Shown here: positions 1 to 64,000 of the stretch, piece by piece
How the letters are laid out: the number at the start of each line of letters is the position of its first letter
Numbering within the stretch: position 1 is the stretch's first letter
From: an uncultured virus (IMG/VR IMGVR_UViG_3300041964_000089)
Lineage: Duplodnaviria; Heunggongvirae; Uroviricota; Caudoviricetes
Virus record (IMG/VR): IMGVR_UViG_3300041964_000089
Length of the DNA stretch: 64,000 nt
Direction: 5' to 3' (one strand)
Made by a program: the position numbers and the translations under genes
Notes under the pieces: generated by a model
What the model was told of the DNA's origin: nothing
The model's input: the letters and a program-made list of their open reading frames with translations, nothing else
The model's database searches: none

Positions 1-76
1 ATTGCTTTTTGGGTAATTGTTTGAATTTGCAACGATCGGCTAGGCAGTAATTAACCGTCTAGCCGTGGACTAACTA

Positions 77-742
77 CTAGCTAGCGGACGGTAGGGCCGG
101 AACGTTTAACACATCATTAGTAGCGGCAAATGCTTGCTGAGAATAAGCGTTGCCACTCATAATGTAAGCAGTCTCCTCTTGTGTGAGGTTGTCCAGACAC
201 TGCATCCCTTTTGTGCTTTCAAAATCAATCATTCGAGCTTGATTCGTCGGACTAGAGATGACCGCAGCCGCTTGCTCCAGAATTGAAAAATCTTTTCTTT
301 CTTCCCAAGTCCAAATAAGTGCATAGTAATTGCCCTTATCGTTTGTGAACTTTTTAAAGGTTGGAGTGAAAATGCCTGTAGCGGGTTCAACGCCACGAGA
401 TTGTACTTCTGTCACCAAACGATTAAAATCTCGCAAGGATTGAGTCTTGATATGCGTGACCATCACAACGCCTTTGGGCAAGTCGCCAGACTCGGCAACA
501 AACCAAATCTGACCCCACAATGTCTGATCGGTTTTACCGAGAGAACCGAAATATTTGGAAAATTTAAGGATGGTCATTGAACACTTGGAGCCGTAGTCTG
601 TGTCACCGATCGCCCACTGCCCGGACTGGCAATTGTTGCGAACTGCTATCGGAATTTCGGGAACTAACAGGGCATCAGCAGCTTTTGAGCCAAATACTGA
701 AAACGTGGCGGGGCGTTGTTGGTTTTCTGTTTGCTTAGTCAT
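77..742 (-). CDS. Hypothetical protein, possibly ssDNA-binding/recombination-associated
   Basis: 221-aa ORF, beta-rich with aromatic residues, in the early region; function is a guess. Confidence 0.5.
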   Translation of the reverse strand: MTKQTENQQRPATFSVFGSKAADALLVPEIPIAVRNNCQSGQWAIGDTDYGSKCSMTILKFSKYFGSLGKTDQTLWGQIWFVAESGDLPKGVVMVTHIKTQSLRDFNRLVTEVQSRGVEPATGIFTPTFKKFTNDKGNYYALIWTWEERKDFSILEQAAAVISSPTNQARMIDFESTKGMQCLDNLTQEETAYIMSGNAYSQQAFAATNDVLNVPALPSAS

Positions 743-830
743 GATGGTATTAAGTTGAGTTTGATTGATTTAGTTTGGTTTTGGGTTTTGCCTGCCCTTA
801 TAAGGCTCCCGCTGGCACTGAGCCGACTTA

Positions 831-2966
831 TTACTTCGGGCAAGTTACACTTTGTCTTGCAAGCTGGTGTTGCTGAGCCATTTTATCTAGGTAGCCGATC
901 GCAATTTCTTTTGAGAAAAATGGATGACCAGTGCCAGTCTGACTCCAAATAGACCATGCCCACCAGCGCCCATCTTGGCCTTGTTTGATACGACCAATTC
1001 CGTTGTAATTTTCTGTTTCTCGCGCAAAACAGGCATACTGTTGGTACATTCTGGGATTGAAAGTGCGTCCGGCTTCAATAGCTGCTCTGATTTGTTGATG
1101 CCGCACGTTGGGGTGCTTAGTTTCTGACGCTGTGAATCCGGCATTGATAACAATGAAAATTTCATCGTTGCGGATGTAGAATTGGCGGATTGCACCCTTC
1201 TTGCCTACGATCGTCCCTTTGATCGGCGTCTGCCAGTGAATAGTCCCTTCTGGCTCGATTTCGGTGACTGGCTGCTCGTCCAAATTTTCGTCATGAGTGG
1301 GCAGAATAGATGGATCAAAAGCTGTGATTTTGAACAGCTTGAGCGTGTCGGCTTTCAGTTCTGTCATTTTCTCTAATTGAACTGCGGGGAAAAGTTGAGG
1401 TTCAGACTTGGGGCGATGGTAATACTCAATAGCTTTGTCGATTTTTTCAAGGTGCAGCAACGTGATCACTTCATCTTCGCTTCCCATTGCTGTTCGCTCA
1501 ACTGCTAGCTGAGCCTTGAGTTGGCATTCGGACAAATATGCTAAGTCGTAAAATTGCTTGTCAAGCGCACTTTCTTTGACCATTGCACTTATAAAATTGT
1601 CATCCTGTTTTGCTTGCCGTATTGGCGCGGTGGAAACAGGAGTGGAAGCCGTCAGAGTGGAGGTTGCAGAGATCCGACCGCGACCGTTGTCGCCACGATT
1701 TGGGGGTGCGTCGTCGTTGGTTGTAGTATTTGTTTTTTTCGGTTGGGTAATGGGTAATAAATCAGGTAGAGATTTTTGGTACTCCCCGATCTCTGTCATC
1801 ATTTCAAAGTACCACCAACTCGGTTGGGGATTTTTAGCGAAATTTTTAGCTTCATCAAGGACAGATCGTATGCGTTCGGCAATCGCATGAATGCTGTCGT
1901 GCATTGTTACGTTAGTCCCAATATCGGCTTGGCAACCCTCGGTAGCCCAGACATATTTTGCTCGTGGAGCGTAATTCCAGTAGTCTTTACCATTCTCCAA
2001 CTCGTGGAAAATAAACGGACACTCTGCGGCGATAATGAACTCCAAGCATTCTGTTGCGTCCAATTTGCTAGCGTTTTTAATAACTTCGGCGTAAATTGCC
2101 GATGGGTTGATAAGTTGCAGGTAAGCGTCAAATTGCCAGCATTCAATAGTTGGAAGTTGCTCGCCACCATAAACTTTGTAACCTTGCTGCGCCAGCCAAA
2201 ATTGCTCTTTATATTCGTTGGCGCGATCGCGGGTAGTGCTAGCAATACAGCACGGTACTGACTGCTTTTCGGAGAAAGCGACATATTTAGGCAGAGGCAA
2301 ATTGAAGAAAAAAGGCATTGCGCGTTTGGCTGGGGCAATCGGCGCTTCAACCTGAATTTTACTAGGGGTCACGGTAGCAGAAACTGGAATTTCAGCAGAA
2401 GCAATCAATTCAGTCATCTCGGTTTCAAGATCAGCTATTTCTTGGTAACAATCGGTCTCAGCTTCCCAGTGGCCGCAAGTCACGGCGTCGGTCAGTCCGC
2501 AGCAGTAGCGATCGCCGTCAATGTGACGAGCCAAGGGGCAGGTGGCGCAAGTGAGCGGGGTTGCGATTTGTTCCGTTTCAACTACGGGCTGCGGTTGTGC
2601 AGCAATGATGCGGTTTTCGTAGTCCCAGCGCGTGCGGGATAATGCTGTTGCTTTCAAACCGAGGCTGGTGTGCAGTTTTTGGATTTGGTTCCAAGTTAAG
2701 GTTTTGAGCGTTTCAGCGGTGTGTGCCGATGCGCTGGCTGCTGGTGCTGCAACTTCTCCAACCACCCATTCTTCTGTGTGGCGATCGCGGCAGTTCGGGA
2801 AAGTCACGATCAAGCAGGTGCGGCCGTCTTTCAGGATTTCCTTGCCGACCACGCAGGCGATCGGAGCGAACGGTTTGCGGATTACATCTCCCACTTGGCA
2901 TTTAGGTGTGGCATCTTGCCAGATTACTTGGGCGGGGGTTTGGGGTTTGAGGGCTGTGAGTGTCAT
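831..2966 (-). CDS. Large multi-domain hypothetical early protein
   Basis: Long ORF; ATG at 2966 (MTLTALK) preferred as start; contains a CxxC...CC...C cluster. Confidence 0.7.
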   Translation of the reverse strand: MTLTALKPQTPAQVIWQDATPKCQVGDVIRKPFAPIACVVGKEILKDGRTCLIVTFPNCRDRHTEEWVVGEVAAPAASASAHTAETLKTLTWNQIQKLHTSLGLKATALSRTRWDYENRIIAAQPQPVVETEQIATPLTCATCPLARHIDGDRYCCGLTDAVTCGHWEAETDCYQEIADLETEMTELIASAEIPVSATVTPSKIQVEAPIAPAKRAMPFFFNLPLPKYVAFSEKQSVPCCIASTTRDRANEYKEQFWLAQQGYKVYGGEQLPTIECWQFDAYLQLINPSAIYAEVIKNASKLDATECLEFIIAAECPFIFHELENGKDYWNYAPRAKYVWATEGCQADIGTNVTMHDSIHAIAERIRSVLDEAKNFAKNPQPSWWYFEMMTEIGEYQKSLPDLLPITQPKKTNTTTNDDAPPNRGDNGRGRISATSTLTASTPVSTAPIRQAKQDDNFISAMVKESALDKQFYDLAYLSECQLKAQLAVERTAMGSEDEVITLLHLEKIDKAIEYYHRPKSEPQLFPAVQLEKMTELKADTLKLFKITAFDPSILPTHDENLDEQPVTEIEPEGTIHWQTPIKGTIVGKKGAIRQFYIRNDEIFIVINAGFTASETKHPNVRHQQIRAAIEAGRTFNPRMYQQYACFARETENYNGIGRIKQGQDGRWWAWSIWSQTGTGHPFFSKEIAIGYLDKMAQQHQLARQSVTCPK

Positions 2967-3096
2967 AATAAGGTTGTCTCTTTTGAGTTTTGGCTCTTTT
3001 GGGATGCCCCTTTTTAAGGGGAGCGGTACGCGGGCGGTCTGCACTTTGTTTTCCAGACAGGGGTGTAGGCCGCCTTTGCTATATCTTTATACTAAA

Positions 3097-3177
3097 TCAA
3101 GTGATGGCTGATTGCAATAGCTGTGTCATCACTTGATTTTATGATAGCAGCTAAAACAGATAAGAACAAGTGATGAC
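3097..3177. promoter_or_regulatory. Operator-like repeats CAAGTGATG(A/G)C between divergent genes
   Basis: Copies at 3097-3108 (+), 3125-3136 (-) and 3166-3177 (+), upstream of an RHH gene. Confidence 0.6.
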
Positions 3178-3248
3178 ACTGTGATACTTTCTGATGACGC
3201 TTGTTAGTATAATGACATCAAAGTCACATAATACTGAGGTACGCCAAA

Positions 3249-3473
3249 ATGATTGCAACAGAAATGAAAGGGCAAAGATTCACATTTACTATTGAGCCTG
3301 ATTTATATGAATCGCTAAAAATACAGGCGAAGCGAGAGCGCAGGTCTATTGGCTCTTTGCTTAACTGGCTTGTTGCAGAATATCTGGAAGAACAGCAAGG
3401 GTTGCAAATTCAACCAACTATTCAACACGGAGGTGATCGCAAATCTGATAAACGGAGTTCTGATAATGATTGA
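3249..3473 (+). CDS. Ribbon-helix-helix (CopG/Arc-like) regulator
   Basis: QRFTFTIEPDLYESLKIQAKRERRSIGSLLNWLVAEYL fits the RHH pattern. Confidence 0.75.
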   Translation: MIATEMKGQRFTFTIEPDLYESLKIQAKRERRSIGSLLNWLVAEYLEEQQGLQIQPTIQHGGDRKSDKRSSDND

Positions 3474-4023
3474 TCCCAAATTAATTAACTTGTCTGCGTT
3501 GCCGTCCGTTTCATTAGGTAATCGCAAACACTTGCCACAAACAGCGGGCATCTATCTGGCGATCAACGCTGCTGAAACGGTGCAGTACATTGGGCGATCG
3601 ATTAATTTGCGCCAGCGATGGTCAAGCCATCATCAGTTATCTGCCTTGGACATTATTGGCGTCCGGATTGCTTGGCTTGAGATTAGCGAGTCAAGCTTGC
3701 TTCCACAAATCGAACAAGCGTTGATCGAACAAGCGTTGATTGAATATTTTAACCCTCCGTTCAACGTTGGGTGTTGTCCGCCCAAATTCGTAAAGTCGTC
3801 TGACAGACCCGCAGTAAAACATTCCACTGTCAAAATTCGTTGTTGGCTGCAAGAGCTGCTTGATGAAAAAGAAATGACTCGGAGCGCACTGAGCTTGCAA
3901 ACCGGGTTAACCAGTGCTGCTATTCGCGGACTTTGTGAAAATACCGCTAAGCGTTACGACGTAAGCACTTTAGCGGTACTTTTTAGCTGCAAAGAAGACA
4001 AACATAACCTAACTAATCAATAA
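3466..4023 (+). CDS. GIY-YIG nuclease-like domain fused to a Cro/C1-type HTH
   Basis: GIYLAI...YIGRSINLRQRW..H; C-terminal LQELLDEKEMTRSALSLQTGLT; 15-nt tandem duplication (IEQALIEQAL). Confidence 0.75.
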   Translation: MIDPKLINLSALPSVSLGNRKHLPQTAGIYLAINAAETVQYIGRSINLRQRWSSHHQLSALDIIGVRIAWLEISESSLLPQIEQALIEQALIEYFNPPFNVGCCPPKFVKSSDRPAVKHSTVKIRCWLQELLDEKEMTRSALSLQTGLTSAAIRGLCENTAKRYDVSTLAVLFSCKEDKHNLTNQ

Positions 4024-4028
4024 GAAAA

Positions 4029-4343
4029 ATGAACAACCAATCCAATCAGCTAAACGAATCAAATGTTTCCCAAACTACCACCACTTTTTTTTACGACTCT
4101 CGTGACTTCAATGTGGAAGATGTACAAAAAAGTGCAGATTGGGACAAAATAAGTGCTTGTTTGCAAATGGGGTTAACCGTTGTGATTCACTGTAGCAAGC
4201 AAGACAAATCACCAATAAAAATAACCTTTTTGAGTTCATTCGACTCTAAGGAAATTGCAAACGATTACGCAACTGATATAAGCATAGGTTCTGACGAGTC
4301 AGCGTGGGTAGATATTGTCTGGCCCGAAAATTACCAAGTTTAA
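4029..4343 (+). CDS. Hypothetical protein
   Basis: 104-aa ORF in operon context. Confidence 0.55.
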   Translation: MNNQSNQLNESNVSQTTTTFFYDSRDFNVEDVQKSADWDKISACLQMGLTVVIHCSKQDKSPIKITFLSSFDSKEIANDYATDISIGSDESAWVDIVWPENYQV

Positions 4344-4370
4344 GAACTTCAATTTGCTCTTGCTTCGTGA

Positions 4371-4574
4371 TCACCATTTTTGATCTTCATTGGCAAATCG
4401 TGCCAAAACAAGCGCCAAAAACAAACCAGCAACGCATGAACCGAGCAAAATCAGGGCATTAGCCCCCTCAATCTGGGTAGAGCGTTTGCCGACAATAGGT
4501 GCACCGCAATGAGGACAAGCCGCAGCGGTGGTAGCAACTTTAGCTTTGCATTCGGAGCAATTAATTAGAGCCAT
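4371..4574 (-). CDS. Zinc-ribbon membrane protein
   Basis: MALINCSEC...CPHCGAP followed by a hydrophobic TM segment. Confidence 0.7.
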   Translation of the reverse strand: MALINCSECKAKVATTAAACPHCGAPIVGKRSTQIEGANALILLGSCVAGLFLALVLARFANEDQKW

Positions 4575-4626
4575 AAGGTTTTCTCAGGAAATTTATCTTT
4601 CAGTTTCTCAAACAAAGGAGTCAGTC

Positions 4627-4893
4627 ATGAGTAACGTTTTGTCAGTTTTAAATTTTGAAAGCCAAGAAATCCGCTTGTGTGGTTCTGCTGAAAATCCTGA
4701 GTGGGTCGCCGCTGATGTAGGGGCTGTTTTAGGGATTGGTCAAAGTACGCTGTCGGAGCGTGTGAGCAAGTTGCCTGAAAGTTGGAAGGGCATCGGTTCA
4801 ATAGATACCCTTGGCGGCCAACAGCAAATGCTGACCGTGACCGAGCCGGGACTGTACGAGTTGATTTTCCGAGCTGATTCTATTGCAATGTAA
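4627..4893 (+). pseudogene. Truncated BRO-N antirepressor-like gene
   Basis: FESQEIR...PEWVAADV...TLGGQQQMLTVTEPGLYELIFR, then an abrupt stop before the usual end of the domain. Confidence 0.7.
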
Positions 4894-5286
4894 GGTTTAC
4901 AGACATTATTTCCACTCGTTTTAAGCCAAAAAAATCGCTGCACCTTTGAGAGAGGCACAGCAAAACAATTAATTAAAGTTAATTTCAATATACCGTACTT
5001 TTTACTGTTGTCAGCAGTTGTCGGCAAGTTGCAGACAGACAGTGGATAGAGTACAGCCTCTCTTAAATATAGGTGTAGCGCGCAACCTTTACGGAGACTT
5101 ACGCGCTATGACACCCATTCTACCAGCCTCGGACGGATTTGGTCAACCTTCGGTAAGTTTAGATAACTTTAGCGAAGATTTGACAAGTTTAAGTAAGTTT
5201 ACACCAAAACCACAAACCCCTCTAAATACGCAAGATAACCGTGGATTATTTGGAGCCGCCTTTGGAGCGATCGGAGGGTTGGTCTA

Positions 5287-5892
5287 ATGGTTTACTCACA
5301 ATCATCTCATCAGCCGATAAACTGCGAACAAGTCCGACAACAGTTGGCAGCATTGGGTTACAAAGCGGGCGACACTGTGTACCTGCGGGCCTTCTACCCT
5401 GACTCAGACCCCAGAAAAACAAAAGATGCGGGTCGGAAAGCGGAATCAACCAAACTCGACCAATTGATTAAACACGCTACCACATTTCAAGCCGAAGGCC
5501 GGGGCATTTACCTCGTAGTAAACGGCGGTGGACACAAGGACAGAGATGTGACCCAAGCACGGGCCATCTTCTACGAGCACGACAACTCAGGAAATTACCT
5601 GCGGGCGATCGGTCAACAATTCAACGGCGACCCTCGGCAATTGTTGGAGGAATTCGCGGCCCGATGTAACCCACCACTACCAAAGCGCGAAACAGAGACT
5701 GTGTGGAAGTCCGCAGAGTGCGACAACCCCTCACCAGCTTGTAAAAGTGAAGGGGTAGATAATTGCATCCGTGGCTGGTACTGGAATAATTACGCAAAAA
5801 AAACAAGTGGGAAGGCGATCGGTCACTCAAACAACATAATCACACACCCGCGCTTCACACCTCCTGACCCTGCAGGTTTACGCGAACACTAG
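5287..5892 (+). pseudogene. Internally deleted cyanobacterial plasmid/phage primase remnant
   Basis: GIYLVVNGGGHKD...RAIFYEHDN primase N-terminus joined directly to a PriCT-like segment (ARCNPPL...VWKSA), then ends. Confidence 0.6.
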
Positions 5893-5941
5893 GACATAAA
5901 GGGGCCCCATCCAGACAAAACAGATGGGGCGATCGGGCCTG

Positions 5942-6214
5942 CTAGAGGTTAAATTTCTTCACAGCTTGGGCAAACAATGTCGTTGCGATCGTCCGCGCAT
6001 CTTCGCCGCCACCTTCGGCTAGGTTCTTAGTGACAGTCACTCGCTGGCAGTAGCCGTAGAGGTCGCCTAATTGGTCGATGTAGCTGGCCACTGCTTTTTT
6101 CTCGTCAGCGGATAGAGCCGTAAAGGCGATCGCCTTCTCATTGCCTCGGACAAACCCGCAGCACAGCGGTTCCGAGTTTGGGTATTTGAGGAAGTGCTGC
6201 CAAGCATCCGCCAA
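5942..6214 (-). CDS. Hypothetical protein or gene fragment
   Basis: 90-aa ORF ending near the hairpin GCCCCATC/GATGGGGC at about 5903-5930. Confidence 0.4.
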   Translation of the reverse strand: MADAWQHFLKYPNSEPLCCGFVRGNEKAIAFTALSADEKKAVASYIDQLGDLYGYCQRVTVTKNLAEGGGEDARTIATTLFAQAVKKFNL

Positions 6215-6655
6215 ACGGGGAGTTACTCAACAGCCCCACAGCAGTTCTCAACGCAGGCAGAATTGACCGCAATCCGAGAACAACTGAAGCTGGAAATACT
6301 GAAAGAACAGAACCGCGCCCAAGAATTGAAACTGGAGCAACTCCGGGAGCGCAATCGCGGTTTGGAACTGACGATCAAGAACAAGAAACTCGGCCGCCCT
6401 CAACCGCACCAACCGCTACCCGATTCTCCAGACTTGAAACAGCAACTTTACGATGCTGTGCTGGCGATTGCCAAGAAAAACGGCTCTCTCACTGCCAGCC
6501 AAGCCAAGAAGTCTATTTGGTGCTTGCGGAAAACAACTCCTGATAAAATCCGGCAGTTGTTTCAGGAGCTTGAGCAAGCCGATCACGCCGAGCTTGAAAA
6601 AACCGGCTGCAAGTTAAGGCTCATACCCAAGCCCACGCAGCCGGTTGATAGTTGA
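6194..6655 (+). CDS. Coiled-coil plus helical domain paralogous to the C-terminal part of the Rep/primase
   Basis: GSLTASQAKKSIWCLRKTTPDKIRQLFQEL is nearly identical to residues encoded at about 23569-23710. Confidence 0.65.
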   Translation: MLPSIRQTGSYSTAPQQFSTQAELTAIREQLKLEILKEQNRAQELKLEQLRERNRGLELTIKNKKLGRPQPHQPLPDSPDLKQQLYDAVLAIAKKNGSLTASQAKKSIWCLRKTTPDKIRQLFQELEQADHAELEKTGCKLRLIPKPTQPVDS

Positions 6656-6720
6656 GAAGACAGTAGATAGCTGAGATCGAGCAAAAATCCAATATCCAAT
6701 ATCTAATCTTACCAACCAAC

Positions 6721-6750
6721 AAACCCCAATCACCGCGACTGGGGTTTTTT
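6721..6750 (+). terminator. Intrinsic terminator
   Basis: AAACCCCA...TGGGGTTT hairpin followed by a T tract. Confidence 0.6.
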
Positions 6751-7198
6751 CACGCGCCTGTTTGGGAGAGTAGGTGTCACACCCTCTCAACAGTTGCCGG
6801 AAGCGAGGATACTCTCAACCAAACATCAGTTTCTGAAATGCTCATACAGTAAAGGTTTTATTTTTAGAGTTGAGGGTTGAGGACTGCCGAGAGGTAGCAG
6901 ACATAGTTTTAAACCTATATTTGCTGTGTTTGGCTAACAGTTTAACCAAACACATATTTTTACCCTTAACGCCAACTGCTGAGCTTGACAATAGATATAA
7001 AACGTGCATTTATTTCAAACGATCAAGCACGGTATAGAACAGACCCCCCTCTCAATTCATCGGTATTCTCAACTGTTTTAGTAAAACCTTTGCTGTACAA
7101 AGAGTAGATACATGAGGCTGCTCTCGGCAGATGCCTCGGTTTTTTTAAAAGTTGAGAGTTGTTCCCAGGTAGTGCCTGGGAATTGGCGTTTGTAATTG

Positions 7199-7228
7199 CT
7201 GATGACTGATGACTGATGACTGATGACT
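7199..7228. repeat. Cyanobacterial short tandem heptamer repeat (CTGATGA)x4
   Basis: Seen directly; STRR-type. Confidence 0.8.
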
Positions 7229-7230
7229 TT

Positions 7231-7347
7231 ACTGGTTCCCAGGCTCTGCCTGGTAATACAGATCCGGAGGCTTTGCCTCCAATTTTCCTCAGCCAGCAAG
7301 GCAGAGCCTCTAAACATCAATTCCCCGGCTGTGCCTGGGGAACCAGT
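7231..7347. repeat. REP/MITE-like palindromic element of filamentous cyanobacteria
   Basis: ACTGGTTCCC...GGGAACCAGT ends with internal CCAGGCTCTGCCTGG and GGCAGAGCCTC hairpin units. Confidence 0.65.
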
Positions 7348-7697
7348 AAAATTTGTTGACTCTTGACTGATGTGTCTGGTAATTGCCGTTGGCGATTGGG
7401 CTAGACAATGTACGGGTCACCGAAAACATAAAGCTGCTTTCTGAGTTTGAAAGGGACTTTAGCTCGATCCGGATAGTTGAAAACTCCCACGGATTAGAGC
7501 TAGTATCAGAGAAAGGGAGCAACTACTCACCAGAGATAGTTTGGACTGCCTACCCCGGTCGGATTACCTCAACTGTTACAAGACACCCGGCAAAGCACCT
7601 AGAACGCCCAATCACAGCGCTGTAGAGTTGAGTACACTGTATGAAATAAACAAATAAATGGCTTGACAACGCAGCAAGTGTCATTAAATAGTTAAAA

Positions 7698-8027
7698 ATG
7701 ATGGGCTACCTTGAAGACACAGAAATCTTATTACAAGAAGCAAAAGATTTATTAAAAGATAGACACGCAACTTTCCGGGATTTTTTAAAAATGCTTTGTC
7801 AGTTAGAACGACAATACGGTGTAGTTGTAAGTAAATTGCAAATAAGTTCCGGCAAAAATATAGTAGATGTTAGCAAAGACAAAATTGTACAAGAAATTGC
7901 ACAAGTGGCAAATAAAATCATAGAGAGAATAACATCAAGAGTTCAAGTTTTGGCTGATAGAGTCGAAAATTTAAGTAATATAGTTAAAGGTTTAACCGAT
8001 ACAATAAAAAAATTAGCCCAAAAATAA
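7698..8027 (+). CDS. Hypothetical helical protein
   Basis: AT-rich ORF with a sigma70-like promoter upstream (TTGACA at about 7663); shares LCQLE.Y with 62520-62867. Confidence 0.6.
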   Translation: MMGYLEDTEILLQEAKDLLKDRHATFRDFLKMLCQLERQYGVVVSKLQISSGKNIVDVSKDKIVQEIAQVANKIIERITSRVQVLADRVENLSNIVKGLTDTIKKLAQK

Positions 8028-8103
8028 GATATTTGGTGTAAGCAATAAATAGAAAGCAATTTGGGTAATTTTACAGTATCCGAATTTTTTTGGTCATTGC
8101 CAC

Positions 8104-8139
8104 TTGCAATTGCACTTGCAATTGCAAGTGCAATTGCAA
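8104..8139. repeat. Perfect 36-bp palindrome built from TTGCAA units
   Basis: TTGCAATTGCACTTGCAA|TTGCAAGTGCAATTGCAA between convergent genes. Confidence 0.85.
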
Positions 8140-8192
8140 TTGCTAATGACTAATGTGTCAGATAATTGATATTTACGATCGGGTTAACCGGG

Positions 8193-8627
8193 CTAGATGA
8201 TGTACGCGCCACTAGGCAGTTCGATCGCCCCCTCAACCCGCAACTCATCCAACTCGCGAGTTACAACCAAACTCTGCAACTTTTCCGCAAGACTTTCGGC
8301 TTCGGGAGTGCTTTGCGTTTCCAAATAAGTCAAGAGTTCGGCCGCGAGGGGGGACTGAGCTAGCAGGCGATCGCTCTCGCCATGATTGATTACGTATGCC
8401 CTCACCCACTTCTTGATTAACTCGTTCCGCTCGGTGGCCGAAGGAATCAATATTTTTAAGGCGATCGCGTCTCCCGGTGGAAGGCTCACATTAAATTGTT
8501 CCTTTTTTTGATGCGTGGGTAGAGGTTTTCTCCCGGCGCCTGTCCGGGAACCCCCGCGAGGCTTTTTTTCTTTACTTACTGGGCTTTGCAGATTTTCTGA
8601 CATTTCTTTTTGTTTTTTGCTTGACAC
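8193..8627 (-). CDS. Putative DNA-binding protein (RGGxRxGAGRKP motif)
   Basis: KPRGGSRTGAGRKP followed by an RHH-like segment. Confidence 0.6.
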   Translation of the reverse strand: MSSKKQKEMSENLQSPVSKEKKPRGGSRTGAGRKPLPTHQKKEQFNVSLPPGDAIALKILIPSATERNELIKKWVRAYVINHGESDRLLAQSPLAAELLTYLETQSTPEAESLAEKLQSLVVTRELDELRVEGAIELPSGAYII

Positions 8628-8730
8628 TATAGTTTGATTATGGCATGATTAAATCAATTGAGCAAAAGGCAACGCAAATAAACAAATACTTGCTGTTGTT
8701 CCTAACGCAATTTATCAAAACACTTAAATC

Positions 8731-9078
8731 ATGAAAAAATTGTTGCCCCCTCGATATACCAAGCCTCAAAACCGAATTAACGATTCTGTAAAATCTAAAG
8801 TAAAAACAGAAGTTGTTAATTGGTTGGTAGAATTTGAAATTTCTGGTTATCACGCGGGATTAATAGCAAGTGAAATTCTTGACCGTGTTATTACAGAAAG
8901 AATTCAGGCAACAGCAGACACTGCGCCAGATGTGCTGATGACTGACCAGTCCAAAGTAGACTCGCTTGTTATAGCTTCTAAAAAAGCTATTGATAGGCTA
9001 GATGAAGAGGGAAAACTAGAACAACTGATAGAAGAGTTAGTTGTTGCTGATGCACAAAGTGAAGGTAATTCAATATAG
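8731..9078 (+). CDS. Hypothetical protein
   Basis: 115-aa ORF divergent from the DNA-binding gene. Confidence 0.55.
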   Translation: MKKLLPPRYTKPQNRINDSVKSKVKTEVVNWLVEFEISGYHAGLIASEILDRVITERIQATADTAPDVLMTDQSKVDSLVIASKKAIDRLDEEGKLEQLIEELVVADAQSEGNSI

Positions 9079-9164
9079 TTTTATACTCTCAGCGGGAGCC
9101 GCCTCCCGCCCACAATCCCTATTAGGGATGCCCTACTCTGTTTTATGGGCTTTAGGAAAACATA

Positions 9165-9707
9165 ATGGGTATTTCTTGTTTTGAGGCAGAAACAAAATTA
9201 AAAGATTTAGGAATTCCGGCAAAATACTACGCTTGGCAAACAGAAACTAATCATTTGTATAGAGGCAAAATTTACAATGCTGGAGCAAGTTTTATTGTAA
9301 ATTTATCGCCTGTTTCTTGGCGATGCGGTCTTTCAGATCCTACAATGTATCATACAAAACCCCAACCTTTGTCTGTTGAAGCACTCCAAATAATACAAGA
9401 AGTTGTTGATACGACAAATTGGAGACTAAAAGTCTCTTTAAAAAAGGCTTTGGCTTTTTTTGGGGAAAAGGCTGAATTAGACTACTGGCGGTGTCAAGTT
9501 GGAGACGTTGTGCGGTTTACAAACAAAAATGCTTTTAACTGTGCTAATTGGCGCTGCGATTATCGAGCAAAAATTACAGCACTTGAACACGGTAATAGTC
9601 AACGTTTTACTTACTATCACGCTGTGTTGCTTCATAACAATGAAAGTATCCGCTGGTCAAAAGTTAGTTACGATATGTCTTTTGTAGTTGAAAAGGAAGT
9701 AGCATAA
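9165..9707 (+). CDS. Hypothetical protein
   Basis: 180-aa ORF with AGGA RBS. Confidence 0.6.
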   Translation: MGISCFEAETKLKDLGIPAKYYAWQTETNHLYRGKIYNAGASFIVNLSPVSWRCGLSDPTMYHTKPQPLSVEALQIIQEVVDTTNWRLKVSLKKALAFFGEKAELDYWRCQVGDVVRFTNKNAFNCANWRCDYRAKITALEHGNSQRFTYYHAVLLHNNESIRWSKVSYDMSFVVEKEVA

Positions 9708-9726
9708 ATTATTAATCCTTAAATAA

Positions 9727-9759
9727 AAACCCCAGATAACTGCAAAATGTCCGGGGTTT
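9727..9759. terminator. Probable bidirectional terminator
   Basis: AAACCCC...GGGGTTT hairpin between convergent units. Confidence 0.55.
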
Positions 9760-9942
9760 CTTTCCATTTGTTGCCTAGTTTAACCATTTTGGCGCGTAAA
9801 GTGGGGGTTGTCCTTCCCGTTTCTGGTGTCAAACCAGCTATTGTTTTGCTTTTTAGGGCAATTATTTAGTCTGTTAATCAGCAAGCTAGCCCCGGTCCTT
9901 CCCGGCGTCACCAGGTTTTCCCGGTGCCAATAGCAATCCTTA

Positions 9943-10236
9943 TTAACCGCCTTGTGAAGAGCTAGATTGTTTGATCGCTCCCCAGCCTTCTTCGAGTATT
10001 TGGTAGGCAGTGCTTTCCGGATCGAGCACTGCCTCTTGAATCTGGCGCGCACCAGCAACAGCAATCTCAGAAACTTTGTGGCTTGCACTGCATTGCTGCT
10101 GAACCGCGAGTTGAACGTGATTAATGATCGCCACCGCGTGCAGCGGGCTTAGTTCTACTGCCACGGTTTCCGCTCCCTGCATTTTATCCAACTCCTGTGC
10201 GTATTTTTTGCGATCAACTGCCATATCAATATTCAA
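9943..10236 (-). CDS. Hypothetical protein
   Basis: About 95-aa ORF at the end of the leftward block. Confidence 0.55.
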   Translation of the reverse strand: MNIDMAVDRKKYAQELDKMQGAETVAVELSPLHAVAIINHVQLAVQQQCSASHKVSEIAVAGARQIQEAVLDPESTAYQILEEGWGAIKQSSSSQGG

Positions 10237-10327
10237 CTTTTAACGGAACACTTTTAATTCCTATTCCCCGTGATTGATCACGTAAACCCGCACCCCCGGT
10301 CTGCAAAGCGTCATTAACAATATCAGC

Positions 10328-10537
10328 TTAATTATTGCTAAACCAAATTAAAAAATCTTCTACACTGTTAAATTTTTTAGTGAGTGGATGATCGTTCAGA
10401 TTGTTGAATAATGCGTCAAAAAAACTACGAATGAACCATTGGTCGTCTGGCGACCATGCACTTAAGTCCGCTTTTGGATGCTGCGATGTATTTGGTAGTT
10501 CGGTTGATTCATTGTGCATTATTTTGTTATTATTCAA
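10328..10537 (-). CDS. Small protein with NDHPLTxKFN domain (paralog of 28199-28672)
   Basis: WFIRSFFDALFNNLNDHPLTKKFNSVEDFLIWF. Confidence 0.65.
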   Translation of the reverse strand: MNNNKIMHNESTELPNTSQHPKADLSAWSPDDQWFIRSFFDALFNNLNDHPLTKKFNSVEDFLIWFSNN

Positions 10538-10594
10538 ATAATGTAAATTATTGTTTGGTTTTGCGTGTAAATTTTAAGTCAAAAAGGACGTTGA

Positions 10595-10705
10595 TGGACG
10601 TTGATCGAATCGAACGATCAAGTTTTCCGGTCAACAGTAGTTGCGTCACGGGGTCTCAACTCCCATCTTTAACAGTGCATCTCCGGGACTGGTCCCGCCA
10701 CGTCC
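10595..10705 (-). ncRNA. tRNA-like RNA with expanded central domain
   Basis: GGACGT/ACGTCC-A acceptor stem, perfect T-arm GATCG-TTCGATT-CGATC, non-canonical middle. Confidence 0.55.
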
Positions 10706-10710
10706 AAAAA

Positions 10711-10777
10711 GCGACTATTGCTTACACGCAATTTCACTGGGTCAAAATTCAGCGCCAGTGCTGCCCCGGTTCGTCGC
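10711..10777 (-). ncRNA. Candidate multibranch structured RNA
   Basis: GCGAC/GTCGC closing stem with CACTGG/CCAGTG and ATTGC/GCAAT arms. Confidence 0.35.
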
Positions 10778-10810
10778 TAATCTGATAATAACCTATTGGC
10801 AACCAGAAAG

Positions 10811-11104
10811 TTAACGTACTGTGCTAGCTGTGCTAGCTGTGCTAGGTGGAAACAAATCGCGGTAACTCATCCCCACACGTTCGCAAGACACTGCAAAGTT
10901 GGCTAAATTCCTGACTTCTTGAATTTTTCGCAATATTGTTGTTAATTCTGCGGGGTTTGTAATAATGCCAGCTAGCGCTTTTGCATATGTGATCGAAGCT
11001 TCATTGACTATTGCGTGCAGTTCTTGCTCGGCGTCATTTTTGGGTGGATGGTAAGAAAATAAATTTTCAAGTTTTTCTAAAAACTCAGTATTTTCTATTG
11101 GCAT
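10811..11104 (-). CDS. Acb2/Tad1-like helical-hairpin protein (putative nucleotide-signal sponge)
   Basis: LENLFSYHPP...E.....RKIQEVRNLANFAV resembles the F.YH.P...KLEEA.MWAN.AIA family pattern. Confidence 0.6.
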   Translation of the reverse strand: MPIENTEFLEKLENLFSYHPPKNDAEQELHAIVNEASITYAKALAGIITNPAELTTILRKIQEVRNLANFAVSCERVGMSYRDLFPPSTASTASTVR

Positions 11105-11295
11105 ACGATTGTGATCTCTCTATTTAGACATTAAAATTATAATTGATTATGTCTTGATCGCCCCCAAATTTCCTGAATTATTGAGGTCGTAAACGTGCTA
11201 CAATAAAAGCACTAAAAAGTCTAGACCGCAAAAAATTAAATTTTTGCATCTTAGATGTATAGCCCAAAGCCATTACCAAGCAAAGTTGTAATCTG

Positions 11296-11381
11296 TGGGG
11301 ATGGTGGGGCTCGAATCCACAAAACCCTGGCAGGTTGTCCGGTTAGCAGCCGGATGCGTTTTCCAGTTCCGCCACATTCCC
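11296..11381 (-). tRNA. tRNA with GCT (Ser) anticodon on a Leu-type body
   Basis: GGGAATG..CATCCCC-A; anticodon arm TCCGG CTGCTAA CCGGA; long variable arm; mismatches at 4:69 and 53:61. Confidence 0.75.
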
Positions 11382-11456
11382 AAGTAAAATGCAGCGGCGA
11401 TACTTTGAATTAGGACCTCAAAGCATCGTCGCTTATTCTACATTTTTTGCAAAATG

Positions 11457-11966
11457 TCATTTATTGTAAAAATGTTCAACTATTCTAACTGGAAGCGCAC
11501 AAGTACTAGAAAGTTTACAGGAAACTTCTGCCGCCTCTTTAGCTGTTTTGCCTAACAACAACGCTGCTTGTGCAAAATCACCGCCACTGCCGATCGCATC
11601 AAAATTTTCAACTTTGTAAACATCAATTCCACCGTAAACACGAAACAACTGGTCTTGAAACGCAATTAAAAATTGAGACGTTGGCATTCCAACATTATAT
11701 TTCGACTGACAAAGGTTAACATACTCTATTAAAAATTCAATCATTCCATCTTCACAAGCACTTTTTGGAACATGAGTTTTAGCAAAAATTCTCATTAAAG
11801 TATTAAACAAACACTGTCCTGAATGACCTACTGTCAAATCGTTTTGCTGCCAAAGTTTAGAGACAAGCGTATTGTTATCAGTAATAATTGTGTTATCTGC
11901 TGTCATTAAAGAATCACGAGCAAAAACAATTTTGTTGTCGGTTTTAATGGCTGCAATTACTGTCAT
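11457..11966 (-). CDS. HslV/proteasome-beta-like Ntn protease
   Basis: N-terminal (M)T, ARDS, SK and AIGSG motifs. Confidence 0.75.
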   Translation of the reverse strand: MTVIAAIKTDNKIVFARDSLMTADNTIITDNNTLVSKLWQQNDLTVGHSGQCLFNTLMRIFAKTHVPKSACEDGMIEFLIEYVNLCQSKYNVGMPTSQFLIAFQDQLFRVYGGIDVYKVENFDAIGSGGDFAQAALLLGKTAKEAAEVSCKLSSTCALPVRIVEHFYNK

Positions 11967-12016
11967 ACATTTGCGTGTTGTAAACTACTATTTAATACTA
12001 ACAAGTTTTTACTCAT

Positions 12017-12406
12017 TTAAAATATTTTTACAATTAAAATAATAATTAAACCAATCAACGCGATCGCACCCAACACATAACAACTGTTGAGCGCCCAGCA
12101 TTTATCCAACAAGCAAGCTTTGGCATACGGCACAACCCACCACTCAAAATCAAACCACTCTGTACCACCATCAATTTTACCCCGATACTTTCTCACCAAT
12201 TCAAACTGTTTGTGCAGGGACTGTTCTACAAACAGCATATTGAACGTCCAAGCAACTTGCAACAGTTTTAGCTGAGTGCCGTAGGATTGTTTGAGGTATC
12301 GCAGTCGGGTTGCAGGCGATCGGGATAAGCCTATTTTGTAAAGTTGCGCGGCGGGGTCGTAAATTAGGTAGACGTATCCTGGAACGGCGTGATTGTGTTT
12401 TTGCAT
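12017..12406 (-). CDS. GIY-YIG (T5orf172/Mug113-like) protein with C-terminal TM helix
   Basis: GYVYLI...YKIGLS..P..RL...E..LH..F...GGTEWF. Confidence 0.8.
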   Translation of the reverse strand: MQKHNHAVPGYVYLIYDPAAQLYKIGLSRSPATRLRYLKQSYGTQLKLLQVAWTFNMLFVEQSLHKQFELVRKYRGKIDGGTEWFDFEWWVVPYAKACLLDKCWALNSCYVLGAIALIGLIIILIVKIF

Positions 12407-12601
12407 GACCTAATTTTATTTACCTCTACTTTGTTTTTCACGTTGGAACTTTTCGGCTTTCCACCCCGCCCTAGCATAAGGATGAATTAAATCTTCTTTC
12501 TTGCCACCCCAAGCATAATGATACTGCCCTTTTGTAAATTCAAAGTCTTGTTCTGGTGTCATAATTTAGTTAAACTTCAATTTCTGATTTATTTCATCAA
12601 A

Positions 12602-12868
12602 CTATTCTTTTCCGTAGTGGCTATATAGCAGTTCTTTAGCCTTGGTGGTCAGCTTGTATTGTTTCTCGCTAACTTCTTCTACCAATCCCGCTTGCACCAA
12701 GTTTGGATGCCGGTGCGTTGTGGTAACAGCATCCCAAGAATTTTGCTCAATACATTTGGTTAGTAGCCAAGTAAGCATCGACTCGCATTCGCTAGTATGA
12801 GACAAGCCCAATCCAGCTAGCATTCCAAAAGGGTTTTGTTTACGTGTGTTAAAGTCTTGTGGTTTCAT
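12602..12868 (-). CDS. Hypothetical protein (winged-helix-like)
   Basis: LVQAGLVEE...YKLTTKAKELL. Confidence 0.5.
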   Translation of the reverse strand: MKPQDFNTRKQNPFGMLAGLGLSHTSECESMLTWLLTKCIEQNSWDAVTTTHRHPNLVQAGLVEEVSEKQYKLTTKAKELLYSHYGKE

Positions 12869-12900
12869 GGCGATTCTCTAATTAATTTTTGCGTAACGAA

Positions 12901-14379
12901 TTAAACTTCAATTTCTAATTTACTTCTAACTTGATATTGGATATTGTAAGCATCTAACACTTTGTGAAGGCGTTTTCGTGCTTTTACCCATTTTTGATTG
13001 TCGCCGGGACGCGCTTTGTAAACGCGGTTGCAAATGTGGCGCTGGTTTTGCATTTTGTCAACCAGCCACAGCTTTAAAATCCAGTTTCGCTCAGTGGTTG
13101 ATATGTCTCCTTTGAGTGCAATCGCGTTTAATGGCTCGTTCATGGTTTGCAGAAAATTTTGGAAGGTTTCCAAAGGTTCGCTGAGCACGTCAACTTCCTT
13201 GGGCATCACGTATTGAGCGAGCGCGACAGCGTTAGTACGATCAACTGCATCACCCATCCCAACACTTACGGTACGCTCTTCAACCCTTCCAGAGATTGTG
13301 GCCCAAGCATCAGGCGTAACTACAAACTGCATCGCCCCATGCGTGATTGTGAGCGTAATTTTGGTGGAAACGCCCAGTTTTTGCTGTACTAGTCCCAGGT
13401 AAGGTCGCACCTTAGCTTCTGAGTAATCAATTCTCAATCTCACAAAAATTCGACCATCTTCGTGGGAATACGCGCCTTTATAAGAAGAAGTGATGCCCTG
13501 CGATCGCAGCACGTCCCGAATAGTCCGAGCAACAATCGTGCTTTGCTCTATGTCATCAGGGAATGTTTCTTGAAGTTCCTCAATTGTCACCAACGCATTT
13601 TGCAGTTCAGATTCTAATTGCTCAATCCGTCCTTTTAAACGCTCTACTTTCTCGTGGTGGCTTTGCAAAAAATCTAATTTAAACTTTTCAAACTCAGCTT
13701 CGCGCAAATGGCAAATTTCTTCAAACTGCGCCTTTTCAGCATCGTAATACTCTTGGATTTCCTGAGCTTTTTCTTCTTGTAAAGTTTCTAATTGAGCTAT
13801 CAACTCAGCCTCGCGCTGCAATAAAGCTTGTTCCCGCGCAGCCAATTCGGCATTTTGCTGTTCGCAGTATTGGTCAAATTGAATTTGCTGGCGATCGGCA
13901 AAAGTAGAAACTTCTGCAAGTTTTTGAGCTTTTAGATTTTCTAACTCCGCCCTTAGCTCATTTTCGTCTTCGCTGACAGCTTGTTCTCGCGAGGTGATTT
14001 CAGCTTCACGTTCTGAAAGAACCATACGTTCAGCACTCAACAAAGCGTCAATGCGCTGCCGGGAAAGTTCTTCCTGCAATCCGAGAGTTTCTTCAATCGA
14101 AACTAACTCAGCTTGCCGGATGCTGATAATTTCTTCTATCCCCGCGACTTGTTCTTCTAAAGTTTTAATTGATTGATTAAGGTTTTTCCATACCTCAAAA
14201 AACCTCGGCGACATTTGGAGGTAAACCAGCCCCAATAAAAACCCTCCGGCTTCGGCAATTACACTGGCATTGCCGAGAAGCACTCTGGATGCCACTACGC
14301 CACCAAAACTAGCAATAGCTAGTGCATACCGAAGGGTTTTCTTAAGCAGCTTCCTCCATTTAATAGGAGGTAATTTCAT
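12901..14379 (-). CDS. Membrane-anchored coiled-coil protein
   Basis: Two N-terminal TM segments and a long E/Q-rich coiled coil. Confidence 0.7.
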   Translation of the reverse strand: MKLPPIKWRKLLKKTLRYALAIASFGGVVASRVLLGNASVIAEAGGFLLGLVYLQMSPRFFEVWKNLNQSIKTLEEQVAGIEEIISIRQAELVSIEETLGLQEELSRQRIDALLSAERMVLSEREAEITSREQAVSEDENELRAELENLKAQKLAEVSTFADRQQIQFDQYCEQQNAELAAREQALLQREAELIAQLETLQEEKAQEIQEYYDAEKAQFEEICHLREAEFEKFKLDFLQSHHEKVERLKGRIEQLESELQNALVTIEELQETFPDDIEQSTIVARTIRDVLRSQGITSSYKGAYSHEDGRIFVRLRIDYSEAKVRPYLGLVQQKLGVSTKITLTITHGAMQFVVTPDAWATISGRVEERTVSVGMGDAVDRTNAVALAQYVMPKEVDVLSEPLETFQNFLQTMNEPLNAIALKGDISTTERNWILKLWLVDKMQNQRHICNRVYKARPGDNQKWVKARKRLHKVLDAYNIQYQVRSKLEIEV

Positions 14380-14561
14380 CTACGTCTCCACTTGTTGGTA
14401 ACAAAAGTGGCTGCAAAGGCAATAACAGCCGCAGTAAACCAAATTACTAAGCTATTGCTTGTAAATTTTTGCTTGGAAAGCACCAGCGAAAAATTTATAA
14501 TCCTGGGCGCTAGATGCGCTGCTAATACCCCGCAGATAAAGAAATAAAGCTGCTTTTGCAT
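14376..14561 (-). CDS. Small membrane protein
   Basis: Two hydrophobic segments; start/stop coupled to neighbours. Confidence 0.55.
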   Translation of the reverse strand: MQKQLYFFICGVLAAHLAPRIINFSLVLSKQKFTSNSLVIWFTAAVIAFAATFVTNKWRRR

Positions 14562-14562
14562 C

Positions 14563-14946
14563 TTAGACCTCGACGGGGATGCGCGGGCTAGATTTGATGC
14601 TGTTGGCAGCAGCCGATCGGAAAGAATCGCTTGCGCTGGTAGTTCCGTTTACCTTTAGGTTTTTGATTTTGAGCTGAAGCTGTTGACCTTGACCTTTTAG
14701 TACACCCATCGATCGGGTGAAGCTCAAGTCGGTTTGGGCGATCGCTTCGACTTCAAGAGCAATTTCGTGCCGGATAGAAGCCGTGTCGCGCTTAACTTCC
14801 TGAGTGTCCGCCTTGATCTTCTGGGTTTCTTCCCAGGCTTTTGCACCGCGCTCCTTGTGTTTCCAGCCTGCTTTCGTGTGGTTTTGCACCACTTTTTTGC
14901 TGGCTGCAATTTCTGTTTCGTAAGCTAAATCGGTCGTTAAACTCAT
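14563..14946 (-). CDS. Hypothetical protein
   Basis: 127-aa ORF with GAGG RBS. Confidence 0.55.
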   Translation of the reverse strand: MSLTTDLAYETEIAASKKVVQNHTKAGWKHKERGAKAWEETQKIKADTQEVKRDTASIRHEIALEVEAIAQTDLSFTRSMGVLKGQGQQLQLKIKNLKVNGTTSASDSFRSAAANSIKSSPRIPVEV

Positions 14947-15064
14947 AATTGTGTTCCTCTTATTGATTGGTTCAGTTACAAGCCCAGAAACTGGCTCGAA
15001 CCAGCTTGTTTCTACTTTTTAGGGCAATTATCTCAGGCGTCAGTAGACTAGCCTCCTAATTAAA

Positions 15065-15388
15065 TTAATGCCCAAGAATTCGCTTGCAGTACGCCGCAGT
15101 TTCTCTTTTTGTAGTAGACATATCTCCTTGTAACTGAACAAGGTCTGACTTTACCCGATCAAGCTGGTAGTTCTGCTGACTTGCGCCTAAAATTGTACCA
15201 ATACCCAAACCTGCAACTCCACAAATTCCACCAATAACAAGTGCTGTTTTTAGCGCCGTAGGTTGTTGTTGATGAGGCTTAAAAGTTGTTCCTATCGCAG
15301 GCGTTCCAGTTTCCAAATTGATAATATGTTGAGGTTGACTATCAATACTTATTGTGATTGAATGTTTTTGGTCTAAATATTGCTGCAT
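15065..15388 (-). CDS. Single-TM hypothetical protein
   Basis: Gly-rich TM segment followed by a coiled coil. Confidence 0.55.
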   Translation of the reverse strand: MQQYLDQKHSITISIDSQPQHIINLETGTPAIGTTFKPHQQQPTALKTALVIGGICGVAGLGIGTILGASQQNYQLDRVKSDLVQLQGDMSTTKRETAAYCKRILGH

Positions 15389-15678
15389 TTTTTATCGTTC
15401 TCCAATAATTCAATCCAAAGATGCCCATCTAAAATCGCCATGTGCTCAGTCGGACTGATGCCATGACAAAGCGCGTTGTCAGATTCATCTCTTACTTTCC
15501 ATTCCCATTTCTCGGTCTTAGAAACAATTATTGTGAATCCTTGGGGAATAAAAACCTCTGGATGGGTCGAAGTTATTTGCCTCCAGTATTTGCGTCTAAA
15601 CAGTATCTGCGCGCAAATATTAATTATGTTTTGCAAAGTTTTTGTGGATAGCGAACCAAATAAAATTTTTAACATCAC
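15373..15678 (-). CDS. Hypothetical protein
   Basis: 101-aa ORF in operon context. Confidence 0.5.
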   Translation of the reverse strand: MMLKILFGSLSTKTLQNIINICAQILFRRKYWRQITSTHPEVFIPQGFTIIVSKTEKWEWKVRDESDNALCHGISPTEHMAILDGHLWIELLENDKKCSNI

Positions 15679-15868
15679 ACAATCCCTGCCATTTGATAAA
15701 CGCTTTCGAGGTCAATTTTGTAGTTAATTGGTGATCGAAACAAACTTTTAACCCATCCCCACATCTGCTTTTCTCCTGTTGTTGATGACTTAGACACTTT
15801 CAATATCAATTCCGCAATTTGTCGATTGCTAAGCTGGCTTAATAACTCGGGCAAAAGTGTTTCAGGAG

Positions 15869-16507
15869 CTAAAGTTTGACTCCGAGATTCTTGAGCGCAG
15901 CGTAGGCATCCAGTGGCGTGGCAGCCCCCGTTTGTACTGTTTGCGCGTATGTCTGCGAGGATAGTTGCGAGTTTGTCAAAAAATCATCACCCGCGCTGTC
16001 TTTGAAGAGTTCGTTGAGCCGATCGCGCGATTCTTGGCCTTTCTGAAACACAGCATCCCGAACAAGCATTGCACCCTCCCTCTCCTTGGTGGCGCGAACA
16101 AGCTCTTTCACGACACCAACACGCAATCCATCGTCAGCGGCTTGCTGAATCTCCGTTTCCAATATGTGAGCTTGCTGGTTTTCGGATGCCGCCATCGCGT
16201 TTGAGAGCGCGGTCTGTTTCTGTTCGGCAATTCCAAGCTCTTGTTTTTCTGACTTGGCTAAAATTTCTGGAGATTGCTCGATCGCACCGTCACTCTCTAC
16301 TTGATTTGTCGGTTCGGATTTGGGTATTTCAATTGCGGGCTGTAATTGATGCCTAGAATTTTGAGCAAACTCTTGCTTGATAGCCTTTACCTGTTCCGTT
16401 GAAAATATCGTTTTAAACCCTACATTTTTAATACTCAACTGAACAGCCAACCGCAACACTTCAGCATCTGAAATTTGTAATTCAAGAGCTAATTGCTTAA
16501 GTTTCAT
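15869..16507 (-). CDS. Hypothetical protein with IF2_N-like N-terminal HTH
   Basis: MKLKQLALELQISDAEVLRLAVQLSI; start chosen after GGAGG. Confidence 0.55.
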   Translation of the reverse strand: MKLKQLALELQISDAEVLRLAVQLSIKNVGFKTIFSTEQVKAIKQEFAQNSRHQLQPAIEIPKSEPTNQVESDGAIEQSPEILAKSEKQELGIAEQKQTALSNAMAASENQQAHILETEIQQAADDGLRVGVVKELVRATKEREGAMLVRDAVFQKGQESRDRLNELFKDSAGDDFLTNSQLSSQTYAQTVQTGAATPLDAYAALKNLGVKL

Positions 16508-16890
16508 TTTTTGTTGACCTCCTTGTAAAAACAACTGTGAGTAAGATTATCGGCATTAATAATTAAATGCTGCTTTAGCTCTTCTATCAAAGGTTTGGGT
16601 TTGCGAGACATAAAGTTTTTTATGTACTTCAAAACCCACATTTGATGGTGGTTCCAGGAGGTTCCCGGAATTAATACCGCTTCGCCCGTACCGGGGTCAA
16701 ATAAATAATTGGAAAGTTTTTGACCGTCTGTTTCGGCGTAAATTTCAATTATTAATTCTTCCCATTCGTAAGCAGTTTGCCTGCAAACCTTGAGGTGCTG
16801 TTCGATAAAGTATTTTCGAGTCCACCCCGTTATGCGTTCGCGGGCTTTTTGCGACCTTAACGTGCAAATTTCAGGGGTTACTGTTGGCAT
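16504..16890 (-). CDS. Hypothetical HTH-like protein
   Basis: HLKVCRQTAYEWE. Confidence 0.5.
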   Translation of the reverse strand: MPTVTPEICTLRSQKARERITGWTRKYFIEQHLKVCRQTAYEWEELIIEIYAETDGQKLSNYLFDPGTGEAVLIPGTSWNHHQMWVLKYIKNFMSRKPKPLIEELKQHLIINADNLTHSCFYKEVNKK

Positions 16891-17104
16891 TTTCCCACCT
16901 GTCGCTTCCCGGAACAGGGCTGCTGCAAATATTCCAAAAACTGGTATAGCCTCTGATTTTTGAGTCTTCAGTCAACCGGGCGATCGCATCAGCTTGCGAC
17001 AAGGCCGGTACCTGAAGCACAAAAACTGATTCAAATCGTTCTACCTGAATTGGGTACAGTTGCAACATTTTGACCTCCAGTAGACAAGTTTCTAAACACC
17101 TCAA
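16871..17104 (-). CDS. Hypothetical protein
   Basis: Short ORF, likely starting MLQLYP after GGAGG. Confidence 0.45.
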   Translation of the reverse strand: MRCLETCLLEVKMLQLYPIQVERFESVFVLQVPALSQADAIARLTEDSKIRGYTSFWNICSSPVPGSDRWENANSNP

Positions 17105-17130
17105 ACGCTTGTAATACAGTCGATTTGAGC

Positions 17131-17194
17131 TATCAGACTAGACAGGCACTGACTAGACGTAACTCGTGTCTGGCGACCTCTGTCTAGTCTGATA
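17131..17194. promoter_or_regulatory. 15-bp inverted repeat (operator or hairpin) heading the leftward operon
   Basis: TATCAGACTAGACAG...CTGTCTAGTCTGATA with an internal GACTAGAC copy. Confidence 0.55.
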
Positions 17195-17261
17195 AACCAA
17201 CAATAAACCCCTCGCTTGGAGGGGTCAACGATAAAAAATCGTTATTTTAAAAATGTCTGCC

Positions 17262-17585
17262 TCAAAAGCCGTAATCTCTTTCCCACTCGCGTTTTAAAGT
17301 AGCAGCCCTGATTCTTGCTTGCCTTGAAAACTTCTGCCTCTCTTTCCACTTTTGAATTGTGCTGACCTGCCAACCAAAACTGATAGCGAATTGTTCGAGG
17401 CTCCAATTGAAACGGTTTTGAGCCTTGAAAAGAAGTTCTACGGGGTCAAATTCCTCTGGTTCCACAACCGGAGGGGTTAGGCCCTCTAATTTATGCGAAT
17501 TAGCTGATATATTAGTCATATCGTTGTTCTCCGTGCCTGGATTGAATAATGGTCGGCCCCGAGTGTTTGCTTCACTGCGGGGCAT
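17262..17585 (-). CDS. Cro-like HTH protein
   Basis: WSLEQFAISFGWQVSTIQKWKE. Confidence 0.65.
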   Translation of the reverse strand: MPRSEANTRGRPLFNPGTENNDMTNISANSHKLEGLTPPVVEPEEFDPVELLFKAQNRFNWSLEQFAISFGWQVSTIQKWKERQKFSRQARIRAATLKREWERDYGF

Positions 17586-17594
17586 TTCAATGGA

Positions 17595-17861
17595 TTATTG
17601 ACTCAAACTAGCTTTGGGCGTAGTCCGAAATTCCAAATCATCAATATGAACAAATTCTTGAGACAAAATTGTTATTAAAAAAGAAAAATTGTCTTCACCT
17701 ATGTCCCTTGCCACTAAAAGTTGGGGAATAGGAATCCCTTTAAGCCAAATAGCCAAAGAGCCATCTGTTTTAACTGTCCATACTGCAACTTGCTCAATGT
17801 TGATCGCGAAACAAGGAGATATATCTTCTCTACAGCGAGCGTACTCAAATCTAATTTTCAC
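17595..17861 (-). CDS. Hypothetical protein
   Basis: GTG start overlapping the upstream stop (GTGA). Confidence 0.5.
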   Translation of the reverse strand: MKIRFEYARCREDISPCFAINIEQVAVWTVKTDGSLAIWLKGIPIPQLLVARDIGEDNFSFLITILSQEFVHIDDLEFRTTPKASLSQ

Positions 17862-18370
17862 TTTTTCACCTCCATAACTTTCAACTCTCTTTCGGAAAGC
17901 CCCAAAGCTTCCTCTGCTTGCGACAAAAATGCCAGCAGTTGAACTTCGCCCATATCCACAATTTCTTGCCACTTCGCGGCAAAACTTGCACAATCGCCAT
18001 AAAAGAACTCTTGCAGCAGTTCGCACACTTTAATTTTCTGCTGACGGCGATGATCGACAAACTGGGGATTGACTCGCACCAACGGAGTCAAGTTGGCAGC
18101 ACTCCTAGACACAATCAAAGTGTTTACAGAAGGTAAATGCTTTCCGGGTTCTAGGTTTTTGGCTGCTCGAAAAATAGCAACCAACTCAAGAACGTTTAAA
18201 TTGGCAGCATCAACTAAAACACCCTCCTCAGACGGGTCTGCCGGAAAAAACACGCGCTTGAAATGAGCTACCGCTTCATTAGCATAAAGCGCTTCGACTT
18301 TGTGCTGGGATGCAATCGTTTTATTTTCAGGTTCCATCATTCCTCCTAATTGTTTTTTCGCTTCTCTCAA
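17858..18370 (-). CDS. Hypothetical protein
   Basis: Operon context; AGGAGG before MMEPEN. Confidence 0.55.
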   Translation of the reverse strand: MREAKKQLGGMMEPENKTIASQHKVEALYANEAVAHFKRVFFPADPSEEGVLVDAANLNVLELVAIFRAAKNLEPGKHLPSVNTLIVSRSAANLTPLVRVNPQFVDHRRQQKIKVCELLQEFFYGDCASFAAKWQEIVDMGEVQLLAFLSQAEEALGLSERELKVMEVKK

Positions 18371-18371
18371 T

Positions 18372-18698
18372 TCAGTCGTTTTCCGCGTCTACCAGTTCCT
18401 CCAAACCCCTGTCCCATTCGTCCATACAATAATCTTGCAAAGCCATCATTGAGACTAGAGCTATTCGGCACAGTTGAATAGCGTGAAAATCTGTGGAACA
18501 AAGAAAATCGGTATTGGTTTCATACTTTAAGCCTTGAGTAGAAGCAATTTCAGCGGCAATACGATTAACTGCTGGAACTAATTGCCAAGGAATTCGAGAA
18601 AGAGCTTTTTTGATATCTGGGTGTTCTCGTGCAATTCCTCTTGTGTATTCATTCTTAGATTCCATCATTCCTCCTGTCGGACACGGTTTTTTACTCAT
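18372..18698 (-). CDS. Hypothetical protein
   Basis: Operon context. Confidence 0.55.
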   Translation of the reverse strand: MSKKPCPTGGMMESKNEYTRGIAREHPDIKKALSRIPWQLVPAVNRIAAEIASTQGLKYETNTDFLCSTDFHAIQLCRIALVSMMALQDYCMDEWDRGLEELVDAEND

Positions 18699-19219
18699 TG
18701 CTTACCACCAGTTTTATCATTCCTCCTGTTTTTCCGCCGCTGTTCGCGCTTGTTGTGGCACGGAACGCAGACACACTGGACTTCTAAATGATTGATGGCG
18801 GCGTAGCCCAAATAATGATCGTATTCGTGCAGTCTGTCGCTCCCAATGTGCCCGCAGTCGGTGCAAGGCACAGTTTGAGCATGGGGCAATTTACCTTTAG
18901 TAACTTCCCGGTTTACCCGATTGCGGGCTTGCTGTTTGTCGCCGTCCCTGGGAGAGTGAACGGCAAAACCTCGCGGTTTTCGTTGATCGAGCGGGACGGG
19001 TTTGTAACGTTGGCGGTCTCTAGCCCGACTGCAACTTTTGCACTTGTTGCTTTTACCGTCAATCGCTCCTGAATCTCTGTTGAAAAAAGCAAGCGGTGCC
19101 CAGGTTTTACAAGCTGAGCACCACTTAAAACCCGATTGCCGTTTTTGAAAATACTCTTGGAATGTGCAGCCAATTTTACAAGCGGCCGCTTTTTCACTTC
19201 CTAATTTTGTGTTAGCCAT
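18695..19219 (-). CDS. HNH-like zinc-binding endonuclease
   Basis: CSAC, CKSC, CTDCG...HEYDHY...CVPCH. Confidence 0.65.
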   Translation of the reverse strand: MANTKLGSEKAAACKIGCTFQEYFQKRQSGFKWCSACKTWAPLAFFNRDSGAIDGKSNKCKSCSRARDRQRYKPVPLDQRKPRGFAVHSPRDGDKQQARNRVNREVTKGKLPHAQTVPCTDCGHIGSDRLHEYDHYLGYAAINHLEVQCVCVPCHNKREQRRKNRRNDKTGGKQ

Positions 19220-19226
19220 CTACTTT

Positions 19227-19529
19227 TTACCTCTCATTCAAGGTTTCCTCCATCTGCTGCTGGTGTTTTTGCTCTTGACATACGGTGTGGCTGGTTTTGA
19301 TGAATTTGTGTCTTTCTTCAAAACAATTAACAGAGTGAACAACAATCTCTATGTTTCTGTCTTCACTTTGCTCCGTGAAGTTTGGCTCAAATTCGTACAG
19401 ATAGACCGTTTTATCAGTAACGGATTGCTCGACGTGTGAGACATGAGAAACTTCGTCATCACAAAAAAACATCACATCATCGTTGGGATTGCATCGCTGC
19501 AATATTTTAATTAAAGTTTCAATTTTCAT
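19227..19529 (-). CDS. Hypothetical protein (paralog of 53490-53759)
   Basis: LIKILQRCNP...VYL...IEIV...NCF. Confidence 0.6.
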   Translation of the reverse strand: MKIETLIKILQRCNPNDDVMFFCDDEVSHVSHVEQSVTDKTVYLYEFEPNFTEQSEDRNIEIVVHSVNCFEERHKFIKTSHTVCQEQKHQQQMEETLNER

Positions 19530-19589
19530 TTTTTACCTCTTAAACTTTTCTGCAACGTTTCCACTCCTCAATTGACCGAAATTTCGATG

Positions 19590-19853
19590 TTAACCCGCGA
19601 CATTGGGCGAGCTAGGGTCTATGCCATTAGTTTTTAACACTTTCCTCCATCTCGTTTTTACATCTTCCTCGCAATGCGCCATCGCATCTTCCCAAGTAGG
19701 AGATTTTCTTTGCGGGTGATTGGCAGAAAACAGCATTCGATACTTGAGTGTTGTCGGATTGTGCGGTTCCTCGTCCGGATGCTTCTGACCACAAACTTGG
19801 CAGCGATCAGGAGCTGAAGGAAGAACGTAAAGCGTGCCTTGTTTAATTTCCAC
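19590..19853 (-). CDS. Hypothetical Cys/His protein
   Basis: CQVC..H....PHN...PTWEDAMAHC. Confidence 0.6.
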   Translation of the reverse strand: MEIKQGTLYVLPSAPDRCQVCGQKHPDEEPHNPTTLKYRMLFSANHPQRKSPTWEDAMAHCEEDVKTRWRKVLKTNGIDPSSPNVAG

Positions 19854-20236
19854 TGATTACCTCACTACTAATTAATCACCTACTACCTCAGCCAATCGCA
19901 CTTTGAGCTCGCTAACTCTCGGTGTTCGCCGGAACAACCCTTACTTGGCAAAACTTTGAGGGCTTTTGGCTGTTGTTTTGTTCGCCCGGTCTTGGAGTTG
20001 TTTAGCTTTAATCTGGCGACGGCGTTCCGCGTCGGCTGGGTTAAAGCGACTTTTGAAAGGGCCTTGAATTGAACCTGTAAAATCAGCGCCTTGTTTCATT
20101 TACAACCTCACTACTAATTAAATTTATTGCCCACCGCTTCAGCAGATCGTTGTCGTTGAGGCTGCTAGCTCTCAGGGGTTGGCGGCGGTGTTGATTAACT
20201 TAAGATAGCATAAAACGAACACCAATGTTCGTTTTA

Positions 20237-20614
20237 CTAAATAGCTTCCGCTCCATCCTCAAAATCTTCAGTATCTTTTTTAGGGTTCGTCGCCAAGACC
20301 AAATCATAAAGGTTACAGCGAAGAAGCAAGCACATCTCCAATGTTTCCCTAGGTGTTAACCTAGGCTCAAATTTTCCCTTATTCCACTCCCTAATGCTTT
20401 TGGGGGTGATTTTCCGCTCACTTCCAATTTCACTAAATCGTCTAGTAAGGATATCCGCAAATTCTTTTTGACTAAAACCCGCTCTCTGATAGAGGTTCAT
20501 AAAAGTAAGCTCATCTTTTTCTTCTTTTTTTCTAACCATGCGTGCTATAAACGCACACCGGTGTTCTATACTCATAGTATAGCGCACGTCGGTGTTCGCT
20601 TCCTCAGTAAACAA
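20237..20614 (-). CDS. XRE-family HTH repressor candidate
   Basis: RAGFSQKEFA...SIREWNKGKFEPRLTP; divergent from the replication genes. Confidence 0.7.
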   Translation of the reverse strand: MFTEEANTDVRYTMSIEHRCAFIARMVRKKEEKDELTFMNLYQRAGFSQKEFADILTRRFSEIGSERKITPKSIREWNKGKFEPRLTPRETLEMCLLLRCNLYDLVLATNPKKDTEDFEDGAEAI

Positions 20615-20884
20615 CTGGCAACGGGTTTGAATTTGAGCCTCAGCCCGTCGTTAGTTTTATTTTCTCAGTGATCAGGCTCACTGACACCCTGTGAGCCGCT
20701 ACAGATCGTTGCCTCCAAACACTCTGACAAGTGCCTAGCAAACACTTGTTAGAGGGGCGCGGATTTTACCACAGGAGGTAAAACACTATGTAGAAGCAGG
20801 CAGTTTCGAGAATTTCCATCACATTGCCAGATTCAAATGAGCGATCACCCTGAACGAGTGATCGCTCCTTCCCACTCCTTACAC

Positions 20885-21093
20885 ATGGATAAAACCTACT
20901 AGCACAAACAATCTCCAGGCGATCATCAAATCTTTTGATTGCCATCTCAAAATCTCAGGAAAAACGCAAAAAAGCTCAAGAGGAGTGGAAAAAATACGTA
21001 GCGTTCTTAGAAGCGAACTACGTAGATCCAGAGATTCTCAAAATACAAGCTCTTTACAGCAATATTTGTGATGTCCTGCTAGACGACTTGTGA
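20885..21093 (+). pseudogene. Small gene frameshifted in an A-run just after its start
   Basis: ATG GAT AAA ACC TAC TAG; one extra A opens MDKNLLAQTISRRSSNLLIAI...DVLLDDL*. Confidence 0.4.
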
Positions 21094-21189
21094 TGGACTT
21101 AGCCTGCTGAACTTCGCGCCCATCACTTACAGCAATTTTAGAACTCCAGCGCTTCAAAAATTTAGATAATTTATCGTAAAAGTAGGGCT

Positions 21190-24100
21190 ATGTCATTCAG
21201 TAATTCAACAGCATTGGCTGCACTTATCGCCACTATCTCTCAACTGCCTCCAGAATGGGCGCTCACCCCCTGCGTAGGGAAGAAGAATTTGTGGCCCGCT
21301 TGGAACACTTCCAGGCTCGATCGCAGCGTATTAATAGATGCGATTGCGAACCAACGGAATCATGCAGGTCATCAAACTGCATGGACGGGAGTCAGTCTCA
21401 TCACCGGCCCTATGTCGGGCGGGGTGATGGCGATCGACTTCGACGGGGAAGCTGCGCTGGAAAAATATGAAGCGCTCAGCGGGGGAAATCCGCTTCTCGT
21501 GTCCCGGATGTGGACATCGGGCAAACCCGGACACTTTCAAATTTTGCTGCGAGTGCCACAGGCGCAGTGGCGGGATTTAAAGCCGGTGAAGCTCGAACTT
21601 CGAGACGGACATAAACTGGAATTCCGCTGGAACCAGTGTTCAACACTGCCCCCCAGCATCCACCCGGATACTAAGTCTCCTTATTATTGGGAGAATTGGG
21701 ACGAGAGTTACGACTGGCAAAACTGGGAGGAATTCGTACCGATCGCGCCGGATTGGGCGATCAGCTTGATGCGCGGTTCCCAGCAGCCACCCGCAACAGA
21801 TACCCGAGAACTCAGTCAGATTTTGCTGGATGATATTCTGCCGAGGCTGGACGCCGAAAGTTTTTATAGCGAGCGCGTCAAGCTCAAGAAAGCTGGCAAG
21901 AATCTTGTGGGCTTGTGCCCTTTCCACGACGAAAAAACAGGCAGTTTTACGGTCAGTCCTGACACCAAACTTTTTAAATGTTTTGGCTGCGATGCTGGTG
22001 GAGGGCCCGTACAGTTCTTGCATCAGATTGGTGGCGGTAGCGGGTCACCATCGGGCAAGGCTTTTGTGGAAGTCGTGAGGCAGTTGGGCGATCGGGTTGG
22101 GGTGAAAATTCCCGATCGTGCTGGCGATCGTCCGGCGAATCGGGCCGAATCACCAAAACAGCAGAAACAACCGATTGACAACAATAAAGTATCCCTACAC
22201 TCCGAACCTGTAAATTTGCGGGCAGAAGTCCAGAAAATTTACGACTCTAACCTGACAGGTTCGCGATTGTCTGAGGCAATTTTGAAGCTAGCCAAAAACG
22301 GCAACTCCAAGGAAATTTGGCGGCTTTATTACGAAATTGCCGAGGAAATAGAAACCGAAGAAACTCGTGCCGAGCGATCAACAGAAGTGTTGTCATTGCT
22401 CTCGATCGGCGAACGCCGCTTTGCGCTCAGCAATTGCCTGCATCCATCGCTGGCAGAGCCTATCAATAAAGTTGCTAGCTGGATGGGGGTAGATCCTGAA
22501 TCGGTGCTCACACACTTGCTGCCAATAACAGCAGGTTTAATTGACCCGCATTCGCGAATTATTGCCAAAGAGTGCATCAATTTCGCCGAACCATTTTTAC
22601 TGTACAGCGGGGTTTCCGCCTTGTCGGGCAGTCGCAAAACTCCGCTATTGAATGTTGTAAAAGCCCCACTTGTCGCCTTTCAAGCTTGGGAAGACTTGCG
22701 GCATTCGGAAGCGCTGAAACAGTACGAAGAAGAGTTTCAAGAATTCAAGAAATCTAAAAATAACGACAACCCCCCACCGGAACCGCCCAAACCCCCGCGC
22801 GAGTTTTATGTCGATAACATCACAACGGAATCGATCGACAAAATCAAAGGTCAGCAGCCAGACTGCGGGTTATCTCTAATCAAAGATGAGCTTAGCGGTT
22901 TGTTTGCATCGCATGGCGCTTACAAAGGCGGTAAAGGTTCGGATAAAGAAAGTTTTCTGTCGGGATGGAACGGTGGCGGCATCAAAAAAAATAGGTGCAG
23001 CGACGACAGCCGCGTGAGCCTCTCTCACGATTCCCTCTCAATTACTGGAGGAATTCAGCCCGACAAAATTAGGAGTTTGCTCGGTGATTTTACAGATGCT
23101 CAAGGCGAATGGGCCCGGTTTTTATGGTACCACCAACCGATGCGGCCCTACAAAATCCCCCGCAACAATTGTCGGTACGATTTGGGGGAATTGCTTCAGT
23201 CCATCTACAGAAAAATCTTGGATCTTCCGGTACTAAAATTGCGGTTTGACCGACAGGGCCAGACTTATTTTGACGATTGGCACGACGAAAAAGACGAACA
23301 CAAGCGGCGGGAAACCAAACCGGGCTTGCAAGCGGCGATCGCTAAAATGCCAGGTCAAGCCGTCCGTTTGATTGGCTTGCTCCACGTACTCTGGGAAATT
23401 GCAGAAGGTAACAACGAAGTCCGCGCAACAGTGCCTTTGGAAATTGTGAAAGCGGGTTGCGATTTAGCTGAGTTTTATCTGGGGCAAGTGACCAAACTTC
23501 AAAGCGATGGCGAAGTCCCGGAACCCACACCAATTTTTACAGCGTTACTAGAAAAAACTAAGGAAGTTGGCTCCCTCACCGCCAGCCAAGCCAAAAAAGC
23601 CATTTGGTGTCTGCGGAAAACAACCCCTGATAAAATCCGACAAATTTTTCAGGAGCTAGCTCAAATGGGGCTGGCCTCCATTGAAGGCGCAGGCTGCAAA
23701 CTGAAGCTTGTCAGCAAAGAGTTGAGAGATTTCCTTAAAATGCCCGCAAGTACCGAGAGCCTCCCTCAACCACTTGAAAGCCTTACCAACTCTGAAGAAT
23801 CCGTGCCAGATCGTCCTGCGGTTGATAGATCCGAGGGGATGGGTTTTGATGGTTGCGATCGTGACAACCAACCACAGCCGTTTGAGATTGACCAAGCTGA
23901 ACAATTAGCGGAAATCGAAGGCAATTTTGAAGAAGCCCCCACCTCTCACAACAGCATCTCTCCATCAACAACACCTGCAGAAACCCTTTTACAGCAAGAT
24001 AGCGAGTCGGTTGAGGAATTCTGGTCGAGCGCATCCGTTTTGCCAGAAGTTGAGGAAGAAGACGCGGCGAAGATGCGAGATATAGCCGTGGTGTGGTGGC

Positions 24101-24291
24101 CCGAAATGTACCCCGACGCCTTGCAAAGTCTGGTCGCTCAAATGTTCGGTTGGGGTGCGCCAGCACGTAAATACAGCGCGGTGCAAATAGCTCAGTGGTT
24201 GCAGGGAGAAGATGATTTAGTGAAATATCGAATTGGCGAGCTCATGGCGATCGGACTAGCGGACAGCTATGAAAATGATGAGGAAGAATGA
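21190..24291 (+). CDS. Replication protein: Prim-Pol domain, CHC2 zinc finger and DUF3987-type P-loop domain
   Basis: AIDFDG and STLPPSIHP primase-polymerase motifs; CPFHDEKTGSF...CFGC; SGSRKTP and DELSGLF. Confidence 0.85.
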   Translation: MSFSNSTALAALIATISQLPPEWALTPCVGKKNLWPAWNTSRLDRSVLIDAIANQRNHAGHQTAWTGVSLITGPMSGGVMAIDFDGEAALEKYEALSGGNPLLVSRMWTSGKPGHFQILLRVPQAQWRDLKPVKLELRDGHKLEFRWNQCSTLPPSIHPDTKSPYYWENWDESYDWQNWEEFVPIAPDWAISLMRGSQQPPATDTRELSQILLDDILPRLDAESFYSERVKLKKAGKNLVGLCPFHDEKTGSFTVSPDTKLFKCFGCDAGGGPVQFLHQIGGGSGSPSGKAFVEVVRQLGDRVGVKIPDRAGDRPANRAESPKQQKQPIDNNKVSLHSEPVNLRAEVQKIYDSNLTGSRLSEAILKLAKNGNSKEIWRLYYEIAEEIETEETRAERSTEVLSLLSIGERRFALSNCLHPSLAEPINKVASWMGVDPESVLTHLLPITAGLIDPHSRIIAKECINFAEPFLLYSGVSALSGSRKTPLLNVVKAPLVAFQAWEDLRHSEALKQYEEEFQEFKKSKNNDNPPPEPPKPPREFYVDNITTESIDKIKGQQPDCGLSLIKDELSGLFASHGAYKGGKGSDKESFLSGWNGGGIKKNRCSDDSRVSLSHDSLSITGGIQPDKIRSLLGDFTDAQGEWARFLWYHQPMRPYKIPRNNCRYDLGELLQSIYRKILDLPVLKLRFDRQGQTYFDDWHDEKDEHKRRETKPGLQAAIAKMPGQAVRLIGLLHVLWEIAEGNNEVRATVPLEIVKAGCDLAEFYLGQVTKLQSDGEVPEPTPIFTALLEKTKEVGSLTASQAKKAIWCLRKTTPDKIRQIFQELAQMGLASIEGAGCKLKLVSKELRDFLKMPASTESLPQPLESLTNSEESVPDRPAVDRSEGMGFDGCDRDNQPQPFEIDQAEQLAEIEGNFEEAPTSHNSISPSTTPAETLLQQDSESVEEFWSSASVLPEVEEEDAAKMRDIAVVWWPEMYPDALQSLVAQMFGWGAPARKYSAVQIAQWLQGEDDLVKYRIGELMAIGLADSYENDEEE

Positions 24292-24473
24292 TGCTACCAA
24301 AACTAAATCTTGACTTAACAATTGAACAGCGATTTATGCTGCAAGTTTACCAGAAAGAAATTGCAAACCTTTCGCCAGAGGACTGCCGCAAATTGTTGCT
24401 CGAAATAATCACTCAAAACATGGTGAAAGATAACGTGGTTAAAACTTTATTGAGGTCTGATGCAAGTAAATAA
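24288..24473 (+). CDS. nblA: Phycobilisome degradation adaptor NblA
   Basis: LTIEQRF...ANLSPEDCRKLLLEIITQNMVKDNVVKTLL; about 60 aa; NblA pattern. Confidence 0.8.
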   Translation: MMLPKLNLDLTIEQRFMLQVYQKEIANLSPEDCRKLLLEIITQNMVKDNVVKTLLRSDASK

Positions 24474-24882
24474 TTCAAAACCATCGAATTTAATAAGTCG
24501 CAGCGACAAAGAGCAACTGCGGTGGATTGCATCGATGCCAATAGAAGAGGCTCAAAAATTATTGTTTGCTTACACAGAGGAACCCCCGTTTTCTCCCGGT
24601 CGCAAATACGATCGCGCAACAGTCGAACTTTGGGCTAGATCGGAACCTCCTTGCATGGGCAATCAAATTTTGGAACTTTACCGCTGCCAGTTTGACGACT
24701 GCGAACTGGATTTGGTTGGATTCGTACGCGAGGCGATCGCCAGTGACGATGCCGAGACTGCCAAGCAAATTCAAGAAATCCTCAAGGAAGTTTGCGCCAG
24801 CGGTCATGCCGATCGGCGCAAGGTGTGGAATGCGCTAAGCCAGTCGGAGCAATCTGTATTTAAGGCGTTAATAAAGAGTTAA
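24460..24882 (+). CDS. Hypothetical protein
   Basis: 140-aa ORF in the replication operon. Confidence 0.55.
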   Translation: MQVNNSKPSNLISRSDKEQLRWIASMPIEEAQKLLFAYTEEPPFSPGRKYDRATVELWARSEPPCMGNQILELYRCQFDDCELDLVGFVREAIASDDAETAKQIQEILKEVCASGHADRRKVWNALSQSEQSVFKALIKS

Positions 24883-24888
24883 AACAGT

Positions 24889-25944
24889 ATGAGTATGCGA
24901 TTATTTATTGGCTCCCAAGGCAGTACGCTACCGTCTCGTGACTGCATCCAGAAAAATTTAATGCCTCTGTTCTTTGACCGCCAAACTTCCAGAGAGCCAG
25001 AAAATTTGACAGGCGATCGTTGCTGGACTGTGGCCCACCGCCACAGTTTTAAACCGGGGACTTTTAACAGTGCAGGTGAATTGTTCGCGATCGGAGATTC
25101 GGGAGCTTTCTCTCACTCACCATCACAGCGGTGGTCGTTCGAGCAACATATAGCGAACCTTGGCAAGTGGGAAAAAAATTTTGCGAAATCCCAGGGTTGG
25201 GAACAGTGGAATTTTTCTGCTGTCGCTTCCTACGATCTCTTGATCGACGAGGTATGGGTTGACGGGTCGCGACAAAAACAGCGCTGGTCAGCTTTAGAAG
25301 CAGAACGTGCCGTCAGGGAGACAGTAGCGGCCGCACAGTATTTGAACTCGCAGCGCAAAACTCTGCAACCTCGCATCCTGCTTCTAGGTTGCCAGGGAGT
25401 TAACGCCGCCCAGTACCGACACTGTACGGAAAAAGTGCTAGAAGTTGCAGCACCGGGTGACTGGATCGGTTTTGGCGGCTGGTGCATTCTAGGTCATCTA
25501 AGTTTCAAACACTACTTGTTTGAATTTTTCAAAGTGCTAAACGAATGTGTAGAACTGGTAGCCCGCGCCAAAATCAAGCATATTCACCTGTTTGGAGTAC
25601 GTTACGAACCTGCTGTGGCGGCAATGCAGTGGACTTGCGACTGTTACGGAATTTCTTGTAGCACTGACAGCAGCAGAGTATTGCTGGATTGCGGGGTTGC
25701 CACTCCTAGTGTTCTGAAAAAGTCGGGGGCTAGGAAACCATATTGGCGGGATAATGCCGATTGGTGGAAAGCGCATTTAGCAAGCCTCGATCAATCGCCC
25801 TACTACCAGAAGCCAAGCGAAAACTTGGCGCGGGACGCGCTGCACCGCGATGTTTTCTTGGGAACGGAAGCTAGAAAGTTTTTGCAGGAAAAGTTTAGAA
25901 ATACTGGATCAGCCCAACCACCAGATTGGTTTATGTCGCGATGA
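24889..25944 (+). CDS. TGT/DpdA-like transglycosylase-fold protein
   Basis: DSGAFS, YD, CQG, GFGG, HIHLFG and STDSS motifs in TGT order. Confidence 0.7.
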   Translation: MSMRLFIGSQGSTLPSRDCIQKNLMPLFFDRQTSREPENLTGDRCWTVAHRHSFKPGTFNSAGELFAIGDSGAFSHSPSQRWSFEQHIANLGKWEKNFAKSQGWEQWNFSAVASYDLLIDEVWVDGSRQKQRWSALEAERAVRETVAAAQYLNSQRKTLQPRILLLGCQGVNAAQYRHCTEKVLEVAAPGDWIGFGGWCILGHLSFKHYLFEFFKVLNECVELVARAKIKHIHLFGVRYEPAVAAMQWTCDCYGISCSTDSSRVLLDCGVATPSVLKKSGARKPYWRDNADWWKAHLASLDQSPYYQKPSENLARDALHRDVFLGTEARKFLQEKFRNTGSAQPPDWFMSR

Positions 25945-25992
25945 TAGCAAAAATATACAGTTTGGGCGGATAAATCAAAGGAGACACCAGCA

Positions 25993-26280
25993 ATGACAAT
26001 GAATTTAGAAATTGAACAATTAACCCGCCGCGTCGAAACACTCGAAACAATTATTAGAAACTATGGGTTAATGCAAGAATTTCAACCGCTGAAACTGGCG
26101 GCTGTGGCGCTTAAGCAATCTGAGGCAAAACTTAGAAAAGCTGTGAATGCTGCTAGGTTAAACCCGCGCAGCCATCAAGCTAAAATTGGGGTGCATTTCA
26201 ATTTTAACGGCAACCGAATATTGATTAATGTAGTGGCGTGGGAGAGGGATATTAAAGCAATCCCTCCTGAAAAAGTTTAG
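25993..26280 (+). CDS. Probable excisionase/recombination directionality factor
   Basis: Small basic HTH-like protein convergent on and overlapping the integrase stop. Confidence 0.5.
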   Translation: MTMNLEIEQLTRRVETLETIIRNYGLMQEFQPLKLAAVALKQSEAKLRKAVNAARLNPRSHQAKIGVHFNFNGNRILINVVAWERDIKAIPPEKV

Positions 26281-27347
26281 TGTCGGGTTGCCCGCTTCCA
26301 AGCTTCCTCAAAATCGCGCTTGCTGATATGTTGGTGATATTTGTCAAAATGAATTGTGAGTGAATGCCCCATCCACCGAGCAACAATTGCCGGATCGATT
26401 CCGAGCACAGATCCGCGAACGGCGTAAGCATCGCGCAAGTGGTAAGCGGTCAAATCAATACTTTGTGCCCGCAAACCGGGAGTAATTTTTGCACCAATGT
26501 TTTGGTTGGTTCTGCCTTCAGTTTGCGTGTTTGGTAAAACCCCATCCCAAAGTTGCCATTCCGATCGCCACTTTGGCATCAGCGGCAAAATCAACCGCTC
26601 CTTAGTTTTAGTGTTTGGCAACACTCGCAGCCAGCCTGGTTCGGCGTTTAACTCAGAGCAATCAAGTTTGAAAATTTCGTGAGGTCTAAGGCCGTAAGCG
26701 GCCAGCATTCCAAAAACCCACTGCCAAGCGGGGTTGCCGATCGATTCGCGCATCGCTTCAATTTCCAAATCTGACGGCAAATCCCGCTGAATTTTTGCCC
26801 CGCACCCCGCAGCTAACTCTGAAAATTTATTCTCAATTCCTGCAAATCTGGCGATCGCCCCGTAAGCAAAGCACAATTTTTGCCTGGTGCGGGTTCCCGG
26901 CTGCGATTTTAAAATTTCAGTTTTTAGCAATTCTTCTGTCAGCGGTTTGCTCGGATCGAGCCGATCAAACGCTTCTTGATACGAGGCTTTCCACGTCGAG
27001 ATTTTTGCCAGCGATCGCTCCCGCGACTCCCAATAGTTTTGCTCAAACCGAGCTACCCACTCACCTACAGTCTCCGCAGGTTTGTGCTTCCCTTTGAGCC
27101 AAGGGGTCCAGTCAAACTTTTCTCGGATTAGCTGCCCTTCAATTTCCAGGGCTTTAGCTTTGGCAAATCTTAATCCTTCAGTATGAGCGCCGTACCCGGT
27201 ACTCAATTCGTAGCGTTTGGGCTTGTCCCCGTCGCCCGGTTTTGGCGGCAAAGTCGCTCGCAGATACAGCCGATCGCCTTTCTGTCGGATTTGCACGCGA
27301 TCGAGCGCAGCGTTTGCTTTCCCCAGTGCTTCCCCAAAATTGTGCAT
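26277..27347 (-). CDS. int: Tyrosine integrase
   Basis: YGLRPHE, KTK, YHLRDAYA, MGHS...H..KY; N-terminal arm-binding region LYLRATLPPKPG. Confidence 0.92.
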   Translation of the reverse strand: MHNFGEALGKANAALDRVQIRQKGDRLYLRATLPPKPGDGDKPKRYELSTGYGAHTEGLRFAKAKALEIEGQLIREKFDWTPWLKGKHKPAETVGEWVARFEQNYWESRERSLAKISTWKASYQEAFDRLDPSKPLTEELLKTEILKSQPGTRTRQKLCFAYGAIARFAGIENKFSELAAGCGAKIQRDLPSDLEIEAMRESIGNPAWQWVFGMLAAYGLRPHEIFKLDCSELNAEPGWLRVLPNTKTKERLILPLMPKWRSEWQLWDGVLPNTQTEGRTNQNIGAKITPGLRAQSIDLTAYHLRDAYAVRGSVLGIDPAIVARWMGHSLTIHFDKYHQHISKRDFEEAWKRATRH

Positions 27348-27441
27348 AAGATATATCAAAATAACCAAGATATCTTGGTATATCTTATTCAACGGGTAAA
27401 AGTAAAATTAGTCAAAAACTTGTTGAAAGCCTTACTTAGAA

Positions 27442-27513
27442 CGGAGAGGGAGGGATTTGAACCCTCGAAGGATGTTAACACCCTTAACAGATTAGCAATC
27501 TGCCGCTTTCGAC
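27442..27513 (-). other. attP core: 3' part of tRNA-Ser(GCT)
   Basis: GTCGAAAGCGGCAGATTGCTAATCTGTT...GAGGGTTCAAATCCCTCCCTCTCCG; lacks the 5' acceptor/D strand; directly upstream of int. Confidence 0.85.
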
Positions 27514-27715
27514 TGTGAAGCGCTTAACTGGTAATAGTTTCAGACTTTTGCGATTAAGGCTTCCCCAATTTTGTCTTTTCAATTTTTGTGTAGTTGATCG
27601 CTCCCGGTTTTAAAAACAGCCTTAAGAGTTGTGATCGCTTCAGGGGTGTAGCGACCGTCGTCCAAGAAAAACGATTCGGGAAAGAAAGTCTGCGACTGAG
27701 ATTTGCTCTGGCTTT

Positions 27716-27928
27716 CTTGAATTATGAGGGATAACGGGCGGATGAAATCCGCACGGTTATCCCTCTCCCTGTGGGGGTTTGAGCGATTTGACAATGTAAT
27801 TGTCAAAAGCAGTGGCGGACGCAGTTCGCCAGTCTCCCTTGCATAGCAAGGGTTGCAGTGGATTAACAATGCAATTGTTAAGAACAACGGGCGGACGAAG
27901 TACGCACCGTTATCCCTCATAATTCAAG
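27716..27928 (+). repeat. 213-bp element with 22-bp terminal inverted repeats and six triloop hairpins
   Basis: CTTGAATTATGAGGGATAACGG/CCGTTATCCCTCATAATTCAAG; loops GAA, GTA, GCA, ATA, GCA, GAA. Confidence 0.75.
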
Positions 27929-28141
27929 TATTGTTAACCCTTAATGGTTATTTAGATGAACGATTTTTGTAAATTTTATAGTATTACCAAAAACACTAGG
28001 TTTTTCTGGGGGCTCTACTTTTGTTTCTGTTTCTTCTTCGCAAGGTTTTGGAGTTTGACTGCTTGAAAAGTCACTACCGCCAACCCTTCCGCCAGTTTGT
28101 CGTCGCTCAGAGTTTGTCATTTTTTAATAATTATCAAATAA

Positions 28142-28213
28142 AGTCGGGGGTGGAGTCGAATTACCAGAAAGTCAGTTTATGAGACCGACGAGCAACTGTT
28201 ATTCAACCCTGGC
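28142..28213 (-). pseudogene. Degenerate tRNA with CAT anticodon (Met/Ile2-type)
   Basis: GTCGGT CTCATAA ACTGAC arm and TTCGACT loop; T-stem and acceptor stem mismatched. Confidence 0.5.
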
Positions 28214-28672
28214 TGCCGCTGGATAAGTCTCGTTAAACCATTCCAGCAACTCTTCCAAATCGTTAAACTTTTGAGTCAGTGGATGGTCGTTCGGTGTGGC
28301 AAACAAACCGCCCATATAGCTGCGGATGTGCCAATCAGCATCTTGGTCGGTGGCGATCGACTCGTGCTGGATCGGAATCTCAGCATTCTCGCCATAGACC
28401 AGCTTGTAAGCAGCGTTGACTCGTTCGTTCGGAGGTAGCCGCTGCCCTTCTGGGGGCATAGGTTTTTGTATTTGCGACTCAGTTGGTTGCTCAGGTGTGG
28501 TTTGTTCCGGTGCAGGTTCTGGCGCAGGTTGTTCTTGTGGGGTTTCCTCCGGTTTTAATTCTTTTGATTTAGGTTCTTTCCCTGGTTGTTCTTCGGATTC
28601 AGTTTCCTTGGTAGGCTCCTCTGAGCTACCTAAGTGCATTATTTTAGATACGGTCTCAGTAATTATGTTCAT
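28199..28672 (-). CDS. P/E-rich protein with C-terminal NDHPLTxKFN domain
   Basis: WHIRSYMGGLFATPNDHPLTQKFNDLEELLEWF. Confidence 0.7.
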   Translation of the reverse strand: MNIITETVSKIMHLGSSEEPTKETESEEQPGKEPKSKELKPEETPQEQPAPEPAPEQTTPEQPTESQIQKPMPPEGQRLPPNERVNAAYKLVYGENAEIPIQHESIATDQDADWHIRSYMGGLFATPNDHPLTQKFNDLEELLEWFNETYPAAARVE

Positions 28673-28878
28673 AATGTCTGGGGTAATTTAGGTAGATTAT
28701 ACCTTGAATTTGTGGCAGGTGTAAAGATTGATTGGCGGGCGATCAGGTAAACACAAAAGCCTCCCGTGGTTGAGGAGGCTCAAGTCTGTTAATATATTCC
28801 GGCTCCTTTTGGTTACTTCTAAGAGCAAGTTTATAATGGCACAATTATAGTTAATTAATTCATCAAACAATTTTATTG

Positions 28879-28943
28879 TTTAATACATTTAATACAGAAT
28901 TTAAATAAATTAAGCTAGAATTTACTGTATTAAATGTATTAAA
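28879..28943. promoter_or_regulatory. AT-rich 19-bp inverted repeat directly before terS
   Basis: TTTAATACATTTAATACAG...CTGTATTAAATGTATTAAA. Confidence 0.55.
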
Positions 28944-28949
28944 TCCAAG

Positions 28950-29606
28950 ATGAAAACCAAAAGAGGAAGAAACACTTTATACACTCAAGCTAAGCTGGAC
29001 GTTATCCAGAAAGAGTTAGTGGAACATGGCTGTAACCAACGCGCTTGCAAAAATGCCGGAATTAGTCAAGAAGCTTTTTATACATGGATGCGTAATCGCC
29101 CTGAGTTTGCTAGACTCGTAGAAGAAGCAAAGCAAGAGCGTTTGTTTCGGAGGCATGAAACGCTAAAATTGCAAGCAGATAAAGTTTTAGAAAGTTATTT
29201 GCAGAATGGGACTGTCACAAAAATTACAATAATTGAAGAAGGAACTTCTGACAAGTTTGGCTCTTATGTAAAAAAAACGGTTAGGGAAGTTCGATCTCCT
29301 ACTCCGGTCAAAATTCTTGATCGAGTTCTTGGCAAACCATCAGACGAGCTTGAAGCTTTTACCGCTTTCGTAAATGCAGGGTGGCTCCCTCGATCGTTAT
29401 TAAATTTAGCACAAAGTGAAATTAACAACATTAAGCTCGTTATTAGACAGGCGGTTGCGGGAATTTTCCCCGACAGTACGGAAGCTGCAATTACTGGACT
29501 CACCCCCGAAACAGCAGCACTTATTCGACAGCACCTTTTGGGCATCCAGCCCGCCGATGCTCTTGAAATATCAGCAGATGTGGAGCCGGGACAGGAGTCC
29601 GATTAA
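28950..29606 (+). CDS. terS: Terminase small subunit
   Basis: N-terminal HTH ACKNAGISQEAFYTWM...EF; directly upstream of terL. Confidence 0.75.
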   Translation: MKTKRGRNTLYTQAKLDVIQKELVEHGCNQRACKNAGISQEAFYTWMRNRPEFARLVEEAKQERLFRRHETLKLQADKVLESYLQNGTVTKITIIEEGTSDKFGSYVKKTVREVRSPTPVKILDRVLGKPSDELEAFTAFVNAGWLPRSLLNLAQSEINNIKLVIRQAVAGIFPDSTEAAITGLTPETAALIRQHLLGIQPADALEISADVEPGQESD

Positions 29607-30816
29607 GATTTGCGAGAAGTCGAGGCGGATCGGGATTAGTTGGGCAGATGCTGCTGACTCGGCATTAGTAGCGGCTGAAATCAACGGTTCCGACTCTTGG
29701 TATGTTGGCTATAACTTCGACATGAGCCGCCAATATATAGAAGATGTTGCGTACTGGGCGCGGGCGTACAATCTAGCTTGTTCTGGTATCAACGAATCGG
29801 TCATTGAGGAACCGGACAAAAACATTCTTGCTTACACTATCCGGTTTGACTCTGGGTTCAAAGTCACAGCGTTGTCGTCGCGTCCAGCGAACTTGCGATC
29901 AAAGAAGGGACGGTTGCGGATTGACGAGGCAGCATTCCACGACGACTTGGAAGAACTGATTAAGGCGGCGCTGGCTATCAATATGTGGGGCGGCAAAGTT
30001 GCGATTTGGAGCACCCACAACGGAAAAGACAACTATTTCAACCAACTAATTGAGAAGTGCAAAACCGGGGAACTCAACTACTCCTACCATCGCTACGACT
30101 TAGATACTGCCATCGCCGATGGATTGTACCACCGCATCTGTCTGGTTTCAAATCAACGATGGTCGATCGAGCGTGAACACGCTTGGATCGAACAATTGCG
30201 GAAAGACTACGGCATTAATGCCCGAGAAGAGTTAGACTGCATTCCGTTTGAGGCTAAAGGCGCGGGTGCGGTATTTAAGCGTGAGTGGTTTGAGGTTGTC
30301 GATCGAGTACCTGCGGGCGGTCGAATTGTAAGGTTTTGGGACTTAGCAGCAAGTACAAAATCATCCGCATTTTTCACTGCTGGGGTTAAAATGAAAAAAG
30401 TTGATGGTATTTATTACGTGCTGGATGCGATCGCCGAACACGTTTCTCCTGCCGAAGCTGATACTTTGATTGAAGCAACAGCTAAACAAGATGGTCGGAA
30501 CGTGCAAGTTTGTTGGGAATTGGAGGGAGGCTCGGCGGGGATTAGAGACGCGGCGCACCTTAAAGGGCTGCTTGAAAAGTTTTCCGCTGCTGCGGTAAAA
30601 CCGTTGGGAGATAAAATTACCAGGGCAAAACCGCTAGCGTCTGAATTTATGCGCGGTAACGTAAAGTTGTTGAGGGGAGATTGGAACGGTGTTTACATTG
30701 ACGCGCTTTATGCTTTCAACGAAATCCGCAAACCAAAAATTAGCGACTTGACAGATGCCAGTTCCGGCGCGTATCACGCGCTAAGTAAGGAAATTCTTGC
30801 CGCAGATTTTGATTGA
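29557..30816 (+). CDS. terL: Terminase large subunit
   Basis: KSRRIGISW Walker A, IDEAAF Walker B, WSTHNG, C-terminal nuclease WDLA...DLTDA; start at MLLKYQ is inferred. Confidence 0.9.
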   Translation: MLLKYQQMWSRDRSPIKICEKSRRIGISWADAADSALVAAEINGSDSWYVGYNFDMSRQYIEDVAYWARAYNLACSGINESVIEEPDKNILAYTIRFDSGFKVTALSSRPANLRSKKGRLRIDEAAFHDDLEELIKAALAINMWGGKVAIWSTHNGKDNYFNQLIEKCKTGELNYSYHRYDLDTAIADGLYHRICLVSNQRWSIEREHAWIEQLRKDYGINAREELDCIPFEAKGAGAVFKREWFEVVDRVPAGGRIVRFWDLAASTKSSAFFTAGVKMKKVDGIYYVLDAIAEHVSPAEADTLIEATAKQDGRNVQVCWELEGGSAGIRDAAHLKGLLEKFSAAAVKPLGDKITRAKPLASEFMRGNVKLLRGDWNGVYIDALYAFNEIRKPKISDLTDASSGAYHALSKEILAADFD

Positions 30817-30848
30817 TTTAAAATTATCAAGTGTAAAATATATATAAA

Positions 30849-30954
30849 TGGGAGAGGAGGGTCTTGAACCCTCAAACCTTTCAGCGCCACGCTCTAAACA
30901 TGGTGCTCGGCGCCACGCTCTAAACATGGTGCGTATACTTTCCGCCACCCTCCC
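30849..30954 (-). tRNA. tRNA-Leu(TAG) with tandemly duplicated anticodon arm (possible pseudogene)
   Basis: Intact acceptor and T arm, A73; 26-nt unit GCACCATGTTTAGAGCGTGGCGCYGA present twice. Confidence 0.75.
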
Positions 30955-30987
30955 GATCAATCATATTTTAATTTTAACTTAAACTTA

Positions 30988-32346
30988 ATGCGATCGCCCT
31001 TACCCACTCCCGGCCGAAACAAACTGCTAGAGAATATTTGGCAGCTTATCACTAACTACACCCGCACCGTAGTTGGCGGGCGATCAAAGCCGATTTCTCA
31101 GGCAGGGTACGACAGCGACTCGCTTTACGGTCGGCAGTACGATTTGGAAATTAGGGAACCCATTATCCGCAGCGACGGGCGTACTCGCAAGTTAGTAGAG
31201 ATGATTGAGAGTTCTCCTGAAATCACTTTGGCTCTTGATTTGAGGCGTGAAGCAATTTGGAGCAATCCCACTGGAGACGATCGTGGCTGGGACATCGCAC
31301 CGACGCTTAACGACAACAAAACCCTGATCGACCCGGAAGTTTACAAAATTTTACAGCGGTTGCGGGAAGAAGTAATTGGGGGACTGATGTTAGATGCAGG
31401 GCCGGAATTGTTGATGGCATGGGGAGATTGGTTTTTGTCAATCGGCGTGAACACAAAAACTAACAGGATCGAGCGGGTGCTGTTTCCGCCAACTTTTGAA
31501 ATGTTCCGCATTGAAAACCCGAACGGAGAACTTTTGGGATTCCAGCAGAGAGCACAACTTTCCAACGAATCCAGTGCCTTAAATTTTCACCCAATCGCCT
31601 GCGCGCACGCACGGTATCGGTGGCGCCCCCCGCATTTGTACGGCAGATCGCTTTTTTACGAGTCGATCGAAGATTGGGAAAAATTAGAAAATATCAAATT
31701 TGATCTGCCAAATGCAGCCAGAGCTACGGGTACAAATCCAAACTTGCACTTGATGCCCTGTGAATACAGCAAAGACGATATGCAGGCTTACAAGGAAGCT
31801 CACCGAGAAAGAATGCGGCGAGGCGGTAACATCACTGATTATTATTTGATGAATGGCGCAGACTTGAAAAAATTATCTACTACAAATCCAGACTTTTCAG
31901 GATTGATAGCTGTTTTGAAAGAATTTCAATTAGCGATAGCCCGCAAATCAAAAATTCCGCTGTATCTAATGGGTTACAGTTGGGGAGGGGCTAACGATAT
32001 TGCTACGCAACCGATGCTCAATTACGCGCGCAGCTTAAACGGCGATCGCGCTTTAATTACATATTCAGTTATTAAACATTTATGCAATTTAGAATTAGCT
32101 TTGCACGGCATCGAAAAAAATAAATGGTTGTACAGAATTGTGTGGCCAAAACTGTACGTAAATCAGTTTGAAACTCAATTAAACCCTTTGGAAGCTGAAG
32201 AATCTAACAATTTAGGAATAGAAGATTTAGATTCAACGCGACTTAGGAAAGAGTTAGACTGGTTGACAACTGCCAGCGATCGGAATGTTCGAGAAGGATT
32301 GGAAGCCATTAAAAACGGCAAATCGCAATTGTTAGAGGTAGGGTAA
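30988..32346 (+). CDS. Portal protein
   Basis: Position after terL, size, and HARY...LYGRSL motif. Confidence 0.8.
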   Translation: MRSPLPTPGRNKLLENIWQLITNYTRTVVGGRSKPISQAGYDSDSLYGRQYDLEIREPIIRSDGRTRKLVEMIESSPEITLALDLRREAIWSNPTGDDRGWDIAPTLNDNKTLIDPEVYKILQRLREEVIGGLMLDAGPELLMAWGDWFLSIGVNTKTNRIERVLFPPTFEMFRIENPNGELLGFQQRAQLSNESSALNFHPIACAHARYRWRPPHLYGRSLFYESIEDWEKLENIKFDLPNAARATGTNPNLHLMPCEYSKDDMQAYKEAHRERMRRGGNITDYYLMNGADLKKLSTTNPDFSGLIAVLKEFQLAIARKSKIPLYLMGYSWGGANDIATQPMLNYARSLNGDRALITYSVIKHLCNLELALHGIEKNKWLYRIVWPKLYVNQFETQLNPLEAEESNNLGIEDLDSTRLRKELDWLTTASDRNVREGLEAIKNGKSQLLEVG

Positions 32347-32663
32347 TGCCAATATCAACAACAGACAGGGGAAAAATACTTAGGTATTTGGAATTACCTA
32401 TTACGTCTAAAATAACGATTGATTTGTTGTGCGATTTAGTAGAAAGCACTTCTGAGCAAATGGCGCAACAAACAATTGAACTTATACAGCAATTAGATGC
32501 AAATGCGGAAGAGATCCGCAAAGCGTCTACGGGAATGACAAAACTTGACGTGATAGAGTGGAAAGAAAATCGAAGCTGCGATTTGCGGAGTTACAAACAG
32601 GAACTTGTCAAACAGCTTTCAAACTCGATTGGGTACAAAATAAAACCAGTTTATCCTTTTTGA
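32346..32663 (+). CDS. Head-associated/connector protein
   Basis: Coupled to portal; KLDVIEW motif. Confidence 0.5.
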   Translation: MPISTTDRGKILRYLELPITSKITIDLLCDLVESTSEQMAQQTIELIQQLDANAEEIRKASTGMTKLDVIEWKENRSCDLRSYKQELVKQLSNSIGYKIKPVYPF

Positions 32664-32687
32664 AAGCTTTTCGTATTAAGTAAAATA

Positions 32688-33686
32688 TTGGAGTTACTAA
32701 GTATGAGTATTGAAATTATAAATTCTCAGGTTGTTGAACAAGGTTTTGTTTCAAAAACAGCTTTTAAAATTGGTGATCGAGTTAGCTGGGAATCTGTTGT
32801 GGGAAAAACAACGGGAAGAATTTTTGAAATATTTGACAGAGGTTTAATTCCCGGAATACATTTAGACATTCAAGCTTCCCCTCAAAATTTGGGGTATTTA
32901 ATTGAATTAGATACACCCAACAGAAAAGGTGTTATTGTGGGTAAAATGGCTTCTGATTTAAAATTTGCTATTCCTGCTATTGTCGAAACTGAAGAGACAA
33001 TTCCTGGATCTATAATAACGGGTGTTTTTCCGTCGTTAACCCAACAGCAAATAGCAAAAGTCAATCAATTTATACCTGCGGGTTTTCCTCCAGTTAACCC
33101 TGAAAAGTTGACAGTTGTGAAATTTACAGTTGCCGACAATTTGGTAAATCGAGGGCGAGGGAAATGGAGGGAAAAAGATTTAGTAATTTTAGCCAAAATG
33201 CTGGATACAATGGGCGTCCCCCACACTCTTGACCACGATTGGGAAGACATTGCAAAAACTCAAGGGTTGGTAATTGAAGGAAAGATTTTTAATGAAAAAA
33301 CCGCGCCAAACAACTTAATTTCAGCCGCAGGTAACAAAAAGATCAATTCAGAAATATTAAAAAAAGAGGGTTTTGTGCAGGTACTAGCTACTGTTGCGTT
33401 CCCGATCAACAGCCCGATCGTGCAGCGCCTAAGCATGGGCATTGGGCGCGCGGTTTCGCTAGGAGGGTTTGCATTTGAAGATTACCTGTGCCCAATTTGT
33501 GAAACAAGCTTTACGTACAAAAATTGCCCGCATTACATCCCTGGAGGTTGGGATGCTTGGGGCGAAGATCCGAATTTGGTGGCGCCGTATTACATTCGCG
33601 ATGGGCTGTACGATTTGGGCGAGCTATCCTCGGTGCTTATTGCGAACCTTCCAGGTGCGACAGCCGTTGTTGGGAACGGTATTTAA
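32688..33686 (+). CDS. Putative prohead protease/scaffold-region protein
   Basis: Lies between portal and capsid; LDHDW, VSLGG, CPIC...CPH and ELSSV motifs. Confidence 0.6.
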   Translation: MELLSMSIEIINSQVVEQGFVSKTAFKIGDRVSWESVVGKTTGRIFEIFDRGLIPGIHLDIQASPQNLGYLIELDTPNRKGVIVGKMASDLKFAIPAIVETEETIPGSIITGVFPSLTQQQIAKVNQFIPAGFPPVNPEKLTVVKFTVADNLVNRGRGKWREKDLVILAKMLDTMGVPHTLDHDWEDIAKTQGLVIEGKIFNEKTAPNNLISAAGNKKINSEILKKEGFVQVLATVAFPINSPIVQRLSMGIGRAVSLGGFAFEDYLCPICETSFTYKNCPHYIPGGWDAWGEDPNLVAPYYIRDGLYDLGELSSVLIANLPGATAVVGNGI

Positions 33687-33884
33687 AAGTATTAGCGGGT
33701 CTATGCTCAGTGTTGCAGCGTAAGCAAGAATCTCTGAATGATCAAGTACGCGCTGTCCAGTTTCTACTCGCGAAAGAGTTGTGTGGCAGATATTCAGTTG
33801 TTCAGCAAATTCTTTCTGGGTTAAGTTTGCCCTGCGCCGAAAAATTTTGATTTGTTCACCGAGAGTAACGGTTATAGGTTTCAT
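33624..33884 (-). CDS. XRE-family HTH protein
   Basis: RRRANLTQKEFAEQLNICHTTLSRVETG. Confidence 0.8.
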   Translation of the reverse strand: MKPITVTLGEQIKIFRRRANLTQKEFAEQLNICHTTLSRVETGQRVLDHSEILAYAATLSIDPLILLNTVPNNGCRTWKVRNKHRG

Positions 33885-33991
33885 GATGCGTAATAAATAC
33901 TAATTTGTCAAAATTATAGCAAAACGTCATATTGTTGTGTCACGCTCAAGTTTTGCAAGTACATTGAAATTAACTATTTCAGTTTTTTGAT

Positions 33992-35898
33992 ATGAGTAAA
34001 GGTTTTGCAAAAACAGCAAATGTAAGGAAAATTAATACAGAAATTGATGGTATAGCGCGAATTAACAGTTTCAAACAGCAGCAGCGCGGAAGAATTCAAG
34101 GCTCTGACAGCCTTTCTAACAACGAAGACATTCCGCCTGAGCAGCTTCCCCCGCCACCAATTGGTAGGATAGTCGGCAGCGATGAATCTACAAGCGCGCC
34201 ACCACAACAGGCAAGCGATTCTCAGGGGACGCATCTTCCGCCCGCGCCCATGACTTTTCACGATGACGGGACTCTGACTATCACGGAAACCCAGCTCAAA
34301 ATGCTGATTGATGGGGGAATCAGGCAAGAAACCGCCCAATTCCAGCAGCAACTGCAACAAGCTCAAGATAGCCTTGCCGAAGCAAAGAAACAACAAGACG
34401 CGATCGAAGACGCTGCTCAGAAAGAACAAGAAAAGTTACAAGCGCAAGTTGAAACTGAGCGCAAACAGCGCGATACTTACGCTCGCGTATTTTCGCAATT
34501 TGGGTACGCTGCACCGGAAAGCGATCGCGCGCCAAGCCAAACCGCATTTATCGCGCCTCTGTCAACTCGTGGGGGAATGTCGCCGAAAGATGCGGTGCAA
34601 GAATTTGAGCGCCGATGTAAAGACAAAAACACAACTGAAGCTCGACTGGTTACCACGCCTACAGGCAGTTATGTACAGCGAAATTCGCGGTACACCGATC
34701 AATTTTTCGTTGAAAATCGCAAGGTGTTGCGCGAAGGTATTGATGCGATCGCCCGTCAACACGGATTGCTGCAAGGTCGGAACCAAGCCTGGAACGGAAA
34801 GGACGCACCAACAACTTTTGCTAATTTCCCGATCGCGCTTCGCGAATACCTCAGCCAAGTTGTGCGGATTGAACACAGCGCCCGTTTTGTTCTGTGGCAA
34901 TTCTGTAATAAAGAGATTTATACGGGTATCCCGATCAATCAAACGGTTTTGGTTCCTCGCGTTCGACATCTTAATGTTGGCGTAACTTCTTCTGATTGGC
35001 GTTTGACTCCGGGCATCCCAATCGTTCCTACTCGTCAAAATCTAAATGGTAATGGCGTGTCTGTCCCGATTTTAGAATGGGGTATGGGTAAAGATGCTGT
35101 TGTTGAGCCATTAGGTATTCATGAGTTGGTGAACGCTGTCACTATCATTGATATTGAGCGACTGGTTCAAGAACGTATTGGCTACAACTACGGAATGTGG
35201 GAAGATTTGCTGCTATTTGAAATTCTGCTTTCTGCAACAGTTGCGGTTTACAACAACAATGGTTCAGCAGTTACCACGGCTGCGGGAGTTCCTGCAGGTG
35301 GTGGTGGTCAACTGACAATGAATTTCCTTGGTTCTTTGCGTGCTCAACTTGTTAACGCAAAGGTTCCGCCAATGGATGATGGTTGCTTCATTTTTGTCGG
35401 TACTCCTGACCACTTTGCTGGTCTTGAAAATGACATGGCGGAAAAAGGTTTGCACGCGGACAACTCAAAAACCGAAAGCTTTTGACTAATATGCTCCAAC
35501 TGAAGACTCGCCAAGAATACATGGGCAAAGTCAACGGTTACAAAGGTCGGGTTCGTGGGTTCCACTGTTTTGAATCTACTAATATCAGTTCTGGTTTACC
35601 CGGTTCTCCCGGTGTTCAGACAGAGACTTTGGGTGGCACTCCTGTTATTACTCGATCGAGTTTTGCTTTCGGTGCCGATGCGTTGGGTATGGCTGAATCT
35701 ATGCCGATGGAAATTCGGGAGTCTGATGATACCGATTTCGGTCGGATGCGAGCATTGATTTGGAAAATCCATGCAAATGCAACTGGTTTGGATGTTGACC
35801 CAAATCGTACTCTATTGCCTAACGAGGTGGCTCGCGCTGTCGGTAGTGAAGAACAGCTTAGGGTTTATGAAGTTCGCAGTTCAACAACAAAGGTCTAA
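33992..35898 (+). CDS. Major capsid protein with N-terminal scaffold-like coiled coil, split by a -1 frameshift near 35434-35485
   Basis: ORFs 33992-35485 and 35482-35898 read as one continuous capsid-like protein (…GRVRGFHCFESTN…SFAFGADALG…DTDFGR). Confidence 0.75.
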
Positions 35899-35902
35899 TA
35901 AT

Positions 35903-36205
35903 ATGCCCGCAAGCCCTACGCCTCCTCCTAGTCTCGAAAATTCGCTATCTCCGCAAACACTGGAAACGCCAGATCCAGCCCCTTTAAAACCAAAAGTTGA
36001 AGCTGGTGTTAAAAAGCCAAGTGATAACTCAAAAGTAACTCCACCACTGTCAGTAGAAGCTGATTTTGCGTCGGATTATTTCAAAGTTTTGGGTTTGACA
36101 GTTTGCCCGAAATGCGGTGGCAAGAAACAGACAGACGGCTACAACAATGTGATTTGTGGAGTTGGCAAGTCTAGTTGCCCAATGGTTGAGGAGTCTAAAA
36201 AATAA
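35903..36205 (+). CDS. Small Pro-rich/zinc-finger virion-region protein
   Basis: CPKCG...IC....C. Confidence 0.55.
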   Translation: MPASPTPPPSLENSLSPQTLETPDPAPLKPKVEAGVKKPSDNSKVTPPLSVEADFASDYFKVLGLTVCPKCGGKKQTDGYNNVICGVGKSSCPMVEESKK

Positions 36206-37011
36206 TGGCAGTTGGACATTTAACAAATACAGGTAGCAATATCTACCTCAACCACCTTTTTCGGGGTCAGCAAAAAAATACTGGCACTCCTTACCTTGCA
36301 CCGTTTCTGACAATGCCCTCCAAGCAAGGCCCTGGTTCAGAGCCAACCGGTGCAACCAGAATTATGATGACTGCTCAAGATTGGCAAGCGCCTGTAGGTG
36401 GTTCGACAACAACTATTAAAAATTTGGTATTCCCAAGGTCTACCGGTTGGAACGGTAACATTGTTGCTTTTGGAGTTTTTGACAGTGCTAGCGGTGGTAG
36501 TTGCCTCGCTTATTTCATCCCGGATGATGGGGAATTGATTGAGGTCAACGATTCCTTAATTGTGCTGGCAGGTGGCTTGCTGCATAGATTTGATTCTGGG
36601 TTTATGTCACTGAACCTGCAAAATGCAATCCTCAACGACTTGTACCGCAGTATCCCGTTGCCGCTGTTTCCTACTTTGTCGGTTGCTCACTATAGCAGCG
36701 CACCTACCCCAAATGTTTCGCCAACGATCGGAGGTACAGAGCCGACAGACAGTGTATATAGTCGCCAACCTGTAGCTATTAATGGGACAGCTTTTGGCGC
36801 GGCGACAAGCGGCAAAATTTCAACTGTTATACCTTTCTCGTTTGCTCCTGCCACTGTTGCCCAAGGTCTGCGAACTCATTGGGGCTTACATGACGCACCT
36901 ACTGCTGGAAACTTTCAAGTAGGTGGTGTTTTTGATACTCCGCTAAAAACTGTAGACGCTGGCGATCCGTTTACGCTGACTAAAATTACGATCGGACTGG
37001 ATGCTGCGTAA
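36205..37011 (+). CDS. Virion structural protein with an internally duplicated domain
   Basis: Two similar halves (FGVFDSASGG / WGLHDAPTAGN). Confidence 0.65.
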   Translation: MAVGHLTNTGSNIYLNHLFRGQQKNTGTPYLAPFLTMPSKQGPGSEPTGATRIMMTAQDWQAPVGGSTTTIKNLVFPRSTGWNGNIVAFGVFDSASGGSCLAYFIPDDGELIEVNDSLIVLAGGLLHRFDSGFMSLNLQNAILNDLYRSIPLPLFPTLSVAHYSSAPTPNVSPTIGGTEPTDSVYSRQPVAINGTAFGAATSGKISTVIPFSFAPATVAQGLRTHWGLHDAPTAGNFQVGGVFDTPLKTVDAGDPFTLTKITIGLDAA

Positions 37012-37667
37012 TGCCTACTCAATTTGCAACAGCGACGGCAACAGCCACAACATTTACAGAAGCAGACGAGGTACTGATAGTCCGAAATCGTCATGCAGTC
37101 GCTAGTGGATTTGTAGTAACTAACGCGATTACATTGGCATTAGGTCGAGATAGAAATATGCTTGACATGAGCGCAAAAACTGCTGTAACTAGCTCGGCTA
37201 TTGCAACCAGAGAAAGAGTTGTCAATGCGATCGGACTGCAATCAACTCAAACTGTTTGCGACAGAGTTGCCTCAATGCCTGCGGTTATTGCTCCTGAAGG
37301 TCAACTTTGGCTTAACGGAAAACCTTTGCAAAATCAGCCATTACAAAAAGGTCAATCATTGCAAATTAGGTTTGAGTTGCTAGGACGCAAACTGTCAAAT
37401 CTTAAAGCAAGATTTAAGTTGTTTAATTTGCAAAGGCTGGAATTGATAGACAAGCTCGAAAACATTGCCCCCGGCGGTTTAGAGGTTGATTCAGAAACTG
37501 TACAGCCCGGAGGTTTGACAACTTACATCGGTTACATCTTTATAGATCGAACTGAAACTCTTTTTGCAGAATTTGCCCGCGAATTTGAGGCAGAGTACGA
37601 ATTTGAAATCGGTAATTCTAGAATCAATTACCCGATTGATCGTGGTATTTTAATTTTTAACGGATAA
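37011..37667 (+). CDS. Structural protein
   Basis: Coupled ORF in the morphogenesis operon. Confidence 0.55.
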   Translation: MPTQFATATATATTFTEADEVLIVRNRHAVASGFVVTNAITLALGRDRNMLDMSAKTAVTSSAIATRERVVNAIGLQSTQTVCDRVASMPAVIAPEGQLWLNGKPLQNQPLQKGQSLQIRFELLGRKLSNLKARFKLFNLQRLELIDKLENIAPGGLEVDSETVQPGGLTTYIGYIFIDRTETLFAEFAREFEAEYEFEIGNSRINYPIDRGILIFNG

Positions 37668-37672
37668 CAACT

Positions 37673-38113
37673 ATGGCAAACTCGCTTTACATAGATATGC
37701 GTTACGAAAGTAACAATATGAAATTTGATGGAGCCGAGCAGCCTGTTTTTGTTCGATCGGATAGCGTGGTAGTTGTGGGACCGATTGCTGGTGCTAATTT
37801 GACCGGGTTAACCGTCAAAGCTTCTGTTTGTAAAGTGTTGCCAGATGGTTCGATTAGTCCGCCTATTTATTCTCGGACTGTTGGCAGTGGTATTACTCTC
37901 AGCACGTTGAATTCCAGCGAAAAAAAAGCAGCTATAGTTTTGATACAGCCAGGAGAAAATGCCGCTGATGACCCCGGTCAAAAATACGTAGCTGACGTTG
38001 AGTTTACTTATGCCCAAGATTTCACTGTGGGTACTACAGTCGGTACAGCAACTCCAATGAGGCGCACATTAAAAGGCGGGTTCAGCATTGAAGAGGATTA
38101 TACAGTTATTTAA
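37673..38113 (+). CDS. Structural protein (BppU-N-like beta fold)
   Basis: NLTGLTVKASV...GITL...YVADVEF pattern. Confidence 0.5.
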   Translation: MANSLYIDMRYESNNMKFDGAEQPVFVRSDSVVVVGPIAGANLTGLTVKASVCKVLPDGSISPPIYSRTVGSGITLSTLNSSEKKAAIVLIQPGENAADDPGQKYVADVEFTYAQDFTVGTTVGTATPMRRTLKGGFSIEEDYTVI

Positions 38114-38117
38114 AAAT

Positions 38118-38504
38118 ATGAAATCCGAATTTTCCGAGTATGCTAATTCAAAAATAATTGTATCTGTTGTAAGTAGCGATACAAAAAAAGATGCTTGGGG
38201 AAACACGCGCCCTGTGGAAGAAAATATAGAAATTGATGCTTATTTAAAAGTGCAAACTAATTCGCAAGCACGATCTGCAAGTAGCATTGGGCAACAGCAG
38301 GGAGCAAATATATTTAGCACGTATTTAAAAGGTTATTTAGTAAAACCTATGCGCTGGCCCGAAGGAATAAGACCTCAAACTTGCGAGGTTGAATATTTGG
38401 GAAAGCGGGGTAAATTGCAAGTTTATTCGCAGTTAGCCAGGGCGTTTGACACTGAGCAATTGACGGGTGATGTTGTTGAAGGAGTAGCTACTTTTCAGTT
38501 TTGA
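38118..38504 (+). CDS. Head closure/adaptor protein
   Basis: DAWGN motif and position. Confidence 0.55.
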   Translation: MKSEFSEYANSKIIVSVVSSDTKKDAWGNTRPVEENIEIDAYLKVQTNSQARSASSIGQQQGANIFSTYLKGYLVKPMRWPEGIRPQTCEVEYLGKRGKLQVYSQLARAFDTEQLTGDVVEGVATFQF

Positions 38505-38505
38505 G

Positions 38506-38919
38506 ATGCAACAAGAAATTGTGAGACTTAAAGAAAAAATAGAAACGCTTGTCGGGATTGGCAGTTACAAATTTCTTAACGGTCAAACCGTCAAAGCTGT
38601 TTCTGTAGCTACCCCCGATTACCCGCCAGCAGGGACAATAACGCAAGGCTTAGAAATTGCAATCGTTCCCGGCATAGAAATGGACGTTTCCCCTGCGTTA
38701 AATCGAGGTTGTTTTTGGAAAATTTCTCACGAAATTATTCTCAAACAATGGAACGATCGCGATACAACCCTCAGTTTCATTCTGCCACTTGTGCAGTTGC
38801 TTGAAAGCGATTATTCAGTAAAAGTAGGGTTGCGAATTTTACCCAATCCCAAATTGCAAAATATCGAAACCCGAAAACTAACAATCTCAAAAACTTTAGC
38901 TAAAAGGAGAACAAATTAA
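38506..38919 (+). CDS. Tail terminator-like protein
   Basis: Position directly before the major tail gene. Confidence 0.5.
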   Translation: MQQEIVRLKEKIETLVGIGSYKFLNGQTVKAVSVATPDYPPAGTITQGLEIAIVPGIEMDVSPALNRGCFWKISHEIILKQWNDRDTTLSFILPLVQLLESDYSVKVGLRILPNPKLQNIETRKLTISKTLAKRRTN

Positions 38920-39623
38920 TGGGAACAACTTACGAGAATAGAGAACTTCAAAAAGGTTGGAAAAGTTCGGTGTATTGCTGGCGGCAAAACCGCAAGCCTG
39001 CCCTGCCTTTTGTAGTGACCGAAATTGTTGCAAGTTCCGCAGTAGCTAAAGCAGCAACTTCGATTACGGTGACAGGAATGCCCGCAGGTGGAATCGACGC
39101 GGGAAACGTGCTGTTATTTGTTGATGCAGACGAGATGACTTATTTGGCCGAAGTGACGACCAACAGCACCAGCGGGACGCTGACGGTAAAAGCCTTGGCC
39201 GAACCCATTCCTTCGGGGGCTAAAGCCAACTGGCCACCGGAACTGCTCGATCGCACGGATGCTGAAATCAGCCGAACGCTTGACACTACCGACACCCCAA
39301 CCTTTAACACCGGAGGTAACAAGCTGATAACTACAACTACCAGCAGCAAATCCGGCAGTTTTCCAGGGCCGTACCTGGCAAAGAACGGCGGGTACTGGAC
39401 GGCATTTAAAGCTGCTGAGGATAAAGCCCCGCTGTGGTTTGCCGTGATGCATTCTCCCCCCGATCAAGATGTAGCAGACGTAGTTGAAACGCCGTTTATT
39501 GGCAAGGGTTACGTCACCGACAACACCACATCTGCGGCCGCCGACGGCTTCAGGCAAGGAGATATTTCGGTAGATTTTTCCGGAAAACCGTTGAGCGATT
39601 TTGCAATTGTTGGCGCGGTTTAA
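38919..39623 (+). CDS. Major tail tube protein
   Basis: Thr-rich beta protein ending GKGYVT...ISVDFSGKP; upstream of the chaperones. Confidence 0.7.
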   Translation: MGTTYENRELQKGWKSSVYCWRQNRKPALPFVVTEIVASSAVAKAATSITVTGMPAGGIDAGNVLLFVDADEMTYLAEVTTNSTSGTLTVKALAEPIPSGAKANWPPELLDRTDAEISRTLDTTDTPTFNTGGNKLITTTTSSKSGSFPGPYLAKNGGYWTAFKAAEDKAPLWFAVMHSPPDQDVADVVETPFIGKGYVTDNTTSAAADGFRQGDISVDFSGKPLSDFAIVGAV

Positions 39624-39625
39624 TA

Positions 39626-39844
39626 ATGACAATCAGGTCTTTGCAAACTAAAGGCGTTTTTTGCTGCTGCTGCCAAACTGCAAACGGCGCAATCGAGTGC
39701 GAATTGGTAGCCACCAACGGCAAACAAGACGAAATATCTAGTTTGTTAGATCCAGACAGCGGAAACCGCTACACAGTTAATTTAATGCCCGGTGTAAATG
39801 TTTTTTGGAACAGGAGGTTGGAAGTTGTTACCATTTCAAAGTAA
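39626..39844 (+). CDS. Small hypothetical tail-region protein
   Basis: Coupled ORF. Confidence 0.5.
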   Translation: MTIRSLQTKGVFCCCCQTANGAIECELVATNGKQDEISSLLDPDSGNRYTVNLMPGVNVFWNRRLEVVTISK

Positions 39845-40750
39845 ACAAATTAAACCAGAAATAGTTTTGATTGAAGATGGTTTCGGAAACGCGATCGAAC
39901 TTCCTAAAAAAGGTTGTTTGACAGTTGGCGAACAAGATGCGATCGAACGCTACTACACCGATCTTGAAGGTGGTGTTACTCAAATGCAAGCAAACTTGCA
40001 AGAAATAACAATTGTTCTGAAAAGTCGGTTTAACGAACCCGAACTTACACCACAGCAAGTCGCAGAACAAGCTGTAACCGTACCAATGGTTGAGCGCCTT
40101 TACGAATTTGTTGAAGGTGAAAAGACCCGCTGGATACCTAAAGAATGCGTTTTAATTTTAACAGGTGAAATGGCAAAAGAAATTGCCATTGAAACCGCGC
40201 AGAGAATTAGCGGAGTTGTAGCTACGCGACCTGACTTGTTGGCAGGAAAACGTTATTTGGTTTTCAAGTCTAAAGGTGCGTGGCTCGACAATTTAGAAAT
40301 TGTCAAAGATTTTGTTGGGGAATTAACATCTTTGGGAAAGCTAATTCCGTTAAACCACAAACACTAGATTGGGCTGAAATTTACTGGAAATTACGGTTAA
40401 ATTACCCCGGAGATTCCAGATTTGACGAACTCAATTTTGCAAACCAACCCTTGATTTTAATAGAACAAGCACTGGAGGCAATAGCAACAAGAGATATAGA
40501 ATTGGGTAGTTTAATTGCGACACCAATCGCGCGGTCTATGCTTTACATTTTGTCTAGCAAAGGCGTCAAACATCCAGAGAAAGAGCATTATTCAATAGAT
40601 CCGTTTGCTAAAGCAATTGAGAGCAAGCAAGCTAAAAAGTTATTTACCAAAGAGTTTGCTGATACTTTTGCAGAATTGCTGAAAGAGGGTAAAATACCAA
40701 ACTGGGTAGCTAGCGCGATCGATATCGAAATGATAAACTTAGCAAGGTAA
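39825..40750 (+). CDS. Tail assembly chaperone G and G-T fusion via -1 programmed frameshift
   Basis: AGGAGG then TTG at 39825; in-frame G GGA AAG at 40334-40340; short form ends at 40367, long form at 40750. Confidence 0.8.
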
Positions 40751-40754
40751 CAAT

Positions 40755-41231
40755 ATGACAAGAAATTTAAAAATTATGGGCGAAACAACAGAACTTCAAG
40801 TAGCAAAAACTGAAAACGTTACAGTATTAAACTTTGTTTCTACTGCTGAAAAAAAACAGGTTGAAATTGACGACGGGTTGGGTAATGTGGTGAGTATTCC
40901 GAGCAAAGGTGCTGCCGACTGCTTTGAGTACAACAAAGTCATGCAATTGATGTACCGCATGGAAAAAGACCCCACACAAGCTTTAGGAATGGAGGTTGCT
41001 ATAGTAACACTTTGCCTACGTCACCGTTACAAACTTGCAAAAGCTGTTCCGGATGACAATGTTTTGCTAGGTAAGGATGGCGAACCCGTACCTATATCGC
41101 TTGTCAAAAAACTGTACGAGTTTTTTATGAAAGAACTCCAGTTAGAAAGAGTTTTAGACGCGCAAAAAACTGCTGTTGAAGGGCAAAGACCTGTTATGCA
41201 AATGGAAGATGCTGCGCCTTATTTGAAATAA
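40755..41231 (+). CDS. Second tail-chaperone paralog
   Basis: IDDGLGNVVSIPSKG / KLYEFF versus IEDGFGNAIELPKKG / RLYEFV. Confidence 0.6.
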   Translation: MTRNLKIMGETTELQVAKTENVTVLNFVSTAEKKQVEIDDGLGNVVSIPSKGAADCFEYNKVMQLMYRMEKDPTQALGMEVAIVTLCLRHRYKLAKAVPDDNVLLGKDGEPVPISLVKKLYEFFMKELQLERVLDAQKTAVEGQRPVMQMEDAAPYLK

Positions 41232-41256
41232 AACTAATCAAGGAACTTTCAAACTT

Positions 41257-42078
41257 ATGGCAAGAGTATTTGTCCCAACCCAATATCTATCTCAACGAGA
41301 TAATCAGTTGTATCGCTCAGGAACGTGCAACACCACTTCTATTGCAATGGGTATGGGCAATCACGGGGAACTGTTGATTCGTCCTGACGGCACACAGTTA
41401 GAGGATTACCTAACTCAATACTGTTTGGACAATCGCTTATCTCGACACTCTCCCGGAGATTTGGAGATTTTGGCGCAGAAGCACGGATACAGGTTCCAAT
41501 TTAGCGCTCACGCTACTTGGGATGACGTAAAAGCTTGGCTGCGTCAAGGGAGGGTTTGTATAGTTCACGGGTGGTTCACTGCGTTTGGTCACATCTTAGT
41601 GATTTGTGGCTACGACGAAGAAAAACAGTGTTGGATTGTACACGATCCGTGGGGCGAATGGTATCCAGGCGGATATGACACTAGCGTTTCGGGTGAAGCG
41701 TTGGAATATTCTTTTCAGATGATGTCACGATTGTGCGGACCCGACGCGGAAAATCAACTTTGGATTCATTTTGTTAATGGCAAAAGTGAAGATAAGCGCG
41801 TTTGGAAGCCGGGAGAACTTGGAGGGCTGCGGCTTCAGGATATCTACGAGCGCAAGCTGTCGCTATCGTTGGCGGATGTAAAGAAAGATATAGGGTTGAC
41901 CAAGCAAGTCCAGATTTGCCTTACTCGGTTCCCACAGTTTCAACCAGGAACGCCGGATGGTAGTTGGGGCCCGGTAACTCAGAAAGCATTTGAGAATTTG
42001 GCTTTTAGCTTTCAGATTGACGCAAGGGCGATCAACTTTAAAACTGCAAAAATTCTGATTGAGGGTAAATATAGATAA
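41257..42078 (+). CDS. C39-like cysteine peptidase with C-terminal PG-binding-like motif
   Basis: YLSQRDN...CNTTS, GHILVICGYD, VHDPWG; PDGSWGPVT. Confidence 0.8.
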   Translation: MARVFVPTQYLSQRDNQLYRSGTCNTTSIAMGMGNHGELLIRPDGTQLEDYLTQYCLDNRLSRHSPGDLEILAQKHGYRFQFSAHATWDDVKAWLRQGRVCIVHGWFTAFGHILVICGYDEEKQCWIVHDPWGEWYPGGYDTSVSGEALEYSFQMMSRLCGPDAENQLWIHFVNGKSEDKRVWKPGELGGLRLQDIYERKLSLSLADVKKDIGLTKQVQICLTRFPQFQPGTPDGSWGPVTQKAFENLAFSFQIDARAINFKTAKILIEGKYR

Positions 42079-42116
42079 TTTGTAACCTAAATTAGATTTA
42101 ACTTAATAATTAAAAT

Positions 42117-43631
42117 ATGCCCAACGCTTACGGACGCGCTTTTACCACTGCTAATTTTCTTTCTAATTTGGCTGCTTTAAAAGCTATAAATTTTGGCGCG
42201 TCCGATCCGAGCGGAGTTTGGTTTCTTGTTAAAAATTTAACCGGAAACTCTGATATTTGGCTATGGGAACCAACATCAACGGCTGCTACTAATGAAACTT
42301 CAGTCGTGCGACCAGATTCTATTGCACCAGGCAGTCCGGGTCGGTGCGTGAAAAGTTTAGTTGATGCCAATAGTTTAGGTGGAATTTTGGCTGCAATTGC
42401 ACTTTTGAATACTGCTGGTCTAATTGAGCGAGCCACTGATGGTAGCGCCGCCATTGTCGGCTTAGGTGCTTTTGCTAGAACTTTTCTTGGTAGCGCATCT
42501 GATAGCGCCGCAAGGACAACTTTAAATTTAGGCAATGTCACCAATACCAGCGATACTAATAAGCCTGTTTCAACAGCGCAACAAACAGCTTTAAATCTAA
42601 AAGCAAATTTGGCTTCGCCTGGTTTTACAGGAATTCCGACAGTCCCGACCGCAGCAGCCGGAACTAATACTCAGCAAGCCGCTAATACAGCATTTGTTAC
42701 CACAGCAATTACTAACCTGGTAAATAGTTCGCCCGTTGTTTTAGATACATTGAGTGAGTTAGCAACAGCATTAGGAAATGACGCCAACTTTTCGACTACT
42801 ATTACCAACCTTATAGGAACAAAGCTTTCGATAACTTCTAACTTGTCAGATTTAAACAATCGCCAAACAGCATTAAATAACTTAGCTGGAGCTGTTACGG
42901 CAAACCGATTTTTAAAAGGTAATGGTACAAACGTTGTTTTTGGTCAAGTTGATTTAGCTACTGCCGATATAACAGGAATTTTACCTCTAGCCAATGGTAC
43001 GAACTTTGTCCCTATAACAGGAAATAAAACTATTGCGGGGATTACAACGTTTTTGGATACGACTGCTGCAACTTCAACTACTGCTGCTGGAACTGTATTT
43101 TTAGGTGGAGTAGGAATTGTAGGTGGTATAAAAACTCCAAACGCTTGGCTACTTGAACCTCGAAGCGGAGGTGTAGCCCAAGATTTAAACGCGCAGGCAT
43201 ATCCGCAGTTTGCCGGAACTCGTTGGTTTGACGGTTCCGTGATTAATACTAACGCTCCTGTAAATGCAGGAATGCTTTTACAGTTTGACCCTCTGTTTGG
43301 TATTGCAGCAGTAGAAAATAAATATAGAGTTCAAGAGTTTATTGCTTCTAACCGTTGGTTCAAGCGAATGGAATCGAACGCGATATGGGGGATTTGGTAT
43401 GAAATGGCATTTTTAAATAAGGCGCAAACCTTCACGGCAACGCAAAATTTTACAAGTCAGATAAACATTAATAACATAAAAATTTTAGGACCGAGGGAGA
43501 CAGACTGGACTACCCCAACAGGCACACCAAACAAAGGCGCTTTTTCCGCTGATACTGCTACACTGATACAAACTGCTCAGCGGCTACTTGCTGTAGAACA
43601 AATGCTAAGAACACACGGCTTAATAAATTGA
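42117..43631 (+). CDS. Tail fibre protein
   Basis: KANLASPGFTGIPTVPTAAAGTNTQQAANTAFV and LDTLSELATALGND fibre repeats. Confidence 0.85.
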   Translation: MPNAYGRAFTTANFLSNLAALKAINFGASDPSGVWFLVKNLTGNSDIWLWEPTSTAATNETSVVRPDSIAPGSPGRCVKSLVDANSLGGILAAIALLNTAGLIERATDGSAAIVGLGAFARTFLGSASDSAARTTLNLGNVTNTSDTNKPVSTAQQTALNLKANLASPGFTGIPTVPTAAAGTNTQQAANTAFVTTAITNLVNSSPVVLDTLSELATALGNDANFSTTITNLIGTKLSITSNLSDLNNRQTALNNLAGAVTANRFLKGNGTNVVFGQVDLATADITGILPLANGTNFVPITGNKTIAGITTFLDTTAATSTTAAGTVFLGGVGIVGGIKTPNAWLLEPRSGGVAQDLNAQAYPQFAGTRWFDGSVINTNAPVNAGMLLQFDPLFGIAAVENKYRVQEFIASNRWFKRMESNAIWGIWYEMAFLNKAQTFTATQNFTSQININNIKILGPRETDWTTPTGTPNKGAFSADTATLIQTAQRLLAVEQMLRTHGLIN

Positions 43632-43641
43632 GGTAAAAATT

Positions 43642-43986
43642 ATGCCTGTTTCTGTTGTCAATTTAGACGGAATCACAGAAATTCATACTTCTGAGAGATT
43701 GGAAATAAATCTACTTTCCGCTAAAGAGATTGTAGAAAATATGAGAATGCGAATATGGTTCAATGTTGAAACTAGATTACCCAATGGAAAGACAGTAGGT
43801 CAACCATATTGGGACAGTCAACGAATTTTAGAGTTATCTTGTGAGCATGACCCAGAATTGGCGAACGCGATGCGAGTGATTCAGCAAAAAATTGGCGAGG
43901 CTCGCTACAAACAAATTACCACGCCACCAGAAATCTCTGAACTTGTAAAAAATTCAGAAATAATGCCTTCAATTGAAAACAGCTAA
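43642..43986 (+). CDS. Probable fibre-associated/chaperone protein
   Basis: Position after the fibre gene. Confidence 0.45.
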   Translation: MPVSVVNLDGITEIHTSERLEINLLSAKEIVENMRMRIWFNVETRLPNGKTVGQPYWDSQRILELSCEHDPELANAMRVIQQKIGEARYKQITTPPEISELVKNSEIMPSIENS

Positions 43987-44017
43987 AAAACTATCAAAAT
44001 AATTGAGGAGATAAAAA

Positions 44018-44473
44018 ATGCCAATACGCGGTAAAGTTTCTGTTAATTTTAATGGTACTGCTTTACAAGGAGCAGCTTTACGTGCTTTTGAGCGCACAAT
44101 GAAAGATTTAGGTAATACTTTTCAAGAAGTGATTTCAGAAGTTGGGGCTTTTTCTGATTTTCCACAAAGTGACATCATTGATACGGGTGCGTTGAAAGAA
44201 TCACAAACTGTCGCTTTCCCGTCTCCTGGTTCTGTTGTTTTTGAGTGGCCTGTAGAATACGCGCCTTATGTTCACGATGGCTATACATTGCGAAATGGCG
44301 CGCAACAACCCGGCAGACCTTGGACATCATTGGGTTTGCAAAAATTCGATCCGGTTATGCAATACACAGCGAACTTAAATGCTGAACTAGCTTTTGTGCC
44401 GATCGCCATGCGTCGAGCTGGATTAGTTGCTCGACGCCGACTTACAACCCGATTATCTAACTGGCAGGTTTAA
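44018..44473 (+). CDS. HK97 gp10-like neck/tail completion protein
   Basis: IIDTGALKES...VEYAPYVHDG...RPW. Confidence 0.75.
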   Translation: MPIRGKVSVNFNGTALQGAALRAFERTMKDLGNTFQEVISEVGAFSDFPQSDIIDTGALKESQTVAFPSPGSVVFEWPVEYAPYVHDGYTLRNGAQQPGRPWTSLGLQKFDPVMQYTANLNAELAFVPIAMRRAGLVARRRLTTRLSNWQV

Positions 44474-44475
44474 TT

Positions 44476-47400
44476 ATGTACGGTGGCGTCAGTATTCCAG
44501 TCAGTTTGGGTTTAGGCGGATTTCAGCAGCAAGTTGGAGTAGCGACGCGAGCGCTTCAAGGTGTAGGACTAGCAGGCGGTACCGCAAGTCAAAGAGTTGC
44601 CCAAGTTGCGATCGCTGCAAAACAATTTGTCAATTTAGCAGTTCCGGCTTCTATTTTTGCCAGTCAAATAGCGCAATCTGTGTTGGGCATGACGCAGCTT
44701 TCAACGAAAGTTGCTGCTGTTGCCAACTTTTTTGCGGCAAACTATTTTCCGTTACCTTTTCTTAATCCTATCAACCAAGGTATACTTCAAACCGTCGTAT
44801 TCATGCGACAAGCTGGAGCAATTCAATCTGTCATCTCATCCGCTATCACAAGTTTTACTAATCTTGGATTTTCAGGGAAACTAGCTTTTTCTACAATATT
44901 AACTGGTGGATTGGCTGCTGCGCCTCAAGTAATGGCGTTTTTTCTTAATCAAGCGGCGTTAGTTAATCAAGTATTTGTTACCGGGTTAATCCCAAACATA
45001 ATTACAGTTAATGCGTTAATGACTACTTATCAAAGTCTTTTTGCAACCGCATTAGCTAATCCTGTTAGATATACTGACTTTGTTGTTTTGGGAGGAATTC
45101 TTAAAGAATTGGTACCTAGAGCATCGCTCTTAGGTGAAACATTAAATACAATGATAACTCCCATTAAATTTGGTAGAGCGGCTCAAGGATTTATTGCTTA
45201 TTTGAATTTACTGGGAACCGAAGTTACTATGCTTACCACTCAGGTAAATATGCTAACAACGGGACTCGCGGCAAGTGCTGCAAGTTTAATTGGTGGCGGT
45301 AGTTTCTTATTACCTGGACAATTGTCTCCTGGACCCACTGTTGTTGATATGTTTCAAAATCAACAAGGAGTAGAAGAAGCTGTACAATATCAAATTCTTA
45401 CTGATAATTTAAGAGCATTAGGAGAAGTAAGTGGCGCAACTTCTGGTCAAATTGATAATGTAAATCGGGCTATATTTAACGTAGGAACTGGAACAAAACA
45501 AAACATAGATCAAGTCGCAAATAGTGCTTCTTCTTTAAAACGTGCCGGAGTTGAAATTACTGAAATTCCAGATGCCATAAAAAGTTTGGGTTTTGCTGCT
45601 AGTGCCACCAATGAAGACATGATGGCACTCAGTAAAACAACTTTAGAATTAACCAATGTTTTTACAGGATTAACTATTTCAGAAGGTGCAGACGTGTTAA
45701 CTGCGGTTAGTGTAAAAACTGGAATAGCAACTAATCAATTAGCCACTAGCATTGTTGGTGCTAGTGGCATTGCTAAGTCTGCTGGTTTAAATTTTAAAGA
45801 AACTGCTTTGTTAATTGGATCAATGGGCGCTGCTGGAATTAGCGGATCTAATGCCAGCGCAACACTTGAGGCAGCAATTATATCTTTACAGCAAATAGCT
45901 GGAGACTACAATAAAAACACTAAATCAAACGGCGTTTCAGCACTCAGCGCTTTAGGATTGTCTAAAGCAGATATAGTTGACGCTAGCGGTAACGTAAATA
46001 GTATTGAAGCTATTATTCAAAGTTTTCAGTCTCGAATTGCAGAGTTTAATAATGCAGGCAAACAAAGTCAAGTTGCACCTTTAATATCTCAAGTATTTGG
46101 ATCGCAAAGCGCTAATGAAATGTTAGCTTTGTTTAATCAATCTTCATCTGCAATTAACGAGTTAAAACAATCAATTAATAATGCTGGTGGTGTCAGTCAG
46201 AAAGTTAGTGACAGTCAGATGACTTCTTTGGCTGGAACTTTGGATCGACTAACTGATGGCGCTCGTGCTGTTTCAATTACTGTTGGTCAATTCTTGAGTC
46301 CGATTTTAAGCGGATTTTTGCAGCCAATCGCGGCGTTGACAGAAGGGTTCTTAAAGCTACCTCCCGCGTTGCAACTGACGGCGTTGTCTCTCAGCGTTGT
46401 CGGGCCGTTAGCGTTAGTGGTATTTCAAGGCACAAAACTTTTGGTAACTTGGACTAAATTATGGGCAGCAGCTCAAGTTGCTGCTGGTGTTGCTGCTGAT
46501 ATTTTTACAGGCAAGCTTACAGCTTTGCAAATAAAACAAGCTATTGCCGCGCAATGGACAGAAATTACCACTAAGGTTACACAAGGTTATTCTTTTGCGT
46601 TAGGTGTACTAACAGGTCAAATAAGTGCCGCAGAGGCTAAACAAACTATTTTAAACGCAAGTCAAGCTTTTGGTGTTGCCAACGCAGCAGAATTTTTTAA
46701 TACTACCAGAGCTTCTATTGCAATATTAGGCGATTACGCAAAGCATTTATTAATTGGTACAACTAACATTAGATTGTTTTCAGTTTCTCAGTTAGCCAGT
46801 GCAGCAGCTACTGGGATTAAGAATACAATTACAAATACAGCAATTGCTCTTACTAAAGCGCAAACCTATGTAGACTTAGCGCAAAATGCTGTTACATTAA
46901 CTCAGGTTGGAATAAACAAAATAGTTAGTGGATCTATTGCAGCAAAAACTTTTGTTTTGGGATTGTTTACTAGGCAACAGGCTACGGCAAACACGCAGCA
47001 ATCGCTTAGTACAACTATTTCATTAATAGCTGCTCAAGCTAAAAATATTTATGCGATTGCCGTAGGACGCGCATCAGCGGCAACTTTAGGATTTATTGGT
47101 ACGATGGCAACACTGGCGGTTAGGTTTGCACTTCTTGCTGCCGCTGCTTGGGCTGTATCACAAGCCTGGAATTCATTTTCGGCAGGAGTCAAGGAAGCTA
47201 ATGGCATCAAAGAAACTGCTGACAACATCAATAAACTAACGACTGAATTAACTGGATTACAAATAAAAGCTAATGACTCTGGGAATGCTTTTCAACAATT
47301 CTGGGAAACTGTACAAAAGAAGGGGCCGATTGAAGCTGTTCAACAAGGATTGTCTAAGGTAACTGGTGGAATGCCAGATGATGCTTACGGCAAAGGTGAA

Positions 47401-50400
47401 AGAGGTTGGGGATTACTTCAGGGTAAAGGAAGTGTTATTACCAGTTCTCAGTTAGCAGCTCAACGGGCAATGTTTGCGACAGAACAAGTTTCTAAAGCTG
47501 TTAACACCCAGTTAGAGCTAGGTGTTGGGGTTATGCAAAAATACGGTGTAGAGACTTTAGATGTTGCTGACAAACAGCGATTAGGAGCGCAAGGCATAGC
47601 TAATTTTAAGGCGGAAGCTACTCGCCAAGTAGATACCTTAAATAAAACGCTAGAAGCGTTAAAAGCTCAACAGCCTGTCAATGATGAGCAAAAAGCATTT
47701 ATTCAAACCAATATAAAATTAACCGAGCAACAAGTTAGGATTTTGCGGGGTAAAATTGTAGCACTGGAATCAGAAACCGCGACGACTAAAGTTCATATTT
47801 TAACGTTAGAAGAGTTAACCCAAAAATATAAAGACTTAGCACACGCATCTGAGTTAGCAAATTTACAAGCAACTGCATCAATTGAAGAAGCGGCTGCAAA
47901 AGGAAAAGATCGCGGAGGTATCAGTCAAGAAGAAAAAACTAAACGATTAAGCGTATTGGGTAAAACAGAAATTAATGAACGTGTTCAATCCAATGACAAT
48001 AAATTAAAAGATTTAAAAGCTGCAAGCATTGGGGCAAAGCCAGAAGATGCGACTAAGATCGCCGAAGAAGTTAAACGAATTGAAGTAGATCAACTTAAAG
48101 CTAGAATTGATACTGCAAAGCATGAGCAGCAAGAAAAAAAAAGCCTCAACGAAGAACTTTTGGCAAGTAGCAAAGAACTTGAAGATGCAGTAACAGCCAA
48201 GCAGCAATTGTCTAGCCAAAACCAGATAACCGCAATCAAAAAAGCTCAAGCTGCCCGCACTTACTCTGCAGAAGAAGCAGCAGCTAAAATTGCCATGATT
48301 GAAACTACGGACTTGCAAGCATCGATTGCCCGCGAAACCGAAAAACAGCAAAAGCTCAATCAACTTCGGCAGTGGGGAGTAATTTCAGAAGAAGAAGCCC
48401 GGAAAGGAATGCGGGAGTCTGTTGGCGAAGTTGCCAAAATCCAAGGGCAAATTGCCGAATCCGAGCTAAAGAAAACGCAGGAGCAGGCAACCGCAAGAGC
48501 TAAAGCAATTGAAGAACAGGCAAAACTTGCCAAATTAAAACCAGAGCAAGAATTAGCAAAACTAGACACTCGATCGTTTGCCAGCGACCAGCAGAGTAAA
48601 CTGGTGGGGGCTCAATCAGGAGTAGGCGACGCCCGATCGGAACTAGACAAGCAGCGCTTAGGGTTTGCCTTGCAGTTGGCTGAACTCAACAACAATCAGT
48701 CACAGCAAGAACAAATTAAGGGACAAATCTATCAACAACAGTTAGTATCGCTGACTCAACAGCAAGAATCTAAGCGGCAGGAATTAGCACTGAGTCAGCA
48801 GCAGCAGGCGATTGAGCTTGAGCGCAAACGCATTCAGTCTGAAATTGCCGTACTTGAAGGACAGTCCGCCCTGCAAGTTGCCCAAGCTCAAGGTGCATCC
48901 GCTACCGAAGTTGCAGCGCTGCAACAGTCGATCGCGCTCAAACAGCAAATTGTCGCGCAGGTTGCCACGGAACAAGCTAATCAGGGCAAAATAAACAGTC
49001 TGTCAAGCGAGCAGCTAGCCATTCAACAACAGACGGCTAAAGAAGGGTTAGTGCAGCAGCGCCAGATTGATTTGCAGCGAGAGGCGATCGAAAAACGGAC
49101 TAAGGCAATTGAGGAAGGGTTGAACCGGGCGCGGGCTTTGTCGGAAGCCCAATCGCAAAAACTGGAATTCAAAGGTCAAGATATCGGTGCTGAAATTAGC
49201 AAGCAAAAGTTGCTAGCAGATATTTCCCAGTCTCAGTTCAACCTGCAAAAACAACGCCTAGAATTCAGTTTACAAACCGCAGAACTAACCGGGCAGGAAT
49301 CAACTAAAGAACAACTTAAGCAACAAATTTATCAGCAGCAGCAAGCTTCCTTAATTGCCCAACACCGAGCCCAAAAAACTAGCTTGCAACTTTCTAACCA
49401 GCAAGCTGCAATTGAGCTAGAACGCAAGCGCATCCAAGGGGAAATTGCACTGCTAGAAGCTCAGGCAAATCTAGAGTCTGCACAAGCTAAAAACGCATCA
49501 GCCACCGAAATCAGCAGCTTGCAAGCGGTCATCGCCCTGCGTCAAAAGTCTGTTGACTATATCTCAACTGAAGAATCAAACCAGTCCAAGATTAACCAGC
49601 TAACCAGCCAGCACCTCAGGCTAGAACAGCAAATCGCCAGAGAAGGGATGGAGCAGCAGCGCCAACTAGAAATGCAGAAGTTGGCAATCGAGAAACGAAC
49701 CAAGGCGATTGAGAATGGGCTTATTCGATCGCGTACAGCAATGGAGGGGCAATCTCAAAAACTTGAATTCAAAGGTCAAGGCGTCGGCGGGGAAATTGAT
49801 AAACAAAAAGGTGTCACAGACCTCCAACAGTCCCAGTCAGCGCTACAAAAACAACAGCTAGATTTTGCCCTACAACGCGCTGAGCTTACCGGAAATGAAT
49901 CAGCCAAGGAACAGATCAAGGAGCAAATTTACCAGCAGCAGAAAGCCGCCCTAGTTGCTCAGCAGCAAGCCCAGGTTGTCGGAATTGGATTGTCCCGTCA
50001 GCAAGCGGTGATCGAACTTGAACGCCAGAAACTCTCAGCACAGATCGCGCTTACCGAAGCGCAAGCCAATGTAGCCAAAGCGCAGATCACCAAAACTACA
50101 TCGGCCGCGGAGATGGAAGCGTTGCGGGCGACAGTCGGGTACAGACAACAAGCGCTCGGTCAAATTACCGCACAGGCAGCGGTCAGCAAGCAAGTTCAGT
50201 CAATCGAAGATCAGAAGCTGGTGATCGAACGCCAGACGACAATGGAGAACTTGGTGCAAACCCGCGAACTAGAGCGCCAAAAAGAAGCGATCGAGAAACA
50301 GAAGCAGGCAATTGAGGAAAGGTTGCAGGCTCAAAAATCGGGATTAGAAAACCGCCAAGGCAAACTGGAACTGTCGAATCAGTTGCTAGATTTGGAGTCG

Positions 50401-51732
50401 CGGCAGTTGTCGGCTCGATCGGGATTAGCTGAAGCAACCAACGGGCTAGAGCAGCAGCGTTTAGAATTCTTGATGTCTCAGGCCGAGATTACGGGCAATA
50501 CGGCTCAGAAGGAACAGCTCAAAACCCAGTTATATCAACAGCAGTTAGCAGCGCTCGACCGATCGCAGCAAGCGCAGCAACAATCGTTCGAGATTAGCCA
50601 GAAACAGAAACAGATTGAGCTAGACAGGCAAGAAATTCAAGCCAAGATTGCCACTTTTGAAGCCGAGGCTAACATTGCCAAAGCCAAAGCCGACAACAGT
50701 TCCGCTCAGCAGATTTCAGCGTTGGAATCAGTCTATAAACTCAGGCAAGAAGCTTTAGGTCAGCTTAGTCAAATGCGAACAGCCGAAGGACAAATTGCAA
50801 ACCTTGAGCGACAAAAGTTGAACACCGAGCAATTGTCGGCGCGGGAGAAACTGCGCCAGACAAACCAGCTTGAGAAAATGAAGCAAGCTTATGATGCAAA
50901 TAATAAAGCCCTTGAAAAGAAAAAAGAGTTAGAAAAGTCAGAACCTATTGATACAAGTGGCGGTATCACTTGGATGGACAAAGCCCAGGGCCCGTGGTTT
51001 GAAAATGCCAAAAACCCATTCCAAGAAACTGCCGAAAAGTATTTTGCTGCTTCAATCCCGCCTGATTTAGCACCGATCGCACCGGACGCACTTAAAACCG
51101 ACCCGCTGCTAACAAGTAAAACACCAGACACCGCGCAGCAGTTGGCTAATATGCAAGTAACGGCTCAGAACGTATACTTGACTGGAACTGTTGCAGAAGT
51201 CCAAAAACCTGCTGATTGGTTATCCCAGACACTTGCCAACATCAGCACTCCGGTTGCCCAAGTTCAACCGATGGATGTAACGGCTCAACGAGAAGCTGCC
51301 AAAGCTAAAGTCGAGCAAGCACAATCCGCGCTGTCGGCTGCGATCGCCCGTCAAAATGCCGAGGCTCGAAATTTAACTATCGATCCAGCCGAAGCAGCAA
51401 AGCAAGGATTGCAGGCTGCGGCCTCGGCTAGGGATTTTGCGGCTCAGATTCGAGCAGACCTAAAATCCGGCGCGCTCAAAAACCAAGTTACGGGCCAGAC
51501 TGTTGCTCTGAACCTGCCCCCCACATTGTCAGAGTTGGCGTCAAACTTGGCTAATGCAGAGGCGGCACTGAAAGAAGTTAAAGACCCTGTTGGCGTGGAA
51601 TCAATCTATAATTCAATAGAAGAGATAAAAACTATATTGAAGAACTTGCCCACAGGAAACCTGACTGTAGTTTCTCAAAACCCAGTGGCTGAGTGTGGAG
51701 AAATATTGAGCGCTCTTACTAGAAGAAAATAG
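44476..51732 (+). CDS. Tape measure protein (2418 aa)
   Basis: TP901-type core, TM segments, Ala/Gln-rich coiled-coil repeats. Confidence 0.88.
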   Translation: MYGGVSIPVSLGLGGFQQQVGVATRALQGVGLAGGTASQRVAQVAIAAKQFVNLAVPASIFASQIAQSVLGMTQLSTKVAAVANFFAANYFPLPFLNPINQGILQTVVFMRQAGAIQSVISSAITSFTNLGFSGKLAFSTILTGGLAAAPQVMAFFLNQAALVNQVFVTGLIPNIITVNALMTTYQSLFATALANPVRYTDFVVLGGILKELVPRASLLGETLNTMITPIKFGRAAQGFIAYLNLLGTEVTMLTTQVNMLTTGLAASAASLIGGGSFLLPGQLSPGPTVVDMFQNQQGVEEAVQYQILTDNLRALGEVSGATSGQIDNVNRAIFNVGTGTKQNIDQVANSASSLKRAGVEITEIPDAIKSLGFAASATNEDMMALSKTTLELTNVFTGLTISEGADVLTAVSVKTGIATNQLATSIVGASGIAKSAGLNFKETALLIGSMGAAGISGSNASATLEAAIISLQQIAGDYNKNTKSNGVSALSALGLSKADIVDASGNVNSIEAIIQSFQSRIAEFNNAGKQSQVAPLISQVFGSQSANEMLALFNQSSSAINELKQSINNAGGVSQKVSDSQMTSLAGTLDRLTDGARAVSITVGQFLSPILSGFLQPIAALTEGFLKLPPALQLTALSLSVVGPLALVVFQGTKLLVTWTKLWAAAQVAAGVAADIFTGKLTALQIKQAIAAQWTEITTKVTQGYSFALGVLTGQISAAEAKQTILNASQAFGVANAAEFFNTTRASIAILGDYAKHLLIGTTNIRLFSVSQLASAAATGIKNTITNTAIALTKAQTYVDLAQNAVTLTQVGINKIVSGSIAAKTFVLGLFTRQQATANTQQSLSTTISLIAAQAKNIYAIAVGRASAATLGFIGTMATLAVRFALLAAAAWAVSQAWNSFSAGVKEANGIKETADNINKLTTELTGLQIKANDSGNAFQQFWETVQKKGPIEAVQQGLSKVTGGMPDDAYGKGERGWGLLQGKGSVITSSQLAAQRAMFATEQVSKAVNTQLELGVGVMQKYGVETLDVADKQRLGAQGIANFKAEATRQVDTLNKTLEALKAQQPVNDEQKAFIQTNIKLTEQQVRILRGKIVALESETATTKVHILTLEELTQKYKDLAHASELANLQATASIEEAAAKGKDRGGISQEEKTKRLSVLGKTEINERVQSNDNKLKDLKAASIGAKPEDATKIAEEVKRIEVDQLKARIDTAKHEQQEKKSLNEELLASSKELEDAVTAKQQLSSQNQITAIKKAQAARTYSAEEAAAKIAMIETTDLQASIARETEKQQKLNQLRQWGVISEEEARKGMRESVGEVAKIQGQIAESELKKTQEQATARAKAIEEQAKLAKLKPEQELAKLDTRSFASDQQSKLVGAQSGVGDARSELDKQRLGFALQLAELNNNQSQQEQIKGQIYQQQLVSLTQQQESKRQELALSQQQQAIELERKRIQSEIAVLEGQSALQVAQAQGASATEVAALQQSIALKQQIVAQVATEQANQGKINSLSSEQLAIQQQTAKEGLVQQRQIDLQREAIEKRTKAIEEGLNRARALSEAQSQKLEFKGQDIGAEISKQKLLADISQSQFNLQKQRLEFSLQTAELTGQESTKEQLKQQIYQQQQASLIAQHRAQKTSLQLSNQQAAIELERKRIQGEIALLEAQANLESAQAKNASATEISSLQAVIALRQKSVDYISTEESNQSKINQLTSQHLRLEQQIAREGMEQQRQLEMQKLAIEKRTKAIENGLIRSRTAMEGQSQKLEFKGQGVGGEIDKQKGVTDLQQSQSALQKQQLDFALQRAELTGNESAKEQIKEQIYQQQKAALVAQQQAQVVGIGLSRQQAVIELERQKLSAQIALTEAQANVAKAQITKTTSAAEMEALRATVGYRQQALGQITAQAAVSKQVQSIEDQKLVIERQTTMENLVQTRELERQKEAIEKQKQAIEERLQAQKSGLENRQGKLELSNQLLDLESRQLSARSGLAEATNGLEQQRLEFLMSQAEITGNTAQKEQLKTQLYQQQLAALDRSQQAQQQSFEISQKQKQIELDRQEIQAKIATFEAEANIAKAKADNSSAQQISALESVYKLRQEALGQLSQMRTAEGQIANLERQKLNTEQLSAREKLRQTNQLEKMKQAYDANNKALEKKKELEKSEPIDTSGGITWMDKAQGPWFENAKNPFQETAEKYFAASIPPDLAPIAPDALKTDPLLTSKTPDTAQQLANMQVTAQNVYLTGTVAEVQKPADWLSQTLANISTPVAQVQPMDVTAQREAAKAKVEQAQSALSAAIARQNAEARNLTIDPAEAAKQGLQAAASARDFAAQIRADLKSGALKNQVTGQTVALNLPPTLSELASNLANAEAALKEVKDPVGVESIYNSIEEIKTILKNLPTGNLTVVSQNPVAECGEILSALTRRK

Positions 51733-51746
51733 AACAGACTTAAATC

Positions 51747-52343
51747 ATGTTACATAAAACAAAGTTTGAAACACCAGAACTTGCTCAAAAAGTTGCTCAG
51801 CACTTGCGTCACGCAACAGTAGAAGGTGATTACCTTGTTACAATAGATTTTGACGACGCAGCTTTTGATTTAGCTATTGGCTTAGAAAAACTAACCTGGG
51901 GTGATGACAATTGTTACATCAAAGAGCCGCGTTACGAAAATAAACCTCACTGTCGGTTCAAACCTGAGTTTTTCATCAATGAAAATCGTGAAATGTTTTG
52001 GACAGTGTGCGGATATAGTAGACACGTAGGAGAACAGTTAAATTTGTCAAAAACGTTTATATCAAACAGGGTTAGAGAGTGTTTAAATACTGGAAAGATT
52101 CAACTAGGAGATATACCAGAGTATAGGCAGGAGATGCCGACTTATATCAAAATAATCAAAGCTAGAAAAAACATTCCTTTAATCCCTGAAAATGTGCTTG
52201 CAGATTGGTTTATGCAAGATTCGGCGGAACTGACAAAAATTCATTTAATAGAAGGAATAAGACGCCTGAACTCTACGTTTTTAGAGGTTTCAGGTAGTGT
52301 TCATTACAATAGGAACAAAGGTAAGCTTCCGCGAAGCGCTTAG
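51747..52343 (+). CDS. Hypothetical protein (moron-like)
   Basis: Non-structural composition, located after the tape measure. Confidence 0.55.
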   Translation: MLHKTKFETPELAQKVAQHLRHATVEGDYLVTIDFDDAAFDLAIGLEKLTWGDDNCYIKEPRYENKPHCRFKPEFFINENREMFWTVCGYSRHVGEQLNLSKTFISNRVRECLNTGKIQLGDIPEYRQEMPTYIKIIKARKNIPLIPENVLADWFMQDSAELTKIHLIEGIRRLNSTFLEVSGSVHYNRNKGKLPRSA

Positions 52344-52539
52344 GCTTAATTTTCTTGTTAATTATAGTGTGACTGTGATACAATATTTGCAAGGAAGTTT
52401 ATGGTAACGAAATTCACGCAAAAACATGATGAATTTAAGAAGTGCGAATACGAAGAACAGCAAAAGTGGATAGATGGGATTTTTGCAACTGGCGATACTT
52501 TTCCTAACAAAAAGCAGAAAGCTAAAAAAGGAGGCGGTA

Positions 52540-53034
52540 ATGCCTTACCCAACGATTGAAGACTACCCATACTTACAGCTAGATATTGACGGTAAATCAG
52601 TCAAATTAAATCAATTTACCAGCTACTCTAGAAAAGTATTGCACGGCGCAAAAATAGATTATGCTTTTAGCGGGAACGCCATCGTCAAACGTACCCCGCA
52701 CGAGCCTAAACATTTGTGGACGGTGACAGCACTGGTAGATTGGGCAACTCGCAATCAGTTTTCGTTAATAACTAAATTGGCTGACACTAAAATATTTGCT
52801 CCACCGTTTAATAGTTATAAATTAACTCTTAGCGATATATTTTTGAGTATAATTGAACCAACGATATCTCGCCCTAAAGCTGATGTTTTTCAGTCGGTGG
52901 GGATGATTGGAGATATTGAATATTTTGCCAAGTTCTTGGTGGCGATTGATTTGAGTTCGATCGAAGAACAACCACTTGGCGACTGGGTGCAATTAAGCTT
53001 TATAATGAATGAGTTGGAAAAACTTACCACGTGA
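52540..53034 (+). CDS. Probable distal-tail protein
   Basis: AGGAGG before MPYPT; size and position. Confidence 0.55.
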   Translation: MPYPTIEDYPYLQLDIDGKSVKLNQFTSYSRKVLHGAKIDYAFSGNAIVKRTPHEPKHLWTVTALVDWATRNQFSLITKLADTKIFAPPFNSYKLTLSDIFLSIIEPTISRPKADVFQSVGMIGDIEYFAKFLVAIDLSSIEEQPLGDWVQLSFIMNELEKLTT

Positions 53035-53044
53035 GGTCATTAAA

Positions 53045-53272
53045 ATGCGTTCAGATTTTGAAGAGCTAATAAAACAAGAAACAGAGCGAGCGGAGTTAAG
53101 CAGAAAAGTTTTTGAACTTACGAAACAAGCTACTTTAGAAAACGCACGCCAAAATTTTACATCTCAACAAAATTTGTTAAACCTTGAAAACGGTTTTATT
53201 GAACAAAAAAGAGAGCTAGAAAAAGAAATTTTGCACCGACAACAAGAAATTGAATCAATTGGGTGCAGTTGA
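53045..53272 (+). CDS. Small coiled-coil protein inside a duplicated-end cassette
   Basis: MRSDFEELIKQ...; flanked by copies of the upstream gene's 3' end. Confidence 0.5.
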   Translation: MRSDFEELIKQETERAELSRKVFELTKQATLENARQNFTSQQNLLNLENGFIEQKRELEKEILHRQQEIESIGCS

Positions 53273-53292
53273 GTTTTATAATGAATGAGTTA

Positions 53293-53391
53293 AGCTGTTC
53301 AGCATTTAAATTGTATCTCAAAAAACAATAAAACTCTTGTGGGGTGGGCGTCCCGCCCGCCTCAAATATGCAATTTAAATGCGCGACAGCT
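53293..53391. mobile_element. MITE with TA target duplication (IS630/Tc1-mariner-type)
   Basis: TIRs AGCTGTTCAGCATTTAAATTG / CAATTTAAATGCGCGACAGCT; removing it restores GAG TTA GAA. Confidence 0.8.
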
Positions 53392-53489
53392 TAGAAAAAC
53401 TTACAGCATAATTCAGTTAAACTTTACAATGAATGAAGTGAAAAAACTTACCGTGTAAATTTATTTTTTTGCAAATTGCGCGAACTTCA

Positions 53490-53759
53490 CTAAAAAACGT
53501 CTCCCCGCGTAGTGTGGTATTTAGTTTCGGCAAAACAATTTTCTTGTTTAACAATTTCTATTTCACGTATTTTTGTATAGGGAATGTAATCCGTATTAGT
53601 TAAATCAGGTTTTTCATAATGCAAATACACGCGTCCACTTGTGGGCAAGTATTCAACCAGTTGCAATTCATCAGACAAACCGTTCACTACAAAAACCCAA
53701 ACAGCAGCGTCGGGGTTGCATTTTTCAAGCAGTTTCATTAGCTGACTGGCTGTAATCAT
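53490..53759 (-). CDS. Hypothetical protein (paralog of 19227-19529)
   Basis: LMKLLEKCNP...VYL...IEIV..ENCF. Confidence 0.6.
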   Translation of the reverse strand: MITASQLMKLLEKCNPDAAVWVFVVNGLSDELQLVEYLPTSGRVYLHYEKPDLTNTDYIPYTKIREIEIVKQENCFAETKYHTTRGDVF

Positions 53760-53915
53760 TAGAAATGTTGCAAAAAATTGTGTACCGAACGCACTTAATT
53801 TACCTGAAAAAATAGTGTTAATAGAACGCTGTCGGTTTAATATTTTTTATTTTACCATTTTTTACGTATACTTGTTATTATTTATATACAAATAATAAAA
53901 AAAACAAAACGACTC

Positions 53916-56558
53916 ATGACCGTAAATGCAGCCAGACCGAATAAGTTGATTGTTGCGGGGTTAGAGTTTCCGGGTTTTATTCGCTATGCCTGTGACGAGA
54001 ACGAGCTTGACACTAGCGGTTGCATTTTGGCAACAGGTACGATCGAGATTGACAATCATCATTCCAACCCGCAATCGCTCAACGATCGGATTAACCGCTG
54101 GTGGTGTTGGGGCAAACGGATAGAAGTTCACATCTTGGGCAGTGACGGCGTTTATCGGCTACACCCTCGCGGCGTGATGTACCTCATTCGATCGTTCTAC
54201 AGCCTTGAGGGGCGACTGACGTTGCAGGTTGGCTGCTTACTGTCGCTGCTCAAGAACCGTTCGATCGACGACTTCCGTGAAGACAACAAAATCCCCAAGG
54301 AAACAGCGTCTACCGTTCAAGAACCGCAGGACGGGTACACAGAAGAGACAGCGCTGATTGTAATTTCCTACTCGTCCCCCGGTGTCGCGTTCTCATCATC
54401 AAGCAGTAGTTCGTCGCCGTCGCCGTCGCCATCCCCCACGCCAACACCAGCGCCGACTGGTGACTTGACTCTGCCCCCAATTTTTCGGGAATTTCAAAAG
54501 TCAAAATTCTATAACATTCAGTCAATCGTCACTTTTTTGCTCGGACGCGCCGGAGTAACCACAATTCGCGGCAGTGTTGGCGGAAAAATTCGGGGTCCGA
54601 TCAGTTTCAATGGTTCGTTAATACAGCAGGCAGGTGAGTTGTGTTTCAAAGCTTCCCCGCCAAGCTACATCTGGGCTGATAAGGATACCATCCGGATTAC
54701 GCCAATTAACGTCACCAACAACCCCACAGCGCTGGTTGTAGTTATCGGCAAAGACGAGGTGGAATATGCACCTCTTGATAGCGGGCTAGATGCTATTAAA
54801 GAGTTGGTCGTTACCGGGAATATTGACAAAAAAAATACTGAAAAACCCGAAGGTTCAACAGAAACAGTTAATGCTGACGGCAGTAAGGAAACAGTATCAG
54901 TCACCCAAGATTTTGGTCCTGAGACAATAATCAATTTTAATGGTAATGCCAGTACCGAAATACTACTTTCAACTACCACTACGACTGAGCGAATTCAAGC
55001 AAATCAAAAAATTGTAACAACAGTTCGAGTAGAACGGCGTGGGTTGGTTGTACCAAATTCCAAGACAAATCGCAGTAGTTTTGTTGAAAGTTTTCGCAGC
55101 ACTTTTACGCAATATTTTAGCCAAACACCAGCAAATAATGGCAGGCTAGACTATGAAGAAGAAGAAATAAAAGAGCCAGTATGTAAAGTTTTAGCTGGAT
55201 TTTTTGGAACTTATTCAGACGTAAATTTTTCTATGCCACTGGGGTTTGATGCCGTAGGTGGACAAACACGACCTGCTGATAGTTGGTTGCTACAAACCAC
55301 TCTAATTTTAAGTAGTAAGACCCAAACAAGCTACACTTATAATACGAAAGGAGTTCAAATTGCAAAAACTTCCGTAATTCAAGAATACGTTTCAAAAATT
55401 TTGACAACTTATTGGCCCTTTGTTGGAACATTGGCGCCAAGCAAAAAAACTACTGAAACCTGGAACCGATCGGGTGCAAATGAAAGGCATCAAATAACCG
55501 CTAAAACTACTTATGAAGAACGTTATGCTTCGGGTTTAGAAGAACTTGATGAAAATTTGTGGCAAAGTAAAGCAAATGCAGGAGTAAGTGAGGTTACAAG
55601 TATTCCAATTTACACTCGAACGGGTGATGTTGAAGGATCAAGTACAATCACATATTCTGCGCGGAATATAAATACTTTTCAGGTTAAGCATGACATCAGA
55701 ATGTCTTTGGTAACAGAAAAAGATGGGGATAAAGTTGAATTGTCGCGCGCCGGACTGGCTAACGCACCTGCTACAGAGTATCTTCCAAGTTACTCGGCAG
55801 CAGGAACTGACGGGGAAGCAACTGATGATTGGGAAGACGAGCAGATAAAAGTCAAAAAATATTGGAATTTTGATTTTAGTTGTTCTGGGCAAATCCCGCC
55901 CAAAGAATTTGCTGATATTGGCAAAGTTCCAAGCCAGCAAATCTTGTCCCAAATTGCAGACATTCTTTATTTTTACAGGCAGGGAAAGAGTAAGGCTTAT
56001 GAGTTAACGATCGAGATTGGTGATTGGTGGATGTCTGGGCTGTACCGGCCCGCGATCACGGTGCAAATTGTGGAACCCGACAACAACGCCCTAACCTATT
56101 TGTTAACGGGTCTCAATTTTTCCTGCGAACCGGACGCTAATTTGATTCTTGGAGATTTATGGTGGATAGGCGGCACAGCAAGTTCTCTGATTAGCAGTAC
56201 GCTGGGGAACTGGCTGGAAACTGGTGTTAGGATTGTTGATGAAGAGGTAATTTTTCAGGTTGGCGATCGAGTTGAAGTAGGTGCGATCGGTGGAACTATC
56301 CCCGGCATTGCGCCAAATCGCTACTGGATTACAGCGGTACAGACTGTTGAAGGTGTCCAGCAAATTCAATTATCTGCAACTCAAAACGGTGCCGCCGTTG
56401 CTGTTACAGGCACAATTGTTGGGCAACCTAGAATTACAACAGTAGTGGCTAAAGAGCCAATTTTGGCATTCGCTCAACTCAAAAAATGGCTAGAAATTAC
56501 GCCTACAGACTGGTTGCAAACAAACTTAAATGATTGGTTATTGCTAGAAGTTAATTAA
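53916..56558 (+). CDS. Tail tip/baseplate hub-like protein
   Basis: 880 aa, Thr-rich, S/P linker, located in the tail module. Confidence 0.65.
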   Translation: MTVNAARPNKLIVAGLEFPGFIRYACDENELDTSGCILATGTIEIDNHHSNPQSLNDRINRWWCWGKRIEVHILGSDGVYRLHPRGVMYLIRSFYSLEGRLTLQVGCLLSLLKNRSIDDFREDNKIPKETASTVQEPQDGYTEETALIVISYSSPGVAFSSSSSSSSPSPSPSPTPTPAPTGDLTLPPIFREFQKSKFYNIQSIVTFLLGRAGVTTIRGSVGGKIRGPISFNGSLIQQAGELCFKASPPSYIWADKDTIRITPINVTNNPTALVVVIGKDEVEYAPLDSGLDAIKELVVTGNIDKKNTEKPEGSTETVNADGSKETVSVTQDFGPETIINFNGNASTEILLSTTTTTERIQANQKIVTTVRVERRGLVVPNSKTNRSSFVESFRSTFTQYFSQTPANNGRLDYEEEEIKEPVCKVLAGFFGTYSDVNFSMPLGFDAVGGQTRPADSWLLQTTLILSSKTQTSYTYNTKGVQIAKTSVIQEYVSKILTTYWPFVGTLAPSKKTTETWNRSGANERHQITAKTTYEERYASGLEELDENLWQSKANAGVSEVTSIPIYTRTGDVEGSSTITYSARNINTFQVKHDIRMSLVTEKDGDKVELSRAGLANAPATEYLPSYSAAGTDGEATDDWEDEQIKVKKYWNFDFSCSGQIPPKEFADIGKVPSQQILSQIADILYFYRQGKSKAYELTIEIGDWWMSGLYRPAITVQIVEPDNNALTYLLTGLNFSCEPDANLILGDLWWIGGTASSLISSTLGNWLETGVRIVDEEVIFQVGDRVEVGAIGGTIPGIAPNRYWITAVQTVEGVQQIQLSATQNGAAVAVTGTIVGQPRITTVVAKEPILAFAQLKKWLEITPTDWLQTNLNDWLLLEVN

Positions 56559-56565
56559 AATATTT

Positions 56566-56862
56566 ATGACTCCCCACCGCCTAAAAGTTCGCGCCGCTAT
56601 GCGACGCTACGGACAATCGCAATCGCCCAGTCAAATTCAAAATACTTTGGTGCAAACCGGGACTTTATCAGCCGATCGGCTGACACCCGCTGCCGAGGTT
56701 GGCAAATTCCAACAATTCAACGCCGAAGCGGGACGCTACGTGTTTGCCAGCAGCACCCAATCCGTACAAGTAGCGCCTTCTCAGATTCTCTCAAACGGTC
56801 GGCTTGGCGTAGGGCAAAAAGTCCTCTTGGCTCAAGGAACAGCTGATTTTATACCCGCGTAA
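56566..56862 (+). CDS. Small tail-tip protein
   Basis: FNAEAG...LSNG..GQKV shared with the N-terminus of the next gene. Confidence 0.55.
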   Translation: MTPHRLKVRAAMRRYGQSQSPSQIQNTLVQTGTLSADRLTPAAEVGKFQQFNAEAGRYVFASSTQSVQVAPSQILSNGRLGVGQKVLLAQGTADFIPA

Positions 56863-56865
56863 GCT

Positions 56866-59637
56866 ATGCCAGACATTAACGACGTTAACGGCAACCCGGC
56901 GATCGAGACAGACGAACCTCTGTCAATTCAAGCGGCAAATGAGTGGGCAATTGAGGTACGGGGACAAGCCGATCCGCGCAAGGCTGCGATCGAGCGGTTG
57001 AAGTGCGCGGCGGCACAGCGTCGGGAGCGCAAACCAGTAAACCCCCTTGAGTCGCTAAAATCCGACCCTAGCTACAAGGTCGGAACGTTTAACGCTGAAG
57101 CGGGTGCGTTTAACGTTGAAAATAATGATGGCAAGAAATTGCTAGGTCAAAGCTTAAGTAACGGAAATGTGAGAGATGGGCAAAAGGTGCGATCGTTTTT
57201 CACCCCTAATGGGCAAGTTGTTATCGACGTTAAACCAAAGGGACGGCATATTATAATTCCTAAACCTGAGCCAAAAGTTTCTGTAAAAGAACCAGATATC
57301 TGGCCCGTTACAAGCTGTTTTTTGTATTCCAAACTTAAAGAAGCACAAGAAGATTTTACGGATAATATAGCAACTGACTTGACTTCTTACGATGCTTGGC
57401 AAGCTGTAAATGTCACAGGAACAAATGAGCGGGTGATTTTATTTACTCAACGTTCTGACACTATGGGAGATTATGAGACAGCGAATGATGCACTAAGCAA
57501 TAACCTTAAAGAAGATAGAAAGTTAAAGCCTGGAAATACTGGCGCAGGTTCTGGCGGTGCGTCTGATGACGCAGCTTGGGGCGCGAAATCTCCTGACGCA
57601 AGAATTATCTGGTACTGCATTGGCGACCCTGCAAATATACTGCCAAATGGAAAAATATTTAAAGTGTCGGGTCCTTCAACTCATCCAAGCTCAGGAAATG
57701 ACCCAACTTCAGGGCCAGGGTTTGTAATGCAAGTTTATGGGAGTTTTATTGCTTCTGCTATTTTTCCCCATGAAGACATGGGGAAAGGCCCTTTGACAAA
57801 AAAGCTTAAAGAATCTTTTCCTGACCTAGGAGGACAAATTGGCTACGCTGGTTTGATTGAGCGATGGAGAGGACAACAAGATTATGCAAGTTCTAGTGGC
57901 GTGTATTACTTTCGTGAGACTCCTCTTGCAAATGAATCTCCGCAAACTCCTGTTAGTTTCCCGTCGGGATATGTCCAAGGTAGTACAAATCCTTGGTTGG
58001 CTACCGGATCAAATTGGTTTCAATTTGGATGGCCAGACCCTCAATATATTGGTTGCGCTTCAACATCATGGATTAACGCTGAAAGCAGTGCGTTCACAGG
58101 GCTAGATTGCGGAGGGTCAATACCTAATGATAAATGGTACTGGGGGGGAGACGCAACTCCGAATTATGGTCGTATAGATAAAGACAATTCAAGTGGTTAT
58201 ATTAACTCTTCAGGAATGTTTGTTTGTTGGAGAGGACATAAAGACCACGCAGGTATGGCAATGTCTTTTTTTCAAGCTTTTAGGGAATATTGGGGAATAC
58301 CTGGAACTGTTACAGTTCTTGGTTCTGTAAATCCTTTTGGATGCGGTACTGGTGACGACCCCAGTGGTGGCGGTGGTGGTTATCCACCGCCACCACCGGG
58401 GCTACGCAGATTTCTTGTTACGCAATTAGGAAGAAAAGCCGAAATATGGCTTAAAGTTTGCGAAAAAGATTACCCACCTATTGAGCTAAAATTACCGTTT
58501 GAGTTCGCAGCTCTTATCGAAAAATTTGTTATTCAAGGAAGTCCAAGTATCAATACATTTCCAAATAATCAGCAAAATGTTTTCCTGACTTTTGCTGCTA
58601 ATTTTGGGATAGGATATGCTCTTTCTCTTGAGTGTCCTCATGCAACAATGTCAGTCGATGGTAAATTCATATATGTTAACATTTTGTATGGTGCAGAAAG
58701 AGTTTGGGAGGAACCATTAAGCAAGCCTATTCCTTGTAAATTGTCTAATTTAGGTACTGGTGATTTTACTGGAATTACTTGGTACAGACAACCGGGCAAT
58801 AAAGAAAATGGCAACACTTATATTATTGGACAATACAAGCCACCAAGTATAGTTGAAATCGCTCCTAGGTACAAAGCGGATCATTTTGCATACTGTCAAA
58901 GTTATAAAATAGCTTTACCAACATCATCAACAGACAGAGTTTTAACAATAGTTGGAAGTCAAAGATATAGAAGAGGTGAAATAATAGAGCTAACAGCAGC
59001 ATCTCCTGACAATGAATTTAACAATAAGTTTTTGATTTATGATTTTCGGACAAATAAATTAGAAGATTTAAGGTTGCCTCCTGGCGCTGGAGTAACTACA
59101 GATTTTGCAAGCTGGCAAACTCCTAATCCAGAATATGCAAGTTTTGGTGGATTACCAGCGCTGCTTCAAATTAAGTTTCCGGGATATTCTATTCCTTCTC
59201 TAGCTTACTTTAATGCGATAGAGAAGTTTTATAAACCTCAATCAACTTGGACTGATATGGACAGGATTCATTTTGAATTGTTAGAAGCTCCCGAAACTTT
59301 TTACCCCTTTAATACAGTCTTACCAGTAGGAGAATTTGTTGCTCCAAATACCAGTGGCTTTTACCATCATGTACGATTTAAATTAGATGGTAAATTTGGA
59401 AGAGGAAGCAGAGCTGCACCCATAGATAGAGCTTCTACTTTTGGATACCAAAATAAAGCAGCACCTACTTATTTTACTTTTTCTGCAACTGGCGGGGGTT
59501 ATTTGTTATATACTAGTTTCAAAGAACAATTAATTGGTAGCGGTGTAAAAAATGACCAAGGATTAGTTACAAAGTGGAATAGAATTTCTACTTCTAGCTT
59601 TCCAATTTTTGGACAATTAAGTAGGAATGGTTTTTAA
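56866..59637 (+). CDS. Putative receptor-binding/tail-tip protein
   Basis: 923 aa, G/W/Y-rich; composition shifts to AT-rich after about 57.3 kb. Confidence 0.6.
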   Translation: MPDINDVNGNPAIETDEPLSIQAANEWAIEVRGQADPRKAAIERLKCAAAQRRERKPVNPLESLKSDPSYKVGTFNAEAGAFNVENNDGKKLLGQSLSNGNVRDGQKVRSFFTPNGQVVIDVKPKGRHIIIPKPEPKVSVKEPDIWPVTSCFLYSKLKEAQEDFTDNIATDLTSYDAWQAVNVTGTNERVILFTQRSDTMGDYETANDALSNNLKEDRKLKPGNTGAGSGGASDDAAWGAKSPDARIIWYCIGDPANILPNGKIFKVSGPSTHPSSGNDPTSGPGFVMQVYGSFIASAIFPHEDMGKGPLTKKLKESFPDLGGQIGYAGLIERWRGQQDYASSSGVYYFRETPLANESPQTPVSFPSGYVQGSTNPWLATGSNWFQFGWPDPQYIGCASTSWINAESSAFTGLDCGGSIPNDKWYWGGDATPNYGRIDKDNSSGYINSSGMFVCWRGHKDHAGMAMSFFQAFREYWGIPGTVTVLGSVNPFGCGTGDDPSGGGGGYPPPPPGLRRFLVTQLGRKAEIWLKVCEKDYPPIELKLPFEFAALIEKFVIQGSPSINTFPNNQQNVFLTFAANFGIGYALSLECPHATMSVDGKFIYVNILYGAERVWEEPLSKPIPCKLSNLGTGDFTGITWYRQPGNKENGNTYIIGQYKPPSIVEIAPRYKADHFAYCQSYKIALPTSSTDRVLTIVGSQRYRRGEIIELTAASPDNEFNNKFLIYDFRTNKLEDLRLPPGAGVTTDFASWQTPNPEYASFGGLPALLQIKFPGYSIPSLAYFNAIEKFYKPQSTWTDMDRIHFELLEAPETFYPFNTVLPVGEFVAPNTSGFYHHVRFKLDGKFGRGSRAAPIDRASTFGYQNKAAPTYFTFSATGGGYLLYTSFKEQLIGSGVKNDQGLVTKWNRISTSSFPIFGQLSRNGF

Positions 59638-60296
59638 TGTTATACAATGCTGAAAGTGATATATATCGTGCTATGGGAAATTTTTCAACTGTAGCACAAG
59701 TATCTTTTGTGTCAAATAATTATGGCGCTGGTTATGTATCGGATAGTTATTTGTCATCTTCTTCTTTTGGAAATATCCCAAGTCAATGTGCAGCTCTTAT
59801 AACCTCTAGTCATGTTTTTACTTTGTTCATAGAAAGCTGGGACATAAGTAGGGACACTGGATATCCGGTATTTCAGAACAAAAAAGTATATCCAGCAAAA
59901 GTGAGAGGACTAAATATACCTTATCCTAAAAACCAAACTTTTCAATGGAAAGAAGGATTGATTGATAATAGCTTTAATCAAGTAGGAACCTACAACAGTT
60001 ATTTTAGATCAGGATTTGGCCAAACTATTTTGTCAGATCTACAACGTCCATTTATTTCAACATCTGTTGTTAAAAATACTTTAGGATTAGGTGTTTTAGG
60101 GGAACCGGGAAACTCGGGATTTACAGGCCCGTTTGGACGTTTAATGTCGATGGCATTTTGGGTAGACCCAGAACTTGCAAAACAATACGACGGCAGTAAA
60201 AGCAAGAAAAAGAAAAAATCTTTAAACGAGCAAGACTATCAACAAATACCTCAATATCCTGGCTATACGCCATATCAAAACAACAGTGGTTATTAA
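59637..60296 (+). CDS. Hypothetical tail-associated protein
   Basis: TAATG coupling to the preceding gene. Confidence 0.55.
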   Translation: MLYNAESDIYRAMGNFSTVAQVSFVSNNYGAGYVSDSYLSSSSFGNIPSQCAALITSSHVFTLFIESWDISRDTGYPVFQNKKVYPAKVRGLNIPYPKNQTFQWKEGLIDNSFNQVGTYNSYFRSGFGQTILSDLQRPFISTSVVKNTLGLGVLGEPGNSGFTGPFGRLMSMAFWVDPELAKQYDGSKSKKKKKSLNEQDYQQIPQYPGYTPYQNNSGY

Positions 60297-60298
60297 GA

Positions 60299-61114
60299 TT
60301 AAGTTAGCGCAGTAGGGCTGATTTCTTCAATTGAGCGTTCAGGATTAAACCTTACTTTAAGCCTGTGTGTCTTGTCCCTACCCTGTCGCCTCAACGCTGC
60401 TTCAATAGCAGCATTAGCCAACAACACAATCTGTAATGGATTTTTTTGATGTGTCATATCAGAATGATTTCTGTAAAAATACAAAAAATCAGGAATATGG
60501 CTAATGCGAGTAATTTTAGAGATACGAAGGCACAGATCGTAATCCTCCATCAGATCGAACGACAAATCAATTCCACCAGCCTGTTTGTAAACAGACCGAC
60601 GCATTAGCCTAAAGTGAAATGTCATAAAGACACAGAGCAGTTTTTCGGCTGAATAATCGTAACTACAGCGCCAGCCCGGTCTTAACTGCTTTCCGTTCTC
60701 GTCTACGTCGATGTAATTGCTATAAACCATCCCGCAGCCCGCATCATCGTCTAGAACTGCTACCATGCGCTCGATCGCTTGCATATCAAGCCAGTCGTCG
60801 GAGTCAACTTGCCCAATGTATTCACCCCGCGCTAATTCATATCCCGCCTTGAGCGCGTGGGCTGCACCTCTTTCGGTTTCGTCTGTTCTATCCACCTTTA
60901 AAATAAGCAGTCGCACCCGATCGTCTTCCACCGCAAACTGCTCAGCGATCGCCAGTGTCCCGTCAGTCGAGCTATCGTCCACAATAATCAGTTCAAAGTC
61001 GGTAAAACTTTGGTCTAAAACGCTGCGAACGGCAAAGCCCAAGTAACGCTCGCGGTTGTAAACTGGAATGATAATCGAAACTCTGGGGACGGTTAATTCG
61101 GCTGAAATTTCCAT
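60299..61114 (-). CDS. Glycosyltransferase family 2
   Basis: VSIIIPVYNRERYL...IIVDDSSTD, VDSDD and EDYDL motifs. Confidence 0.92.
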   Translation of the reverse strand: MEISAELTVPRVSIIIPVYNRERYLGFAVRSVLDQSFTDFELIIVDDSSTDGTLAIAEQFAVEDDRVRLLILKVDRTDETERGAAHALKAGYELARGEYIGQVDSDDWLDMQAIERMVAVLDDDAGCGMVYSNYIDVDENGKQLRPGWRCSYDYSAEKLLCVFMTFHFRLMRRSVYKQAGGIDLSFDLMEDYDLCLRISKITRISHIPDFLYFYRNHSDMTHQKNPLQIVLLANAAIEAALRRQGRDKTHRLKVRFNPERSIEEISPTALT

Positions 61115-61268
61115 ATTTTAATTTGTAATATTTTTTAGACACTTTGACGGCTGATTCACAAGGCAAAAGCTGGACTAAAGAAACGGGACTATTAGGTAAA
61201 TTGAATGGCAATATCAGGGTGAACGTACAACCCGCCCCGTTTCTTTAGATCTGAGGCCGAGGAAATAG

Positions 61269-61418
61269 CTATTTTTTCTTTTCTAACTCTGCCAATTCTT
61301 CCGGGCTTAAAACTATTTCCTCGGCCTCAGATTGAGTTTTTGTTTGTTTGGTTTGTCCGCTTGGCAAAGAATCGTCTGATGACGTTGATTGATTTTTTTC
61401 AGTTTCATGGTTAGACAT
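61269..61418 (-). CDS. Small peptide (49 aa), possibly extended to 61192 by a -1 shift
   Basis: MSNHETEKNQ...EEIVLSPEELAELEKKK*; not in the ORF track. Confidence 0.45.
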   Translation of the reverse strand: MSNHETEKNQSTSSDDSLPSGQTKQTKTQSEAEEIVLSPEELAELEKKK

Positions 61419-61574
61419 TCGAGCACCCTTTAATAGAATTATAATTTAAGGACTTAGCCAAGAGCCAACAGAGCGTTTAACTGTCTAGGGTCTTTTTATC
61501 TCTTGCTGGTCTATTATAATTGTAAGTGTATTTTGCCCAACAGTCGCGTCAAGCGCTCGCTGTCATCTACCCGT

Positions 61575-62390
61575 GTGAAACGCATATTTTTAGTTGGCGC
61601 GCCCCGCAGTGGTACGACTATATTTCAAAGCTTGCTGGCAGCGCACCCAGAAATCACGTCATTTCCGGAAACCAAATTTTTCCACTACTTGTGGGAAGAT
61701 CGACTTTCTCGCAAGTTGCCCGATCGCCTGTACAAATTTTTTCACGAGGAAATTCACCGTCCCGACCTGTACGATGAGGTAGAAATTTATCGGCAATCTA
61801 CTACAGACCAGATCAGTTGGTTTATTCGACTGTTGGACAAGCTAACCGTTGAGCAAGGTAACGATATCTGGCTGGAGAAAACACCCGAACACGTTTACTT
61901 CATTGCGGACATTCTGCATTACTTGCCCGAGGCAAAGTTTATCCACATCATTCGGCATCCACTTGACGTAGTGGCATCCATGCGGAAAGCTACGCAAGAT
62001 CCGATGAATGCTCTCTGGGGCGGGGAGTGGAGTTTGGATTTTTGCATTAGTCGGTGGAACAGTTCAGTTTTGGTTAGTTGTGGGTATTTAAGAAATCCCC
62101 AACACCTGATCGTCAAGTATGAAGATTTGTTAACGGATAAAACTAAGGTATTGGCGCGGTGTTGCCACTTTATTGGTATTTCCTGTGATTTTTCAATGGT
62201 TGAAAATTACAGAGCAGAAGCTATTAGGCTAGGACTTCAATTGCCTTGGCATAAAGGTATTGAACGCCCGATCAAGCCTGCGGGAATTCCAAAATACAAA
62301 GATTTTTTTAGCGAAAAAGAAATTGAATATGTTTTGAAAAATACGTTTCAGCTAAGACAAAGGTTTGGATACAAGTGCGATGGATGTTAG
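61575..62390 (+). CDS. Sulfotransferase (PAPS-dependent)
   Basis: IFLVGAPRSGTT, LEKTP, IIRHPLDVVASM and VKYEDL motifs. Confidence 0.9.
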   Translation: MKRIFLVGAPRSGTTIFQSLLAAHPEITSFPETKFFHYLWEDRLSRKLPDRLYKFFHEEIHRPDLYDEVEIYRQSTTDQISWFIRLLDKLTVEQGNDIWLEKTPEHVYFIADILHYLPEAKFIHIIRHPLDVVASMRKATQDPMNALWGGEWSLDFCISRWNSSVLVSCGYLRNPQHLIVKYEDLLTDKTKVLARCCHFIGISCDFSMVENYRAEAIRLGLQLPWHKGIERPIKPAGIPKYKDFFSEKEIEYVLKNTFQLRQRFGYKCDGC

Positions 62391-62519
62391 GTTTCCACGC
62401 TACGACCAAATAATGAAGGAATAGATATGCCAAAATAGTGGATTGCTTGTGATCGGTTAGAATATAAGGAAATTGCCAACCTACGGAAGGCGGAAGGCTA
62501 GTGACTGACTTTTAAACGT

Positions 62520-62867
62520 ATGAGTCGAATAAATCTCTCTCAAGAGTTGCAGTTATTGGAAGAAAATCCAGTAGATTACCCAAAACTTCTTACAACTTTG
62601 TGTCAGCTTGAAAAACGTTATTTAGAAATAAAAACTCTTATTAAGGTGGGGTTTTCCGAAGATATCAAAGATACTTGGGAAATAATAAAGGTTGCGGATC
62701 TTTTTAATAAAAAAATTATTACAAGATTTGAAGAAGTCTCTTTTATAAACAATGATAAAACAGAAAAAGATTTATGGAAGATAATTGAAATTAATAATGC
62801 TATTAACGCAAAAATTATGGCTATAATCGAAGAAAGAGTTAGAATTGCAAATTTAACTAAAGGTTAG
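62520..62867 (+). CDS. Hypothetical helical protein
   Basis: AT-rich ORF; LCQLEKRY resembles 7698-8027. Confidence 0.55.
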   Translation: MSRINLSQELQLLEENPVDYPKLLTTLCQLEKRYLEIKTLIKVGFSEDIKDTWEIIKVADLFNKKIITRFEEVSFINNDKTEKDLWKIIEINNAINAKIMAIIEERVRIANLTKG

Positions 62868-62951
62868 AAAAGCTGTTTGCACTATACCAGTTCGCAAACT
62901 GTCATTTTATTTGCATGATAAAATTTAGACACTCACTACACCCCTACTCTC

Positions 62952-63404
62952 ATGCAAATCAACCAAGAAGGCTTAGACCTCATTAAAAAGTTTGAAGGCT
63001 GCAAGCTAGAAGCTTACCTGTGCCCTGCTGGCGTACCGACAATCGGGTACGGTCACACCAGAACCGCAGAACTAGGGGCTGTTATGACAGAATCCGAAGC
63101 TGAGGCAATGCTTAGGGATGATTTAAAAAAAGCCGAAACAACAGTTGAGCGGCTGGTAACTGTACCGATCAACGACAATCAATTTTCAGCACTGGTTAGT
63201 TTTGTTTTTAACATCGGTGTGGGTGCCTTTGAACAATCTACTTTGCTAGCAATGCTCAACGCCTACGCTAGCATTGAAATAGTGGCAGCTCAATTCATGC
63301 GGTGGAACAAGGCCGATGGACGGGAGTTGCCGGGATTGACACGCCGCCGTCATGCTGAGCGGGCGTTGTTTTTAGGGCAAGATTGGAAAATTTATCTATT
63401 TTGA
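62952..63404 (+). CDS. Lysozyme/endolysin (GH24)
   Basis: GLDLIKKFEG...YLCPAGVPTIGYGHT...GLTRRRHAERALF. Confidence 0.93.
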   Translation: MQINQEGLDLIKKFEGCKLEAYLCPAGVPTIGYGHTRTAELGAVMTESEAEAMLRDDLKKAETTVERLVTVPINDNQFSALVSFVFNIGVGAFEQSTLLAMLNAYASIEIVAAQFMRWNKADGRELPGLTRRRHAERALFLGQDWKIYLF

Positions 63405-63809
63405 TTGAACGGGCGGTCGATCGCTTCCAAAGTCCGTAAAGCCTAAAACTATAGTAGCCAGTGAACCGATAGCCGGAGAAAGTTCGTTAGGCACTGATTT
63501 TTCAAGCCAAATTAAAAATACGTAATTAGTCGCCAAAACTAATTCAGTAGTTGCAGCCCCCATAAAAGCGTAATCTCTTAATGATTGTTTTGATATAGCT
63601 ATTTCTGGGTTACTTAATTTCCTCTTTTTAAGTGCCGCTCCTGCTGCTCCTGATATTAACGCAATAGCTAGCGTCAACATTTCCGAAGGGATTGTTTTAG
63701 GCGTCCAGGTTAGTCCAACATAACTAACTAGCAAAAAAACTCCCGAAAAGGTTGTTGTAATAATAACAAATTCTTGCAACAAAAGTATTTGTAAAAATAA
63801 TTTTTTCAT
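63396..63809 (-). CDS. Multi-TM membrane protein, possible holin
   Basis: About four hydrophobic segments next to the lysozyme, but in convergent orientation. Confidence 0.45.
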   Translation of the reverse strand: MKKLFLQILLLQEFVIITTTFSGVFLLVSYVGLTWTPKTIPSEMLTLAIALISGAAGAALKKRKLSNPEIAISKQSLRDYAFMGAATTELVLATNYVFLIWLEKSVPNELSPAIGSLATIVLGFTDFGSDRPPVQSK

Positions 63810-64000
63810 ATTAATCCCTTTTGCAATAGTTATTAATTTATTCCGTTATAATATTCAGTATTTTCAGCTTGATGTTTTCTTGTTTCTTCAGCCCATTTTA
63901 TTCTTTCTCGTAATTCTGTTATTATAGCATCAGTATCTAGTCCACTTTTTTCGCAATCTATTAAATTGCTAATATACAATACTTTAGCTAAATAGTCGTT

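What the first reader, a model, noticed from the sequence alone, without database searches (positions are those of the whole stretch)
10586..10705. tRNA mimic with acceptor and T arms around a pseudoknot-like insert
Seen on the minus strand: GGACGT...ACGTCC-A acceptor stem and a perfect T arm (GATCG TTCGATT CGATC), with no normal D arm. A CCGG/CCGG helix encloses about 50 nt that can form an H-type pseudoknot (ATGGG/CCCGT; loop AGTTG pairs with CAACT) and holds two Asn-like CTGTTRA motifs. The last 10 nt are tandemly duplicated before a T run. The layout recalls the tRNA-like domains of tmRNA or Y RNA, but it is about 110 nt and lacks G3:U70. Inference: an undescribed phage ncRNA, such as a decoy for anticodon nucleases or uncharged-tRNA sensors.
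Basis: partly seen in the sequence, partly recalled or inferred. Interest (0 to 1): 0.75.

Follow-up and report, generated by a model that had tools for sequence, protein, structure and literature searches.

The report
Insert-bearing tRNA look-alike in cyanophages
A small RNA gene shared by three viruses of soil-crust cyanobacteria looks like an asparagine tRNA with 45 extra bases in its anticodon loop, so it probably mimics a tRNA without decoding; similar phage RNAs of unknown job have been seen before.

Summary
The element is real. Two homologues, 89% and 95% identical over the 110 nt, lie in a 110-kb IMG/VR phage contig (G522) and a 5.8-kb metagenome contig (L157). Their flanks are unrelated or rearranged.

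It is the 3' domain of a ~190-nt cassette: a -10-like box, a ~75-nt structured leader, U5, the tRNA-like domain, then a U run. The leader has a hairpin with 3 compensatory pairs and a closing helix with 1. The 6-bp acceptor helix (U-A / U.G / C-G at one pair) and the invariant T arm can stack to 12 bp.

Default ARAGORN and Rfam do not call it. Deleting exactly nt 24-68 gives a default tRNA-Asn(GUU) call in 3 of 3 sequences. It is the only Asn-giving deletion of 2,875 tried per sequence.

My reading: a tRNA-Asn-derived, non-decoding tRNA look-alike with a 45-nt insert at the 5' edge of the anticodon loop, in a transferable sRNA cassette of temperate Microcoleaceae-type cyanophages. Expression and function are untested. 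The decoy idea stays open. The kind is already known (Lak phage 'enigmatic introns', T4 RNA C/D).

The parts
10785..10814 (-). Promoter-like site TTAACT-18 nt-TATTAT. Its -10 box ends where homology with L157 begins.
   Evidence: 9 of 12 matches. L157 has TTGACA-18-TAAAAT (11 of 12, with TG) at the same relative place. G522 has TAAAAT there, seen by eye. This is a prediction only.
10706..10779 (-). Structured leader domain (D1). The closing helix is AGCGAC (10778-10773) with GUCGCU (10715-10710). Hairpin P0 is AUUGC-GUGUAA-GCAAU (10732-10717). The domain ends in U5 (10710-10706).
   Evidence: RNAalifold consensus. P0 has 3 pairs changed on both sides and the closing helix has 1. The same fold is the single-sequence MFE in all three (z = -1.22, -2.72, -3.97).
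10596..10705 (-).
   Evidence: Homologues at L157 1472-1581 (+) and L145 1472-1581 (-) align without gaps. They differ from the window at 6 and 12 positions. CM R1 scores 141 bits in the window and 138 bits in G522.
10700..10705 (-). Acceptor 5' strand GGACGU. It pairs with 10601-10596.
   Evidence: 6 of 6 pairs are standard in 3 of 3 sequences. Pair 6-105 is U-A, U.G or C-G.
10596..10601 (-). Acceptor 3' strand ACGUCC.
   Evidence: Homology with both relatives stops exactly at 10596.
10603..10619 (-). T arm: GAUCG stem with UUCGAUU loop. With U86-A104 it becomes a 6-bp stem that abuts the acceptor, giving a 12-bp stack.
   Evidence: Invariant in 3 of 3 sequences. The 6 + 6 bp stack is in the RNAalifold consensus.
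10638..10682 (-). 45-nt insert (RNA nt 24-68) between the CCGG 5' strand and the CUGUUGA loop. It holds the hairpin AUGGG/CCCGU (10666-10662 with 10652-10648) and the first CUGUUAA motif (10675-10669).
   Evidence: ARAGORN 'intron'. Deleting exactly this segment gives a default tRNA-Asn call in 3 of 3 sequences. The hairpin is 100% paired with two one-sided changes. 9 of the 14 variable columns lie here.
10627..10637 (-). CUGUUGA (an Asn-type anticodon loop sequence) followed by CCGG, the 3' strand of the CCGG/CCGG helix. Its 5' strand is at 10686-10683.
   Evidence: Invariant in 3 of 3 sequences. It is the anticodon arm in the ARAGORN fold.
10581..10595 (-). Second copy of AUCAACGUCC (10595-10586) and the U run (10585-10581). 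The duplication is specific to this phage.
   Evidence: In the relatives ACGUCC is followed directly by UUUUU (G522) or CUUUU (L157).

Best explanation
The element is the 3' domain of a small, self-contained phage RNA gene. The gene reads: promoter, structured leader of about 75 nt, U5, 110-nt tRNA look-alike, U run. The look-alike descends from a tRNA-Asn(GUU) gene that took up 45 nt at the 5' edge of its anticodon loop.

What is shown:
- The sequence features are present and are conserved in three phage-type sequences.
- The unit sits in different surroundings in each.
- The changes in the helices preserve pairing.
- A tRNA-Asn body appears once the insert is removed.

What is inferred:
- The cassette is transcribed from its own -10 box.
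- The leader folds first and ties up GUCGCU, which was the old acceptor 5' strand.
- GGACGU then pairs with ACGUCC, and with the T stem this forms a 12-bp acceptor/T stack with a standard T loop.
- That stack is the shape read by RNase P, 3'-end trimming enzymes and the CCA-adding enzyme. RNase P would cut between U-1 and G1, releasing a leader RNA that ends in a helix plus U5, and a stable tRNA-shaped RNA of about 110 nt.
- The 52 nt between the CCGG strands fold into an arm instead of a 7-nt loop, so the RNA cannot read codons.

Its most likely role is as a tRNA mimic that occupies a tRNA-binding factor, or as a processing and stabilising handle for the leader. Which of these applies is unknown.
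For: Conservation: two homologues exist, in G522 (109,786-nt IMG/VR contig) and in L157 (1 of 14 pattern hits). They align to the 110 nt without gaps, with 12 and 6 differences. DNA homology ends at the acceptor's last base in both.

Surroundings:
- In G522 nothing else in window 9000-13000 matches.
- In L157 the 191-nt unit sits inside the 3' end of a homologue of window ORF 8193-8627, and the displaced ORF end lies downstream of it.

Structure:
- The acceptor is 100% paired, with U-A / U.G / C-G at pair 6-105.
- Hairpin 40-44/54-58 is 100% paired, with two one-sided changes.
- Leader hairpin P0 has 3 double changes and the leader closing helix has 1.
- G.U pairs (U41.G57, G42.U56, U6.G105) would be A.C mismatches on the other strand or in DNA. 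This favours a minus-strand RNA.
- In all three full-length predicted transcripts the free MFE contains the leader closing helix and the GGACGU acceptor. The ARAGORN cloverleaf is 14 to 20 kcal/mol worse.

tRNA-Asn ancestry:
- Default ARAGORN calls tRNA-Asn after deletion of nt 24-68 in 3 of 3.
- That deletion is the only Asn-giving one of 2,875 deletions per sequence.

Transcription unit: -10-like boxes lie at the 5' edge of homology and a U run follows the 3' end in all three.
Against: - There are only three sequences and they are related. Four of the window's differences lie on one branch, so position 6 'covaries' equally with 105 and with 36. The 36-48 pair rests on one lineage.
- Most pairs of the tRNA-like domain never vary.
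- Single-sequence folds of the domain are not unusually stable: z = -0.48, -0.25 and -1.97.
- The high identity could partly reflect recent transfer and not selection.
- One D-hairpin pair is broken in G522. The middle of the RNA has at least three mutually exclusive pairings.
- The acceptor has only 6 pairs plus a G.A.
- There is no evidence that it is transcribed, cut or CCA-tailed.
- The promoter sites are consensus matches only. One search found none in G522.
Confidence: 0.6

Rival explanations
1. A dead tRNA-Asn pseudogene. An insertion killed a phage tRNA-Asn gene, and the remnant travels passively within a stretch of DNA recently exchanged between phages. It has no function of its own.
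For: The body is tRNA-Asn-like only after removal of 45 nt. The cloverleaf acceptor is poor, with 66.7% of cells paired. The identity of 89-95% could simply be recent transfer. Fold z-scores of the tRNA-like domain are unremarkable. No further homologues were found in the cyanobacterial genome searches or in related phages.
Against: The unit is kept in three phages in different surroundings, with the same exact 3' end, a -10-like box and a U run. All changes in the acceptor and in hairpin 40-44/54-58 preserve pairing. The adjoining leader shows 4 double-compensated pairs, which neutral decay does not predict.
Confidence: 0.14
2. A working tRNA-Asn gene with a true 45-nt intron. The intron would be removed by an unknown phage or host activity, as suspected for the 'enigmatic introns' of Lak megaphage tRNAs.
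For: Removing exactly nt 24-68 restores a cloverleaf that default ARAGORN accepts, with a 7-nt CUGUUGA loop, in 3 of 3 sequences. The tRNA-body differences fall mostly in what would be the D loop. Phage tRNAs with conserved short introns are in print (PMC6784885, passages read).
Against: - The cloverleaf's acceptor has two constant mismatches and a third in the window.
- Its 5' strand pairs better, and with covariation, to the start of the leader.
- The fold is 14-20 kcal/mol less stable than the alternative.
- The insert lies between positions 31 and 32, not 37 and 38.
- 45 nt is far too short for a group I intron, and no ribozyme or intron family matches.
- Position 37 would be G in the loop retained.
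- No splicing endonuclease domain was seen among the 70 ORFs scanned against Pfam.
Confidence: 0.08
3. A DNA-level element and not an RNA: an attachment or recombination site, the end of a mobile element, or an origin with iterons.
For: The unit sits at different loci. G522 has 3.5 tandem 15-nt repeats just upstream. The window has a 10-nt tandem duplication at the 3' edge. An IS605-type TnpB gene lies 53 nt away in L157. tRNA-shaped genes are common integrase targets, and this phage itself integrates at a tRNA-Ser.
Against: G.U pairs in conserved helices would be mismatches in DNA hairpins or on the other strand. There is a single copy per genome. None was found in the cyanobacterial genomes searched, unlike a transposable repeat. 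The TnpB element's inferred end is separate from the unit. The -10 box and U run fit a transcription unit.
Confidence: 0.07
4. A protein-coding gene on the opposite (+) strand.
For: One antisense frame is open across the whole unit in all three sequences: 109, 81 and 96 aa ORFs.
Against: 11 of the 14 variable columns fall on codon positions 1 or 2 and change the residue. The start codons lie in non-homologous flanks, and the window's 10-nt duplication shifts the frame upstream of the conserved part. No Pfam family matches (best E = 0.092).
Confidence: 0.03

Closest known systems
tRNA genes with 'enigmatic', highly conserved introns in Lak megaphages (Devoto et al. 2019, PMC6784885; passages read)
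   Same: These are phage genes shaped like tRNAs and interrupted by short conserved inserts. Bacterial tRNA finders miss them, no splicing route is known, and the insert is kept across related phages.
   Different: Lak cases were found with eukaryote-mode tRNAscan in 540-kb Prevotella phages. Here the insert is at the 31/32 edge of the loop. The cloverleaf acceptor is weak and a better alternative acceptor exists. The gene also has its own promoter-like box and a covarying leader. I did not see their Supplementary Table 6.
Bacteriophage T4 RNA C and RNA D
   Same: They are small phage RNAs of unknown function (PMC9697503, passage read: 'RNAs of yet unknown functions', late RNAs). That they lie in the T4 tRNA cluster and have tRNA-like ends is my recollection, not a call.
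   Different: No sequence or model was compared here. The host and phage type differ. Nothing is known of an Asn-type anticodon remnant in T4 RNA C or D.
tRNA-like domain of tmRNA
   Same: Both have an acceptor stem plus T arm, with the anticodon arm replaced by a larger insert closed by a helix.
   Different: The 3-70 pair is A-U, not G-U. The RNA is 110 nt with no tag reading frame. ARAGORN tmRNA mode and Rfam find nothing.
tRNA-like processing handles: mascRNA at the MALAT1 3' end and t-elements (PMC8457004, search listing and abstract only)
   Same: A tRNA-shaped module lies directly 3' of another structured RNA. RNase P cleavage at its 5' end would create the upstream RNA's 3' end.
   Different: Those are eukaryotic or organellar. 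Cleavage here is only inferred.
Bacterial Y RNA YrlA (PMC4201824, search listing and abstract only)
   Same: It is a non-coding RNA that mimics a tRNA and also occurs in phages.
   Different: As I recall, the RNA ends in YrlA form the protein-binding stem and the acceptor-like stem is closed. Here the ends form the acceptor. No Rfam match was found, and no Ro-type protein was seen among the ORFs scanned.
Canonical bacterial tRNA-Asn(GUU), e.g. that of Microcoleus genome G002 (L192)
   Same: The CGG-CUGUU.A-CCG anticodon arm core, the T arm, and a D loop with GG in the ARAGORN fold.
   Different: There is a 45-nt insert, G rather than A 3' of GUU in the retained loop, and a poor cloverleaf acceptor. 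By eye it has no close identity to the host gene, so it is not a recent copy of it.

Membership tests
tRNA (Rfam RF00005 / ARAGORN default) | Scores as tRNA with standard detectors | tested here: not met
   The Rfam tRNA model gives no match at E <= 10 on the element in the window or in L157 and L145. Default ARAGORN calls nothing in 3 of 3 sequences.
tRNA (Rfam RF00005 / ARAGORN default) | 7-nt anticodon loop on a 5-bp stem | tested here: not met
   52 nt lie between the CCGG strands. A 7-nt loop appears only after in-silico removal of nt 24-68.
tRNA (Rfam RF00005 / ARAGORN default) | T arm: 5-bp stem with a UUCRANY loop, stacked on the acceptor stem (12 bp in all) | tested here: met
   GAUCG-UUCGAUU-CGAUC is invariant in 3 of 3 sequences. 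A 6 + 6 bp stack is in the consensus fold.
tRNA (Rfam RF00005 / ARAGORN default) | 7-bp acceptor stem | tested here: inconclusive
   GGACGU/ACGUCC gives 6 standard pairs in 3 of 3 sequences, then G7.A104. The alternative ARAGORN acceptor is only 66.7% paired.
Intron-bearing phage tRNA (Lak-type 'enigmatic intron') | Removing one internal segment restores a standard tRNA call, and the insert is conserved among relatives | tested here: met
   Deleting nt 24-68 gives a default tRNA-Asn(GTT) call in 3 of 3 sequences. It is the only Asn-giving deletion of 2,875 per sequence. The insert is present in all three.
Intron-bearing phage tRNA (Lak-type 'enigmatic intron') | The insert is spliced out of the RNA | not testable with these tools
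   No RNA run is listed for this sequence.
Group I intron in a bacterial tRNA | Catalytic core of about 200 nt or more that matches the group I model | tested here: not met
   The insert is 45 nt, and no intron or ribozyme family reaches E <= 10 on it.
Archaeal bulge-helix-bulge intron | Two 3-nt bulges on opposite strands separated by a 4-bp helix at the splice sites | tested here: inconclusive
   In the consensus fold the two ARAGORN junctions lie in unpaired stretches separated by a 3-bp helix, but with unpaired bases opposite them, so this is not a clean motif. No splicing endonuclease domain was seen among the ORFs scanned.
tmRNA | G3:U70, a tag reading frame and detection by ARAGORN tmRNA mode | tested here: not met
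   The 3-70 pair is A-U in 3 of 3 sequences. ARAGORN finds no tmRNA (at an 80% threshold). Rfam finds none.
Y RNA / YrlA | Rfam match and a Ro (TROVE) protein partner | tested here: not met
   No Rfam match. No TROVE domain was found among the 70 ORFs scanned in the window, L147 and L157. Small ORFs and the rest of G522 were not scanned.
Phage 'moron' (self-contained transcription unit at variable loci) | Own promoter and terminator, and presence at different places in related genomes | tested here: met
   -10-like boxes sit at the 5' edge and a U run follows the 3' end. These are predictions only. The unit's locus in L157 differs from that in the window.
T4 RNA C / RNA D | Sequence or structural likeness to the T4 RNAs | not tested

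The most novel reading that the evidence does not exclude
The RNA is a purpose-built tRNA-Asn decoy. It would be matured like a tRNA, and its long arm displays two copies of the Asn anticodon-loop sequence (ACUGUURA). These would soak up a host factor that reads U33-G34-U35. Candidates are a GUN-specific anticodon nuclease used as phage defence, or the queuine-inserting tRNA-guanine transglycosylase. The leader would act as a folding switch that decides between the old cloverleaf and the mimic fold.
Probability: 0.12. Interest if true: 0.8.

Novelty: new variant of a known kind. Interest (0 to 1): 0.5.

Why it matters
Phages carry many tRNA-shaped genes that cannot decode, and none has an assigned job. 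This case is better defined than most for four reasons:
- It has a clear ancestry (tRNA-Asn plus a 45-nt insert).
- It is an exact unit that moves between phages, with its own predicted promoter and U run.
- It has a covarying leader next to it.
- It has an identifiable host group, Microcoleaceae of soil crusts.

That makes it a tractable candidate for asking what such mimics do. They could act as decoys for tRNA-targeting defences, as handles for RNA processing, or as something else. If it turns out to be spliced, it would point to an unknown tRNA-splicing route in bacteria.

Tried and rejected
Searches that found nothing or only unrelated sequence:
- BLAST of 10300-11500 against 50,697 phage records: no match.
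- The nearest held record, G001, stops near window 5300 and lacks the region.
- Exact or gapped patterns in viral contigs gave no hits or unrelated ones. These included tRNAs with other inserts and plain hairpins.
- A 5' 20-mer found nothing in genome contigs.
- A 23-mer that is identical in two of the three members (L157 differs at one base, position 80) found nothing in metagenome contigs. That collection therefore does not hold, or does not show, those two records.
- A looser three-motif pattern found L157 among 14 hits and only G522 among 19 viral hits.
- BLAST in 5 named cyanobacterial genomes, a 401-genome sample of the phylum, 144 genomes of the family and a 401-genome sample of the order gave nothing real. 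The samples may overlap. Six short hits of 23-34 nt were found, and those I looked at lie in unrelated sequence.
- Covariance model R1 found no further copy in the window. It found none in G001, G809, G810 or G811, and only the known copy in G522.
- Earlier-findings look-ups by place and by sequence were empty.

Expression: no RNA holder is listed for this stretch, so expression could not be examined.

My own errors:
- From I inferred that the unlisted differences lay only at the ends of the match. That was wrong: differences at RNA positions 6, 12 and 13 were simply not listed.
- My first two patterns for the host tRNA-Asn used a wrong gap and found none. The corrected pattern worked.

Ideas considered and dropped:
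- Homology of the neighbouring ORFs between the window and G522: no alignment for two pairs. Only the T5orf172 proteins are related.
- The TnpB guide RNA as an explanation of the element: the inferred end of that insertion element lies elsewhere.
- A small self-cleaving ribozyme in the insert: no Rfam match.

Full report
OBSERVATION. On the minus strand the window reads, from 10705 down to 10581:
- GGACGU (10705-10700), then a G-rich stretch
- CCGG (10686-10683)
- 52 nt that include CUGUUAA (10675-10669), AUGGG (10666-10662), CCCGU (10652-10648) and CUGUUGA (10637-10631)
- CCGG (10630-10627)
- seven bases, then the hairpin GAUCG-UUCGAUU-CGAUC (10619-10603)
- AACGUCC (10602-10596)
- a second copy of AUCAACGUCC (10595-10586), then UUUUU

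All items in the finding are therefore present at the stated coordinates. ARAGORN and Rfam call only a tRNA-Ser(GCU) at 11295-11381. Even at E <= 10 no Rfam family touches the element. Its single-sequence fold is not unusually stable (z = -0.49).

THE GENOME. The window is a phage.
- It has a terminase, a portal, a podophage fibre domain, a lysozyme, a primase-helicase, and GIY-YIG, Bro-N and T5orf172 genes.
- The cyanobacterial palindrome GCGATCGC occurs 22 times against 0.68 expected.
- The nearest held record, G001, is an IMG/VR 'provirus' that is 98-100% identical to parts of the window.
- G001 leaves the window's sequence at 27434, directly after a 3' fragment of a tRNA-Ser(GCU) gene.
- Part of G001's flank beyond that point matches many of the 144 Microcoleaceae genomes searched at up to 97% identity. 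It often matches several times per genome, so it may be a repeat.
- The public runs that hold the region are soil-crust metagenomes: 5 runs from 2 studies.

So this is a temperate phage of a Microcoleaceae-type cyanobacterium that integrates at a tRNA-Ser gene.

HOMOLOGUES. Laying contigs of four runs on 10200-11500 showed a contig of higher depth (32.5 against about 5.5). It matches only 10596-10717 and has unlike sequence on both sides. Several exact patterns failed. A 19-mer then found this sequence in an IMG/VR contig of 109,786 nt (G522). In G522 nothing else in window 9000-13000 matches. A three-motif pattern found a third copy in a 5.8-kb metagenome contig (L157; 1 of 14 hits).

The three 110-nt sequences align without gaps. 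L157 differs from the window at 6 positions and G522 at 12, which makes 14 variable columns. Nine of the 14 lie in nt 24-68. No copy was found in:
- the phage records
- four other viral records searched with a covariance model, G001, G809, G810 and G811
- elsewhere in the window
- 5 + 401 + 144 + 401 cyanobacterial genomes, in possibly overlapping samples

THE UNIT IS LARGER THAN THE FINDING AND IT MOVES.
- Homology with L157 spans 191 nt (10596-10786, 92.7%) and stops at the acceptor's last base.
- In L157 these 191 nt sit inside the 3' end of a homologue of window ORF 8193-8627. The displaced last codons of that ORF lie just downstream, followed by an IS605-type TnpB gene.
- In the window the unit lies 2 kb away from that ORF, between ORFs 10811-11104 and 10328-10537.
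- At the 5' edge of homology each genome has a -10-like box. The window has TTAACT-18-TATTAT. L157 has TTGACA-18-TAAAAT, 11 of 12 matches. G522 has TAAAAT, seen by eye. The scan tool found no full promoter in G522.
- At the 3' edge ACGUCC is followed by UUUUU (G522), by CUUUU (L157), or in the window by the duplicated 10 nt and then UUUUU.

These are the marks of a self-contained transcription unit. They are predicted, not shown.

STRUCTURE. I counted pairs on a three-way alignment.
Pair 6-105 reads U-A, U.G or C-G.
- The T arm never varies.
- Hairpin 40-44/54-58 stays paired through two one-sided changes.

RNAalifold on the whole unit splits it into two domains.
- The leader is closed by AGCRAC with GUYGCU (G-C to A-U in G522). 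It contains a hairpin whose stem is AUUGC/GCAAU in the window and ACCUC/GAGGU in G522, which is three double changes.
- After U5 comes the tRNA-like domain. It has a 6-bp acceptor directly stacked on a 6-bp T stem, 12 bp in all as in a tRNA, and a long irregular arm.

The G.U pairs in these helices would be mismatches on the other strand, which fits a minus-strand RNA. The limits are plain. There are three related sequences. Four of the window's changes lie on one branch, so position 6 'covaries' as well with 36 as with 105. The middle of the RNA has several exclusive pairings. Fold z-scores of the 110 nt are -0.48, -0.25 and -1.97. The leader does better, at -1.22, -2.72 and -3.97.

ANCESTRY.
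- With introns allowed and the threshold lowered to 90%, ARAGORN calls a tRNA-Asn(GTT) with a 45-nt intron in 3 of 3 sequences. It makes a call in 4 of 1,200 shuffles.
- After in-silico removal of nt 24-68, default ARAGORN calls tRNA-Asn in 3 of 3.
- Of 2,875 deletions of 20-65 nt per sequence, this is the only one that gives an Asn call. L157 also gives three tRNA-Phe calls that I take to be spurious.

That cloverleaf starts 11-12 nt upstream. It uses AGUCGCU as the acceptor 5' strand and puts GGACGU in the D arm. Its acceptor is only 66.7% paired. Its 5' strand is the one that pairs, with covariation, to the start of the leader. In the full predicted transcripts it is 14-20 kcal/mol less stable than the leader-plus-GGACGU arrangement.

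I read this as history. A tRNA-Asn gene took up 45 nt at the 31/32 edge of its anticodon loop. The RNA now folds differently but keeps the acceptor/T half. The anticodon-arm core resembles that of the Microcoleus tRNA-Asn, but the genes are not close copies (by eye).

MECHANISM (inferred). See the best explanation. In short, the transcript comes from its own promoter and the leader folds first. The 12-bp acceptor/T stack is the substrate shape for RNase P, 3' trimming and CCA addition (established knowledge of these enzymes). The products would be a leader RNA ending in helix plus U5 and a ~110-nt tRNA mimic that cannot decode. What the mimic binds is unknown. Nothing here tests that.

RIVALS. 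I considered four: a passive pseudogene, a truly spliced tRNA-Asn, a DNA-level site, and an antisense protein. An antisense frame is open in all three sequences. However, 11 of 14 variable columns hit codon positions 1-2, the start codons lie outside the conserved block, and no family matches.

WHAT IS KNOWN.
- Lak megaphages carry tRNAs with conserved 'enigmatic' introns (PMC6784885, passages).
- T4 RNA C and D are small phage RNAs still without a function (PMC9697503, passage).
- Earlier notes of this scan list several anticodon-less tRNA look-alikes in phages. These are leads, not evidence.
- My four literature searches for phage tRNA-like decoys, phage tRNA inserts and cyanophage tRNA-like RNAs returned nothing matching this element.

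I therefore rate it a new variant of a known but unexplained kind. What is new here is the Asn ancestry, the exact insert, the covarying leader and the transferable cassette.

VERDICT. The element is real and conserved. It is tRNA-Asn-derived and most likely non-decoding. Its function is open. Interest 0.5.

Noticed in passing
window 27434-27510 (-), with ORF 26277-27392 (-) beside it; window 11295-11381 (-): The phage attachment site is a 3' fragment of a tRNA-Ser(GCU) gene, and provirus record G001 diverges from the window right after it. The phage also carries a complete but different tRNA-Ser(GCU). This pairing recalls 'tRNA-dependent lysogeny' (PMC10865867, abstract read). The adjacent 371-aa ORF has no Pfam match.
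   Followed up: partly
window 11191-11433: The phage tRNA-Ser gene and about 150 nt of its flanks are matched, with about 9% differences, by contigs of much higher depth in the same runs. The match is absent from G522. It may be a host-derived island.
   Followed up: no
L157 581-647 (-): A type II hammerhead ribozyme scores 47.9 bits against a gathering score of 37. It lies about 0.8 kb from the RNA cassette in the related phage contig.
   Followed up: no
L157 1634-2839 (-): An IS605-type TnpB gene (OrfB_IS605 plus the Cas12f1-like TNB domain) is inserted next to the cassette. Its last codons run into sequence homologous to window 8178-8230.
   Followed up: partly
window 12017-12406 (-) and L147 12487-12948 (-): T5orf172-domain proteins (37% identical, E = 4e-14) lie 1.3 kb and 2.9 kb upstream of the cassette, on the same strand, in the window and in G522. 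They are the only related neighbours and could be a nuclease gene that helps the region spread.
   Followed up: partly
L008 / L009 1501-1623 (353-kb viral contig with terminal repeats, G811): Another tRNA-shaped gene with an insert of roughly 50 nt after the anticodon-stem region was picked up by chance with an acceptor/T-loop pattern. It is unrelated in sequence to this element.
   Followed up: no
L191 273-2330 (Microcoleus genome G002): An array of 21 tRNA genes lies within 2 kb, including one call with a four-base anticodon. This is a cyanobacterial tRNA array.
   Followed up: no
window 10826-10857 (-); L145 about 1625-1690 (-); window 8100-8150 (-): Short tandem repeats lie near the cassette. 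AGCACAGCU occurs three times at the end of ORF 10811-11104. A 15-nt unit (AGCAACGAAUCGGGGC) occurs about 3.5 times in the G522 leader against about one copy in the window. GCAAUU/GCAAGU-type hexamer repeats lie downstream of ORF 8193-8627.
   Followed up: no
L147 10745-11338 (+): A 3'-5' exoribonuclease (Rv2179c-like domain, E = 4e-9) is encoded 1.1 kb from the cassette in G522.
   Followed up: no

Follow-up and report, generated by a model that had tools for sequence, protein, structure and literature searches.

We find that the single tRNA gene of the window, that is, of the whole 64,000-nucleotide stretch of viral DNA analysed here, is probably a host tRNA with a CCU anticodon that was captured by the phage, mutated in this phage strain and is now decaying or nearly silent. 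Judging from the gene sequences, we give this reading a probability of about 0.7. The GCU anticodon of the phage copy is not a conserved trait, since the anticodon is CCU (Arg, AGG) in all nine full-length relatives, found in eight cyanobacterial genomes (at least three of them Microcoleus) and one metagenome contig. The initial annotation had seen the gene as a possible missense tRNA inserting Leu at AGY codons. As an evolved phage trait this idea is not supported, because GCU occurs in 0/9 full-length relatives and AGY codons still align with Ser, but it stays viable one step earlier, for AGG codons read by the CCU parent.

In the history that we propose, a temperate phage of Microcoleus-like cyanobacteria would have acquired 243 bp of a host mobile cassette, comprising a hairpin and a Leu-bodied tRNA(CCU). 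The phage copy would then have gained the changes C34G, G4A, G53A and U60C, and is probably poorly folded or charged. Residual charging, if any, would be by LeuRS (A73, A15:U48, A20a) and/or ArgRS (A20, C35, U36), not by SerRS. A charged copy would place Leu or Arg at the Ser codons AGY, which would be costly, and this cost would favour crippling changes in the stems.

Table 1. Features of the window discussed in the text, with positions and strand
Feature	Position	Strand	Remarks
Downstream gene	10811..11104	-	phrog_1454, function unassigned; start 192 nt past the tRNA
Block shared with host	11191..11433	-	243 bp: hairpin, tRNA and 105 bp downstream; 89-93% identity with Microcoleaceae chromosomes
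tRNA gene, class II	11296..11381	-	7/5 cloverleaf, Leu-like body, anticodon GCU, CCA not encoded
C60, T loop	11309	-	U60 in 9/9 relatives
A53	11316	-	G53 in 8/9 relatives, A also in G440; T-stem closing pair 53:61 broken
Anticodon G34 C35 U36	11345..11347	-	11347 is the C34-to-G change relative to 9/9 relatives
A20	11362	-	main ArgRS determinant; A in 8/9 relatives, U in G719, C/U in 23/23 sampled Leu tRNAs
A4	11378	-	G4 in 9/9 relatives; acceptor pair 4:69 broken
Hairpin	11393..11433	-	16 pairs, 7-nt loop (11410-11416) copying the CCU anticodon loop; 12 nt upstream of the tRNA
Sigma-70-like match, weak	11442..11470	-	9/12, consensus match only; upstream of the hairpin
HslV-family peptidase-like gene	11457..11966	-	phrog_1040, E 2e-18; directly upstream of tRNA/hairpin
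Integrase	26277..27392	-	phrog_1, E 1e-9; adjoins the attP fragment
attP-type fragment	27440..27513	-	identical over 74 bases to the G004 chromosomal Ser(GCU) gene (3' part)

Fold and identity elements of the phage tRNA

ARAGORN reports one tRNA in the window, c[11295,11381], with anticodon GCT, and Rfam RF00005 matches 11296-11381(-) with 47.4 bits (E 5e-7; gathering 29). The acceptor and T stems are in the 7/5 arrangement, neither 8/4 nor 9/3, the variable arm has 17 nt (17-19 nt when the relatives are included), and the anticodon loop reads CU-GCU-AA. G18, G19, U54, U55, C56 and A58 are all in place, yet the pairs 4:69 in the acceptor stem and 53:61 in the T stem are A:C, where the relatives are mostly intact (G4:C69 in 9/9, G53:C61 in 8/9). 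On parsing, the D arm, A15, U48, A73, the long variable arm and the anticodon loop were all recovered as the initial annotation had described them, and the two stem mismatches that it mentioned could be located at A4:C69 and A53:C61. When forced into the cloverleaf, the phage copy has an energy of -21.8 kcal/mol, compared to -32.5 kcal/mol for the CCU parent, that is, about 11 kcal/mol is lost, and its Rfam score of 47.4 bits compares to 60.2 bits for the parent. Minimum-free-energy folding was left out, as it fails to recover the cloverleaf for either of the two. The anticodon stem, D arm and variable arm are unaltered in the phage copy.

To assign the body, we used our own position profiles rather than tRNAscan-SE, leaving out the anticodon loop and taking 23 Leu and 17 Ser long-arm genes as the basis. 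A misparsed Leu row (L043, CAG) was left out of the profile, and tRNAs without a GG anchor in the D loop (L006) were not scored. The window tRNA obtains +32.9 bits for Leu over Ser, where leave-one-out scoring gives +27 to +66 for Leu (n=23) and -1 to -100 for Ser (n=17); the Leu set is biased, several genes having been retrieved for their likeness to the query, and the nearness is thereby inflated. The proposal that the body is Leu-like and not Ser-like agrees with this score. A73, A15:U48 and A20a are present, and G18G19 is in the Leu register, with four nucleotides before the GG in the D loop (as in 17/23 Leu tRNAs) and four after it (23/23). A73 and A15:U48 had been put forward as Leu markers; they are indeed there, but their diagnostic power is weaker than claimed, because among the 17 sampled Ser tRNAs A15:U48 is found in seven and A73 in one, with G73 in 12. 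The Ser markers are absent, the window having A73 and G3-C70 while all 17 Ser tRNAs have A-U or U-A at 3:70. What the window does share with Ser tRNAs, namely G1-C72, G2-C71, the long variable arm and the anticodon, is weakly diagnostic (G2-C71 also occurs in 12/23 Leu).

It is important to point out that the initial annotation overlooked A20, the main ArgRS determinant. The window has A20 and A21, whereas all 23 Leu genes have C/U20 and G/U21, and A20 occurs in all five class I Arg tRNAs listed for the Microcoleus genome G004. In the excerpts of PMC9976931 drawn on here, the Arg identity set is given as A20, C35, U36 and A/G73, and the Leu set as A73, A15-U48, G18G19 and A20a, with G73 blocking LeuRS. 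The full Arg set is found in the window and in 8/9 relatives, G719 having U20 instead. The anticodon is non-Leu in both the window (GCU) and the nine relatives (CCU); GCU reads AGC/AGU and no Arg codon, whereas the CCU parent does read an Arg codon (AGG). The variable region of the window tRNA is long, unlike that of a class I Arg tRNA. If the phage copy is charged at all, these bases would make Arg as plausible as Leu. Very long variable regions were also seen in two tRNA-Arg(ACG) calls (27 nt in L036, 23 nt in L019).

The CCU relatives and their mobile cassette

When 185,579 species genomes were scanned with a pattern, six matched, and three Microcoleus genomes among them share an identical 86-nt gene reading CCU; the metagenome contig L014 adds a fourth case. 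The Microcoleus gene differs from the window at exactly four places, and relative to the consensus of the relatives the phage changes are C34G, G4A, G53A and U60C, two of which break stems. The initial annotation had allowed for a recent point mutation of a Leu anticodon; the mutation is found (C34G), but the parental anticodon is the Arg-type CCU. The tRNA was found in 7/144 genomes by a DNA search of the family, in 2/331 by a pattern search of the order (one of them new, G719) and, at high identity, in 1/401 genomes of a phylum sample. Pattern searches of viral_contigs, a set that may lack records close to the window, matched no member of the tRNA family, and BLAST of the locus against phages and plasmids gave only partial tRNA matches. 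All nine full-length relatives keep A73. Compensatory changes are seen in G506 at 3:70 and 31:39, with a G:U intermediate at 3:70 in G440 and L014. Covariation, which had been proposed as a check, is thus present as double changes at two pairs over seven distinct rows (G719 excluded), but it is statistically weak, as 33/500 shuffles score as high.

In the host genomes the tRNA is part of a cassette that starts with a winged-helix gene, continues with a hairpin whose loop is like a CCU anticodon loop and with the tRNA, and ends with a KilA-N gene. It is found in this order in 6-7 of 8 genomes, namely in the Microcoleus-type carriers and in G719; the G003 contig stops before the KilA-N position, and for G003 and G506 the context consists of the upstream gene only. 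The upstream coiled-coil/winged-helix protein is placed by Atlas near HARE-HTH (0.92) and Rok-like clusters, and its AlphaFold model has a long helix, a disordered linker and a winged helix. A Pfam search with this protein gave nothing over cut-off, a fold search with the winged-helix model gave nothing at E <= 0.001 (the best rows being winged helices, Z-alpha and Rok), and a scan of viral_contigs matched nothing. The KilA-N protein matches the PADLOC candidate PDC-S13 (E 2e-17), which we take as a lead only. In G719 the cassette is preceded by TnsB-, TnsC- and TniQ-like genes, and in G088 by two integrases. Elsewhere, homologs of the winged-helix gene are not followed by a tRNA, and on a Planktothrix plasmid the two genes lie back to back; as the two-gene module thus occurs without the tRNA, the RNA part is an insert in a two-gene mobile module.

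Two of these loci deserve a comment of their own. In G719 (L188:391-10871), the cassette comes after the TnsB/TnsC/TniQ-like genes and before a MerR-family gene and type I restriction-modification genes; the region as a whole looks like a Tn7-like element with defence cargo. In G088 (L150:1302-1402, minus strand), a hairpin and a different tRNA-like gene lie behind a winged-helix homolog and are followed by a PDC-S13-like gene. This tRNA-like gene scores 44.5 bits with Rfam and was missed by ARAGORN; it has a 26-nt variable arm, an option for eight acceptor pairs, and a loop centred on ACA, for which a triloop closure is possible.

The hairpin stems of G004, G506 and G719 are unrelated to each other, and each can show a loop Y-U-C-C-U-A-N like the anticodon loop of the tRNA; G506 has a second such hairpin, downstream of the tRNA. 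The folding z is -5.5 in the window, -7.2 in G004 and -6.8 in G506, and the loop 5-mer has a frequency in the window of 5 in 10,000 positions. In the phage, the first loop base is a private G and the loop still reads CCU, a mismatch with the GCU of its own tRNA. A stem that is wholly turned over around a loop that retains the anticodon of the tRNA points to a function of the anticodon loop outside decoding. Presumably the loop is also similar to the anti-Shine-Dalgarno sequence, a reading that suits the hairpin of G088 better than likeness to an anticodon does.

The CCU tRNA is accessory to its carriers. These also possess an ordinary Arg(CCU) gene of class I, which has a 242-259 nt intron in the 5/5 checked fully and of which the 5' half was found in the other three; this rules out that the long-arm gene is the sole CCU tRNA of the host. 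At L141-L145 and 14 further loci of the family, an insert of ca 210-305 nt interrupts the normal gene immediately 3' of the anticodon; ARAGORN calls this insert an intron, and we take it to be a group I intron. The Rfam search misses the split gene.

From the identity elements, which have been mapped mostly in E. coli, we read the CCU parent as an AGG-reading tRNA that would have two identities. The chances that it receives substantial charging with Leu appear about even. This is favoured by A73 in 9/9 copies, although G73 suits ArgRS and would exclude LeuRS, and by G719, which is without A20. Charging with Arg only is a possible but less probable case, favoured by A20 in 8/9 and by the Arg expected at the AGG codons of the cassette itself, and a role outside translation, as a decoy, appears more doubtful still. 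Charging of some members with Ser or Ala is left open by their bases, with Ser-like acceptor pairs in G506 and G719 (whose profile scores are only +13 and +8) and G3:U70 in two copies.

The phage copy and alternative explanations

The winged-helix and KilA-N genes that flank the host copies are absent from the 243-bp block of Table 1. In a tree of this block (243 columns), the window is nested among the host copies, on the longest branch. Since it nests there, and since the divergent members G506 and G719 have CCU, GCU is the derived state; we infer that the transfer took place from host to phage, and that the phage copy has lost function. The changes private to the window amount to 12 over the block, 3/86 in the tRNA and 9/157 in the flanks (p = 0.55), rates that would be compatible with relaxed selection in a test that is low in power. 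The host copies differ by 2.2% in the tRNA and 7.9% downstream (variable sites 5/86 vs 23/157, p = 0.057). Decay, which the initial annotation had kept as an alternative, is thus the better reading, given C34G together with the broken stems and CCU in 9/9 relatives. The copy need not be dead, as three arms are unaltered and G53A also occurs in the host copy G440.

Contigs with G4, G53, U60 and C34 at the locus are present in all four runs examined. In X3, a contig of a related phage that bears the HslV-like gene has G4, and its end overlaps the sole contig that covers the anticodon (C34, G53, U60); from this overlap, the related phage appears to keep CCU. Record 6 of X1, a divergent contig that differs at 11 letters (depth 3.8), does not show C34 but has G4, G53 and U60; it may be an intact-stemmed GCU relative. 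One X3 contig (depth 55) carries both flanks, 10848-11083 and 12011-12399, on opposite strands and without the tRNA/HslV-like segment.

We now turn to the codons. Columns with at least 70% agreement were taken from 116 primase and 106 terminase homologs, with the closest 4 and 14 listed matches omitted. At these columns, AGY aligns with Ser in 11/15 cases and with Leu or Arg in none, the TCN control giving 17/23, and AGG aligns with Arg at 5/5 conserved phage columns. As judged from these alignments, a reassignment of AGY is excluded, while low-level mistranslation would be compatible with them. AGY accounts for 374 of 14,447 phage codons (2.6%), and its share of Ser codons is the same in phage and host (p = 0.57). 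A code in which AGG means Leu was also considered, and is ruled out by the Arg at the five phage columns and at conserved positions of the cassette's own genes. A role in codon supply was rejected as well, AGG making up 11% of Arg codons in 40 phage ORFs and 9% in 30 host ORFs (p = 0.35).

To judge by its matches to integrase, terminase, tape measure, lysozyme and primase, the window is apparently a temperate phage. The Ser(GCT) fragment at attP with C48 and G73, described in the initial annotation, is confirmed by the 74-base identity to the gene of G004; as this is a Microcoleus genome with an attP-identical Ser(GCU) gene, it points to the host group. The further link drawn between the anticodon and this integration target is not supported, with CCU in all nine relatives and in the adjacent hairpin, and the match looks like a coincidence, produced by one C-to-G change. 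Relatives of the HslV-like gene occur in 10/144 family genomes at only ca 30% identity, and scans of viral_contigs with the HslV and integrase proteins found nothing. Sigma-70-like matches over 10900-12100 number 8, compared to 3.5 expected in shuffles. The idea that the tRNA serves as a processing signal for the next gene was discarded because of the distance to the start of that gene. Of the first 20 kb of the window, the nearest virus record (G001) covers 1-6175 only, and it is uninformative on the tRNA locus. Elsewhere in the window, a family 2 glycosyltransferase and a sulfotransferase adjoin the lysozyme gene (60299-62390), and two large adjacent ORFs of 880 and 923 aa without PHROG match follow the tape measure region (53916-59637). 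In G004, C113 at ca 11000-17800 holds a large tRNA array with short-arm Leu (CAA, CAG, UAG) and Tyr(AUA)-type genes, similar arrays being present in G003 and G005.

Against a decaying captured tRNA, several other explanations have to be weighed. The phage copy could be a live but dampened missense tRNA, with low-level insertion of Leu and/or Arg at AGC/AGU and a toxicity tuned by the stem mismatches. Every LeuRS and ArgRS determinant named in the excerpts of PMC9976931 is present as a base, and record 6 of X1 may be another non-C34 copy. A precedent for second-site dampening is found in yeast, where, according to the portions of PMC6827378 used here, second-site changes make lethal mistranslating tRNA-Ser variants tolerated. 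However, in the same portions the changes tolerated in yeast mostly lie in loops or create G:U pairs rather than A:C mismatches; moreover, the anticodon is GCU in none of the nine relatives, the related X3 phage appears to keep CCU, there is no AGY recoding signal, and the AGY share of Ser codons is equal in phage and host. We consider this scenario unlikely. A somewhat lower probability still is given to a decoy, in which a switch of the loop to GCU served to absorb a tRNA-Ser(GCU)-cutting nuclease or to substitute for the integration target. The phage does integrate at Ser(GCU), and the parent cassette repeats the CCU anticodon-like hairpin loop in three divergent lineages, which suggests a role of the loop apart from decoding. 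The adjoining hairpin is still CCU, however, the switch is confined to one strain, and the 74 identical bases of attP suffice to rebuild the host gene.

It seems very improbable that the gene is instead a functional phage tRNA-Ser(GCU) whose core is unusual and which SerRS charges. It has G1-C72 and G2-C71, the phage Ser(GCU) tRNAs L001-L003 share its Leu-like D arm and A15:U48, and G73 is described as dispensable for E. coli SerRS in vitro in the excerpts of PMC9976931. However, L001-L003 have G73 or U73 and A3-U70 or U3-A70 where the window has G3-C70, the profile gives +32.9 as opposed to the Ser range of -1 to -100, and the direct ancestor reads CCU. Finally, the four differences could be assembly or sequencing errors in a low-coverage contig, the depth being ca 5.5 and X2 having a near-identical phage strain without a contig across 11266-11385. 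In an independently assembled X1 contig (depth 5.5), the stretch 10619-12014 recurs with a single differing letter; since X1 is possibly the source sample, this speaks solely against an assembly slip. The four changes, clustered and accompanied by 12 private changes across the block, also look like divergence, and errors would be a most improbable cause.

Comparison with known systems

The flagged gene alone matters little, being a single-strain anticodon mutation in a captured tRNA. The host CCU family, in turn, is to judge by its genes a small, real and patchy family, and is neither nev-tRNA nor allo-tRNA. It is apparently undescribed, and a candidate natural mistranslating or decoy tRNA. 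A search of the full-text literature, with subscription journals largely outside its scope, found nothing on a bacterial Leu-bodied CCU tRNA or its cassette, and a survey of 61 cyanobacterial tRNA sets (PMC6933170) gives, in the excerpts consulted, Arg as class I only. With a LeuRS-ready body and a foreign anticodon, natural bacterial tRNAs of this kind would allow a clean test of the extent to which cells tolerate or exploit mistranslation. They would also show whether one substrate can serve both ArgRS and LeuRS, for which the G719 copy (U20, A73, CCU) and the Microcoleus copy (A20) form a natural pair.

The closest parallels are partial. In the passages of Hamashima et al. 2012 (PMC3333845) used here, the nematode nev-tRNAs are class II tRNAs of Leu origin with non-Leu anticodons, including Arg(CCU), that are aimed at rare codons, and the Gly and Ile forms are charged in vitro with Leu only. 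The CCU parent is similar in that its Leu-derived class II body bears an anticodon that is neither Leu nor Ser and is accompanied by an ordinary class I tRNA with that anticodon. However, the nev-tRNAs are eukaryotic and nematode-specific, whereas the CCU family is found in cyanobacteria and a phage, on mobile DNA, and has the ArgRS determinant A20 in most copies and a paired hairpin; the window copy, in addition, has a Ser anticodon. A tentative and rather doubtful extension is that the CCU parent would be a bacterial counterpart of the nev-tRNAs and the active RNA of a mobile cassette made up of winged-helix regulator, CCU-loop hairpin, tRNA(CCU) and PDC-S13-like KilA-N gene. As a switch for defence or stress, it might insert Leu at rare AGG codons on derepression, or its repeated CCU loops might detect or absorb nucleases targeting tRNA-Arg(CCU). 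The RNA part would be captured by phages, and the present strain would be an anticodon shift in progress.

The allo-tRNAs, in the excerpts of Mukai et al. 2017 (PMC5389517) and of a review (PMC7609411), are bacterial long-arm tRNAs in which identity and anticodon disagree, some having AGA/AGG anticodons; they are often near toxin-antitoxin or transposon genes, and many have stem-breaking mutations. The long arm, the conflict between identity and anticodon, the vicinity of mobile genes and the stem mutations are all shared with the present genes. However, allo-tRNAs have 8/4 or 9/3 stems and Ser or Ala identity in these excerpts, while the window and the CCU family have 7/5 stems and a Leu core.

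Other long-arm tRNAs with mixed features were also observed. The phage Ser(GCU) genes at L001:1453-1539, L002:1493-1580, L003 and L004:1847-1934 have a Leu-like D arm and A15:U48 (with G73/U73), except that one has G15:C48 but A73. The long-arm tRNA-Pro(UGG) genes of L009 (an uncultured Phycisphaeraceae) and L018, which are Leu-like by +72 and +56 bits and have C1-G72 and A73, would be further double-identity candidates.

Among ordinary tRNAs, bacterial tRNA-Leu(CAA) (Rfam RF00005) has the nearest body, with agreement at 0.76-0.82 of the compared positions, several of the genes having been chosen for likeness, and has A73, A15:U48, A20a and a 3-pair D stem; the differences are the anticodon and A20 (or U20) with A21. 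Phage long-arm tRNA-Asn(GUU) genes (L006:1479-1563, L110:2994-3077 and L019:597-685; the Caulobacter phage CcrColossus has an annotated tRNA-Asn) also have the Leu-like D arm, identical in L110, and the long variable arm, with A21 in CcrColossus, L006 and L110. In these, however, U1-A72 and G73 match Asn and block LeuRS, whereas the CCU family has A73 in 9/9.
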